Below, piece by piece: positions 1 to 64,000 of a stretch of DNA of 64,000 bases; the first letter of the stretch is position 1; the number at the start of each line of letters is the position of its first letter. A program made the translations under genes and the position numbers. Source of the stretch: Lophium mytilinum (taxonomy: Eukaryota); the NCBI GenBank assembly GCA_010093605.1, contig MU004183.1:2604001-2668000 (forward strand), written 5' to 3'. The notes below the pieces were generated by a model. The model was not told the DNA's origin and ran no database searches. It saw only the letters and a program-made list of their open reading frames with translations.

Positions 1-29
1 ATATTATGCGCAATTATATAGCTATAACA
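1..29 (-). repeat. Start of 3' LTR (continues off-window)
   Basis: 2-29 tattatgcgcaattatatagctataaca matches 8411-8438 tgttatgcgcaatcgtgtagctataaca with 4 transition-only mismatches. On the minus strand it begins TGT. Confidence 0.85.
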
Positions 30-43
30 CGTCTCCCCCCTCT
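30..43 (-). other. Polypurine tract of the Gypsy element
   Basis: Minus strand AGAGGGGGGAGACG immediately precedes the TGTTATAG LTR start. Confidence 0.8.
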
Positions 44-254
44 AAAGAAGCCCCTTAATTAAAGCGTCCTTATTGCAAGAGAGTTCTTTTTATACTAGAG
101 TATCTATAATCGCCTAAATATCTATTAAATAAAGTGCCTAATTATACTTAGGTAGGCTGTAAGTAAAGAAAGAAAATAAATTAATTTATAGAGAATTATT
201 TATTCTTTCTATTTTTATGCAGCCTTCTATAGCCTTACTATTTTAGTATAGTAA

Positions 255-355
255 TATTACTATACGCAGTATTACTATACATAGTATTACTCTATATAGT
301 ATTACTATACGCAGTATTACTATATATAGTATTACTATGCGCAGTATTACTATAA
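255..355. repeat. 15-bp tandem repeat (~gtattactatacgca x6-7) in the 3' untranslated region of the retroelement
   Basis: Directly visible reiterated agtattacta-N5 units with RIP-type variants. Confidence 0.85.
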
Positions 356-3300
356 GTAGCCTTATTTATTTAAACTAGGGCCGGCTATAATAGGGCTGTA
401 AGGAGCTATATAGCCTTTATAGCTACTAGCCTACTACTAGGTACTTATAATAATCTATATTATTATATTATATTAATTATTATACATGTCTATAGTTAGG
501 TCTTCTTAATAAATTAATTTAACCGCCGGTCCAGTAATTAAATTATATAGCTTCCGCAACGTTAGTTATATAGAGGTCTATAGCAGTAAGAATAGTAGCT
601 AAGATTAGCTTCTAGTCTAATAGTAGTTAAAATAATAAATAAGGTTCTAGTTTCTTAGGGTATTAGTAGTAGAAATCTATAATAAGGTGCGGGTAACTAT
701 TAGCGTAATTATAATTATCCTATTAGGGCTTATTATTCTATCTAATAAACTTAATCTTATATTATAGTATGCCTCTTTTTCTAATAGTAGGATTAAGACG
801 TCTTCTATCTAGACAGCTATCTATAACTTTCTTAGCGTTGCCTTCCTAGTATATAGGGGTTATTTTAATAGAGGGAGGCTTAGAATTACATTATTCTTTT
901 ATAGGGATAGCGTCGGCTAGATAGAGAAGCTATAGGTAGAATATAGAATAGATATTTACTATACCCTTAGGTAAGTTAAGCTTATATACGCTTCTATTTT
1001 TATAGCTTTCTAGAATCTTAAAGGGACCTAGCTTCTTAAAGTTAAGCTTCTTATTTAGTCGCGTTATTTTAATAAAGCGTCTATCTAGTATAACTTAATT
1101 GCCTGGATAATACGTCTAAGCTAGTTATTATCCGGCGTTAGTATATTTCTTTTACTTAGCCTAGGCCCATTTAATTTCTATGCAGAGAAACGCGCGTAGC
1201 TTATCTAGCTTATTAACGAGTTTATCCGCCAGCTTAGTAAGTTAAATTGTTAGTATAGTCGCGTTCTCTAGTAAACGCGCAGCTAGTGTAGTACCTACGC
1301 TAGAAATATAGCCTTTAGTAGCTATAAAGGGCGCTACTCTAGTAGAAGCATTTCTTAATAAGTTAGCTTTAAATTTAGCTATAGCAAGGAAATTATACTA
1401 GTTATTTTACTAGTAGTTAATATATACTCTAAGGTACTATTTTAGGCCTATATTAGTAATCTCTATCTATCTATCTATTTTAGAGTAAAAGGTAGTAGAG
1501 AGCTTTAGCTTTATACTAATACACTTATATAGATAAGACTAGAAGGTTAAGATAAATTATATTTCTCTATTAGAAATAATAGACTATAGATATTCTTTAG
1601 TGCGCTATACCTATTTAAGAAAGGCTTAGGCTACTTCTTCGGCGTCTATAGTAATTATAGAGATAAACTTACATATTTTAAAGAGTCTATTAATAACTAC
1701 TATAATATATTAGTAGTCCTATCTAAATTATAAGTATTTTAGTAGAGGGCTAATAAAATCCACTATTAGATTAGTCTAATACTATTTAGAAATAGAGAGT
1801 AGCTTAAGAAAGCCCTGCTTTATATTACATGCGTGCTTAATACGGTTGCATAGTTAGTAGGCCTTAATATAATAGTTAATATTAGAAGTTATCTATAGCT
1901 AGAAGTAGTATATTAAGACTCTATTATAAGTAGATATAGTTCTACTATACCCGACTAGTAGTGGCTTATAAAGGCTCTTAATAATAGCTAACTAGAGTTT
2001 CTCCTTAGTAGGAATGTATAGGCGGTCTTTTTAAATAAAGATAAGGCCGTTATAAATTATATAATTATAGAGTTTAAGCTTAACGCCGTAGTTCTTAATA
2101 ATATCTATAGGTAGGCGGCGTAGCTTAGCCCTAATAGCGTCTTTAATAGCGTTGCTAACAGCGTTATTAATAAGGGCTTCCTATATATAATCTACTATAT
2201 CTTACTCTATAGTACTATTAGCAGGGTTACTCTATAACTCCCCCTGCCTTAGTAACTTCTATAGTTCTTTATTAAGGTTACTTTAAGACTCCCCCTAATT
2301 AAGTTCTACTTTACTAAGGTTGTATAATATTACTATAAGGGAAACTACGTTATAGGTAACGCCGTTAGTTATAATATAAGCTAGTTTAATAGTATAGCGC
2401 ATTTCTAGTTCTAGGTTATAGTTCTTAAGAATAGTCTATTACTAGATTTTATAGCGCTTATTGTCTTTATCTAGTATATCGCCTAGGCGTCTAGTTAGTA
2501 AATTAGCCTTACTATTATCCTTGCCTGGCCTGTAAGTAATCTAAAAGTTAAACTTAGAGAGAAATTTAGCCTATCTAGCTTATCTTTAATTAAGCTGCTT
2601 AGTCTCTATAAAGTATTATAAGGTCCGGTAATTAGAAAGGACTTTAATTAGATTGCCGTAACTATATCTAGCAAGCTTAGTGCGCTATTCTTTAAAAGCG
2701 TAAATAATAGCGAGGAGTTCCTTATTATAGATCTAATAGTTAAGCTAGGCTGCGCTTATCTAATGTAATATAAACGTAATAGGGCGGAGGATGCCGTTAG
2801 CCTGCATTTAAGATAGTATCGCAGCCGTAATAGTATTAGATATATTATATTCTACCTATATTTCTAGATCTAGGTTAAAGTAGGCTATCTAAGGGGCGTT
2901 AATAAACGCCTGCTTTATTTACTTAAAGGAGAAGTCCTCTAAGCTACCTTCTTACTATAGGAAAGTAAACTACTTATAGACTTCTACTCTTATAAGTTAT
3001 ATAAGCGGCCCTATAATATTAAAATAGGCAATAATAAATTACTAGTAGAAGTTATAGAAACCTAGAAAAGCTTATATATTATAGAGGTTCCGTAGTTATA
3101 GCTAGTTAATAACTGTTTTAACTTTAGCTAGATCCATCTTAAGGCCGTTAACGCTAATAATAACGCCTAGGTACTTAACCTCTTATTTATAGAACTTGCA
3201 TTTTATAATATTAAGAAATAAGCTAGCTTTATAAAGTTATTAGAGGACTTTCTTAATATAACTAACGTATTCTTTAAGCGTTTCGCTAAAGATAAGAATA

Positions 3301-6300
3301 TTATTAAGGTAGGCTATATAGAAGTTGTCTAAATACTCTAAGAGAACGTTATTAATAAAGGCTTAAAATGTTGCTAGGGCATTGCATAAGCTAAAGGGTA
3401 GGATAGTAAATTTAAATAGGCCGTATCTAGTAAGAAAGGCCGTGTATTTTTTGTCTTCTTTGCGCATTCTAATAGCGTTAAAGGTAGTAATAACATTAAA
3501 TTTAGTATAATAGTAAGCATGCTTTAGTAATACTAAAGTGTCTTTTATAGCCGGTAGAACATTATAGGCCTTAATAGTAATAGTATTAAGGCTATAGTAG
3601 TCTATATAAATGCGGAGGCCTCCTCTAGGTTTATAAATAATAATAACTAGAGCAGTATACTAACTATTACTCTTTCTAATATAGCCTTTACTATATATCT
3701 TATTAATAAACGTTTTAATAACTAGTATCTTATCTTATAAGAGTCTATAGACTTTACGCGCTAGTGCCTTTATTTCTAGTTTAATATTAATATAGTAGTT
3801 AATATCTATACTATCTTTTACTTTATAACGCGGTAGTAGCTTATTAGCTTCCTTTAGGTTCTATATATTAAGAAAGCTGTAATATTCTATAGGTACTAAT
3901 ACTTTAAGTTTATTGCGGGTTATTAGTTTATGCTCTATCTTCTTAAAGAATTTCTATTAGTTGTCTTTTAACATTGCGTAGAGACTAATAGCCGCTAAAT
4001 TATTAGTAAAATTAGCTGGACCTAAGATAATATCGCTAGATTTATACTAGCGTCTATTAGCGCGCGCCTAAGCTTTAGCTTTCTTATTAGTAAGTACTAG
4101 CTTAAAGTATTTAGGCTATATATAGATAGTATCTTCCTCTAGTAACTACTAGAAGTTATATAAATATTTATTGCTAGATACTACGTTAATATTAAGTACT
4201 TTAAAAGCAGCGAGTTAAGCGTTAAGCTTCTACTAGAATAGGCGCTTATCTATACGGGCGACGGGGTCTTTAGACTATATATAGACTAGTTTATAATTAA
4301 CTAGGTATTAAGAATAATAGTAGTCTAAGTCTAGCTATATTATTTAGGTACTAAACTTTATATGCGCGTTGTGCATTATAAGCTAACCTATACTAAGAAT
4401 AATGTTATAGCCCTTAAGGTTATAGATTAGTGCCTAAAATTTATTATAATAGCTTCCAATCTATATAGTAACCTTAGCTACTTTATTAATAACGGACGTA
4501 GATCTGTTTAGTAGCTTAATGTTACGTAGAGTAGCTTTATAGATATTAAGCTTATAATATTTTATAAAGTCTATAGAAATAAATGCAAATCTACCGCATC
4601 TAGAGTCTATAAGAATGGTTAATTTAACTAATCTAGTTAAAGTAATAATCTTGCAGTTAAAATCCATTTATTTACTAGATAGAGGGGTAAGCCTAACAGC
4701 GCATATAGAGAGCTTAATATTAGAAGGTTTTAGAGGGGGTAACTTAAGCTCTTAAATATATATAAGGGCCTAAGCTAGCATATCTTCTAACTATCTCTAA
4801 CGATAACTTTTATTAGAGATTAGGCATTTCCCAAGCCGTTAGAATAGATAGCCTTATTATTATTATTATCTTAGCCTTATTTATCCTTATATTTATACTT
4901 ATATTAATACTTCTAATCGCTACTATAATTAAAAGCATTAAGTTCTATACTATTAATGCTAGCAGCAGCAAGGCGCTTATTACGCTAAGCCTCTAATATA
5001 GTCTTTCTAGCCATAGCATATTTAGAGTTACTAGCGCGGTAGTTCTTCTTAAAGCAGCTAAAGCAGCGTCCTTCCTTACTAAGGCGCAGGCGGACGTATA
5101 GTAGAACGCTTAGTAGTAGAATAGTAGTAGTCTTCTTAACTATAATACAGTTATTAGTCTTAGTAGTAGATACTTTACGCCAGGCGCAGTTAGAGTTATA
5201 ATAGCTATCCTACGCATATGCGTTATTTAAGCGGCGTGCTAAGATCTATATAGTAAGAAGCTCTTTATTAGCTTATTTTTCGCGTTAAATATAATAATAG
5301 TCCTTATATAGAATATTATCTTTTACCTAGTACTAGGTTAATAAACTAAAGTTAATATATTTAGCGAGATTCGTGCGCAGTATTTTTTTAAGGTAACAGT
5401 ATTAAGTCGCAAGGCTGTTATTAATTTTGCCGTACTTAAGCCCGTTAAGAATAATATTAAAACGTTGTAGAAAGTTAGATATCTTTTTATTATATCTCTA
5501 TTTTATGCCCTTACTATTAAGTTAGTTAAGAAGGTAATTATAATAAATAGTATTACTCTCTTAGAATATAGCGTCTAGATTCTATATAAGTTTCTTAAGT
5601 AAATAATATAGATTAGTAGATATAAGAAGACTATAGTCCTTAATAACTTTATATGCGCGTCCCTTATAATAACTAATAGTAAGTTAAATTTAAGTTATAG
5701 TAGTAGGGTAAGTCTACTAGTCTACTTAGATTAAGTAGATTAGGTAGTTCTTCTAGGCCGCGTATACTATAGCTCCTAATTTAAAATTCTATAAGTAGGT
5801 ATACTTAGGTTAAGGGCCTTATCTAAATTAAGGATAGACGGGCCCGTAGACCTATAGCTAAGTAAAACCGCCTAGTTAACTTAAATTTAGGTTACCCCCT
5901 CCTTCTCCAGCTATAGTAAAGTATTAACCTAGAACGCGGTTACATTAAAAGTTATCTAGGTTAAGGGTATATAGTCCTACTAGTAGTAGAGGAGAAGTAT
6001 TATTAGTAGAATTATAATTAGAGTAGTTATGCAGGTCCGCGTATAGATTATTAGGTTATTCTACTAATATATTCTACCGGGCTTAAGCTTTAAGCTAGGT
6101 AATTCTTATTAAGGCCTATTAGTATCTAGCTTATAGGTTATTAAGCTAACAGGTTTAGGCTTAGAAGTTAGCATGCTTTTTATTACGTAGGCGTTATACG
6201 CGGGCTAACTCTATTTATTTAGCCTTAAGTTTATAGTTAAGAATACAGACTTAAGTCCGGAGCTTAGCAAGTTTACTATTAGTAAGTAAATATTTTTTAT

Positions 6301-8237
6301 TTAGCTCCTTAACGTTAGCGTTAGCAGCATTCTATTCTTAGATAGCGACGTTTATTCTATACTTATAGTTACTACTATCTTAGTAAGCTATTATAATACA
6401 GTTCTACTACTATTCTAGTGCAAGTTAAACGTCTTTAATAAGGTCTTATAGACCTTATAGTTTATATTATTAGTAGACGCTATCTCTATAGCGTATCTTA
6501 AAGATAGAGCTATTAGCGCGCTGCGTAATTATAAGATATAACTGCTAATAGTCTTCCGCGCGAATTATAGTGTAGTATCTATTACTCTATTCTATGCCCG
6601 CTGCTTGCTAGGCTAGATTAGAAGTATTAAGTCCGGTAATAGATTTAACGCGGGTAGATTAGTGTTATAATAGAGATATATTAGGCAAGGGAATACTATA
6701 AATAGGTAGTATTCTTAAATATTTAGGGTTGCGGGACTAATATAGCTTAGAAACAGTATTATAGTATACCGTGGCGTTAGAAGTATTAATAGTAACGCCT
6801 TAATAGGCTATCTTAAGCTTATTAACTTTATCGTCCGCGTTATTACTAAATTAACGTTCTTTCTTCTAACAGTTATGTTTGTTAGCTAAGTTAAAGTTAA
6901 AGGAGGAGTTCTTATTATAGGCGGCGGTTGTATTATTAAGGCCGGTAGTTATATTATTAAGAATAGGTAAATTAAAGTTGCCTAGTACATAGCTACTAAC
7001 GCGGGAGAGTAGAAGTATAGTATTCTCTACCATAATCTCTACTAGAGAAGCTAGAGTAGCTAGTAGGGGTTTACCTAAGGTACTAAACTTATTTTAATAA
7101 TATTAGAGCTTAGCGGGTATTATAGAAGGAATTAGTCCAATTAATAGTTAAGAAGTAGTAGCTAATATCTACAACTAGAACTAAGTAGCGCCTTAAAAGG
7201 GTGGGTTAGCTAGCTAAATAAGAGGGGGCTGCAGGCTATAATTAATCTACGTTATATTATTATTATTATCTCCTATAAAAAGATGCTATAGGTTAGGGGC
7301 GCCTTCTTAATATAATATAATGCTAATGCGGCAGGGGTTAATAGAAATACTATTAGCGTCGCTAAATAGGCGTCTAGTAGTAGAGCGTCTACTAGAAACA
7401 GAATTACTAAACTATAGGGCTTTAGCGCAGTTAAAAGTATAGCGGTTAGAGTTAGCTATATAAGGAGGTAGAAAAAGATTAGTATAGAAGAAAGAAAATA
7501 TAAAGGGCTAAGGAGTTAAATTTATATGCAAGCTATTAATAAATTTAGGTTATTTACTACGCGCACCGGCCGCGTAGAAGGCTTAAGAAACTAGCGCCTA
7601 TTACAGTTAGTTGCGGCGTTATCGGGGGGGTTGTAGTAAATAATAATATTAGGTAGTCTATTTATAAAACGGGTAGTATATAGAAAATAGGTAGTCTATA
7701 GATATTTATTCTATAATACTAAGTATATATATAGGCTAGCTATTATTAATACTAAGCTTTCCGGGTGTTAGTCTCTATATAGTAATAGCAATTAATTAGT
7801 AATACTAGGCGCGCGCGCGCGCTATTATTAATACTAAGCTTTCCGGGCATTAGTCTCTATACAGCAATAGTAAAATAGATAGAAAAAGAAGTTATAGAGC
7901 CGTTAAAGTAATTAACAAGAATTAGTAAGAACTTTCTAGGGTGCTACCACTACCCCTCTATTATAGGGGCTTATTGCGGAGCGTCTACTATAGTTATAAA
8001 GTCTACTATCTAGCTTTATGCATAATAGCTAGATTACTTTATTAGGGGCCCGCGGCGCTACTAATAGGAGTACTATATTATTAAGTATAGTCTTTATTAG
8101 AGGTCCGTAACGCTACTAATAGTTACTATATTAGAAGGTATAAATATACTATAGCTTATTATAAGAGCGCACTCTATTATAGAAAATTTCTAGGGGTTGC
8201 TTCCATTACTCCCGGAAGCTAGGAGGGTATTTATCTT

Positions 8238-8438
8238 ATATTAGGGCTTAAGGTTAGAACGTTAGAATTATTAGATTAAATAGTATTAATATTAATAAAA
8301 GATAAATATAAGAGAGAAAGAGGTTTCTAGAACAGACGTTGTAATAACCTAAAGAGCGGAGTAATATTTACCTATTCCGCAGAGCCTCTATTACATAACC
8401 TCTAGTTACGTGTTATGCGCAATCGTGTAGCTATAACA
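8238..8438 (-). repeat. 5' LTR of the Gypsy element (outer end 8438 firm, inner boundary approximate)
   Basis: Terminal 28 bp matches window positions 2-29 and ends ...ataaca. The inner end cannot be fixed because the partner LTR is off-window. Confidence 0.6.
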
Positions 8439-11369
8439 ATATAATAGAATTAATTAGACCCGCCTTTCTAGGTATTATTAACCTATATAAAGTGCCTTTA
8501 TATATTCTACTAAGTTCTAGTTTTATAGCTATAATATCTTTAGAGAAGTAAATAGCTAGAGGTACTAGTACTATAAGATCTACTATTAATAGAAGGCCTA
8601 TATCTACTATATCTATAGTAGTAGAGTAATAGGAAATTATATATACTACCTAGCTAAATAGTATAGAGTATTTATTAGCTAGTAGTAGAAAGTATCTAAG
8701 AAGCTTTTAATAGTAGAATAACTAGAGCTAAGTATATTATAACTAGCCGGCTAAAGAATAATTAATACTATTATTTATAGTTTCTAGCTAATCTATTTTT
8801 TCTAGCTTCTTATTTAATAGCTAGTATATATAAAGATACTATTTCTAGCTATTAAGAATGCCTAATTCTAAGCCCTTCTTATCTACCTTAATAATACTAT
8901 AGAAGTAGATAACTATCTACTAGATTAAACTTCTACTTATATAATAGTAATAGTAGAGTTTAATTACTATTAGAAAATAGTTAAGACTCTACTTAGTACT
9001 GCGCCCGGAAGGCTATACTTCTTAATAGATATCTAGACGGCTTATAATTAGAAAGTACTACTAGGTATTAATATTTACTTTATAGATGCTACTAATATAT
9101 ACTAATTAATAGTTCTAGCTCTACCTAAGCTGCTAGCGGAATATAGTAGTATTAATATTAAGAATATTATTATATAAATCTTCTAGGTATGCTCTATAGC
9201 CTCTCTATATATAATTAGCCTTCCTATTTTATAATTAGCCTTCTTATTCTATAATATATTCTTTCTATCTACTAACGTCTCTTAAAGCTCTTTAGAATCT
9301 ACCTAGAGTAAGTTAGCTATATTATTACTAATAATATAATAAACCTTAATATATTTATACGCAAAATAGTATCCTTTAGTATTAATAAGTATAAATAACG
9401 GCTATATTACCTTAGCTATATTATTAACCTTATAGTCGGCGCACTATTTACTAGTAAATAAAAGGGTAACTTTACTACTAATTATAAGTATAATATCCTT
9501 AATAAATATATAGTAGTAGAGCTATAGGTATAGTAGTAGAATATTCTTAATAAGTAAAAAGTAATAGCTATAGGTATAGCGGTAACTTAGTTTAATTATA
9601 AAGCTTTACTATATTATAATATAGCTATTTAATAGCAAGCAGCGTATATAATGCCTTACTACGCACTAGATTAATATAGGTAAGAAGAGTAGCCTTCTAC
9701 CTATTAAGCCTATAGCTATAAGGTAGAATACTCTTAAAGTAATAATAGAGTATATAGTTAAGATATAAGCATCTATTAATACTATAGTTATAGAGAAGGT
9801 AATTAGTATATTAGTATTCTCTATATACTTTCTATTCTCTATATACTTACTAAGCTTATACTTACTATACTTATTTATACTTACTATACTTATTTATACT
9901 TACTATTATTCTATATACTTTCTATTTTCTATAGCCTTTTTATATACTTTCTATTCTCTATATACTAATATTATAAATTAAAATATATACTAGACTACTA
10001 TTACCTAAAATAGTATATAATAAGCACCTATAAAGCGACGTACTAAACTAAAGATTATTAACTAGTACCTCTTAGATAATAACTAGGTTATAATTATATA
10101 ATACCTAGAGCTCTTAAAGCTATTTAAGCTTACTATAAAGCACCTTAAAGGTAGAATCTATAAGGGAAGAAAGGGGTCTCTTTAGAAGGTACTGCCTATA
10201 TTTAAATATCTATTAGCTTATCTTAAAAGAAATAAGATATAATATACTATATACCTAGAAATATACTTTAAAAATAGTATTAATCTAGGTATATATACTA
10301 GTAGCCTTTCTATTTACCTTTAGCCTTTCTATTTACCTTTAGCCTTTCTATTTACCTTTAGCCTTTCTATTTACCTTTAGCCTTTCTATTTACCTTTAGC
10401 CTTCCTATTTAGCTAATAATAATAATAATAGCCTAGATAAAGCTTAATAAATACTACTACCTTACTAACTATTTACCGGCGTATATTACTACTATTATCT
10501 TTCATTCTATATATAAGTAGATATAGGTAGAGAAGAGGTAGCCGGTAGAGTAGACTATATTAGTAAAAGAGAAAGTACTATAGTTATAGAACTTAAAGTA
10601 TAAGAATATAGCTATTATTTAGCCTAAACTAATTCCTCCGCCGCCGCCGGACGTACTAGTAAATAATAATAATAAATAGTTTAGTACTAGCTTTATAAGT
10701 AGCTTTATAAGTAGCTTTATAAGTAGTATAAGTAGTATAACTACCTTAGTATTAGGTACGCTAGGTATAGGCTATAATAATAAATATATAAGGTAGCTTA
10801 CTTATAGAAATTATTATAATAATATTTAGGTAACTAACTCTATAGAGTATTAGGTTATAGAGCTTAAATACTCTAATTTCTTCTAGGTAGCGCGTATAGC
10901 TCTTAATTACTTATTAGTTCCTACTATAAGTACGTCTAATAAGTAAGACTTTAACTAAATAGGCCTACTTTAAAACCTAAGAAGATCTATATTATATACT
11001 AATATTATAGGTGCCTATATATTACTTACCTTATAGAATAAAAAAAAGGTAATTAATATGCTAGATAGAGGTCTTATATAAGGAAACTAGCTAAAGCGCT
11101 GTTAAGCTAATATAATTAATAAGAAGCCTGCTTCTACTTAGAATAAGATTAATAATAAGGACGTTAATAGTAATATAGAGGAGGCTATAGATAAAGATAA
11201 GTAACCTTAAGGTTTACTAAGAATTAGTAATTTTATACATTAATTAATTAATTAATTAATTTAATATTAATTTAATTGGTTTAATTAATTGCGTCCTCTG
11301 CTAACTAAGGCGTTAATTTCAACCAATTTCAACGCGCCCAATCGATTGATTGAACTGACGGTAGCCCTG
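8439..11369 (+). mobile_element. RIP-inactivated hAT (Restless-like) DNA transposon, 3' part; 5' part displaced by the Gypsy insertion
   Basis: Plus-strand relics: YLELLKLFKLTIKHLKGR...GSL*KVLPIFKYLL (~10102-10215), INLA*IKLNKYY (spliced across 10289-10431), and hAT dimerisation motif ALNYLLVPTISTSNK*DF (=LDYLSVPAMSxxxERxF, ~10896-10952). Subterminal (taat)n/attgattg repeats lie at 11241-11352 and the terminus ...ctgacggtagccctg reads CAG-start TIR on the reverse strand. Confidence 0.8.
10302..10411. repeat. 19-bp minisatellite tagcctttctatttacctt x5.7 inside a predicted intron of the hAT transposase
   Basis: Perfect copies start at 10302, 10321, 10340, 10359 and 10378, with a partial copy at 10397. 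Confidence 0.9.
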
Positions 11370-11664
11370 GCGGTAAGTGGTGTCAATACCATTTAATGAC
11401 GCGATCGCAGGGCTAAGCAGAGATAAATAGAATGAAGAAGGCCGGCCTGCCGGGTGTTTTAACACCGGCGTTTTAGCGCGTGAGATAAAAATCAGCCCCC
11501 TGCCTTATCCTTCGCAGCATCAGCCATATGGCTCCACCCCACATAGCTATATTGGAAATAGCAATGCAACAAAAGGATCACCAGCTCTCCACTTAATAGA
11601 GCTCCATCGATTCCGAGCTCTTACACCTACGATAGTTGCGGTCTAGCCATGACTTGCAACTAAA

Positions 11665-14600
11665 TCATGTAACAGCACCTCTCCGAGAAACTGATGCACA
11701 ATTCCCGGGGTCTTCAATTTCGTTGAAATGGGGTCTCCGTCGTAGCCGCGGCGCTGGCGTCGACGCGGGTATAGCCTGCTGCTCGCGCACTTTCGGGTTT
11801 GATGCAAGGAAATCTCCTCTGCGGTAGTTTGGCTCACGTTTGCTAGGTAGCAGGTGAGGCTCTGGATTTGCATATGTCCATGAGCTGCCGTTTAGTTGCA
11901 CCGGTTGAGTTGACAAACGCGGTGCTTCTTTCCAAGTGGGTTTTCTAAGATATCGGGGATTCTCGACGGACGTGGGCCAAGCAGGCTTCTTCATTGCGAA
12001 CGACTGATTGTGATGCTGCTTGGCCGGCAATAGTCCTGGTTCATTCTGGACGGAAGGTGGGCGGCTCTGAGTTTGCTCGTAATGACCGGTTTCGTCTGTT
12101 TGTACAGATCGTCCGTGAGTTCCACTGAAGATTCTATGTGTCTGATAGGCTGGCGCTGTGTCTTTGTCCTTTTGTCTCTGTACGAGTATACTAGTAGGTG
12201 TATTATCTACCTCTTGAGACCTTGCAGATGTCGTATCGGACATGGTCGCGGTTGGGTTGGTGATGGTTGATATCGAGAGGGTGTTTGAGGAGTGTCTCGA
12301 GGCTATGTCGCTACTTGAAGCACCAGAACTCAGGTAGATTGGAAGAGGCGACCGTGGGGATTCCACTTGCTGAGAAAGCTGTGGCGGTTGGCGTTGCGCA
12401 TGAGAAGCTCGAGGTTGGGCTGCATTCCGGAAAGGTTTCCATCCCAAATCGTTGATCCAAGACGCTGAGCCTTGTCCGATTATAATAGCCTCTGAGCCGC
12501 TTAGTTTTGGGATAGGCTTTATCTTCCTCTTCCCACTCTTCGGGACGAGCTGCTGAATACGATCACATTTGCAACTATCCGTGTGGGCCGTAGAGCGTGG
12601 ACATCTTTCAAATAAATGCTGAGAGCGGTGTAGTTGAAGACCGGTTAGTGTTACCTGTTCTCTATCCTCTGCTGACCCACTTTCAAGATACATCTCTTCA
12701 AGCGTGGTACTTTGGATCGCGAGGTAGTCTTTGTGTTTTGGCAGTTCCTTGAATTGTTTGCAGAGTCGCACTGAGGGATGTGGGCCGATGATATTCTGAA
12801 GACGGGTACCAAAGAGAATGACCGCGTTGCGATCGCGCGCCAAGTCCGGCCAATTCCCGCAGGTGGACTTCAGCTCAGTTTCCCGCAGACGGGGGTTGAG
12901 TTTCCTGTTTACTAGATCCATGTATTCCCAGCCTTGAACATGCTTTTTCCAGCTTAGCTTCATCTCGATTCCGGTTTCGGTGATCTCTGTTGTCTGCTCC
13001 ATGAATCCCTCAAGCATGGAGTATAGTTCCTGGACAAGGTGCTTGAAGCTTTTAGACTGTAGGCCGAGAGTTTCCATGCTCCTATCGCAAATCATTGGAA
13101 TATCTGCGTTGCTAAGCATTGCCTGTCTCACAGATTGTGGATCGGTCGGATCTGCGGACACAATCTGGACCGTCTGGCTAACCTCAAAACGCCTTAGAAC
13201 GTGCCGGTGGAAAATGATGTGAAGAATCGCGGTTTCTCCATCGGTATACCAGGCACGACGATCTTCCATATCCTGCAAAATGACTGGAATTTGTTTTGCA
13301 TCATCTAGCAGATCGGCATAGAATTGCGCCCTGTCCGCATGATGCATCCCATCCTTTTTCAATATTGCGAACTGCAGACTTCCGGCGCCAAATTGTTGAA
13401 ACCCAACGCTGGCTCCAGTGAGTGAGAGCACTCTCTTAGAAAGGTAGGATGTTTTAGTGTAGCCGACAGAGAGATAGTCATAGTCGTTGCTCGCTGTAGA
13501 CCGGTTAATCAGAGTGTCTTCTCGAAGGATATGAGGAGAATATACGGACCTAGGCGACATAAAGAATCTGAACACCACCCTAAAAAGCATTTGGTAGTAA
13601 CAAGAGCCTCTTCATCAAGCTCTCCAACAGAGAGCCGATCAGGAAACAAATGAACTGCTTCGTGATAGGAAATTCGACCTCCTGGTTTATTCAGAAGATG
13701 CCATTGAACAGAGTCGTTTTCGCGTTTGACTGGAACAAAAAGAAGCGAACGACCCTTGAGAACGTATCCGCCGCGGAAGCAAGTGGCGAGAGGTACGTTG
13801 GCAAGCGCTGCCATAATCTGCAAAGGAACTTCAAGGCCGGCCGCATTAGGGTGACGCTCCGGAATAGGAAAACTGGCGACCACAACTGAATCTCCAACGA
13901 GATCGTTCCAGCAGCTAGTTGGCTCTTCGGGAAGGAGAGGTAGGACTTCGTATCGTATCTGGAACGTCGGCTTTGGTGAATGATCAATATCTGTCAGATT
14001 TAACTCGGTGAAATTGGTGTACGAATGTGCTAATTGCCCAAGGGAAGTTCGACAAGCTGCTCCCAGCCATGCGAGCTGTTGACCAACTGCGACGATGAAA
14101 TCTTCCGAGCCGTTAACGAAGATCTTCATATCCCTCAACGAGATGTAAACTTTCTCTTGCAAAGAATTGTTCTGCTCTAGAATTCAGAAAGATTAGCGTT
14201 TGAGCCGTGGGTAAGCTACGAAGAGTTTACTGGCCACATACCGGACTGGAACTCGAAGTCCCTCTTTTTGATCGCAGTATTCAACGCATCAATCAGTCCC
14301 CATGTGTGAGTTGGCCAGTTTTGCCGTAAATATTCCTCAACCGTAGTCAACTGCGCATTGGTGGGCCCACCTGTGATAGCAATGATTGGACGGAGGTTGT
14401 GGGATGTTTGTGAAGGGTATTGCGCGTCGAGAAAACTCAGTACGTCCCACTTGGTAAAGAACTCCGCCTGAAGGAGGCCACCGCGTGTTGGTTGTATCAT
14501 TCCAGGACGCCGTAAAGCTAGTAGAATTCGGTGGTGAATCAGTTCCTTTTGATCACAGAACTGCCGCTCCACAATTGTTCTAAGTTCATCCACTAGCTCT

Positions 14601-16927
14601 GAGAACGCCGGATGCTCAGTTAGATATGTATATACAGTTTCGTCTTCTGTATTGATGTCATTGCTATCACCTTGATCCTGGGAATCGCTTTGACTCCAAC
14701 TGTCTGCATCTGTGAGGGACGACCCACCAATTTCACTAAGTGGGTTGGGAACAGTGTTGGCGATCGCATATGCAACTGGAACGCTGGAGAGCTCCTCCGC
14801 AAACCGATGCAAATATTGAGAGTCTTGACGGTTGTGTAGAGAGTCGTTGATGGCATCTTGGAACGGCTCATATGTCCAGTCACTTACTTTCTCTGCAATT
14901 GACTTCTCGGGAAGATTTTGCTCCTGCGCCTGAATCATGATGCTCGGGTACCTCCGCTCTGGGCGATCGAAGCCCCCCAATGCTTGGTAGTATTTGTTCA
15001 ATATGTCATTTCTGAGAATCCGTATAGCTTTAGACGCTTGCCTCTGGCGAGACCGCCGAGCAGCCCCTTCCATGACTTGCTTTGAGTAGCCCTTGATACA
15101 ATTTTTAAACTGCCGACGAAAAGTAGATTCTTCGAAAGCCTTGTCATGAGAGGTAAAGCATTTACTAGGTAAGTCTCGTATAAGTGCTCCCGAAAATTTG
15201 TTTATTACATCCGCCCGTTGCTGAGAAGTTAAGATGATGACCGAGTCCGCTGATATCGTAGATTGGCCATCAAATACAGAAGCTTCGGTATATCCAGTTA
15301 TATCCGCTTCCGATTCTTCAATTATGCGATGCCGTACGATCTGAGTTTTGTCGAAAGTTCTTGTTGGCTCGCCGGAGAAGGTGGTCGGAGCAGTCGACTC
15401 TGTGCCTCGAAATGACGAGCTTCTCAAGGTGTTGAACTCAGTTCCTCTAGAAGATTCGGCGAAAGCATTACCACCATGAGTTGAAGGTGGGCTACTAGGT
15501 ATATCAATTTGGGGAACGAGGAACGGTCTAGAGTTGCCAATGCGCCGGATGAGATGATCTAGGCGTTCGTATTCGGAGTCTTCATCAGTCGTCTTGACTA
15601 ACAAATCAGGAGTAAAGAACCCAGCTTTATACCAACCCTGCATTTCAATTCCTGAATAAGGGCCTCGAGTGTCACCTTGAGGATCTTGATAGATCCATCG
15701 TATCGTGTCATCCATGACCGTGGTCCGTTGCTGCGCAGCAGGTATATAATTAGACGCAGGGCTCGTTTCGTTCTGAGACTGTGCAGACGTAATTGCAGGC
15801 TGTAACTTTTCGCTCGGCACTGTCCTGGAGACACTGACTTCCTTTCTGAGATCAAAGCCGTGCTGTAATCTGTCAAGTTGAGCCTCTAATTCCTGGATGG
15901 CCTTCTGTTGCTCGTCGAATCCGGCGACGTTCTTTCGTGCTTTGTATAGATCCCTGATTGTCGAGACGGCCTTCCTTTCGTCCACTATCTTCATTCTACC
16001 CGTATTGATGTGCTTCTCAAGACGGTCAATCTCCCGGTCTACGTCGTTTACAGTTTGGAAGAGTGACTGTGCTTTGGCATCATCAAGTTCTTTCTGGCGG
16101 TTCTTAAAGTCCTGAGTGAGCTTTCTTATCTGCTCCAAAACTTTGCGGTCTCCTTGAGTGGGTTTTGTCGGTCGTTTGAGAGGTTCCCCAAAGATTGCAT
16201 CATTTCGATTGTTGGCACTGTCTAATTCGCGAATGATCTCTTCCTGTCTCCTCACAAGAAGGTCTAGTTCTTCCTGTGAATTTGAATCGGAGGGGAAGTC
16301 GCCTGAACGACCGTGACCGATCTTAGGCGTGAATGGGGTGAGGGAACCGAAAGTGAGGTTGCCCGGACGACGGCCACCCGTTTGAGGCGTGGCCAATCCT
16401 TCCTGTCCTCCTGGACCCAAGTTGTGTGAGACCTCAGTCTGCCCAGTAGCTGCGTTGCGTTTGGTATGCAGGTGGCTGAGTACCTCTTCTAAGGTTCCCG
16501 GTCCTTTACCACTTCCTCTACTCCCTTCTTTATCGTAGAAGGACTGCGCCTTTTTCCTAGATTTCTCAACAATCTCCTTTTGCTTAGCCGTATCCTTTGT
16601 CATGATGGGAACAAGATCCGTTGGTATCGGAGTCCCGAGCTTGAAATCCGCAGAAAACTTCTTCAGATCGTTGAGTTTGACGGCCTTGGACTCTCTCGCC
16701 ATGGACCTTTGCCTCTCTTGTCTCCTGAGCTTATCTGTAGCACTAAAGTGCTTGAAGGAATCGATTAATTCATCGTTCACGTACGTTGTCGCATCCCTCT
16801 CATGTGGTAAAGCGACTACTAGCGTGGGCCTGGACGAAGCCGTATCCAGCTGTGGTTTCTGAGAGAGACCATGCCGATCGGCATCTTCGACGCCGTGGCC
16901 ATTCGCATTGTCGCTCGGAGCCAACAT
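11665..16927 (-). CDS. ~1713-aa chimeric protein: N-terminal Pbp1-like, Bfr1-like and GYF modules + conserved fungal uncharacterised domain (often seen with Pfs/NLR-like proteins) + disordered tail
   Basis: Three ORFs join in frame via introns 14241-14177 (GTATGT..GCTAAT..TAG) and 13549-13494 (GTCCGT..CAG). Exons are 16927-14242, 14176-13550 and 13493-11665 (5142 nt). Core motifs: AQLTTVEEYLRQNWP, VGQQLAWLGAAC, CWNDL, GLEVPLQIMAALA, QWHL, GWEYMDLV. Confidence 0.85.
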
Positions 16928-17922
16928 CGCGGATCAACCAAAAACCGACAGAAAATAGTAAGAGACCCCGAAAATGAGATGAAAATTAGGAAGCCAGAAA
17001 CCAACCATTATCCGAGGTTAGAGCGCCAGCAATATAGGCATTCAGCCAGCTGCTCAGCCTCAGCCTTGCTCCGCCCCCGCCATGTTTGCCCCGCCTACAT
17101 GATTGGCAGATCATGGAACTCGCCAAGCTATGGGCACGGAGTTTCGTACGCGCTGGAAACGATAGCCCCCAGGGGTGTTTACGGAGGAATTGAGTTCTGC
17201 AGCTAGAGGGGACATGGAATTTCTTCTGGTCTTTCACATTGAGGTCCGGTTATTTCCGTCGACATTGCTTCAGCCTCATCTCAATCTCACCTCACTCTAA
17301 TGACCCAGAAAGGGGTTGCCATGGCATACGCCATTGGAACTCACATGTGGTCTGTCGAATCGCGTTCTAATGTGATAGATATTCTGCGCTGAAGTGTGAT
17401 TGCGGGAGGCTGACCAAGGCAGTCTTAGACTTGGCGAGCTAATGCATGTGCGTCAAGGTCACGTGTCGTTATCAAACTGCGATATATGATATCATCTAAG
17501 CTTACACAGTTGCGTAACATATCTGATAAGTAGGGCGATGAATTCTTCCCTTACATCTCAAGTCGTGCCAGGTAGGTTCGCTCCTGTTTCTTCTCACAGA
17601 AGACGGCGAGCTGGCTTTAGAAGCTACAAGGGTAAAATAACGCCTCCAACCGCCCAACGGCACTTAGCTCCCGTCCAATAAGATGACTAGAGCCAAAAGG
17701 GGAGCTAATACGTTAAAATTGGTAAGCATAAGCTAGCGCGCCAATTGACGCGTCTCTCTATGCAGAAACTAATTTTATATATAACCGTCTTACACTCGCT
17801 ATATAAGATGCTGAACACGCCCACTTTTTAAACGCTTCATTTTCGTCCTGTGACATTACGAGAAGCTGTGGAACAGGCGGAGCGTTCTCAGTCAGCCATA
17901 TCTGCAATTTACTTTACAAACC

Positions 17923-19053
17923 ATGGGTTCGTGGTTTTCTACCCCCTGGAATCCGGAAAGTGGCATACCCGATCTCAGTGGAAAGGTCGCCGTGGTAACT
18001 GGAGCAAAGTGCGTCATCTTGTCGCTTTCCAAACAGCCAGCTGATAAGAACGTAGTACTGGAATAGGCTATGAGATCGCTGCAGGGTTGGCTCGCAAAGG
18101 AGCCAAAGTTTACCTGGGAGCTAGAAACAAGAACAAAGCAGAAGCTGCCATCGAGAAACTCCATGCAGAAAACCTGACAATTCCCTATGGAAGTCTAGTT
18201 CCTTTGCCCTCGGACCTAGCGGAGCTCCATGAAGTCGTGAAAGCTGCGGATGCGGTCACTGCAAACGAGCAGAGGTTGGATATCCTTGGTAAAACATTTT
18301 GACACGGAAGAGAGACGACCGCTGATCACGACTAGTCAACAACGCCGGCGTAGCTACTTATAGCTATGAAACGACATCAGCTGGATTTGAGATGACCATG
18401 GGAGTAAAGTAGGGCATGCCGCCCTCAAGTTGATGATTCCAGCTGACGGAGCCAGCCATCTAGCCCACTTTCTCCTCACAGTCCGTCTGCTACCGCTCCT
18501 GAAGCGTACGGCCGTAAAGAAGGACTCGGACGTCAGAATCGTCAACGTCGCCTCCCCAGCCCACTCCATGCTGACCCCGGCCCGCCTTGCCTTTGATAAC
18601 GCCGTCGACTTCAAGTACCCTGGCCCGACATCGTACCCAGACTGGGCTAGTAGACGCGACCTCTTCGCCCGCTACGGAGTCAGTAAACTCGCCGGCATCC
18701 TATTTACCAGCGAGCTGCAGCGCCGCATGGACGCCGAAGAAATACCCCTCATCGCGATGTCGACCAATCCCGGCTTCACCAACACCGCCGGTTCCATGTT
18801 TGCCCTGCCTGGGTGGATGCGGCCAATCATGAGCAGACTTACTGCATCGCCGGCGCAAGGAGCGCTAACGGAGCTGTATGTAGCTGCCGCGCCGGAGGTC
18901 AAGCGCGAAGCGGCGAAGTACAAAGGGAAGTATTTCAATCTGAAGGCGGGACTTGAGACGCCGTCTGCGCTTGCGCAGGATCCCCAGGTAGCGAAGAACT
19001 TGTGGGAGCTGAGTGAAGAAGCTTTAGAGTCGTTTATCAAGCTAGGTAAATGA
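17923..19053 (+). CDS. Short-chain dehydrogenase/reductase (retinol-DH/WWOX-like), multi-exon
   Basis: MGSWFS...DLSGKVAVVTGAN|TGIG, LARKGAKVYLGAR, RLDIL|VNNAG, HFLLT, RIVNVAS, catalytic YGVSK; short GT-AG introns. Confidence 0.9.
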
Positions 19054-19440
19054 GGCTTGATATCTATGGAGGTGTTTGTACGAATTAGATTGGTCTAACG
19101 CATTTCCTGTGTGAACTGTTGACAGATCCTAATGATAGCACTTGTGTAAGACACGACAATGGCCAGCAAATCACGAACATCGTCAACTCGGCCTCCCAAA
19201 GGCCCACGCTTCAGCCAGGTCTCAAAAACACAGAACTATCATCTTTCATAGCTCTCAATCTACCGTCAAATCCTCCACGCTTCATTTCATCTAAACAACA
19301 TCAAATCCCCCTTTCCCGCAAAACTCTCTTCGCACCATTTCAACTCATCCTTTCCAGCAGCCGAGTACATCACCTCCTCACCCTCCCCACCCCCAAAAAA
19401 CACATCCCATCTCCTCCACCAATCCCTATCACATCCACAC

Positions 19441-19878
19441 TCACCTCCTCCCAGGCGCCCCCAACTGCCCCCACGCCCTATTCAACCCCGCCCCATTATG
19501 CCCCCGATTCTGCCCCTCCGTCGGCCGCGCCACTATAGACATCGGATACGCACCATACGGATTATACGCCCCCTGCACAGGCGTCGAGTTCGTCGGCGGG
19601 CCTCCCGCATACAGCGACGGCCCCATCGCCGGGCCCGGGTAAGGGTTCATGCCACGCGGACCCGTGTACGGGAACGGGATGGAGCCCGGTGGTGCACCCG
19701 CGCCGTACATCTGGGATGGTGGTGGGAAGGGGTTGCCGTTGTAGGGCGCTGGAAACGGGGTCGTGTGACTTGGTGGTCCGCCGGCCCGGATTGGAGGGCC
19801 TTGGGCTGGGCCGGGGTAGGGGTTCACGCCGTTGGGGCCGGTGTAGGGCCAGGGGATTGCGCCGGGGGGTGGGCCCAT
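19441..19878 (-). CDS. Hypothetical Pro/Gly/Tyr-rich low-complexity protein with an internal duplication
   Basis: 145-aa ATG ORF with two copies of PPGxIP[WF]PYTGPxGxNPYPGPAxGP..xAGGPP; third-position C bias. Confidence 0.55.
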   Translation of the reverse strand: MGPPPGAIPWPYTGPNGVNPYPGPAQGPPIRAGGPPSHTTPFPAPYNGNPFPPPSQMYGAGAPPGSIPFPYTGPRGMNPYPGPAMGPSLYAGGPPTNSTPVQGAYNPYGAYPMSIVARPTEGQNRGHNGAGLNRAWGQLGAPGRR

Positions 19879-21357
19879 GCCGGGGTTTGGGGAGGGGGGT
19901 GGGAAGGGGTTCGTTGGGGTTTTTGAATGTTCTTTCTTGTGGTTTTTCTTGTGTTGGTTCAGACTGGTGAAAGGATGAGGAGATTTTGACGGTGAAGCCG
20001 AAGGGAAGCTGAAAGTACGTTTTTATACTGCCAAAGGTGTCGACAAAGTGCTGGCTAACTACTGTCATCAACCTATGATGCATCCTCATACCAGTGCTGA
20101 ACTGTTGGACTATCGATGCCGCGTTCGCATTGTCATCGTGATGAGCTGGAAGTGCCGTTAGCAAAGACCCAACCACACACTAGCGGAGTACAAGATCGTA
20201 AGGCAAAGCTCCCAACGGTCCACGTCAATCTCTGAAAACAAGCGGTGGGGCCAAAACGTGGATGCATCTTCAGATCACAACGTCTCTAAGAGAGCTCCCA
20301 AGTGGACGAAAATGTCCTATTCGTGGAGCTCTACAGGTACAGTTTCCTACGAACTTGTTCCATGTTGGTGCAGTACGCGCCAGAATGAATCTCTCATTCA
20401 TTCCGTTCGATCGCCAGGTCCAGCTTATTGCAATCAATAAAGCATCATTCAACAATTCCAAGTGGCTCACATTCAACGTTTATGTAAGATTGGATTCCCA
20501 CATTCCTTCTCGAAATCTACGCTCTCTTACTATCACTATTGGGAGCGCTGTGAATCATGCTAACCACTAGCCGGATTGTGATGGTAGGAGTAGTTCTAGG
20601 CCGCGGAGAATGTGGGCGAGAAAAGGTTGGAGAATGGAATGGAGTGGTGGTACTGGAGCAGGACTGGGGATAAGGTGCGTTATCGGTTTGCCATCAGACT
20701 CTTTGATGAAGAGGCACACTGTGATTTTGCTGACGCTCGGGTTGGGAGTCCAAATTTCCTCTTTCAACATGAACACCTTTCGCAGCGTGTAGTTAAGATC
20801 GAATAGAAGGGTGTTTCAATTTCTGTGCGAGATTTGGTGCTCTCGGAGTTACTAAAAAACTCCGATATAGGAGATGGTAGGTTCGTTGAAGTCCTCTGAC
20901 TTGCAAAATGGAGGATGCGTGGCGGACTGGTGATGACGACCGGCACCACCGATGTCAGACACGACGGCTGAAAAGGTTTCACTGCACCTCCTTCAGCTAC
21001 AATGACAGCTACCCAAAAAGGGAATTGTGAGACCACGGATGCGTTGGTAGCTCGGCAAGACAAGTATCGCTAAGCTGTCGCAGATGAATCGGAGCATGAA
21101 GCCATCTAATCACCTCCGAAGAAGGACTTTCTATCACCGACTAATTCTGAGGTGTCGACACGCTCACGCCCTGTTCGTAACCCACCCCCAATCATTCGGA
21201 AGAAGGTCAATATCCAGACAGTATTGCGAATATCACTGGCGCTCAAAGCCCAACTCACTTCAAAACGTCGCTTCTTTCTATATTTGAAGCTAAGGATTTC
21301 TATCAATACATCTACTAGTACCTAAATAAAGAAAAGAATCCCGAGCACCGTCAGCTA

Positions 21358-21909
21358 TCACCTAAACCCCCACACTCCCCCCGGGCTCCCCTGAATCGGC
21401 CATCCCAAATTGCGATTAATCTCCTGCGACCTCGCTGACCCAGGACCCGCCCCTGATGCCGGAGGCCCATAGCCCTGAAGCGGCTGTGGACGTGCCTGTG
21501 CCTGTGGCTGCTGGTGCCCAGGGACGGGGTGAAACTGCTGCTTCATACGCATATAATTTCCCGGTGAGTTAAAGGGCGTCGTTGAAGGCTGAAAACGACG
21601 ATGCGACAGATCCCACTGGGTCTGGTGATGATGCATATGGGTTTGATTCCATTGGGGACGCCGTCGCATCATACTGCTACCCAGTGTGGGATTGATGGGA
21701 TCTGGGTGACGGTACAAATTTGGAGGCTGAGAAGAGTGTGATGGGACGCGATAGGTAAGGGTCTGGGTTGGGGGGCCCATTGCTGGAGGAAACCCGTGAG
21801 GAGCTGGGTGGAGGTGTGGGTTCAAAGTGTTAGGGGCACGACCAGGAGGAGGGGCAATTTGGGGACTGAATCCTGGCTGACCATTTGGACTGTAGATGGG
21901 AATGGGCAT
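21358..21909 (-). CDS. Hypothetical Pro/Gln/His-rich low-complexity protein
   Basis: 183-aa ATG ORF with an A-rich start context and no recognisable domain. Confidence 0.5.
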   Translation of the reverse strand: MPIPIYSPNGQPGFSPQIAPPPGRAPNTLNPHLHPAPHGFPPAMGPPTQTLTYRVPSHSSQPPNLYRHPDPINPTLGSSMMRRRPQWNQTHMHHHQTQWDLSHRRFQPSTTPFNSPGNYMRMKQQFHPVPGHQQPQAQARPQPLQGYGPPASGAGPGSARSQEINRNLGWPIQGSPGGVWGFR

Positions 21910-22660
21910 TTCTATTGCTTAGTTTTCGAATATGAGATAGAATTCCTATCACTATTCGAGGGGTAGAAATGCTGTGAGGTCAGACGGCGAGCAGTGAATA
22001 GTTTCAGGTGTACTTATATAGGCGGAGTTGAGGATAGGGAAAGACTCCTGAATTGTCGTCCAGCGCAAGTCCACGTTAGAGACTGCGTAGACAGTATGAG
22101 TTAGTTTAGAACTAGCCCTACGTACTAAAAGGATGTAGAGACTCATTCGTATAGCATAATAGCTGTACAATTAGCATCCGTTATGGACCGACTTGTTTGA
22201 TGTTAGTTTCTAGGATCACGAGCTCCGACATCGCGGTGAGTCAGGAGTGTCAAGAATCTTGCAATTGTCCATGAAGACCCCAGGCCTGAAGGTGGGGAAA
22301 TCAAAGCGAGGGAGAAGGGCATCGGAGTGTTGATAGAGATGTGTTGAATGCTCCGGTGGTAAAGTGTTGCTCTTTGGACCTTGGAGAGGGATGAGGTAGT
22401 GTATTCACCATTCGGCGAGAACATGGTGTTCTTTTTGGGGATTTCATCAGAGGTGGAGATATCGTTCACAAGCGTGCTTGATCTGCTACGATAGAAAAAA
22501 GTGCCTGGCGTGAATACGAACGCGTTCGAAAGGTGTTTTTCATACCAACACTAAGCCAACACTAGCTCCGATACAGGTGCTAGATCGCTACATTACCACC
22601 CATCACTACCCATCACTACCCATCACTACCCACATTAGCGAAGTCAGGATATTTAATCAC

Positions 22661-24422
22661 TCAAGCCTTCGGTGCCTCTTCCAGATGTATCGCGCCCTTC
22701 TTCTCCACGGCAAGCGTCCTTTCCACGTCCTCGGCGCGCTGCTCAGCCGTCACTCTGCCGAAGAGGATATCCATATCCTCCAACTTGAGGCGGCGCGTTT
22801 CCTTGATGAAGAAAAAGGCGAAGATGCCCATTGATACACAGAAGATACCAAACATGAGGAAGGTGCGCCAACCGATGTGATTGACGGCTTCCGGGGTGAT
22901 TTTTGTGATGACGAAGTTGAAGAGCCATTGGGTTGCAGCTAATAGAGATGTTAGTATGCGTTCGAAGCAACGTGCAGGGGAATGGCAACTTACCACCCAT
23001 GCCAACACCATACGCGCGCAGGCGTGTTGGGAAAATCTCCGATAGATACACCCACGGAACGGGGCCCCAGGATGCGGAGTAGCCGATGACATAGAGATAG
23101 ATCATGACGACCATAGCGATGGAAGCTGACGAGACAGTGTCTGACTTCACGACCGGCGGGTGGGTTGCCAGCACTGCGCCGATGATGAACATCATAGTAG
23201 CCATCCACGCAGCGCCAGCTAGGAGACTCTTCCGCCGCCCGAAGCGATCGATACCGAGGATCAGAAATAATCCTGTCGTCACCACCTTGACAGTTCCGTA
23301 CACGCCGGTCGCAAAGAGCGATGCAGATGACTTGGACACGCCTACCGTCTGGAAAATCTGTGGCGCGTAGTACCCAATACTGTTGGTGCCGGAAAATTGC
23401 TGCCAGAACATGAGGCAGAAGCCTGTGAGAAAGCGATATCGGTTGCCCGGGAGCAAACATTCTTTCCACGTGACGCCCTCGGTCGCGTTGAGCTCTTCTT
23501 CGATAGCAGCACGGATCTCGGCAAGTTCCTTGACAACTTCTTCGCTCCCGGGCTCTTCGCAGCGGATGTGAGCGAGCGAGGCGGCGGCTTCGTCGTGGCG
23601 GCCTTGCTTCATGAGCCAGCGCGGGGACTCTTTGAGAAAGCAGAGACCGATGAGCATGAAGCCGCCGGGAATGAGTTGAATGGCGACGGGGATGCGCCAT
23701 TGACGAGTGGAGACGGGGATATGGAGAGAGACGCCGTAGTCAAGCCAGTAGCTAGGAAGTGTCAGTATTTTCTCATGGCTCACTACATGAAGACACAAAG
23801 TGTGCAGGACGGGGAGAAAAGAAAATGCTTACGCAAAAGTACTTCCTACGACCAAGAATTCTTGGAACAGCCCAGCAATTCTTCCCCTTACTTTCGGCGG
23901 GCAGTTCTCGCTCACGTAGACGGGCGTGATGCTGCTCATGCCACCAATGCCTAATCCCGCAATCACACGGCCACCATAGATCATGCCGAGATGGTGGTGC
24001 GCGGCAGTTTGGACGGAAGCGCCCACCAGAAAGACCAAGGCAAAGCCCATGAGACTGTAGCGGCGTCCGAAGCGTTCGTTTAGGAAAGCGGCAGCGATGG
24101 CTCCGAAGAAGCATCCGGCAGTAAGCAGCGAGACGACGTTTGAGCTGACGTAGGCATTTCTGGCGTTGGCAAAGCCGGTGGACTCAGTTGGGAGGCCGAA
24201 GTCTTTCTTGAATGCTTTGAGGGCGAGGACCGAGCCCATTACCCCGGTGTCGTAGCCTATGCAGCATGGTTAGTTTGCTGAAGATGCAAAACACCACTTG
24301 TTCCTGAGCCTATGCTTCAACTCGACGGACACAAGATGATACATACCAAACAGCAACGAGCCCATGTAGGCCACCGAGGTAAGCAGGTAGACCCTGCGGT
24401 TCTTGAAGAATAGCGACGGCAT
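22661..24422 (-). CDS. MFS sugar-porter family transporter (quinate-permease-like), multi-exon
   Basis: MPSLFFKNRRVYLL..LLFG|YDTG, ERFGRR, GRVIAGLGIG, PVYVSE, ESPRWL, QQFSGTNSIGYYAP, DRFGRR, WGPVPWVYLSEIFPTRLR, KET motifs. Confidence 0.93.
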
Positions 24423-26203
24423 GGCGGTGAAGCTTCTTCCCTCGAAACTGAAGAAGTTGTGTAGCTACTTCGCTCGAAATGGAAGAAGAGCTGGCAGCAA
24501 GACCTTAGCAGCTTCTCCGGGTGGAGACATGCAGGTAGTTATAGATTCCTCCCGAGTTTGTGGAGTGAATCTGGGGCCATCCCCACAGTCAGGTGTCCCC
24601 GTGAAGCTGGGGAAGGTGAAAGATTCTCCGTGAGTTTCTCCACCAATGGGAGTGAAAGGCCGTTAGCGTCCGCGAAGGATCGTCGTTCCGATACCCCATC
24701 AAGGCTGGGGATAGCTTCTCTCAGCGTTCTATCACCGTGAGAGCACCTGAAAGACGTTCTACAAGCTGATCGACTTGGCAGCTGTCCTCTGGTGCCCAGA
24801 GTCGTAGGTTTGCAGGTGGAAGTGTCGGGTAGCAGGCGTGGCATTCTCCGCTCGCAATCTCTACGAGGGGGGCCTCGGGGGCTTGGCATCATGGCATGCC
24901 CCTCCATCACCGCCTTTCCACCCCCGTCGCCATGTGCCGTGAATCGTGGTGAAGGTGCTGCGTCAGTGCATGTGGTTGGTTGGTGGACACAGTGGGTCTC
25001 CGGAAGGACGTGCAGCTGTCAGGGGCGTCTGCCCGGGCGAGGCGCTTCGACCCTTTCATCCCTCCCATCTCCGACCACCGCCTCTCAATTTCCACCACTC
25101 GCTGCGATGCTGTCTTGATGTATGCAGAAGGTGAGGGAGCGGAAAATGATTCCCATTGAGGTCTGAGAGACTCTGCTGACTGCACAGAGCCGTTCTCTGA
25201 GGTACGACTGAGGGCTCGTGTTTCGACCTGCGCTCTTGACCGCTGCTTGAAACACCAATTCAGTGTTGGCGTGACTCTGCCGATTGTGTATCATGCATGC
25301 ATCCAAGGGAGCATTTGGCCCTGGAGCAGATCATGAAGCTGCCCCGGTAGATGGAGTGATGACAGTGGGACTCGGGTGGTGTGAGTGGTTCTCTTCCACA
25401 TGCATGTTTCGTCTCTCCGAGCGGCCTTTGCTCCTCGTTCTTGGCGATATTTCCAATTCACACTCATCGTGGGTGCTCCAATCCGCTGGGATCCCTTTTC
25501 AAACCTGTCCAGTCGTAGAGATAGTCTTATTGCACAGCGATTGCACTTGGTTCTCTTACTGGGTCACTGCTGGGTTGAGTTTGGCCATACTCCACGCAAA
25601 TGCTCCGAAAATATATCTCGCCTGCCCTCTTGTGTCATCTCTCCTACGCCAAGTCTCGGCTTCCTCCCGCAAAGCGAGATCGTATCCGTCCTTGCATGTC
25701 GAATCAACACCACCGTTTGGTTTAACGCCCTATCGGCCTCGGTTGGATGCTAGGCTCTCCCTGGCCGCGTTTCACGATACATCGTGCCCGACAACCTGGT
25801 AAGCGACATGAGCAGGGCCCGCTCCAACACCATCTATATTACCCACTCCGCCTTGGCGCTCACCAAAACGCCTACAGCGGCATTTCTGCGACGTCTTTGG
25901 ATGTTTCTAGGCCTCATCGTGAATCTCCGCGGTCCACAAGCCTCATGCACCTGCCCTACTCATCCCACCGCCCCAGCAGGTATCCCCTGCCCTAAGCAAT
26001 TCTGACTTGACCATGTCTCCGCGCTTAGGCGAGATATGGGCGTTTCCATGCTTCGATCGAGTATAAGAGCCCTCTTGCATCCTTCCGACAGAGACCACAC
26101 GCTTGAAGCAGAGTCCTTTCCACGTTCATTCATTCTTTTCGTGTCTATACAATCTTTTTTTTTCATTCCACACACTCATTACACTCATTACAGCATCTTC
26201 GAC

Positions 26204-27386
26204 ATGAAGTCCTTCGCTCTTTTAGCTCTGGCAGCTGCAGCTCGTCTCGCCCAGGCCCATACCACCGTCTATGCCATCTGGGTCAACGACGTCGACCAAG
26301 GCCTTGGGAACAGCGCGTCTGGATATATCCGCTCCCCACCGAACAACGACCCCGTGAAGGATGTCACCTCCAAGGACATGACCTGCAACGTCAACAATGC
26401 CGCGACCACAAAGACCATCTCAGTCGTGGGCGGAGACAAGGTACATCCTACTCCCCTTGAATTTGATGCAAATACTGATTCTTGCAGATCACTTTCGAGT
26501 GGCATCACAACGACCGCACCGCATCTGACGACATCATCGCCTCGTCCCATCTCGGTCCCGTCATGACCTACATTGCCCCCACCTCCTCCGACGGCGCCGG
26601 TGACGTCTGGATCAAGCTCGCTGAAGACGGATACGATGGTGATTGGGCCGTCACCCGTCTCATTGCCAACAAGGGAAAGCACAGTATTACTCTCCCTGAT
26701 CTTGCCGCGGGAACTTACCTCTTGAGGCCCGAGATCATTGCCCTTCACGAAGCCGAAAACACCGGTGGTGCCCAGTTCTACATGGAGTGTGTCCAGATCA
26801 AGGTCACCAGCGCTGGCACAAAGGTAAGAAGTCTCCATTCGTAGATTCTCAGAGTTCAGGAGCTCACAACTAGCAGACCCTCCCCGCTGGCGTCGCCATT
26901 CCAGGTACCTACTCTGCTTCCGACCCCGGCATCCTTTTCGACCTCTACAACGGCTTCACCTCCTATCCCATCCCCGGTCCAGCAGTCTGGGACGGTGCTA
27001 GCGGTACCGTTGCCACCAGCGCTGTCGCCAGCGTTTCCAAGGCTGTATCCACGGCCGCCCCGGCCACATCAGCACCGGCCGTCTCATCTGCGGCGGTCAT
27101 CTCGTCTGCAGCGGTTGTCTCAACCCCAGCTGCTTCAACCCCAGCCGTTGTAAAGACTTCCACCAAAGCAGCTACTTCTGCCCTTGCGTCTGCATTGCCC
27201 GCGGCTCCTACGACTCTCGTTACGGCCGTCAGGCCTACCACCACCTCCGCGATTGCCACCCCTGCGCCTACGGGCGCCGTGGCGAAGTACTACCAGTGTG
27301 GTGGACTCAACTACACCGGCGCTACCGCTTGTGTTGCGGGATCGACCTGCAAGCAGTGGAACCCGTACTACCACCAGTGCGTGTAG
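26204..27386 (+). CDS. Secreted AA9 lytic polysaccharide monooxygenase with S/T/A/P linker and C-terminal CBM1
   Basis: Signal peptide then His1 (AQA|HTTV), SHLGPV second His, [16 protein letters not shown], and CBM1 [31 protein letters not shown]. Introns at ~26441-26487 and ~26824-26876. Confidence 0.96.
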
Positions 27387-27853
27387 ATACTTTTCTCTTC
27401 AAGAGGACTTGTAGAATAGGATACTAGAGCGGGAGTCGAGTTATTGTGATCTGGTCGAGATCTTCTGGTTACGTTGTCACGCCATCAAAAACGCCATGGT
27501 TGCAATTTCTAGTGGGCGAAAACCTAGTTCTGCCTGTGGTAGAGCTGTCTTATCTTCTTGTATATATGCTAGAGCTTTCGTCAAAATTTACTTCTTTGAG
27601 CTACCCTCACTAGTGTTTCTCCTCGTGACATCCTGCCTATGGTAACAACACCATTGTTTCCCCGTACGAATCTCCGGCAATGTCTCAATATATCATTGAC
27701 TTCAGTCATTAAACGGTGAGTACTCCAAAAATCCAGCCTAGTCTTCCTAGAACAGCCGTGTAATAACGCCATTCGAATACTATATCGCTAAAATTAGCCG
27801 CAGAGTAATTTAATTTCCATCTTAGGCTTTTGGAGGGCGTACCTAGTGGATAA

Positions 27854-27979
27854 CTATTTGGCTGTAGAAGAGTGCCAATCCTTAGGGCATCCACAAGTGT
27901 TGCAAGTACCATTCTGTCCGCCCCATTTGAACTTAGTGCAGTCACAGGTACTACTGTCGGCAGAAGTGCTGCAGCCCAT
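27854..27979 (-). CDS. Putative 41-aa Cys/His-rich micro-protein (zinc-binding/metallothionein-like, possible N-acylation)
   Basis: MGCSTSADSSTCDCTKFKWGGQNGTCNTCGCPKDWHSSTAK*. Start context CAAAGATGG, CT/CAA-rich leader, TATAAG ~130 nt upstream. Confidence 0.55.
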   Translation of the reverse strand: MGCSTSADSSTCDCTKFKWGGQNGTCNTCGCPKDWHSSTAK

Positions 27980-29112
27980 CTTTGCTTTGAGTACTTTGTC
28001 GAAGAAGAAGCGTATGAAGAGATTTGATGAGGCCGAGGGTAGAGATTTTACAAGGCTGAGGTTGAGAAGTGAACGAAGAGCGCAGTTCTGGCTGAGCGGC
28101 AATCGTCTTATATCCCCGCATACTGTCCGAGCTCGATAAGGTGGTGTAACCTTGAGACAATAGGCTTTGAGATTGGTTTATCTTTCAGAGCCTTGTCAGT
28201 TTATGGAACGCAACCTCAACCTTGGGAGGACGCAAGTCGTCTGACCACCAAGGTAGATAGGGGCATTCGCGTGAGGAGCCTTGTTGGTCTCATTATGTTC
28301 CCAGCTTTTAAGTCGAGGAGAAAGGATGAACTCGGCCGTATGGACCAAAGTTGCAGAGAAAGAAGTGCCGAGTTTCGGAAGCACGTGATCTCTTTCACCA
28401 AGTAAATTTGTCCTGCATTTGACCGCTTCCTATGATTAGGACTGTCTTTTCATACCTTTGCCATGCGAGTAATCTTGAGTCGGGGAGATTCAATGCTCAA
28501 ACGGCATGATGATCCCAACCAAGCAGACAATGGAGAAGATGAGCCCAGAAAATTTGTCCAGCGTCGTTGCCTGCGAACAAGCCTCATTTCTTCTTCTGCT
28601 CTATTTCTCTACCACACATCATTCGGATCCTACTTCAAGAATCTAAAGAATACCAAGTTGACGTTCCTGTCTCTTCGTGGCTGCCTTTCAGTACTAGGTG
28701 TCACAATTCGGCGTGTACTTGATATCTCTAGGGAGATCCTATTTTAGGTAGAAAGTCTTATTAGCACCCAGCCTGGCTGCTCGTTGTACGTCATGCATGG
28801 ACAAGAATGCACAAGAGATGGATTGGGTTGGACGGTGCGAATTGGAGTGCATCGTGGCGTTCAGCGTAGGGGCGCAATTGCGGCGCAGGGAGAGCGCTAA
28901 AGGCGGCCCCCACGCTAGACCTCTCCTCGAGGCGCCCTCTACTTGACTAGAGCTTCCTCCACTTCATGAATTTTGTTCTGGTACTACTACTCATCATGAT
29001 GAGCTCTTCTCCTCCAATTGATATTCTCCTATGATAACTTTCTTCGATACTTTCGCTCAGATTCTTGGTCCACTGAAAGCTTTCTGACCTTAGGCTTCAG
29101 CCTCCCACCCAA

Positions 29113-31750
29113 ATGACCGTAATGTCATACGAAGATGATGAGTTCAATCAAAGCATCGAGGAACAACCCGATTTGGGCCTTACTACCCGTCGTCAAACCT
29201 ATCATCGCGTGGGATCTCAAGACTACACAAATATAGGACCTCGCGATTATGAGAGCGTCGAGCTGGAGACTCAACCAAGGTAGGCCGCCAGAATACGTAC
29301 TACGGCTGGCTTCAATTTACCTACAAGCGATAGTCATGGATCATTCCGGCAAAGTCCAAATCCATATAAAGTGCCTCGCAAACCAGTAGGATCCGCTAGA
29401 TCAGGCCTCACTCCGCTCATCCAACATAATTTCGAGGTCGCCACAGAAGGACCAGAAATATCAAGAAAGCCGTTCTGGAATCCCGAGTCATGGCCGCTGC
29501 TCATCAAATTCAACCGTTGGCAACGAAACAGTCGCTTTGCCGGCTGGCGTCTTGGTGTTCTCACCGGCTGCATCTTATCCACTGTCGTCCTCTGCATTAA
29601 CGTTATCTTATTTGTGGTAGGAGCAACAGCAGAAGGCGGCTATGTCGATGGCTTTGCTACACTTCATAAAGGACCTGGCCACCGCATTGGCAATCTCAGC
29701 ACAATGTACCATGTTTTGATCAACGTCCTCAGCACATCCCTACTGAGTGCTAGCAATTACACCATGCAGGTTCTCTGCTCTCCAACGAGGAAGGAGGTCG
29801 ATAGAGCCCACGCTAGGGGACAGTACTTGAACATCGGAATTCTTAGTACGAGAAATCTTTGGAGTATCAGCAAACGCAGGCTCGCATTGTGGTGGATTCT
29901 GGCACTCTCGTCCGTTCCGCTTCATTTGTTGTAAGTCTTGCACACCCCATTAATAGTTCAGGCACCGCTTTTCTTTTTCCTCACCACTAGAGACCAGTTT
30001 CCTCACTACCTTTTTTGTTGTTAGAGTATAGGACAAGTGCGGAAAGCGAGGAAGGACCGTAGTTTAACCTTCCATGAACGTAGAGCTATGCATGAGAATC
30101 TACAGAGAAGACGAGCACAAACTAACACAGTCTAGCTACAACGCCGCGATCTTCAAAGTCACATCTGGAAATCAATACGTGGCGCAATTCGTTAACATAG
30201 CTCAGACCGACGTCTGGAACCGGTTGAATTCGAGTACGACTATTCAGCGCATGAATAACACCGAGTGGCGCAAAACGTATAGCTCGCGTTACATCGCAGA
30301 AACTGGCGACATTTATCTCATCGTCGACCAGATTGCCCTCGAATATGAATACTTCAAGTCTCCGAGTCACTCCCTCTCAGACTTCAGCCTCTCGGCTCCC
30401 ATGTCCATGTCAATTGACCCTGAAAAGGACTTATCGTTGACGGGCAAAATGCAATGGCAGGAAGGGTATTGGTACATACCGAACACTATCGCATACCTAA
30501 ATAAGACGCTCGAATCGTCGGGAAATTACTCTTGGTTCCCGGACACGGAATCGACCGACAACCCAAACAACACGTACCACATCCAGTACTCCTTCGTTAA
30601 ACCCGTGATCGACCCCAATACAAGCAAAGTTCAGATCGGCCTTATTTTCATGGCCATAGTCATTGGCTGCAACTTCGTCAAAGCGTTGGTCATGCTGATT
30701 ACATTTCTAGATCACCGGAGTGCATATCTCGTTACGACCGGTGATGCCCTAGCTTCTTTCTTAGCAAGACCAGATCCTACGACTGTCGGATGCTGCATCT
30801 CTGCCTACGATACTATTCAGAAGCGCATCAAGAAGCTCGCAGAAGCAGGGCCTACCAACGAGGGCCCTTGGCAGGACTTATCACTAGGTGGCGAATTCTG
30901 GGTCAAACGGCATCGACTGATCGACAGCGCTATCAGCGGACTAAGAGCATACGGAGCATATTTGCTGTACTTCCTCCCATACCTATTCCTTCTGACTACC
31001 CAAATCCTAATTCGTCCCAGCTGCACCATCACCGTCGTCGCTGGCATTGGCCTCCCCGTCACCATCGGCCTCCGCACCAAAGCCTGGGGCCCCGCCTCTC
31101 CGCTCACCTTCTCCCTAAGCACCCACAATACCTTCAACACGCGCGATCTGCTGCTCAACGCCTCCCTCGCCAACCTCCCGCAGCTCTACCTGAGCATCTA
31201 CTACATCACCTTCAACGGGCTCTACACCTGCGTCGCCATGGCCTACGAATGGAACGCCCTCGGCACCAAGCGACGCGGCCTCCGCGTCACCAAAGAAGAA
31301 GGCGACCAGCGCAGCACGCACTTCCTGCAACTGCCCTACCGCTGGGCCCTCCCCATCGCCGCAACTAGCGGGGTCCTTCACTGGCTCATGTCTGAGACGC
31401 TCTTCCTTGTGCGCGCCGACGTCCGAGACCGAGACGGAAAGCTTATCGATCTCGAGTCCTTCTCGGCGTGCGGGTACAGTCCTGTGAGCTTACTGGCGCT
31501 ATTCTGTGTGGCATCCGTGCCGATTCTAGTGACCGCATGGGTGGTTACGCGAAGCCTGCGGCAGCGGGTGCCGTTCGCGGCGGGGAATAGTATGGTGGTT
31601 AGTGCGGCGTGCCATCCGCCGGCGGATGATGTGGATGTGCATTTGAAGAAGGTGATGTGGGGGGAGGTGGGGAGGTTTAAGGATGTTGGACACTGTTCGT
31701 TGAGTAGTGCGGACGTTGGGGAGCCGGTGCCTGGGATGAGATATGCGTAG
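29113..31750 (+). CDS. Fungal multi-pass membrane protein, DUF6536-like
   Basis: GWRLGV..LINVLSTSLLSASNYTMQVLCSPTRKEVDRAH..LNIGILSTRNL..SSVPLHLL|YNAAIF; LVTTGDALASFL; ANLPQL; QRSTHFLQLPYRW; HWLMSE; SAACH. Introns at ~29280-29333, ~29931-30135 and probably ~30966-31020. Confidence 0.85.
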
Positions 31751-31952
31751 GAGATGAATCGTACAGGAGGAGGCTGAGTTTAGGTTATTTGAGTATAAAT
31801 CTAGTCTCAGATTTCGACGCAAGTTAGATTGAAGTGTCTTCATGATGGATATGCTTGTATACGACGGTGCGTTGGGTATGGATTGAGCCCAGATTTTTCC
31901 AAGTCCATCCTCGAATCAAACCTCCCCGACTATGGGCCATAGACGGCGATAT

Positions 31953-34030
31953 TCAAACAGGTTGGACGCCTAAAGTCACCTCTCCTTTCGTGGACCCGAA
32001 AGCTATGCCTTTGAACAAGGGGATCGAAAAGGGAATTTGAGCACCGGTCTGACTCTGCTTGAGTCCATTTCGCAAATCTGGTCGTGAAAATTAGTCAGCT
32101 AGTGCAACGATTTAATTGAGGTAGTATTGAAGAATAGCACCTACTCAGAAATGCCGACCCGTTCCCAATCTCATCGTCATGGTTCGGGAATGGCCAGACA
32201 CTATCGTCATCGTCCATAACCAAAACTCTAACCAGGTATTTCGCAGACATGTCAATCCTCAGCACTGGCGGCAGAAGGATCCTCGGCGCAACGAAGTCCT
32301 GATCGCCCCAGTACGCTTCAGCGTTGTTACCCGGAGGTAGCGGTGGATAGCGTCCATTAAAGACAATGCACCCTTCTCGCTCGATCTGAATGCTGATGTA
32401 CATATCCTTCTTCTCGCCGTCGGGCTTTGCGGATATACTGACGAGGCGAAGCTGGAATTATCGAAAGACTTGCACCTCGTTTGTGTAAGGATTCCAGACA
32501 ATGATACCACGCTGAAAACCCTGCGCCCATCGTGGTTTCGGCTGCTGGACATCAGTGTCGAGCGGTAGACTGACCTGGTCCGTCGTAGGGAGCCCCAGGA
32601 CACCGGGTGGGCCTCCGATGGCGAGATACTTAGCCTTGAAGTCACGAAAGACGACGTGAGCTCCTGTGATGAAGCTCCAAAATATAGCAGTGCCGGTCTC
32701 GAAGTCTTGCTTGCGGACATCCATCTCCACACCTTCAACTCCGAAGAAGTTGACCTTTACTCCAGGGACCTTCTCTTCGGTACGCAGAGGGTAGCCTAGT
32801 TTCGACACGCTTCCAACGGCACGCAACGCGTCATCGATCGCACCGTAAACCCCAATGGCGTGAGGGAGACCTCGCTTCAGATACCACGTCCCAAGCTGGA
32901 AGCGCTGCGACACCCCGCCCTGTGCGATGAAACCGTCTTCTGATTTCTGACTCTCGAGTGGGAAGCCCCATTTGACGACGAGGCCGTCGTTCGACCGGTC
33001 TTTCCAGATTTGCCCGAGAATGGCATGGCCACCAGTCGCCTGCGACCACTCCACAGTACCGTTATTGAGTTCGATGCTGCGACCAACACGGTTATTGGCC
33101 TCTGTCCAAGCGTTTTCGTCCGAGTCTTGATAGCTCAGTCCAACCTTGATGTGCTCAGGAAGGTTTTTGTATGCGTCCCAGAGGTCTCCATGCATCTCAA
33201 ACGCCGCTTCTCGCAAGCTGTAGTGAAAAGAGATTGCTCCTTGGCGATACTGTTGGATCCACGTTGAGTCTTTGCTGACAGCAGGACCCAGAGGGTATCC
33301 AAGATTGAACAGGGACCGCATAGTCTCGAGCTTCGTCGTAATGAACCACTGCGGCACGTTACGCTGCTTGTCGACCTCGAGCTTGAGCTTGTCTCGGATT
33401 CCCAGCTCGACTTTGACGGCAGCAATGGCACCGCTGAAGCTCATAGGGATTAAGGGCTGCTTCAAGCCCCGCGATTTGGATTCTTTGGGGGTTTTCTATC
33501 CCCACGTGCGCGTTGCGACCGAAGCCGTGACAGCTTATGGGGACGCCGCCGAGGAAAGTCACCAACGTAACCTTGTCCCAGACCAAGTCAGCTGAGTACC
33601 ATTTCTCCGACACGATTTCGGGAGTCTCGAAAACCTCCGTGGCTTGAGATCCGACGACTGCCTCTTTAACGGTGGCAGCTAGTCTTGGGATTCCTTCGGT
33701 GAGATAGAGAGAGAATGGGATGGCGTCGTTGTGAAGGAGGTATTGCTTAAAGAAGGGTCCGGGGATGAAGCAGTTCCCGGGGCCAGCGGTGTATTTGAAC
33801 ACCACTCGAGCATGAAATTGGGCCGTGCCTGCGATATAGCAAGAGCTGGTGTCTACTACGAGTGGCGCATCAGGACCGAGATGGACTGCCTGTGGCAGCG
33901 TTTGTCCTTCGCAAGACCCGGGGCCAGGGACAAGCTGGGAGAGACTCGGAAGGAGGCTGGCAAATGTGCCATCAGGATTGGAGACACGAGGATCGTTGAA
34001 AGAGTAGTCGATGATGGTGTTGGTCGGCAC
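31953..34030 (-). pseudogene. Bacterial-type LamG/ConA-like + LGFP-repeat protein with a frameshift (~33445) and an in-frame stop (32458-32460)
   Basis: LGFP-type repeats: LGYP/WGFP/LGYP/LGLPTTD, Q-F--G-I-WS--TGAH-V-G. N-terminal WYSADLVWD..L..FLGG..FSGAIAAV is LamG-like and is split across frames. Reading continues in frame past TAA into MYISIQ. A terminal intron lies at 32144-32078. Confidence 0.75.
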
Positions 34031-34351
34031 TGTGGGCAGAGGAGGCGATATTATTATTGCTTCCGAGGTGGAGTCTTCTCGCTTTTATGACACCGAAGCC
34101 ATCTGTCAGCTCCCATTACAGCTACTGCAACGCAGCAATTCAACTTCTACAGCCAAGATCATGCCCGGCACTGTGACTGGACGAGTTGCAACTCCAAGGA
34201 TGTGGCTGCCTTGGCGATGTCTGTGCTGCTATATTCTGCGTCGGCAGCTGAACTGAGGGAACAGCATGTCCATACGGCCTCGCAATTCACGTTTCAGCTC
34301 TCCCCTTGGGATCTCGCGGCTGCACCGTCCAGACTGTAAAATACAAAGGCG

Positions 34352-35751
34352 TCAGAAGTGCGGCAGATACTCCGTCCAGCGCACGTTTGTATAGACACCA
34401 GGCGGCATGGACCTCAAACATGCAAAAATCTCTACAAGAAGGTAGAGCCGACATAAGACATAGAAAGGGCCAATGAAGTAATCAAGCTTACTCGACCGAA
34501 CAGTTCTTGAGCGTCCTCGGTGACGTTCGCCCTTGGCGTCTGCGACTCTTTCCGCAATTTTTTCTTTTATATCGTCCATGTGCGCATGGAGGAACTGCAG
34601 TAGACCGAATATAGTGGGGAATAGCGCACATCCAATAGATGCAAGCCTCCACATCCACTTCTCCGCCAGGGAAGGGAAGGCCCAGTTCCATGCTAAGAGA
34701 TGACAAGCTGCGAATGCAAGAGACATGGCAACCATGAAGCATACGCGGTCCAAATGGAACATGGAATAAAGTTGAAGGTTCCCTTGCCTTGAAGATATCA
34801 ACTCCTCGATATCCTGGTCATCCTGAAGGTTGAACTTTTCAACCATGCTACTCACATTCTCGTCATATTTTATGATTATCGGCGTGTCAACATCCAGTGG
34901 TTTCTTCCACCATAGGAGATATGAAACCAGCGTGCAAATGACGATAGCCAAAGTGAACCATTCCAGGGGACTGACAAGAAGGTTCTGGACAGATCGGCCG
35001 ACGGTTTGTGCGACGAACCACGAGATTTGGAAGTACGAAATGACTTTGACCGCCCATGAAGCTTTACTCTTGTCGAGGATCTCTTCTTCCGAAATAGAAG
35101 GTAGTCTCATCCCGTCAAGCATCAGGCTGCGGAACTCATGCACCATATCATTATCGGTGGGGTCTCTGGATTGATCTTTGAGCAGTCTAAAGCGTACACC
35201 ATTTGGAAGTTCCACGGATAGCCCACCCATTTCGATGAAAAATGCGTGCGTCATTCCCCAAGGCTTTGGGATCTGCGTGGATCGCGGTGATGTTAACAGT
35301 CTAGCCACTAGCACCAGGCGGCTCTTGAAGTAAACTCACTGTCGGCCAGTAAAGAGGGGTCTTCTCCCTCCGGGAATGTCGATAAAACCTGCCTTTTGGA
35401 AGTTAGTGCTCCAAAATGCGGTATGTACAAGGCGCATAGTGACTCCATACGTTTCTGACTTTTCGACCACGTCTTTAGCTCATCCAACCAACCCCTAGCA
35501 TACCTCCAGTCTCGAAATGCATTCGTTACGACATACTCGGGAGCTAAGGTAGCTATGGCCATCCACTTGATTTTACGAAGCTTGATTACAACGCTCGTGT
35601 CTCCGTCCGCCGCCACGTTAAGATGTATTGCCGACCATGTGCATATGAAAAGTGTGGCTAAGCAATGGTATAGCAGCGATGCAGTCCCTCGGTCTTGATA
35701 GGACTCGGAAACCCAGCCAACGCGCCTAGACTCTGCAGGAGGGAACTCCAT
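34352..35751 (-). CDS. Fungal-specific multi-pass membrane protein of unknown function (2 exons)
   Basis: Family motifs GWV..RGT..L..C..T..ICTWSAIHLNV, APE, WGMTHAFFIEMGG, I.DKSKA, QISWF, PLE..T, WWKKPLDV, H..AWN..FP..E..WR, Y..CR.YL.VE...LR. Confidence 0.8.
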
Positions 35752-36804
35752 GCTCGACGCTTGCTATGGAAACGGCCGTTCGCAGCAGTCGTGACTCAAA
35801 ACGATAGGTAGGTGGACTCGACGCAATCTCGAGGACAAGTTGAAGCGTAAGTTGGGGAAGGTAATTCGTTGGCGAGCTTCGCATACCCCGCAACTCAGCT
35901 CAGAATTCGGCGCTTATCGGGTTGGAGTCTGAAAGGCTTGAATGCAGGCATTATGCAAGGCCAGTTCTGGCACCAGGGTAGTCGTGTCTTCTGCTCGTCC
36001 TACTAAAGCGAGACGCGAACATAATTTTTGATTCCGTCGAGCTCTCGGCGTTTGGCATCATGTGGTGTCGGAAGGTCAGAACTATCTTGCTGTCCAATCC
36101 TGTCGTGGCCAGTAGCCCTGAAGCTATTCGGATTGCAGAGCATTGCGTTGGGTCTTGCGAAAGTTTCCGTTTTCGAGGATTCGCCGGCTTGAATAGAGTT
36201 TCAGAGGATGTTATAGGGAGATTAGGTTGAAAAGAACAGGTTCTGGATGATGATAACTTGACAAGAGGGAAGTCGGGAAATGACAGACTAAGGCGGCCTG
36301 GGCGGGCATGTCTCGGAACCCGCACCCCACATTCTAGCTGATTCATCAAGGAGCGCCCTATTGTCCGAGGTTCTGGACTCTTTGCTCAAGCCCTCACAAC
36401 GGTGACTAACATTCTGATCTCTTACAAAGGTATTCTCACTCTATGTAATCGTGAAAGTCATATAAGCAGCTAAGTCACGCCATACTCACTGTGCTCCTCT
36501 AGAAGAAACCGCAGCCCCCATCCTAAGAGCACCAATTCTTAGATACGAAGCCACGAAAAAAGTCGTTCGTGATATGAATAGTATCAAGCTTGGGACTTTC
36601 AACTATAAGATCTGGACGCATTCAAAAACTCCACCGCAGGTTCCAAAAGTGCACCTCCAAAATCCGCAGGCATCTACACTTCGAGAAGTGCGAGGAACCT
36701 CGCCAGATATACGACATCATACAGCGCGCCGTTTTCATCGGCAGATTTTCGTTGAACGCAAGTTTGATCGGTCGCATCCCACTGGGCTGAAAGCGTCGCC
36801 CAAT

Positions 36805-37755
36805 ATGGCTCGGAGCGCGTCTACCACAGCTCAGAGTGTCGACGCGCCACTGACCGCGTCGGCCACATTCCTCGTCCTTTCTATCACCGACAACCTCACT
36901 GCAATCAAGACAGTTCGCTCGACTCTCGCAAAGATCAGCGATATTTCGAAGAATGTCGCTATCCGTGATCTCGGGGCCTCTTTCACGTGCACTGTCGGCA
37001 TTGGCAGCAATGTCTGGGATGGCGTCACCGGTCTACCACGTCCAGCAGAGCTTCATCCGTTTCGCGAAGTCAAGGGCGGCGTCCATACTGCTGTGTCAAC
37101 TCCTGGGGACATTCTCTTCCACATCCGCGCAGAGCGACGCGACCTATGCTTTGAGTTTGAGCGGCAGTTGATGGAACTTCTAGGCGACTCTGTTTCTGTG
37201 GTCGACGAAACCATAGGCTTTCGGTACTTTGATCTTCGAGATCTTCTTGGGTTTGTGGACGGAACTGCCAATCCCGTCGGGCCTGCTGTGCCTCCATCAG
37301 TTCTCGTCGCAGAGGAGGATACGCTAGCTATCGGTGGCAGCTACATCGTTATCCAAAAGTACTTACACAACCTCAAAACATGGCGCGCTCTATCTACGGA
37401 GAAGCAAGAGGCCATTATCGGCCGCACCAAGCTGGACAATGTGGAGCTTGACGACGCCGCAGAGGGCCATCAGGCAGCACACAAGACGCTTGCGACAATC
37501 GAAGATGAGAATGGCGACGAGCATAGCATCCTACGCGACAACATGCCTTTTGGCTCGCCTGGGGCGGGTGAGTTCGGAACGTACTTCATTGGATATTCGC
37601 GCCGACTTTGGGTTATCGAGAAAATGCTGGAGCGCATGTTCATTGGGGAGCCACCGGGACTACACGATCGCATACTCGACTTTTCGACAGCTGTAACAGG
37701 GACAGTCTTCTTCGCTCCGTCCGCCAGCCTACTTGCTAGTCTCAATGATGGGTAA
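36805..37755 (+). CDS. Dye-decolorizing (DyP-type) peroxidase, bacterial class B/P-like, intronless
   Basis: TPGDILFHIRA, GFRYFD.RDLLGFVDGTANP (GxxDG), GGSYIVIQKYLH, IIGRTK, proximal AAHK, ILRDNMPFG, GTYFIGYS, DRILDFS..TG..FFAPS. Start taken at ATG 36805 (MARSAS). Confidence 0.93.
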   Translation: MARSASTTAQSVDAPLTASATFLVLSITDNLTAIKTVRSTLAKISDISKNVAIRDLGASFTCTVGIGSNVWDGVTGLPRPAELHPFREVKGGVHTAVSTPGDILFHIRAERRDLCFEFERQLMELLGDSVSVVDETIGFRYFDLRDLLGFVDGTANPVGPAVPPSVLVAEEDTLAIGGSYIVIQKYLHNLKTWRALSTEKQEAIIGRTKLDNVELDDAAEGHQAAHKTLATIEDENGDEHSILRDNMPFGSPGAGEFGTYFIGYSRRLWVIEKMLERMFIGEPPGLHDRILDFSTAVTGTVFFAPSASLLASLNDG

Positions 37756-38357
37756 AGGCATGCTAACCCTCATGTTGGGCAGGTGGGATTGAATTTTGAG
37801 GGTCGATCAGGGACAGTGTCGGGGGACTGAATATTGGTTAATCACTCGATGCTATTTCAATCCTGTATCAAACGTCAAGCCTGAGTCTTCAATCGCTACC
37901 CGCTATAGAACGATTGGGTATACGGAGGTACAGCGCAAGGCGAGATGAGTAGGATCTGGACGTATATTATCGCCTCTCACTGCTCATCACTGCCAGTAGC
38001 ATGGCTTCGCTGGACTCAACTCCGAGAGTGAAAAAAATGCAAAAGCTCCCAGGTAGGCATTCATGATGGGAGGAGATTACAAAGGGTACCACGAAATGCA
38101 AACCTCGGCACATTGGGCATGCAGTCGTCGCATCATGCAGGCGCCACACGGCTGATTCGATAAATGCACAGCCTCACTCTAACCGCCACTATTCTACCTA
38201 GGTAGCGAACCACTCCACCCGCCCTGTTCGTATGAGGCGCAGCACCATAGCCTGCTATACAGCCTCGTTGCATGGGAGCCTATATCAATTCTCGAGTGAG
38301 GCTTTGGGGATCCACTTTGAGATACTGCCGCTTTGACAGGTTCTTTACATTTTCTAG

Positions 38358-40861
38358 ATGGCGGGCGACACAATCTTGGACCCAGATTCATTTCCGTTGA
38401 CAGAGAAGTGCGACTCATACCCAACCTCGAAAAAGCAACTTTATAGTAGCCTGCCAGTACCACTCGGCTCTCACTGTATTCGGCTGCTAGATATAGACCC
38501 TTCGCTGCCGTCCAGCGACGAACCAAGCCCTCTCCACATCCTTGGCCATCTTCGCGTAGTGGACTTACGACAGTCCCCGTCGTTCGCGTCGTTGTCATAT
38601 GTATGGGGCGTGAAATCTGGATTGAGTCACGCTGTCACGCTTCCGTCGCAAGAGTGCAGCATCGAGATCACAGAGAATTGCTACCAGGCTTTATGGCATA
38701 TTCGGAAGCTCTTTGGAGGCGTTTCTATCTGGGTTGATTCTATCTGCATCAATCAAGATGATGAGCAGGAGAAAGAGAGCCAAATATCGCTCATGCAAGA
38801 GATCTACAGTTTGGCGAGGTCCGTGTATGTATGGCTTGGCCAAGGCAACGATGAATCCGACAAGGCCATGGAATACCTGAGGAGGCGAGCCACTCTGGGA
38901 CGACGGTTGCCGCTGACATTTCTGGCTTCAAGCGATCCGGAAAGCAAAAGGCGTGAATATCGCAGGTTTAGACAAGCTGCTTGGAGCGACGTAATAGGTA
39001 AGGATCTCGCACCAATTCTCCGGGCCGTCACCGCGTGAGACCATTGCTGATAGTACTTTCAATTGCAGCCCGAATAACATGGTCTCGGACAAAATTGGAG
39101 GGTATAAGGCTGGACAAGCTCCTCGATCGCGAATGGATCCACCGAACCTGGACGTTCCAAGAGTTCGCTTTGGCCACAAATCTTGTCACCATTTGCGGCG
39201 ACAAGGCAATTTCTTGGGATGAGCTTGCCAGTGCTCTGAGTAGCACATCCAGAGGCTCCGGGCATCGAATCCCAGATCTACTGCCTGTTTCAGATGTCAT
39301 TCTCGATCATTGGCGCTGCATTATCGATATGTGGTTCAACCTACCTCGTCCGCGGCAGATTCAAGGCAGCTGGAAAGACTGCGGGTCACCGGATCAGACA
39401 TCTTTCAGAAAGAGTTTGCTTACTCTATGGGAAGAGGGCGACCTGCCCCGGGGACTGCGATTGCTCTATGCCATCATAAATGCAATACTTCAGGTCATCA
39501 TCTGGGCTGTGTGGGGTTTCATCTCATATCATATAATGCTCAGCGCAACGAAGAGCATCTCGCAGTCATATCCCTCCAAAGATAAAGATTACGTAGGCGG
39601 GCGTGCTCTCCTATGGTTCTACGTGGTCATGGGCTGGCTGATTGCTACCTGGATAGTGGGCGCGATAGCTCATGGACTGCATCAACGATGGCATTTCCTC
39701 ACGCATGGATGGAAGCAAGGATGGTTACTGAATGATCGCATGAAGTCTGAAGAGTACAGAGTGCTGGATGCTGTCCGGGCTGCATTAAGAGAAAGAAAGA
39801 GTTCAGACCCACGAGACAAGTCTTACGCCTTGTACGGGATTCTCAAAGCTCATGGTGCATGTCCGTCAGTGCCGGATTACTCCTTTTCCGTCGGAAAAGT
39901 CTATCAAAACCTTGTGCAGGATCTTCTTTCCTGGAAGCCGGTTGCCCTAGCCGTCATTATGGATGCAAGTTCTAGGGGTAGATCAGGATTCGATGGACCT
40001 ACTTGGGTACCGAATTGGCAAACCTCAGTACCAAGCGCATGGTTGACGTCTCGGCATCAACTTGGAGGGGCGGAGACTTGTACACCGCTCCATAGAGAAC
40101 CATCTTTTGGCATCTCAGGTGCTCAGCTTCACCTTCAAGGGATCTGCCAAGGCACCGTCACCTATCAAATCAACATGCATTCCACAGCTTGCGACGGGAG
40201 TGGTGGGTGCATGAGAGGAGTGCTGTATAGCCTCTTGCTTCTGATGGCGCATGTTCAAGAGCATGTACTGACCAAGAAGCCTAATGATGTTCCACTCAGC
40301 TCGCTGTTCGCAATTTTGGATGGCATCAGCCCAAGACGAGGACCTACCGGAAAATGGATCGAAGGTAGTCCTGGAGCCTGGCCCCACACCGCCCCGACCC
40401 GGGATCGATGGGAGGAATTCCCCATCGTGCAGGGACCGTACGACTTCAGGTCGCGGAAGCCGGCTTTTGATAGTTGGACCTCATTGCACGACATGCTTAA
40501 GACGTACGTTCCGTCTATGGGATCGCCAGGTTTCACCGTTCCGCAATCCGTTCCCGAGGACACCCTGAATAAACTCAAAGCAAACTATGCAGCCTACAAC
40601 TACTTAATTCGGCTGCACAACCGCATTCCGAAGGACAAGAGATGTCTTTTTGTTCTTTCCTCAGGATTAATGGGCTCCGGCCCACTTGAGATGGAGCAGG
40701 GCGATGAAGTTTACCTCTTGGCCGGCGTACCTGTGCCAATGGCTCTGCGGAGGAACTCGGGAAGCGGCGCAACGAGTGTGGTAGGAGCCGCTTTGGTTCA
40801 TGGGCTAATGCATGGCGAGAGTTTTGTCGAGAAGGAAACGAATGATGTGGTCCTGATCTAA
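38358..40861 (+). CDS. HET-domain (heterokaryon incompatibility, HET-6-like) protein with an internal TM hairpin
   Basis: IRLLDI, ASLSYVWG, ITENCYQAL, WVDSICINQDDEQEKESQISLMQEIYSLARSVYVWLG, WIHRTWTFQE, SSDPRDKSYALYGIL, PDY, PTWVPNW, C-terminal GDEVYLLAG..P..LR..VG..LVHGLMHGE. Intron 38998-39068. Confidence 0.92.
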
Positions 40862-41959
40862 CCTTTGTCTAGCCATGCTACAGAATCACCAAAAAGGAAG
40901 TTCCGCTGGTCTCGCGTCAAGGTGTGGATTCCGACAGTGCACCGGTCGCTAAATACGCCTAAATCTTGCCCTATATTGCCCCGAGAAGATGAGGAGGGCG
41001 CCAAGGATCAGGCTTGCGGAGTTGCCTAAAGGTGGGAGCATAAGTCGGGGTGTTAGGCAGGCTGCGAGCGTGAGCTAGGCGACCGCGACTGGGAGTGGGG
41101 CGCCGGAGCCGAGGAAGGAGAGTAGGGGATGTCGGTTGAGGTGGGGAAAGGATGCTGGGAGGAAAGGGAAAAAGTGAGAGATGGGGGAGGGATAGGAAAT
41201 ATTGGGGTGGTGACATGGGTTTTAACGCACGCATGAGAGGCATATGTGGGAGAAAGTGGGAGGACGATGGCATCCCTGGAGAAGATGTCTGGGTTTTGTA
41301 CATCAGCGCATTGCATCCAGGGCAGTTTATTGGATTGAAGGGATCATAATCGTAGCGTGTCATTTCGGGTATACAAGTCAGAATATATGAGAATCGAAGA
41401 ATCTGTGAGGCGGCTGTCGTTGATAAAGGGATGTAGTCATAGAGTCTAGGAAAGATTTGGGTTGTCCAGTGTGATCATGACAGATTCTAGATGCTCGTTG
41501 TGAGACTGTCGTCGATATAAGAAAGGAGGCACGGTGGATCGCTAGATGTCACGTGAACAGATCAACCCGCATCCGTTTTAGCACGCCCGAACCAATTTTC
41601 CTGTCCTCCTACTAGTCCACATTTTACAGCAGTGGAATTACGGCTAGCCCTTTCTTGTCCTTTTGGATGTTTTCCGCTGCGCTCTAGGATCAAGCAGAGA
41701 GTGGCGCAGCAATCTACCTTGCCTTATTCTACTTGAGGACTAGACTTGGGAGACCATGTCAGCGATCGTAAATAGGTTGCCAAGTATAAAGCAAGCCCCG
41801 TCTACTACTCTACCAGCACTGCTCTACCAACTCAAAAGTCGTTTCTGTGTTTCTTTCTCTTTGCTGGTCAAATCGCTTTTTCTATTTGACTGAAAATTCC
41901 CTGCGACGGACGAGTCCACTCCCGATCCCGCACCCAACTCCCCTCCACCTTTCCCGATC

Positions 41960-43431
41960 ATGTCTCCATCCGCTTCATACAAACCCGGCGACACGGCCCT
42001 CATCCTAGGCGCCACCGAGGGCATGTCCTCCTTCGTGTCCTCCCTTCTCAAAGACCCTGCTAGCCTCCACGCCATCAGCACAATCTCAATTGAAAACCCC
42101 GACAGAACTGGCGAGACTGGCGACGAGGAAGAAGCGCGTCTCGGCCGTCCCCAAGAAGAGTTCGATGCCGATATGGCCGAGTTCAGCAGATCACTCATCG
42201 CGCTTCTTGACGCTATCCATCAGGGCGGGAAGCTGAAGGCATTTAAGTGGACAGGCGAAACGCTGGGTGCGAAGACTAGGCGCCCGGTGGAGTTTTGGCC
42301 AGCGCTATGGAAGCATGCCAACACCCTCGAGAAACTAGAACTAGATTTCTGCGTACGCGAGGTTGAGAACTTCGTGCGTCCCTCCTATCCCCCTCCCATA
42401 CCACCCCAGCTAACCCCCCTAAGATCCCTCCCAGCACCCCCATCCCCCTCCTCACTACCCTGCGACTTGACGTCGGCTCCGCCCATGGCGACAACGGCAG
42501 CACCCTAAACCCCCTTCTAGCTGCCTGCCCGGCTGTCAAAAACCTAACCCTCAGCCTCCCCACCTGCGACCTCGAAGGCTGCCGTATCCAGAAGCTCGAC
42601 TGGGCCTGGACATATCCCGCGCTGACCACTCTCAGCCTCTCCGTCTTCAGTGAGCCCTTCGCACCCGTTACTGCGTTCCTCGCTCGTCATCCGGGGATTG
42701 CTACGCTGACATGGGGTGCGGACACCGACTGGAACGAGACGACGGAGGCGGACGCGCTCCCCTCCACCATCCTCCCAAATCTGACCGCGCTAAATGTCAA
42801 CTCTCGCCCCAGCGGCCTAGACGCGCTGCTGTCCGAAGAGGCGGGGCGAAACATCACACACTTCCGCGACGCCTACTTCGGGCCCTCCGCCGAGATCTTC
42901 AAGATCGCAGCGGCCTTGCGCTGCCTCGAGCTGCAGCCGCACTGCCGGTCCTGGCGGCCGGAGGACCCGCTCGACTCCGATGACTCTGACGAGCCTGAGG
43001 ATCCTGGCGAGCGCGCGCCGGGTAGGCTCGCGGCGCTGCTGCCAAAGCTGCCGGAGTTGCAGGAGTTGGCGGTGGAGTTTGACACGGGGGCCGCGTTTTA
43101 TCGGTGGGGTCCAGAGAATGCTTTTCAGAATGCGCCTGCGATGGATGCGAGGGACTTGGAGAGTGTAATTGAGATCCTGCCGGCGGAGTCGAAGCTGAGG
43201 GTGCTTAGGGTTGTGGATGATAGGGCGGAGGAGCTGGGGGTGGGCGAGGTGGATTTTCGGGGCGTGCCGGTAGGATTGGAATATATCAAGTGGGAAGGGA
43301 AGAGGAGGGTCTTGTATAAGCTCGAAAGGGAAGAAGGGGGCGTGAGGCTGGTTGAGTGTCAGGAGGGGCTGAGGGTTGTGGGGACAGAGGAGAAGGGGGG
43401 GTGGACGGAGGGGAGGGTTTTAGTGTTTTGA
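41960..43431 (+). CDS. Hypothetical RNI-like/leucine-rich-repeat protein (2 exons)
   Basis: Intron 42374-42423 (GTGCGT..GCTAAC..AAG) joins the ORFs in frame. Repeated LxxLxL units: LEKLELD, LTTLRLD, VKNLTLS, LTTLSLS, LPNLTALNV, LPELQELAV, LRVLRV. Confidence 0.7.
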
Positions 43432-44359
43432 GGTGACAGATGGCTCGGGAGGCATGTGAAGTTGTTGGGATATCTATAGACTCGTTCGATGGTTTCATGG
43501 CGAGTCGTACAGGCTGAACGGCGTCTCGTAGCGCCTGAGGTAGATCGTGGACGCGCTGCTCTCATCTTTCCATTTCCCTAGCAGTGCAGTCTGCAGGGCA
43601 CGCTGCGCACCAAAAAGGTGGCACACTCAGCAGGCATTATGCTTTATAAACGCCTGTCTGCGGCTGCTTGTGGTGCTTCAATATTCCTAAGAATGTAAAA
43701 GAGATAGAACCTCTTAGCTTCCGGCTATGTGGAAAACTTATTGAAGCACTCCAGGCAGTGGCTGAGCGGTGTACACACAAGTGCACACGAGAGAGTGCTC
43801 GCGGTGGCACCATTGAAGACGGGCTTGACCATGCGTGTGCCGGTGATTAGGATAGGAGTCCTTCATAATGAGGAGTTCACGATGCCGGGGGGCAGGGCTG
43901 TAGATCTCCAGGCCCCGCCGCTCCGCCTTCTCCGCCCCGCCCTCTTCTTCGCCATCGCGAGCTCTCCTCCTCAAACCCCACTGAAGCAAGCCAAAATTCT
44001 ACGGAATGCTGGCGCTCAATGATTCGCGTTTCGGCGAGCCGCGTCTCTGAGTTCCCATGCCAATTCGTCGTCTCTCTCACCACCAGCGCAAGACCATGGT
44101 ACAAAACATTGAGGTACGGGAAGGACCTTCTAACGCCGACACGTAGATCATGCGCTCCAGTAAGTCTAGATAGGCCACTACGGACTCGATTCGCCAAAAT
44201 CTCCTATGGACCACCGTCTTCTCTCGCTGTCTGCCCGAGACAACCCTCTCCTTCGTGCCCAGGTAGACGACGTTCCTACGCGGCTAACGATAGCATATCT
44301 ATTAACTCCTCCTGCTAAATGGGCACAGCGGAGAGGACGGTGTGCCCCCCGGTTTAGCA

Positions 44360-44654
44360 ACTACGTAATACTAGCTAATTTCCCGCGGAATTACCTAGGG
44401 GGCTAGTACTAGTACCTTCTCTAATTAGTATAAGTATATCCTCTTTTTAGTATATATATACCCTCTATTTTATCTAATTTTTTAATTAGCCTTAAGAAGT
44501 TCTTTAAGGCCTTTAATTAACTTACTTAGCTTATTTATAATTTTTAAATACTTTTACTATCTTAAATAATTTAATAGCGTTTTAGCTACTAATTTTAGAG
44601 GGTTATAATACTATTTTCTAAGGCTAACTTCCGCGAAATCATGCACCCCCTCTG
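44360..44654. mobile_element. Short AT-rich RIP-degraded repeat relic, family not assignable
   Basis: Abrupt TpA-rich, CpA/TpG-depleted ~290 bp inside ~52% GC DNA. The right end ...catgcaccccctctg may be a TIR. Confidence 0.6.
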
Positions 44655-45029
44655 GCCTTGTGTTCAACAGCATGAATGATGACGGTCGGAAAGAAGACCA
44701 CGCCAACCATCGTCAACTTAGCAATCTGAGTGTGGGTAAGACGACATCACTGGGCGCTCCACTGATCGCAATAATGACACCCAACATGCCACTCCCGAGC
44801 GAAACCACCAAAGTCGAGTAAGTAGGGGCTTTCTGTGGCTGGCTATTTGAGTTTTTCAAGTGCAAGACAAACAAAGTCTACTCAAAAGCCGAGTCATAGC
44901 AGCTTCAAGATATACACGCAAGATATTACAAGTAGTTCGAACGCCGTGAATTTGCTGTATCATGCGAGTAAGTGTAATCCGATACATCGGTAGCCCGCGT
45001 GATGCTTGATGTATATCCTGAAATATCAC

Positions 45030-46804
45030 TCACTCCCCCACCTCACGATCATCCTGCCAATGAGCAAACTTCCTCACGAACGACCAGTTCCACGTTGTAC
45101 GTCGAATGCCTTTCCCGAAGAAATACAAAGGAATTGCAAAGAGAATAACAACACTTGCTATGCCGGCCATTGATCCAAATGCTTTGGTATACCCTAAACT
45201 ATCAATCCATGGGTTTGTGTAAAACGAGAGAAGGAAGCCAAATGCCGCTAAATCGATGTTAGATCTGTGACACGCGTCGGAACGCAAAGGCTTGCTTACC
45301 CTTGAATACTAATTGCGACACGGCTACCTCGCCAGCAGCAGGTCTGTAGCAATCGATAGTGTACACCAGGGACACGCTCGTTAGCTGCACAATCGCGAAG
45401 TTCAAACATCCCAGCCCTAATGTTGGCACCATCCAGTGTAGCTGGTTGTTAATACCAACACCGTAAAGGATAAGAGCAACCGGGACAAAGATGCCACCAA
45501 TCACCACTGCCGGAAGCCTCATTTCCGGCTCGCGCAGGCCTCCATTCCGCTTTGTAAACCAATCGGCAGTCCAATCAGAAACGCGGCCGCCGAAAGTTAT
45601 TGCGATGAATGAGCCTATGATGGAGGAAATGAAACAGAGACCAGATTGCCATGGCGCGAAGTTATAAGTTGCAGCAAATGCACTTGCGAAGTTCGAGGTG
45701 ATGGCGACAAGAAATCCTATGGTGACGGACATGACAAGGGACGCCCAAAGGACTGGTGGCAGTAAAACGAGACTGATCGGTCGGAGAAAGATCCTCCACA
45801 AAGGCTCAGAAGTGTATGTGCCTGTGAAAATCCTAAGAGAGCTAAGATAGGATCTGCTGGGAGGTAGCTGTCGGCGGTAGGCATCTGCACTCCCTAGTTC
45901 CAATTCCAGTCTATTCTCGAGATGTGTAGCAGTGTCCGAGAGCTTTTCACCTTCATCGACGACAACACCTACAGGTATAATCTCAATCGACTGCTCCTGG
46001 CCGCGCATGAAGGTGGTTTCGGGGAATGTAAAGATTACCAGGATCGTTGTAAGGCCTGTCAGAGCCGTTCCGACGTAAAAGATATAGCGCCACGACAAAG
46101 TCTTCACAATCAGACCACTGATGACAATCCCGCCGCCAACGCCCATGGAAAGGGCCGCAGTATACATGGCCATGATGGATCCACGTTCGTGCAGAAAGAA
46201 AATATCTGCAATCGTCAAGGGTCCTAGGCATTCCCCAGCGCCGCTAGCCAACCCCATGATGACTCGACCAGCGAGTTCCACTCCGTACGACTTAGTGACA
46301 CCGCACCAGATGGCAGTGGCAGTGTAGATGACGAACGAGATGATGTATACCGGGCGCCGACCGTACTTGGCAATAAACGGCATCCAGAATAGCATGCCCA
46401 TACCCTGGCATAGAGCGGGTACTGTGTAGAGGTAGGCAGTCGTCGCGATGTGAGCTGGCATGTTTGGGCCGGGTGGACCGAAGAAACTTTCTGTCATTGA
46501 CACAATTGCAACGCTAGGACCGGCGGCTAAGAAGTTGGTCATGAACATGGCAAAACACACTAGTACTGCTATGTAGAGGCGGTAGGCCTTGGACCTGTGT
46601 CTTGTCAGTCGGTATTCTGTAAGAGAACCTCCGAAGTTTCGATTAGCGAGGCGGTAGTACGGCATACCAGTTGAGAGGATCATTAGGATTAGACGAGGGC
46701 GTAGGAATTAGGATGATCTCGTTTGTGTCGAGATGTCGCAGCTGGATGCTGCCCAGATTTTGAAGCTTTTTCCGGGCATGACGGTTGATATGATCTTCCT
46801 CCAT
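45030..46804 (-). CDS. MFS transporter (DHA1/fungal MFS_1 type), 3 exons
   Basis: ILIPTPSSNPNDPLNW|, KYGRRPVY, IADIFFLHERG, WRYIFY, FPET, EPEMRL, YTIDCY; multiple TM segments. Confidence 0.9.
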
Positions 46805-47467
46805 CTCATACGGAAGCACAAAGTGGGTATTCAATTTCGAAATCTTTGGGTTACCGATGGTGAAGAGTCTGATCTACTGCAAGACTCGGATGGAGGTTGT
46901 GGAGGTTTTCTATCTCTTCAGGGTCGTGGGCATTACGCTCGTGGAGAAGAGTTATGACTCGTGCCAAAACACTATGCAAGGAGGGCTAGTCCTCGGGATG
47001 TGGTCGGGAGGCCGGCAGTTACTTCGTAGCGACCTCCACTCCGTAGCCCACGACAAGAAGCGCCGAGCACATTCCGGGGCATAGAATGAACATCCGGGAA
47101 ATTTGAAATCTACAGCAAAACCTCAGTATAGTAATACCGGTGTATATTGATATTATCGATACAGTAACATGAGTCGCCAGATTGTATAATTCACCTCCTA
47201 TATTCCTGGCTCTCCGCTTAGTCTGGTAACACTAAACCCCTCTTATACAACATCATACTAATCGGGCATGGTTTTGTATGGGAGAGTGGTCCGTGGCACC
47301 TCAAAAGCCTTTTCTTGGGCTGTTTTGGGCCAGCCTATCTTACGAACTAATAGTACGTGACAGTTTGTATAGTAATATTTTCTATACAGTGATAATACCC
47401 AGTCTCCGACCCGATCACTAAAGAGGTTTTACTGTACCACCCTAATCGTTCTCCACATTTCTCCATG

Positions 47468-47502
47468 TGGGGTACCCCGGAAGATGGGGTACCCCGGAAG
47501 AT
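47468..47502. promoter_or_regulatory. 17-bp perfect direct repeat tggggtaccccggaaga x2 (palindromic GGGGTACCCC core) upstream of the MFS gene
   Basis: Directly visible at 47468-47484 and 47485-47501. The regulatory role is inference. Confidence 0.45.
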
Positions 47503-47651
47503 CTGCGCTTCAAGAGCCGTGTTTACTGCAGCCCGCTTTGAGATACTCTCTCGCCAGCCAATCAAAACCCTATATGTTCAACGTTGACATCCGTGCACTT
47601 TTTTGGTATTTATGGTGGGATGAATTAGATTGATAATATCCAGTACACTAT

Positions 47652-48413
47652 TCAGTCGATCAAAAGCCCGCCATTAGCATGCAAATGGACACCATTGATC
47701 CAGCTTGCACGGTCCTCACACAGTATCGCAACAGCATAAGCAATCTCCTCCGGCTCCGCCATTCTCGAACCGACAGGTGTCTGATTAAGAATCGGCTGGA
47801 GCAATCTCATCGCTTCCTCCCCTGCATCCGCAAAGCCGGCTGTCCGAGTTGGCCCAGGACTCACTGTATTGACAGTACAACCATACTTTGGGGGAAGCTC
47901 CTTCGCCCAGCACCGTGTGAACGAGTCCAGCATTCCTTTGGTGCCCGCGTAGATGGTCTGGCCAGGTGGAGCTCCTCGGCTAGAAGCACTGACAATGTTG
48001 ATAATGCGAGATCCGCGAGATAGTTGTGGAAGTGCGGCTTGTGTGAGAAGAAATGGTCCGCGGCCATTGAGATTAACAAGATGGTCCCAATGGGAAAGGG
48101 TTTGTTCTTCGAGTGGGAGGTTGATAGCCAACGCGGCATTATTCACGAGAATATCGATTTTGCCATACACAGATACTGCGGCGGCGATGAGATGCGCTGG
48201 GCCCGTCGTCGTAGAGATGTCGGCTTCAACAGCGATGCCTGAGGTCGGGAGTGAAGAGACAACTGATTCCGCTTGAGTGACCAGGGAAGGAATTGGATAG
48301 TTGATGACCACGTGAACTCCTCGTGACGAAAGCTCCTTAGCAATTGCGGCGCCGATGCCTGAACACGAACCGGAGATGACCGCCACTTTGCCTGGCATCG
48401 TCTGATGTTGCAT
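47652..48413 (-). CDS. Classical SDR oxidoreductase (FabG-like), intronless
   Basis: GKVAVISGSCSGIG, DILVNNAA, YAGTK, VNTVSPGPT, INGVHLHANGG. Start is either MQHQT or MPGK. Confidence 0.9.
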   Translation of the reverse strand: MQHQTMPGKVAVISGSCSGIGAAIAKELSSRGVHVVINYPIPSLVTQAESVVSSLPTSGIAVEADISTTTGPAHLIAAAVSVYGKIDILVNNAALAINLPLEEQTLSHWDHLVNLNGRGPFLLTQAALPQLSRGSRIINIVSASSRGAPPGQTIYAGTKGMLDSFTRCWAKELPPKYGCTVNTVSPGPTRTAGFADAGEEAMRLLQPILNQTPVGSRMAEPEEIAYAVAILCEDRASWINGVHLHANGGLLID

Positions 48414-49047
48414 TGTTGGCGCTGGAGTACCTATTGCTGTCATAACAAGATTCAAATTTTTCAGAGTAAGAGGTTTTCTGTCGGTATGATACCCTAACAT
48501 GCACTCGCGGGATGGAAGCTGACGACGCCCAAGCTTTCTGGAACATCTTCATTCACTCTCGGGCCAATAAGGTTCACCGTGTACTACCGGCTCGGCTCTC
48601 GGATCGGAGTGGACGCGTGTAGGGGAGTGATGTCCTTTGCGTATCCGTTCGGGACTACTCTTTCTCCACCTTTGCAGATCGCGTGCCAACCGAGCGAATG
48701 TATGTACAGGATGTCCCCAGTTTTGGTAGTTTAGCGCGGGATGGAAGTCACAGACGCAGTAGGTGGATTTAATAGCTTGTGATCGCGGAGACATCCCTTT
48801 TATGAACTAATTTATACCGGTCTGAGTATAAATTGCTGATGGCATGGTACCTTAAGGCGTTATTTTCATAGATATACCCCTCTTTTGCAGCCGAGCCGTG
48901 ACTTGATTTTGCTTACCCGTTAATCCGCCGGAACTGAGGGCATCCTGTAAATATGAATTTACATATCGTTCAACGCCCCCAAACGCGGCGCGTCTTTTGG
49001 CCACTACATCCATCTATCACTCTATTTTCAAGGCTGATATTATCGCC

Positions 49048-50448
49048 ATGGTTTCCATTGAGACAAGTTTGCCAATCGTCTGGCGGTCCAATCCACATGG
49101 AAATGAATACGAACGTGCACGAGTCGGACGCGTCTTCAATGCGCGTCGGCCAAAGCGATTTCCACGCGCCGTGGTAGAGGCGACCACAGAATCACAGGTT
49201 GTGGAAGCGGTTCGTTTGGCCATCCGAGAAAAGTGTAGGGTCTCTGTCAGATCTGGTGGCCACAGCTGGGCGGCATGGAGCGTCCGCGACGATGCGATCT
49301 TGATCGACCTTGGGAGATATCAGCATCTTGAACTGGACGAGGGAAAGAAAGCGATTATTGTATCTCCGAGCACCACGGGGAGAGTTTTGAACGGCCTCCT
49401 CTCTACGAGAGGACTGATGTTTGCTGGCGGTCACTGCCCTGACGTTGGTGTTGGTGGATTCCTGTTGCAAGGAGGAATGGGATGGAACTGCAAGAACTGG
49501 GGCTGGGCGTGCGAGCAAGTCGTTGCGATTGACGCCGTAGATGCCTGGGGCGAACTACTACACTGCGACACGGAGCAAAATTCTGACCTCTTCTGGGCCG
49601 CGCGAGGAGCAGGGCCTGGCTTCCCTGGAGTCATCACCAAATTCTATCTCCGTGTCAGACCCGCCTACACAAATGTGCTCAACTCTCTTTTCTTCTACCC
49701 AATCTCAGAGTATCGGCGGGCAATGGACTGGGTCATCAAAGCCTCTCCGACATTCGACGAGGACACGGAAATTGTTGCAATTGGCGCCGTCGCTCCTCCT
49801 GAAACGGGCATATCCGGCCATTGTGTACTGCTCAACTTCCTTACTTTCAAGAACGACGAGGAAGAAGCAAAAAGCGCTTTACTGCCAGCCAATACTGGAA
49901 GACCCCAAGGGTTCGCTCTTGAATTGACGAACCAACCGAGCAGCCTGGCAGATCAATACCGGATCCAAGCGGGCGCAAATCCCGAAGGCCATCGTTACTG
50001 CGCTGAGAACGCCTACATCAAGAACGATGCGGACGTGCCCGCGGTCATGGAGGATGCTTTCACGACCGCCCCTCATCCGAAAGCCTTCTGCATATGGTAC
50101 GCCATGGCTCCATGCAGTCGTCGTCCGCTCCCGGACATGGCACTCAGTACGCAATCCGACCACTACTTTGCACTCTACACTGTCTGGGAGCACGAGTCTG
50201 ACGATGAGAGGTGCCAAAGTTGGGTCAGCAACACCATGAGAAAAGTTGAGCGTCATAGTGACGGCGCTTATCTTGGCGATTCCGATTTTCAGGTGCGCAG
50301 GACAAGGTTTTGGGCGGACGCAAATGCGGAGAGACTTATGGATATCAGGCGGAAATATGATCCAGAGGGGAGGATATGTGGGTACTTAGACATTGATGAT
50401 GCTTCTGGAGTGAAAGGGCTTGAGAACCGGCATGAATGGATGCAGTGA
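49048..50448 (+). CDS. FAD-linked oxidase (FAD_binding_4/BBE-like), probably bicovalent FAD, intronless
   Basis: VRSGGHSW (His attachment), GHCPDVGVGGFLLQGG (Cys attachment), DLFWAARGAG, C-terminal RL..IRRKYDP. Confidence 0.9.
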   Translation: MVSIETSLPIVWRSNPHGNEYERARVGRVFNARRPKRFPRAVVEATTESQVVEAVRLAIREKCRVSVRSGGHSWAAWSVRDDAILIDLGRYQHLELDEGKKAIIVSPSTTGRVLNGLLSTRGLMFAGGHCPDVGVGGFLLQGGMGWNCKNWGWACEQVVAIDAVDAWGELLHCDTEQNSDLFWAARGAGPGFPGVITKFYLRVRPAYTNVLNSLFFYPISEYRRAMDWVIKASPTFDEDTEIVAIGAVAPPETGISGHCVLLNFLTFKNDEEEAKSALLPANTGRPQGFALELTNQPSSLADQYRIQAGANPEGHRYCAENAYIKNDADVPAVMEDAFTTAPHPKAFCIWYAMAPCSRRPLPDMALSTQSDHYFALYTVWEHESDDERCQSWVSNTMRKVERHSDGAYLGDSDFQVRRTRFWADANAERLMDIRRKYDPEGRICGYLDIDDASGVKGLENRHEWMQ

Positions 50449-50670
50449 GGAGTAGTTCTAAGCGGAGGGGTTAGTGGGGTATAGTTTGCAATCCATTCCT
50501 AATCATTTCCACCTAGAGTTAACGCGCTGTCTTGGTCTTGATACCTAACCTTCAAAGAGTTTGGCACTAGAATGATTTTCTAATCCTGAAATATTGCGTA
50601 GTTGACGACACTTTGGAATGACAGTCTCAGAACTTTCGAATCGTGTCAAGGGAGAAACTTGCTACCTCTT

Positions 50671-53026
50671 TCATTCAACCGGACGAGCAGTGGAGACGTC
50701 AGGAACACCCACTCCCTCTACTACCTTCGCCCCAACAATTTCGTATACGGGCAACTCTTGCAGCCGAGAAATCACATGATGCAGCGTTGGCAATGCCTCC
50801 CAATCTAGTGCATCTATCTTGAAAGTCGCCTTCGCCGCCTTGAAGAATCGCTGAGGCTTGGGTTTTGGTGTGAGATCTTTCGATGCATCGAAGATTGTGT
50901 ACTCTTCGGCAGGCTTGCCTTTGTTCTCCCGACCAACTTTTGGCATGTAACGGTAAGCGAGAATACCGTCATCAGCCTCGCCACTGATCGCTCCACTCTC
51001 CGAAGACGGATCTACCTCTTGTAGTCCCTCCAAGTTGAACTCTCCCCAAGTGGCCCCTTCCCAGCCGGTCTTAATCCGATACGAGGTCTGTCTTCGGTAC
51101 ACATCTACTGATGTGTACAACTTTGGCATCCCTAGCTCTTCTCGCCCGGATACAATCGGGTCGGTCAAGGATTCGAAAAGAAGCGGCAGGTACGTGCCGC
51201 TCAACGTTTCTTTGTTCTTTGTTTCATACTCAACACCATGGATGTAGAGACCGATATGTTTGTATCCTGAACCACCAAGCCACTCCATCTTGTTTAGCGT
51301 CGTTTGTGAGATGGACGCGTAGGCTACGGTGCCAGGAGACTTAAAACTCCATCCAGGGCGGCCGGGGGGGAAGAGGTTTTGAAGTAAAGTTCGCGATGTC
51401 TTGAACTTAATAGACGCTGTTGTGAATGTGGACTGCGTACCGTCCCTGACGACCCCATAAGCGGTCTGCCGCGGTCCTGGCATGGGGCCGAATGCTATTG
51501 GCATGCGCCAATAGATATTAGGGTTCCTCTTCCATGTCCACTCTCGGAGTTTCTGCGTTGAGTTATCCCATTCGTCATGGCCAAAGTTGTAGTTTGAGAA
51601 TTCGTTCACTGCCGACGTTAGCTGCTATTCAACACCATGCTCGATTATCTCTCTTCAGCTTACTGTCTAATTTGGTCTTTCCATTCCGGCTCTCCCCAAG
51701 CATGCGCGAGAATTCCTGGATACGATTTGCTCGCTCATACCGAATTTCCTGATAGAGTTTCAGCCTGTCGGCTACCTCCTCCGGCGGGGTGCCGTAAGGG
51801 AAGAGTATTGCTAAGGAGGCCGCATCCTCAATGGCAACACCTGCACCTTGGCCCTGGTGGGGTAAGAATGGATGTGCCGCATCTCCCAGAAGAGCCAAGC
51901 GCTCGTACGTCCAATTTGGAATAACTTTCATGTCCAGCAGGGTCCACACTTTGACCGTCTTTGGATCAACCTTGCCAATAAGTGCTCGTACGGCTGGGTC
52001 GAATGAACTGTAGATATGCAGCATTCTATCACGGTCACCAGTCTGATCCCATCCGTCGCCGGACTCAGCCGCCGACTCCGACTCCGGATGGACGCATACG
52101 AAATTCAGCACGCTGTTTTTCGAAGTCGGGTACATGATGATCCGGCGGTCTTCCGCGTACCAGATCGACAGCTCCCCGGGCGTCTCGACAAATTGCTGTG
52201 TTGCCGGATCCGCTTGCGCAGCCTCTTTCGGCACCAGAAATCGATAGGCACTCTTACCACAGGAGAATGGCTCGACATTGCCTTCTGGGACTTGTTTCCT
52301 TGCAATAGAATGCACACCGTCTGCTCCTAAGACCACATCACCGTGGAACTGGCTTCCGTCCTCAAGCGTGATGCTCGCGGTAGTTGGCTGAATGTCAATA
52401 ACTCTGCTGGACAAGTGCAATGCTACTGGCTTCCCCGTCTCGTGCGGAGTCGTTGCGACAGACTTTAGCTGATTGTGCAACTCGATACGGTGAGCAAGTA
52501 GCCAAGGCTGGAGGAGAGTCAGTAAGAATGACTCCTCCTGGCAGGAGTAAGTGAGTGGGACTTGCATGCTGCCATAACTTGTTCGCCTCTCTAAGGTCCA
52601 TCGATCTCTCCGTATCTCCTGTTGCAGAGTACTCTGTAAGCTGTCGTTTCAGTCAGTCCATATTTAAAAGTCGCCAGAGGTTTAGAGAGACGCATTACTC
52701 TTTCCATGGGGTTCGCGCCGAACGTCTCGGCGAATATCCCCAGTCGGCGCAGGATACCATTTGCGTTTGGTGCCAGATGGATTGCTGCTCCGGTCTCGCG
52801 TGCAAGAGCTGACTGTTCAAATACCTGCGAGATGCGCTGAGCTTAAGTCTGTTAGGTTCAATATCACACGAACCTGAACATGATGACCTTGCTTTCGTAG
52901 AGCGATTGCTGCCGTCAAGCCTCCAATACCAGCCCCAACTATCAGGATATTCAAATGAGCCCCCTTAGCTGATGCCGATTCCTCGCGCGCGGCCGCGCCA
53001 TTCACACTAGCCATTCCGTTTGACAT
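50671..53026 (-). CDS. FAD-dependent monooxygenase (salicylate-hydroxylase-like) fused to an acetoacetate-decarboxylase-like domain
   Basis: IVGAGIGGL, GADGVHS, LLGDAAHPFLPHQGQGAGVAIEDA. Intron 51663-51609 joins in frame (D-M-NEF) to an ADC-like domain with PIVSGREELGMPK. Confidence 0.9.
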
Positions 53027-53696
53027 TCTCGCGGGTCTCTAGTCTTTAGATTTGCGACTGCTTGAAGACTTGAAACGATGTGAACAGTTGAGAGGCTCGA
53101 AGCTACTCGTATATGTGTGAATAGGGCACCCGGACTCGATTCGGGCTTCTTGAGGATGTACATGCGGCTCCACTGATCGTCTCAGAGAAACGCTCGGGAT
53201 GTGGGGCTTGGGGCCGGTAAGGCGAGCTCTAGGAATCCGGCCGATAGCCCCCTCGGCAGATGACTTCTAGCACTGGCTTGTGGTATTGTTTTGCAAACAT
53301 GGATTGGTACACTACTTCTGCCCGGTTAAGTTTGGCTGGCCTTATTTCATCCCATCGTAAGGTCAGGTTTTCAACCACTGTTAAAGTTTTGACGCTACAG
53401 CGTCTAGCATTAGGGGGTAAAAGGCTGTCTACACCAAAAATCACGACTCAGCTCTCTCTGGAAGAATTACTGATTGGGCAAACTTTACCCGTGCACTCCC
53501 AAGCGCCCCACAGCTTTTGCCCTCTGTAAGCCCTTCCCCCTGCAGGTGGTGAGGGACCAAGGGACCTACCATGGGATGGAAGGCCAAGGAGAGGGTTGTC
53601 GCACTTTATACGAAAGTCATGGGTGATTCAAAGAGATTTGCTCAAAATGTGACCCTTTATTTCAATGCCGCATATCAATACTTTATCGTTGAATGT

Positions 53697-55213
53697 CTAC
53701 AACTGTGCTTTCGTGCCATTTTCTAGCTCTTGATAATCTTGAATCCAGGCCACCTTGTCGCTAAGATATTTTTGCGCCCGCAAGTCTCCTGAACGCGCAT
53801 GGCCTTCAAAGTTTTCTGCTCGAGCAGCACGACCGCATAGTCTACCAAGTTCCCCGCTAGCTTCGCTGCTCTTGACCTCTTGATAAGTCACTGTTCGCAA
53901 GAACTTGCCAGCCCAGAGTCCGCCTGTGTACCTCGCTGCCTTCCTCGTGGGAAGGACGTGATTTGTCCCAATGACCTGCAACTCGCGTGTTAGATTTCAA
54001 GCGTAGGCAGGACGTTCACAACAGCAGAGCTGCGGCAACGTACCTTGTCTCCATAAGAAACACATGTCTTCTCTCCCAGAAATAGAGCTCCGTAGGCGGA
54101 CATGTTTTCCAGTGCATCTCGAGGTCGCTTCGTAAACACCTGTACGTGCTCGCTGGCGTATTCATCCGCCAACTTCCAAGCTTCGGCCAGGCTGTCAACC
54201 ACTATTACTTCACCAAACGCATTCCAAGATGCTCCAGCAGTGACACCCGTGGAAAGGTTCTTCAAAAGCTCGTCGATGATTTCGATAGATTTTCGACCTA
54301 CAGCCTCTGATGTCGTGATGATAACCGCGGGAGAGTCCGGACCATGCTCTGCTTGTGAAAGTATGTCCGTGGCGATGGTGAATGGATCCGCTGTTTCGTC
54401 CGCCACCAGGAGGATCTCTGTAGGTCCGGCAAACAGATCAATACCGATTTCGCCAAAAAGCTGTCTTTTGCCCTCGGCCACGAAAGCATTGCCTGGACCT
54501 GCGATGAAATCAACTTTGCGAATCGTTTGGGTACCAATTGCCATGGCTGCTACAGCTTGAACTCCCCCTAGGATGAAGATCTCGTCGGCGCCTGCCAGAT
54601 GCATTGCGGCCACGGTTGCATTGGGGATCTTGCCAGCGATAGGCGGCGTGCATCCTACAACATGTCGAACACCGGCAACCTTCGCGGTGAGAATGGTCAT
54701 GTGGGCCGAAGCAAGGAGTGGGTACCGTCCGCCCGGGATGTAGCTACGCAAACACATCAGTCCAGCGATTAAGGCCATGTGGTGTGGCGTACTCACGCGC
54801 CAACGCAGTCGATTGGAACATTTTTCTGGCCAAGGAAGACTCCCTTTGATAGTGTTAGTGTCATAGGAAGAACCCGAACAGCCGAAGGGATTGCTCACGG
54901 GGCGTATTTCCAGCTCGAAGTCTCTTATCGAGTTCCGTTGTGCGGCTGCAAAGGCTTTGACGTTTGACTGCACTTGCTTAATATCGTCAATCGTCTGTTT
55001 CGGGCACGCGGCTATCGCAGCCAAAGTCTCTTCTTGGGTGAGCTTGAAAGATTGAGGTGCCCATTTATCAAATTTCTTAGAGTACTTGCGAACAGCGTCA
55101 TCTCCAGTCAATCGTATTTCGTCGATTACACCCTTGACAATGGCGCTGACATCAACTCTGGGTGTATTCGCCGCCTCGGCTGTGGAACCGCTCTTGAGGA
55201 ACTTATGGCCCAT
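53697..55213 (-). CDS. Stand-alone histidinol-dehydrogenase-family (HisD/HpsN-like) NAD/Zn dehydrogenase, multi-exon
   Basis: YIPGGRYPL, GGVQA, GPGNAFV.E.KR, IDLFAGPTE, SQAEHG, SEH, YGDK|VIGTNHVLPT, YTGGLW, EGH. Confidence 0.9.
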
Positions 55214-55857
55214 TGTTTTTAATCAATAGTGGGAGGTTGCTAGGGATCTTTGTTGTTGAGTGCACACAGTTCGACGTGATACTAGTTGCATTTGGGCATC
55301 TCTACTCTCGTACTAATAGCCTACGACGTCCCAAACGAATTAGGTGAGCAGAGTACCGGCTCCACCTTGATTGTCAATCCGACATCGGAGGATCTAGAAA
55401 ACTTGCTCTTGTGTGGAGTGGGGTGAAAGTTGAATCCGAAATGTTGTCGCCCACAGGAACAGCGGGAAATGGAGTATTTCCTACCCATGCACGGAACCCT
55501 CGTTCGTTCGCTGCTCACCAGGCTCCAGTGTGGAAGGGCATAATCCCACGCCACTAGTCTTCACGGGACAATTGGAATCAACGGTGGTAATCTGCATGTT
55601 CAATAGTTCCCATACATGGGTCTGCTTTGCCAAATCATGCAATGTTGCTGGGGCGAAAGGAGATCAAAAGCCAGAGGCGCCCGGTGCATCCCTGCAGGAT
55701 TGCCTCTCTTGCAAATTAGGAGGAAGAGAAGATTGTTGTAAAGGTTGTGTGAAAATTGCTTTGTAAGGACGGCACAGCGGCTAGCTATACGCCGGTTGAG
55801 GTGGCTCGTAAAAAAAGGGGCTAGGCCCAACCACTAGAAATCAACAACAGCCTTCCA

Positions 55858-56406
55858 TCATCTCGACGGCTTTACATCATCCATTCCGCCACCGTAGTCT
55901 TCTCCCAGTTGCACCCCATTGAATTCCAAAGGCTGAGCCTCCTGCAAAACGTAAAGCATTCGTGCCCAAGTAGTTGAGCTCGGATTCCTCCATGCGTGAT
56001 TTGTCCCCCTCTGAATCGATATGTCTCCGCGCTTCAAGAGTCGCGTTTCGCCCGAATCCAGTACCAGCTCGACCTCTCCCTCGAGGACCACCCCGTAATC
56101 CAGACTGATTGTTCGATGCATCGGCGACAACGACCCAGGATTCATGTCGACAACTCGTATGACTGTGCCACCTGGGATCGTGACTCCAGGCAGGTTGTTC
56201 GTGTAGTGCTGGTAGACCTCCAGGTCTTTGTTCCCGCTGAGATTGACCGGATATTCATTCGTGGCGTAGCCCAGGCTGAATCGAGCCCCATTCGCAAGCT
56301 GCTGCCATTGGAGAGTATCCGGCACGGCTTTTGAGAATGTGGTTACGCCTCGCTCATCGTGGTTAGTGATATAGCGACTGAGCGGCCGGAGTCCGTTATC
56401 ATCCAT
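55858..56406 (-). CDS. Cupin-2 domain protein
   Basis: SPMHRTISLDYGVVLEGEVELVLDSGE..L.RGD..IQRGTNHAWRN. Confidence 0.92.
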   Translation of the reverse strand: MDDNGLRPLSRYITNHDERGVTTFSKAVPDTLQWQQLANGARFSLGYATNEYPVNLSGNKDLEVYQHYTNNLPGVTIPGGTVIRVVDMNPGSLSPMHRTISLDYGVVLEGEVELVLDSGETRLLKRGDISIQRGTNHAWRNPSSTTWARMLYVLQEAQPLEFNGVQLGEDYGGGMDDVKPSR

Positions 56407-56745
56407 ATCGAGTGTGCTGATTGAGTGAGAGTGGAAGGGTGGCGGACAAAAAGGTTGTTCGAAGACCCACGACTAGCTGCTAGCCCATTCATGAACTGCG
56501 GCCTGGCGGCTCAACGGCCCAAGTGCCAGGAACACGACCCGATGGTGGTGAGCGCTAGGCGAGGGAAGTCAGTCACGATCTCGGGAACTCAACATAGGGG
56601 AGTGGGGGTGTGGGGCCGAAAGCCATCCTCAAATTAGGAGAAACGAAAAAGCATTCCATGTCGAGGAGGACAATAATCAATGGAATGGTACAATCATGCG
56701 ATTTTCTTGGAGCTGGATTCTCTTGCCTTCTATCATTGACCGATC

Positions 56746-57682
56746 ATGGACACATCCAAAGTTGCTCTCGTTACGGCTGGGTCGAAAGGACTTGGGGCAG
56801 CTATTGCTCGGGTTCTGGCTACCGAAGCTCACATGCGAGTCGTGATCAACTACCACTCGGATTCTTCTAGTGCAGATGAACTTGTTCAGGAACTGAAGCA
56901 CTTGACACGAACAAACACACGGCACGATGGAAGCTTGTCCAACGCAGAACGTTTCATAGCGATAAAAGCGGACATGGCATTCCCCGACCAGATCAAACAA
57001 CTAGTTGAAGAAAGCATTGCTAAGATGGGACGATTGGATGCTGTGGTCTCAAATGCAGGATGGACACGCATGACAAACTTCATGGATCTACAGGATGCAG
57101 ATCGTGAAGCTGATTGGGATCAATGCTTCAACATGAATGTTAAGAGTCACTTCTTCCTATTTATGGCTAGTCACAAACACCTGAAGAGTAGCGAAGGCGC
57201 ATTCATTGCGACAGCAAGTGTTGCTGGCGTCAAACCAAGCGGTAGCTCGCTGGTGAGTCTGTCTAGACCACTAATCATCCCTATCGCGCTAACAGTAATA
57301 TAGCCTTATGCTGTCACTAAAGCTGCTCTCGTTCATTTGACAAAGTCCCTTGCAGTCATTGCTGCTCCTCAAATACGTGTCAACTGCGTCTCCCCAGGCG
57401 TCTTACTCACGGTGAGTTCTTGCCAACGTTGTACGTGTGTCAATGGCTGAAAAGAATAGGACTGGGGCCGTCAATTTTCAGAGGAACGGCTCCAGACCGT
57501 GAAAACAATAAATGTCCTCAAGCGACTTGCAAAAACTGAGGTGAGTGTCGTACCATTCCATGAGATTGTCAGCGCTTACGTGTGTTCACTCCAAGGATGT
57601 CGCACAGCAAGTAAAAGTCCTTGTACTTTCTCAGTCCGTAACTGGGGTAAATTCGGTTGTTGATGCTGGCTTTTCTCTATGA
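56746..57682 (+). CDS. SDR oxidoreductase, 4 exons
   Basis: VALVTAGSKGLG, GRLDAVVSNAG, S|PYAVTKAA, IRVNCVSPG, ..DAGFSL*. GTGAGT donors at ~57253, ~57412 and 57541. Confidence 0.88.
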
Positions 57683-57984
57683 ATAGGGTCATCCATACGT
57701 TAGACGACGACGAGGAAGTGACAGAGACGAAAAGTGTAATCCCATCCAGGGAATAGAAAGCTACATACGTAATTCTCCAGCACCAGACTGCTTCACGTTT
57801 TGAACACCAAGCAAGGGGTGCAGCTGCCGAGCTTCGGGTAGTGGTCTTCTTCGTATTTCAATAGCATTTCGAACATGTTCTCAAAGGAGAAAAGGCATAT
57901 ATTACTTCCCACGCAGGATAACTGTTGATATGCGAACCTTTGCTCAAAATTTGGCCTAAATCAAATTGAAAGACAGCTCCATGC

Positions 57985-58915
57985 TCAGGCGCTGGCTATT
58001 GGCACGCTCTGCCAGCCACCAATGATGAACTGCGAATTGCACATGTTGGTGAGTTCCCAGGTCTCGGCCTTCAATTCGCCATATGTTCCCAAATCATCCT
58101 CGCTACCTGCTGCGCCAGCAACAAACATTGCAGCCATGAAGTGATCGTCAGTGGCGTGCGCGTCTCTAAACCTGGGATGCTTCATCAACCTGGTGACAGC
58201 TCGCCGGAGGAAGGGGCCGCTGTTGTTCGAAATGGCGTCTTCCACGGCTTGGCGAAACTCCATTGCCCAATCCCCTGGTGGTTTTTCCTGTGCAAAGTTG
58301 TCCGAGTATTGCAGCATGGGCCGCCATTCATTGCGATACAAGTTGTGGACCGCACCGCCAGTGCCGATGAGAAGGTACCCTTGTTCTCGCAAAGGGCGCA
58401 GCGCGGCTCCCGCCTTCATGTGAAAGTGTGGATCAAAGCGGGAATTGAGCGAGATGATGGTTGTGGGAGGACATTTTGCGGGGAACATGCGGATCAGAAT
58501 GAGGTACGTGTCGTGGATCCAGTCAAAGGTTTCGTTGCCAGTAACGTTGAAGCCGCTGGCTGACAGCATACTGATACAGCGCTGTGCGCCTTGCAGATCG
58601 GGCACCAACTCATAATCGACGTACTTTGACGGGTGGACGTAGGCAACGGGAGACTTGGTAGGCTTCGGGTTCGTCGAGACTTGGATCTTGTCTTTGCCAA
58701 GACAGTCCCAGTGTGCGCCCTTGGTGGTGTTAGAATAACTGCCTGTGCGAACGTGTGCGATGACTTCCTACCATCATAACCACGCCCTTGATGCCGTGCG
58801 CCAACGCATCGTCTCCGCATTTTTTCCAGTAGTCGGCCGAATCCGACGCTTCGCCCAGCATCATGGTCGAGCCATGCGAAAAGAAGTGCACTGGTGTTGG
58901 AGGGGACATAGTCAT
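57985..58915 (-). CDS. LigB-family (class III extradiol / DOPA-4,5-dioxygenase-like) ring-cleavage dioxygenase
   Basis: FFSHGS, MM|GAHW, G.AL.PLREQGYLLIGTGGAVHNL, DAHATDDHF; one intron at ~58771-58722. Confidence 0.88.
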
Positions 58916-59231
58916 TGTTTCCTCAGAAATTCGCTATCACGCTTCAGCAGCAGGCCGGCCGCTGTCCTCTTGATTGCGCCTGCGCATCCCATGGACTGGC
59001 ACTGCAAGCCGACGACTCCAGCATGCCCACCTCGGAGCCGCTTCGATCGGCAAGCGGTCCCGAGAAGCATGCGCCCGGCTCTTCGACGCCGAAAAACGAG
59101 GCCGGAATGCAGCACCCCGCATTTGAAAGGTATTCTAAGGGGTAACTCGCCCACTTTCCCTACACCACACCACACCACGCTCTCCCCACTTTCACCTCCA
59201 CCTTTCCCAGCTGTGCAGCCATATTCCTACC

Positions 59232-62102
59232 ATGACCACCATGTCCGATGCTCTGCCAACACCACAGCCAGCGTCTGCCACTCCCGAGCCTTCACCCGCG
59301 TCGCCCGAACATGGTGCGCGACCAGCCCGTGGCGCGTTCCAGTGCGGAACCTGCTCGCAGTCCTACACCCGACTCGACCACCTGGCCCGCCATGTGCGCT
59401 CACGTTCGTATCCTTGTCCTGTTGTGGCGTCTATCATGGCTATGCTGACGGCCCGCCCCGCGTAGACACGCAGGAGAAGCCCTACGCCTGCCATGCGTGC
59501 GAGAAGCGTTTCAGTCGAGTGTAAAGAGCCAGTCCGCACCCGGTCTGGCTGTCACCATGCTGACTAGCCTCGACGCAGCGACCTGCTACGGCGCCATGCT
59601 GCATTGCACAGCCAAGATTCGGGAGCCGAGCCGGCCAAACGTCGTCGAATTGGCACCAACGCGGCAGGTGCAGTACGCGTGTCTCAGGCTTGTGAAGCTT
59701 GCGCAGACAATCACCTGAAATGCGAAGACCAGAAACCGTGCAAGCGATGTCGGAGCAAGAACGTCTCTTGTCATGTGGCTCCGAAGGCGTCGGCGAGAGA
59801 CATGATTGAAGTGAGAGAAGAAGAGTGCGAGGAGCTGCAGGTGGCTTTGGACCCCGCACTGGTAGCTGCGTCGTCTGTAGGCAATCATGAACCCGATCTA
59901 CAACACCAGTCGGAGAGGATGCCCTTCAACAACGACCATTCCGCTCCTAAAGACATTTCCAATCTGAGTAATACTTTTTCTGCGAATGGAGAAGTGCCTT
60001 TCTATTCCTTCTTGCCCTCGGAACAACAGCCTGAAATGTTGGCGCATTCCTCAGAAAGAACCATGATGAATCCGACGGTCGATGGCTTGCCTGATGCAAT
60101 GAACATGCCATTCACGGATTCCATGGATTTGCTTCCTGCCACATTCATGCCCATCCTGCCGAGCGGCACAAGGACGCCCCGAGGAGTATTCGACTTCGGC
60201 CTCGAGACAAATCTGGAATTTAGTGACAGTGACCTTGGTTTCCTCAACTCTTACAACACTCGTATCCCTTTTGAATTCGAAAACCATTGCGAAGCAGTTA
60301 ACCTACCACGTTCCGACACAGTCAACGACGACATCGTTGATGCATCAACTCCGAAGACTGCGAGCCCTTTACAGACATCAATCTGGCGCTTTGTTCCCGA
60401 CTCTCGCGACCATGCGGCAGCAGAGCAGCCACATCTATCGCTTCCGGCCGCTGAAAGTGGTGGAGATGGTGCTGCGAGTCGCGTTGAACTTGGTCGGCGG
60501 GCTACGACAGAGAAGCTCGACATGCTGTCACGCGACAGGATTCTCGGTATCGTGCTCAGCCAAGTCAAGCCGCACATCTCTCGGGCCTTGTATTCGTTCC
60601 CCTCTGTAGACTTGCTTGATAGCTTGCTACAGTACTTCTTAACCGCCCCATTCTCCGGTGCCAGCTCTTGGTTCCATGCTGCCAGTTTCTGCCCAAGCAA
60701 GTCGCGGCCGGAACTTTTGGCTGCAATGGCTGCCGCTGGCGCTGTCTTGACACCGGACATGTCGCTACGGAAGCTCGGCTTCGCCATTCAGGAAATCATC
60801 CGTAACTATTTGCCCACTGTATGGGAGAACAATAATACCGAAATCCGGGATCTTGAGCTTGCGCAAGCCTTCATGCTGCAATTGGAGATCGGCATCTGGA
60901 GTGGTAATAGTCGCAAGATTGAAATTGCCGAAAGTTTCCAACAGCCACTGCTGACGATGCTTCGTCGCGGAGGCAAGTTCAGGCGGTCCAGCTATCCGAC
61001 GATTCTGTTGCAACCTGACGACAATAACGAGACGCTAAGCGAGAAGTGGCATACGTGGATCAAGCAAGAGTCTTTCAAAAGATTGGTTTTCCATCTCCTC
61101 CAGCATGACGCACAGTCCTCCGTCGCACTTCTGGTAAGCCCGCTGATATCTTATGCTGAAGTCGGTCTTCCGTTACCAGAATCACAATCTCTCTGGACAG
61201 CGACCAGCGCAAAGGACTGGAAGGCGCTGTACTTGGCCAACACGATTAATGCTTCGATTCGCATACCAGCACTGACGGACTGTATTAATGATCTGGAACT
61301 GCTGGAGGCGAGTAGCCATCTCATTGACGTGCCATTATCAAGTCGTGCATTCCTGCACGCGCTGTGGGGAATGGTCTGGGAATACCGCCAATTAGCTCTG
61401 TTGTTTCGTGGGCAGCCGCATTTCTGGGATGGCGGACTTGTAATGATGTCCCGATACCAAGAACTAATCAAGATACTCGACCACTTCCGCCTTGGCTATG
61501 CGCAAGGCTGCAACCTACTTTTGGAACTAATCCTCATGCATATGCACCTATCACTGGATGATGTGCAGCTTTTCGCAGGATTGGAGGGTCCGGACGAGGC
61601 CCGCCGCGTGTACCAATCAATGGGAGAATGGGCGCGAAGCAAAGCCTCGCGTCAGGCCGTATGGCACGCAGGCCAGGTCGTTCGAGCTGCCAAGTCTCTG
61701 CAGCCTCAGCATCTGCGAGACATCAACGCCATCGCCGTATATCACGCAAGCCTGGCGTTTTGGGCATACGCCTTAGCTTCCAGGATAGTGGACTCAGAAA
61801 GAGCTTCTATGGCCGCACAGAGCACGTCAGCAAATCCTCGCGCTGCGGAAATACAAATGGTCTGGCTAGATAATGCGGAGACGGTGGACACCCAAAAATT
61901 TGTTGCCCTGAAACGAGGCTCGCCTGCGTTACGCGACGTTCGGCCAGGCACCCAAGCAGTGCCACTTGAGGCCCCAAGCGCTGTGATTAAGGTTTTGATC
62001 GAGACAATGCGCCAAAACCACATCGAGCTGGATCGCCCAAAACCACCGCTTGTAGAGAACCTTATCCAGCTTATGGAGGCATTGAGGGATACGGCGAAAT
62101 GA
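59232..62102 (+). CDS. Transcription factor with two C2H2 fingers + Zn2Cys6 cluster + fungal-specific TF domain
   Basis: CGTCSQSYTRLDHLARHVRSH|TQEKPYACHACEKRFSRV|DLLRRHAALH; CEACADNHLKCEDQKPCKRCRSKNVSC; W..W...ESFKRL; SRQAVWHAGQV. Confidence 0.92.
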
Positions 62103-62224
62103 CAGGTCCCATATGTGTGTATCTAGATACCTGAATTCTGCCTCCCGAGAGATGATACAATTGGAAGCTACAGATACATTGCTCTCTAAGACATGAGAAA
62201 GTGGAGGGCTTCAAAGTGCCAGTT

Positions 62225-63955
62225 TCATGACCTTCTGCTCATTGCAAAGCGAACCGCATAATATCCCAACGCGCCCAGTCCCATCAGCGCCGGCATAGCG
62301 ATGAGACCAATCCCAGTAAATATACCCTGCTCAAAAAAGCCAACCTGACCTTCTTTCATACGCTTGACACTGGGCAGAAGCTTGTCTGACACTTTCTGAA
62401 GCACTTTCTCTGAGGCACTAAAACTAGGATCGTGCAGTGTTTGCCGCACAAGCTGCGACTGGACTGAAGGAGTAACAAACCGAGAGCGTTGAACAGTGAA
62501 TAGAGCGGTCGGATAGCGTGTGGACCGTTCTACAGGCGAGCTGAGCGGTGCAGCGGGTCCAACTACAAAGGTGGTCAGAACAACTAGTGAAGTCATTGTG
62601 GTGGACGACATGACAATAGACGCAGACTCACGTAACATCTCCAGGGGTATTTGATTGACAAATGACACATGAGCGCCAAGGAACTGGCTCAAATATTTGC
62701 TTGCTTTCAAATCGGCAAATACATATGAAGCCAGCAGTTCTCCGTTTCTTCAGAAGTTAGCAGCCACCGCGCTAATATCAACCAATCAGACTATTTGACA
62801 ACTTACTGGTTGGCAAGATCAATTGCGTCGTCCAAAGACTTTACACTGTGCACGAGGAGACTGCGGGTTGATATCTTCCTGCTCAACGTCTTGGAGGACC
62901 TGCGAGGGTTGTTAGCGTACGAGGATCTTGTCTTGTGGCCGCTTTCCATGACTGCAAGACTAGATGGTCTGGAAGCCTACCTGCTATTCACCTCAATCAC
63001 CGCGCAGTTTGCTATTGAAGTCACCACTTGTATCTCGTCGGTTCTTTTCAACTCTTTCATCAAGCTGTCCGCCTCGCTTTGACTCGTTGACGCTGAAGAC
63101 TTTGATAATTCGAATTCGGTGGCAAATTTCATTGTCTCTTCCACGACAGCGTTCAGGAAAGGCTTCTTGCAGAACTCATTGACCAGAACGATATCCGGGG
63201 CATAGGGAGATCGGCCGCCAAAGCCAAACCTCGCTATGACAAGCGCCTTTGCCGCTTCCGAGAAATTGGCAGTGCGATCAACAACGGCGACGACCTGCGC
63301 TTGTGAAGGTGAGATCAGTCTCATGGCAGTTGCTGGCTCCTCAGATCCTCTCTGGAGAACCTTCATGTGATGTAAACCTAGCTCATCATCTGTGGCGCGA
63401 CTTGAAACGATTTCGAAGATATCGGAATCCAAGGCGATTTTCAGAATTCTTTGAAGCAACGAGGGCACTTCACGGAGGGTCTTTTCCAGCTGTAAGACAG
63501 TGATTGTTAGTAAAAGTGCGTGCCCGGTCTGGAAACTTGAGGTTTTTCGGTCATCTTACCTCGATCACCACACAATTACCAGCTGCGACAGCAGCGGAAA
63601 GCGGTACAACGATGGAGTAAAACAATGAATACGTTGTCGGAACGATATACACGATTCCCACTCCCTCTCTCAATGACGGCGCGTCCTCTCCGCGTGCAAC
63701 CGCGTACTCTTCGTGAAGGGCCTTCGTCGCGTCTAGTGACGCGTAGTATTCTCTCAAGCACATGAGTGCCAGTAAGTACTCAACCCGCGCCTCGGGGATG
63801 CTGTTGCCACCATCCCTGTAGATTGCCTGTATGACTGACTCACTATTGTCAATGAGGACATTGTGCAGCTTTTCCAATTGGGTTTGGCGATAGATCACAT
63901 TCTGGCATCGTCCGTCAATGGCGGCCTCACGGATGCGCTGTAACGGCCCTGGCAT
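62225..63955 (-). CDS. Aldehyde-dehydrogenase-fold protein (ALDH3-like) lacking the catalytic Cys, with a C-terminal TM anchor; multi-exon
   Basis: RQTQLEKL, GIVYI, PLSAAVAAGNCVV, VAVVDRTA, ARFGFGGRSPYAPDIVLV, SLDDAID, LASYVF, hydrophobic C-terminus GIFTGIGLIAMPALMGLGALGYY. Confidence 0.82.
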
Positions 63956-64000
63956 GTTGGGGTTTTGGCGAAGGTGGCAGAGTGGCGCAACCAGCAAAGT

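What the first reader, a model, noticed from the sequence alone, without database searches (positions are those of the whole stretch)
15497..16795. Chimeric gene carrying captured fragments of three mRNA-granule proteins (Pbp1, Bfr1, Smy2-GYF): possible fungal 'integrated decoy' sensor
Seen in sequence: exon 1 of the 11665-16927 gene has three discrete modules separated by low-complexity linkers. aa~45-128 (16795-16544) reads ..LIDSFKHFS..KAVKLNDLKKFSADFKLGTPIPTDLVPIMTKDTAKQKEI. aa~218-355 (16276-15863) reads ..FQTVNDVDREIDRLEKHINTGRMKIVDERKA..RKNVAGFDEQQKAIQELEAQL. aa~397-477 (15739-15497) reads QQRTTVM..RWIYQDPQGDTRGPYSGIEMQGWYKAGFF..LIRRIGNSRPFLVPQI. From recall, these match the conserved post-LsmAD block of fungal Pbp1/ataxin-2, the coiled-coil core of Bfr1, and the GYF domain plus flanks of Smy2/GIGYF. 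These are normally three separate housekeeping genes, all acting in translation control, P-bodies or stress granules. Here only fragments are present (no Lsm/LsmAD, no full Bfr1). They are fused to an unrelated, expanded fungal domain (QQLAWLG/GLE/GWE.MD motifs) that I associate with Pfs/NLR-like loci, and the gene sits ~300 bp from a TE block. Inference: three functionally linked captures suggest selection, e.g. baits for viral or antagonist effectors targeting RNA granules (analogous to plant NLR integrated domains), or a granule-targeting address for an effector domain. I know of no description of this architecture.
Basis: partly seen in the sequence, partly recalled or inferred. Interest (0 to 1): 0.9.

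Follow-up and report, generated by a model that had tools for sequence, protein, structure and literature searches.

The report
Fungal protein patched from translation-factor fragments
A real, transcribed fungal gene joins short pieces copied from three housekeeping mRNA-control proteins to a large conserved domain of unknown function, and its relatives carry pieces of further translation proteins, so the family looks built to dock onto, or watch over, the translation machinery.

Summary
The minus-strand gene 11665-16927 is identical to the annotated Lophium mytilinum protein BU16DRAFT_602962 (1713 aa). Its first exon, a single ORF, carries three discrete blocks. The first matches Pbp1/ataxin-2: 73% identity over 84 aa to Lophium's own intact Pbp1. 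The second matches Bfr1: 46% over 101 aa. The third is a Smy2/GIGYF-type GYF domain with its flanks: 62% over 114 aa, Pfam E 9e-16.

Contigs of one public run skip both introns exactly and cover all three blocks.

A ~900-aa conserved core follows. It carries a precomputed PF28131 label. Two predicted models of it found no PDB match, and Pfam, PADLOC and NCBIfam gave no hit.

Of 20 family members collected, 8 carry fragments of mRNA/translation proteins: Pbp1 in 6, LARP1 in up to 3, Bfr1 in 2, eIF4G MIF4G in 1, GYF in 1. Others carry a kinase, zinc fingers, NACHT (one with ankyrin repeats) or PNP_UDP.

The Pbp1 fusion looks old, and the neighbouring transposon block looks incidental. Whether the blocks act as docking modules (my preferred reading) or as integrated decoys was not tested. 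The window protein has no NOD domain.

The parts
11665..16927 (-). Whole gene, three exons, 1713 aa. Identical to Lophium mytilinum BU16DRAFT_602962 (P0211).
   Evidence: ORFs and translations. P0211 matches the window through both exon joins.
14242..16927 (-). Exon 1: aa 1-895 plus the first base of codon 896. Holds all three captured blocks and the N-terminal half of the core in one ORF.
   Evidence: Joint 14176/14242 in a contig.
16544..16795 (-). Pbp1/ataxin-2-derived block, aa 45-128. It corresponds to the conserved block after LsmAD in the parent (P0230 aa 464-547).
15851..16153 (-). Bfr1-derived coiled-coil block, aa 259-359. It aligns to Bfr1-like P0059 aa 91-191.
15449..15787 (-). Smy2/GIGYF-derived block, aa 381-493. 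The Pfam GYF domain proper is aa 411-455 (15563-15697).
14243..15271 (-). N-terminal half of the conserved core, aa 553-895. Mostly helical; the model is of low confidence.
   Evidence: BLAST among family members. Structure model.
14177..14241 (-). Intron 1, 65 nt, GT..AG.
   Evidence: Sequence. One contig skips exactly this stretch.
13550..14176 (-). Exon 2: start of the most conserved part of the core, with the QQLAWLG, SCW, GLE, KGRS and QWHL motifs.
13494..13549 (-). Intron 2, 56 nt, GT..AG.
12487..13493 (-). Exon 3, first part: the rest of the conserved core, to about aa 1440.
11665..12486 (-). Exon 3, last part: low-complexity C-terminal tail (aa 1441-1713) and the stop codon. 61% identical to the Mytilinidion orthologue over aligned positions.
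1..11300 (.). AT-rich block, GC 0.22-0.35, flanking the 3' end of the gene. Context only, not part of the gene.
924..3635 (-). Degraded Ty3/gypsy pol relic (RVT_1, RNase H, Tf2-1 SH3), readable only with stops taken as X.

Best explanation
The gene encodes a real, transcribed member of a family of filamentous ascomycete proteins. The family is defined by a ~900-aa core of unknown fold, which carries a precomputed PF28131 label.

In one clade of this family, the N-terminal region ahead of the core is a mosaic of short conserved blocks. The blocks were copied from proteins of the poly(A)-mRNP and translation-control network: Pbp1, LARP1, eIF4G, Bfr1 and Smy2/GIGYF. Fast-evolving, low-complexity linkers separate them.

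The most likely working model is inference, not shown. The blocks keep their parents' binding surfaces: GYF for proline-rich motifs, the Pbp1 and Bfr1 blocks for their mRNP partners. Together they act as multivalent docking modules. They bring the core to translating or stalled mRNPs (the 40S-head neighbourhood, stress granules), where the core carries out its unknown activity.

Shown here: the origin of each block, the single ORF, the splicing, conservation in a sister genus, and the family-wide pattern. Inferred: retained binding, localisation, and any activity of the core.
For: - Block origins rest on database-wide E-values of 6e-34 (GYF-type), 5e-26 (Pbp1) and 5e-13 (Bfr1-like), plus pairwise alignments.
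- All three blocks and half of the core lie in one ORF.
- Contigs of run X1 skip both introns at GT..AG and lie on each block.
- In the Mytilinidion orthologue (P0065), aligned positions are 75% identical in the Pbp1 block and 76% in the Bfr1 block. Linkers are 50-56%, the C-tail 61% and the core 83-89%. The blocks are therefore under more constraint than the linkers.
- The GYF block scores well above Pfam's threshold over the full model length, positions 1-44 of 45.
- Family pattern: 8 of 20 members carry mRNP-derived pieces from five different parent proteins. All 8 fall in one 13-member core clade with 100/100 support.
- In yeast proximity labelling, Pbp1, Smy2, Scp160 and the LARPs Sro9/Slf1 share the 40S-head neighbourhood (PMC8583833; I read only the passages retrieved).
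- The window protein has no NOD domain.
Against: - No binding or localisation data exist.
- The captured blocks evolve much faster than their parents. The two species' Pbp1 proteins are 94% identical overall, against 75% for the captured block. The GYF block sits on a long branch, 0.49 against a median of 0.2. Relaxed constraint or diversifying selection would fit a bait equally well.
- Block content turns over between close relatives. GYF is missing from the annotated Mytilinidion protein, which instead has an extra Pbp1 piece and a LARP1-like motif.
- Within the same 13-member clade, 2 members carry other domains (NACHT with ankyrin repeats; Zn_clus) and 3 carry nothing recognisable.
- The core's function is unknown, so 'delivery of an activity' has no identified activity behind it.
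Confidence: 0.45

Rival explanations
1. Integrated decoy or bait. The blocks mimic translation and mRNP proteins that a mycovirus, toxin or antagonist effector attacks. Modification or binding of a block switches on the core, which triggers a defence response or cell death.
For: - The partners of the core across the family (kinase, zinc fingers, NACHT with ankyrin repeats in one member, PNP_UDP) resemble the domain assortments of immune receptors.
- 2 of 20 members have NACHT and 2 of 20 have PNP_UDP.
- Block content turns over between sister genera, and the blocks evolve faster than their parents.
- Five different parents from one functional network suggest selection for that network.
- Putative integrated decoys have been proposed for fungal NLRs of the Sordariales, for example a CHK-2-like kinase (PMC12258605; I read only the passages retrieved).
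Against: - The window protein, and 18 of the 20 members, have no NOD domain.
- There is no paired helper or NLR cluster in the window.
- No effector is known.
- In the two NACHT-bearing members the core lies C-terminal to NACHT, so its role there is unclear.
- The core matches no PADLOC defence model.
Confidence: 0.2
2. Evolutionary relics. An ancient partial duplicate of Pbp1 was fused to the core, and later exon-shuffling or retroposition added other fragments. These no longer do anything specific beyond serving as a disordered N-terminal extension.
For: - The blocks diverge far faster than their parents.
- The GYF block is absent from the annotated Mytilinidion protein.
- In Phialocephala the Pbp1 block has decayed to 34% identity.
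- 3 members of the same clade have no recognisable module.
Against: - The blocks are better conserved than the flanking linkers, 75-76% against 50-56%.
- The reading frame is intact over 903 aa.
- The same clade drew repeatedly on one functional class of parent protein.
- The GYF block still matches the full Pfam model.
Confidence: 0.15
3. Artefact. A mis-assembly or a merged gene model joins unrelated genes.
For: No single RNA contig spans all three blocks. Some distant family architectures, such as NACHT-ankyrin-core, could be merged gene models. I did not check this.
Against: - The blocks and half of the core share one stop-free ORF.
- Both introns are confirmed by contigs.
- An independent genome, Mytilinidion, has the same Pbp1-Bfr1-core order.
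Confidence: 0.02

Closest known systems
Plant NLR-ID receptors ('integrated decoy' model) and the putative integrated domains reported in Sordariales NLRs (PMC12258605)
   Same: A duplicated fragment of a housekeeping protein is fused in frame to a larger chassis. The fused module differs between relatives. Kinase and zinc-finger modules occur in the wider family.
   Different: The chassis here is not an NLR. The window protein has no NACHT or NB-ARC domain and no repeats. Several fragments from different parents are stacked in one protein. No effector or signalling partner is known.
Pbp1 / ataxin-2
   Same: An 84-aa conserved block is 73% identical to the segment that follows LsmAD in the species' own Pbp1.
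   Different: It lacks the Lsm (SM-ATX) and LsmAD domains that define the family. The intact gene is elsewhere in the genome (P0230).
Smy2 / GIGYF GYF-domain proteins
   Same: A complete GYF domain plus about 30 aa of flank on each side is 62% identical to fungal Smy2-like proteins. GIGYF2 is the best solved match.
   Different: Only about 113 of the parent's roughly 1500 residues are present, embedded in an unrelated protein.
Bfr1 (polysome/mRNP-associated coiled-coil protein)
   Same: 101 aa align at 46% to residues 91-191 of a Bfr1-family protein.
   Different: Only about one fifth of a Bfr1 protein is present.
PF28131-bearing fungal proteins (label precomputed in the protein collection; the family is not in the local Pfam copy)
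   Same: The core aligns end to end with 19 other proteins that all carry this label, E from 2e-69 down to 8.5e-253.
   Different: Only the clade containing the window gene has mRNP-derived N-termini. Other members carry a kinase, C2H2 or Zn_clus, Clr5 with PAH, NACHT or PNP_UDP.

Membership tests
GYF domain (PF02213), Smy2/GIGYF type | Match to the GYF profile above the curated cutoff | tested here: met
   57.7 bits against a cutoff of 25.7, aa 411-455, profile positions 1-44 of 45. 63.9 bits on the excised block.
GYF domain (PF02213), Smy2/GIGYF type | Closest relatives are Smy2/GIGYF rather than CD2BP2-type GYF proteins | tested here: met
   The best PDB sequences are GIGYF2 (E 4e-9) and GIGYF1. 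The flanks align to fungal GYF proteins of 1200-1580 aa.
Pbp1 / ataxin-2 | Lsm (SM-ATX, PF14438) and LsmAD (PF06741) domains | tested here: not met
   Neither is found in P0211. Both are found in the control P0021.
Pbp1 / ataxin-2 | The conserved block that follows LsmAD | tested here: met
   73% over 84 aa. A profile built from the Pbp1 blocks gives E 3e-38.
Bfr1 | Full-length similarity to the roughly 450-530-aa Bfr1 coiled-coil protein | tested here: not met
   Only aa 259-359 align, to P0059 residues 91-191 of 509.
PF28131 core family | End-to-end homology of the ~550-aa most conserved region with proteins carrying the label | tested here: met
   The profile search returned 19 of 19 hits carrying PF28131, with P0211 at E 2e-250. 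The label itself is precomputed. The model is absent from the local Pfam copy, so its own cutoff was not tested.
Fungal NLR (STAND) proteins | Central NOD domain (NACHT or NB-ARC) | tested here: not met
   No such Pfam hit in P0211. NPHP3_N/NACHT is found in 2 of 20 relatives, P0221 and P0229.
Fungal NLR (STAND) proteins | C-terminal ANK, WD40 or TPR repeats | tested here: not met
   None in P0211. Ankyrin repeats occur only in P0221.
Integrated-decoy receptors | The integrated module derives from a separate host gene that persists in the genome | tested here: met
   Intact Lophium Pbp1 (P0230) is on another contig. Intact Bfr1 and Smy2 of Lophium were not retrieved.
Integrated-decoy receptors | An effector binds or modifies the module, and this activates the receptor | not testable with these tools
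   Needs experiments.

The most novel reading that the evidence does not exclude
The core family is a previously unrecognised fungal surveillance system for the translation machinery. Integrated copies of the segments of Pbp1, LARP1, eIF4G, Bfr1 and Smy2 that attackers hit serve as baits. The attackers would be mycoviruses, ribotoxins or antagonists' effectors acting on the closed-loop mRNP. The ~900-aa core, a new fold, converts bait engagement into translational shutdown or cell death, without needing a NOD domain.
Probability: 0.15. Interest if true: 0.9.

Novelty: new variant of a known kind. Interest (0 to 1): 0.62.

Why it matters
If the blocks are functional, this family shows selection repeatedly assembling a multivalent address for the mRNP and translation network from pieces of its own components. 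It would also provide a large, conserved fungal domain of unknown fold that is likely to act on that network.

It is a concrete, testable candidate for two ideas. One is a new granule- or polysome-targeted effector. The other is a first case of stacked integrated baits outside the NLRs.

The block boundaries also mark which short segments of Pbp1, Bfr1, LARP1 and Smy2 may work as self-contained interaction units.

Tried and rejected
- **Whole genome:** none is held for this window. Paralogue searches in the genome itself were therefore impossible.
- **Lophium's own Bfr1 and Smy2:** not retrieved.
- **Pfam on the core:** nothing above threshold. There is a weak DUF6606 hit in 1 of 20 members (E 0.015-0.03), which I treat as noise.
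- **ESM Atlas on the core:** no usable hit.
- **Structure of the core:**
  - The aa ~889-1442 model has pLDDT 72.7. Foldseek against the PDB gave a best E of 1.4. VIA-align against 48,161 chains gave a best Z of 3.8, covering only residues 1-91.
  - The aa 490-895 model has pLDDT 58. Foldseek gave a best E of 1.1.
  - These blanks do not show a new fold. The models are medium to low confidence and span more than one domain.
- **PADLOC and NCBIfam:** no hit to the core in any of the 7 of 20 members scanned (P0211, P0214, P0215, P0216, P0224, P0227, P0228). The only hits were to the kinase of P0216, the PNP domain of P0224, and a sub-threshold IS110 hit (16.9 bits against a cutoff of 140) in the coiled-coil of P0211.
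- **RNA runs:** no RNA holder is listed. The single holder, X1, is of unrecorded kind. Stretches of the gene without contig cover are not evidence of anything.
- **Independent capture of the Pbp1 block in different classes:** the maximum-likelihood tree suggests it. The AU test does not reject a single origin (p = 0.094), so I do not claim it.
- **Placing the GYF block among Smy2 orthologues:** unresolved.
- **Earlier findings of this scan:** nothing on record.
- **Literature:** 'PF28131' returned 0 papers. Pbp1 + Bfr1 + Smy2 returned 0. LsmAD + NACHT returned 0. The five papers holding both 'fungal NLR' and 'integrated domain' include PMC12258605, whose text has no occurrence of GYF or LsmAD.
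Full report
**What is in the window**

On the minus strand a three-exon gene runs from 16927 to 11665. Exon 1 is one 903-aa stop-free frame. GT..AG introns lie at 14241-14177 and 13549-13494. The spliced product is letter for letter the 1713-aa protein P0211, annotated in NCBI as a hypothetical protein (BU16DRAFT_602962) of Lophium mytilinum and in UniRef as a 'GYF domain-containing protein'. The window therefore comes from this Dothideomycete.

Only one public run holds the stretch. Its kind is not on record. Its contigs match at 99% or more and skip exactly the two introns. Other contigs lie on 16546-16755 (Pbp1 block), 16042-16301 (Bfr1 block), 15567-15733 (GYF) and 16761-16990 (5' end). 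The run therefore looks like cDNA, and the gene is transcribed and spliced as annotated. No single contig spans all the blocks. They share one ORF, however, so this matters little.

**The three modules**

- **Pbp1 block.** Residues 45-128 are 73% identical over 84 aa, without gaps, to the segment about 120 residues beyond the LsmAD domain of Mytilinidion Pbp1. That protein (P0021) carries SM-ATX and LsmAD. The block is equally close (72.6%) to residues 464-547 of Lophium's own intact Pbp1, P0230. P0230 is 1099 aa and lies on a different contig.
- **Bfr1 block.** Residues 259-359 are 46% identical over 101 aa (E 7e-22) to residues 91-191 of P0059. The Atlas places P0059 with three clusters named 'Nuclear segregation protein Bfr1' at score 0.98.
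- **GYF block.** Residues 381-493 are 62% identical over 114 aa to a Phyllosticta GYF protein. They contain a full GYF domain (Pfam E 9e-16). Its nearest solved relatives are GIGYF2 and GIGYF1.

Searches of 5.8 billion and 1.84 billion proteins returned essentially these classes of hit, plus one protein that matched in three stretches. The window protein has no SM-ATX or LsmAD domain and only a fifth of a Bfr1 protein. These are fragments, not the housekeeping genes.

**The fusion is conserved**

The three-stretch hit is P0065 from Mytilinidion resinicola, a sister genus. It has the Pbp1 block, then a second Pbp1 piece (58% to P0230 residues 358-409), then a LARP1-like motif, then the Bfr1 block, then the core. 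Its annotated protein has no GYF domain.

Identity between the two chimeric orthologues, over aligned positions:

| Region | Identity |
|---|---|
| Pbp1 block | 75% |
| Bfr1 block | 76% |
| Linkers | 50-56% |
| C-terminal tail | 61% |
| Core | 83-89% |

The two species' true Pbp1 proteins are 94% identical overall. The captured blocks are thus more constrained than their linkers but evolve far faster than their parents.

The C-terminal flank of the Smy2-derived segment (..PSS....NAF, just before AESSRG) can be aligned in Mytilinidion and Byssothecium. Loss of GYF in those lineages is therefore as plausible as gain in Lophium. I could not test this without their DNA.

**The core and its family**

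From about residue 490-550 to 1440 the protein is conserved in a family I collected with two searches. It has 20 members in all. All carry a precomputed PF28131 label that is not in the local Pfam copy.

The most conserved ~550 aa have 15 invariant positions across the 20 members (G16, Q27, W30, C82, W83, R101, G107, K134, P142, W152, H153, G193, W194, D277, R282 of the folded piece).

An AlphaFold model of this part (pLDDT 72.7) found nothing in the PDB by Foldseek (best E 1.4) or by VIA-align (best Z 3.8). The N-terminal half of the core modelled poorly (pLDDT 58) and also found nothing. Pfam, PADLOC and NCBIfam give no hit to the core. Its function is unknown.

**What relatives carry in front of the core**

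| Module | Members | Evidence |
|---|---|---|
| Pbp1-derived block | 6 of 20: Lophium, Mytilinidion, Phialocephala (weak), an unnamed JGI protein, Exophiala, and a Mollisiaceae protein that also keeps part of LsmAD | |
| eIF4G-type MIF4G | 1: P0214. Complete domain, Pfam E 1e-35; best PDB match yeast eIF4G1, E 8e-34 | |
| LARP1 N-terminus | P0214: about 300 aa, 58% identical to the N-terminus of a metagenomic gene that goes on to a La domain; a further locus of the same scan (L006) shows a LARP1 HEAT region | |
| LARP1 motif (KWVxVPYxPxVxFN) | Byssothecium (weak, E 1.5e-4) and Mytilinidion (motif only) | |
| Bfr1 block | 2 | |
| GYF | 1 | |
| Protein kinase | P0216 | |
| C2H2 or Zn_clus fingers | P0215, P0226 (weak in P0222) | |
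| Clr5 with PAH | P0224 | |
| NACHT, N-terminal to the core | 2 (one also with ankyrin repeats) | |
| PNP_UDP, C-terminal to the core | 2 (in one, by eye only) | |

In a tree of the core, all 8 members with mRNP-derived pieces fall in one 13-member clade with 100/100 support. The same clade holds 5 members without such pieces.

**Age and mode of capture**

The members that carry a Pbp1 block come from three classes and lie within one core clade. The simplest reading is an old Pbp1-core fusion, followed by lineage-specific gain and loss of further blocks.

A tree of the 83-column Pbp1 block places the Lophium-Mytilinidion pair (SH-aLRT 96) among Dothideomycete Pbp1 sequences and places the other family blocks elsewhere. 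That would suggest repeated capture or gene conversion. The AU test does not reject a single origin (p = 0.094).

The AT-rich block that ends about 330 bp from the stop codon contains a degraded Ty3/gypsy pol relic about 8 kb away. Since the fusion predates the Lophium-Mytilinidion split, I see no reason to tie the capture to this element. The other neighbours are ordinary: transporters, DyP peroxidase, SDR, histidinol dehydrogenase, a Zn-cluster factor. There is no NLR cluster.

**How it probably works**

All five identified parents act on poly(A)-mRNPs or translation initiation. In yeast, Pbp1, Smy2, Scp160 (recalled, not from any call: a Bfr1 partner) and the LARPs Sro9/Slf1 were all captured in the neighbourhood of the 40S head (PMC8583833; passages only).

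The architecture is several short conserved binding blocks strung on disordered linkers ahead of a large folded domain. That is what one expects of a protein docked multivalently onto mRNPs or granules. I therefore favour the docking reading (0.45).

The integrated-decoy reading (0.2) is not excluded. It is favoured by the fast evolution and turnover of the blocks, and by the immune-like partners (NACHT, PNP_UDP, kinase) elsewhere in the family. Putative integrated decoys have recently been proposed for Sordariales NLRs (PMC12258605; passages only). But the window protein lacks any NOD domain, and nothing is known of a trigger.

Relics without function (0.15) and artefact (0.02) are less likely, for the reasons given under the rival explanations.

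**Novelty**

The gene model and the core family are catalogued, but only as 'hypothetical protein'. My searches found no paper on PF28131, none joining Pbp1, Bfr1 and Smy2, and none joining LsmAD with NACHT. The Sordariales NLR paper does not mention GYF or LsmAD. Supplementary tables of that paper were not read and could list related architectures.

I rate this a new variant of a known kind: modular capture of host-protein fragments onto a conserved chassis. What is unusual is that several fragments are stacked, and that all come from one cellular machine.

Noticed in passing
P0067 (218 aa, unnamed JGI record; not in the window): This protein carries two tandem copies of the Pbp1 post-LsmAD block (profile E 6e-35 and 6e-33). 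The block has therefore been duplicated outside a normal Pbp1 context at least once more.
   Followed up: partly
window 16330-16370 (aa ~186-200 of the gene); also in P0065 and P0212: A short motif, 'RRPGN[LI]TFGS[LI]' (or 'SSLTFGSI' in P0212), is shared by three family members in the linker after the Pbp1 block. It is absent from all stored Pbp1, GYF and Bfr1-like proteins. It may be a remnant of yet another parent protein. The origin was not identified.
   Followed up: partly
window 924-3635, minus strand: A Ty3/gypsy pol relic (RVT_1, RNase H, Tf2-1 SH3) lies inside an 11-kb block of GC 0.22-0.35. It has no ORF over 98 aa, which is consistent with RIP-type decay.
   Followed up: partly
P0216 and P0224 (Orbiliomycetes; not in the window): In these two relatives the core is followed by a PNP_UDP ('Pfs') domain, and preceded by a protein kinase (P0216) or by Clr5 with PAH (P0224). 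In P0221 and P0229 the core lies C-terminal to a NACHT domain. I did not check whether these are true single genes or merged gene models.
   Followed up: no
window 36466-37755 (+) and 53990-55222 (-): The neighbours include a DyP-type peroxidase and a histidinol dehydrogenase, among ordinary transport and redox genes. Nothing suggests a functional cluster with the chimeric gene.
   Followed up: no
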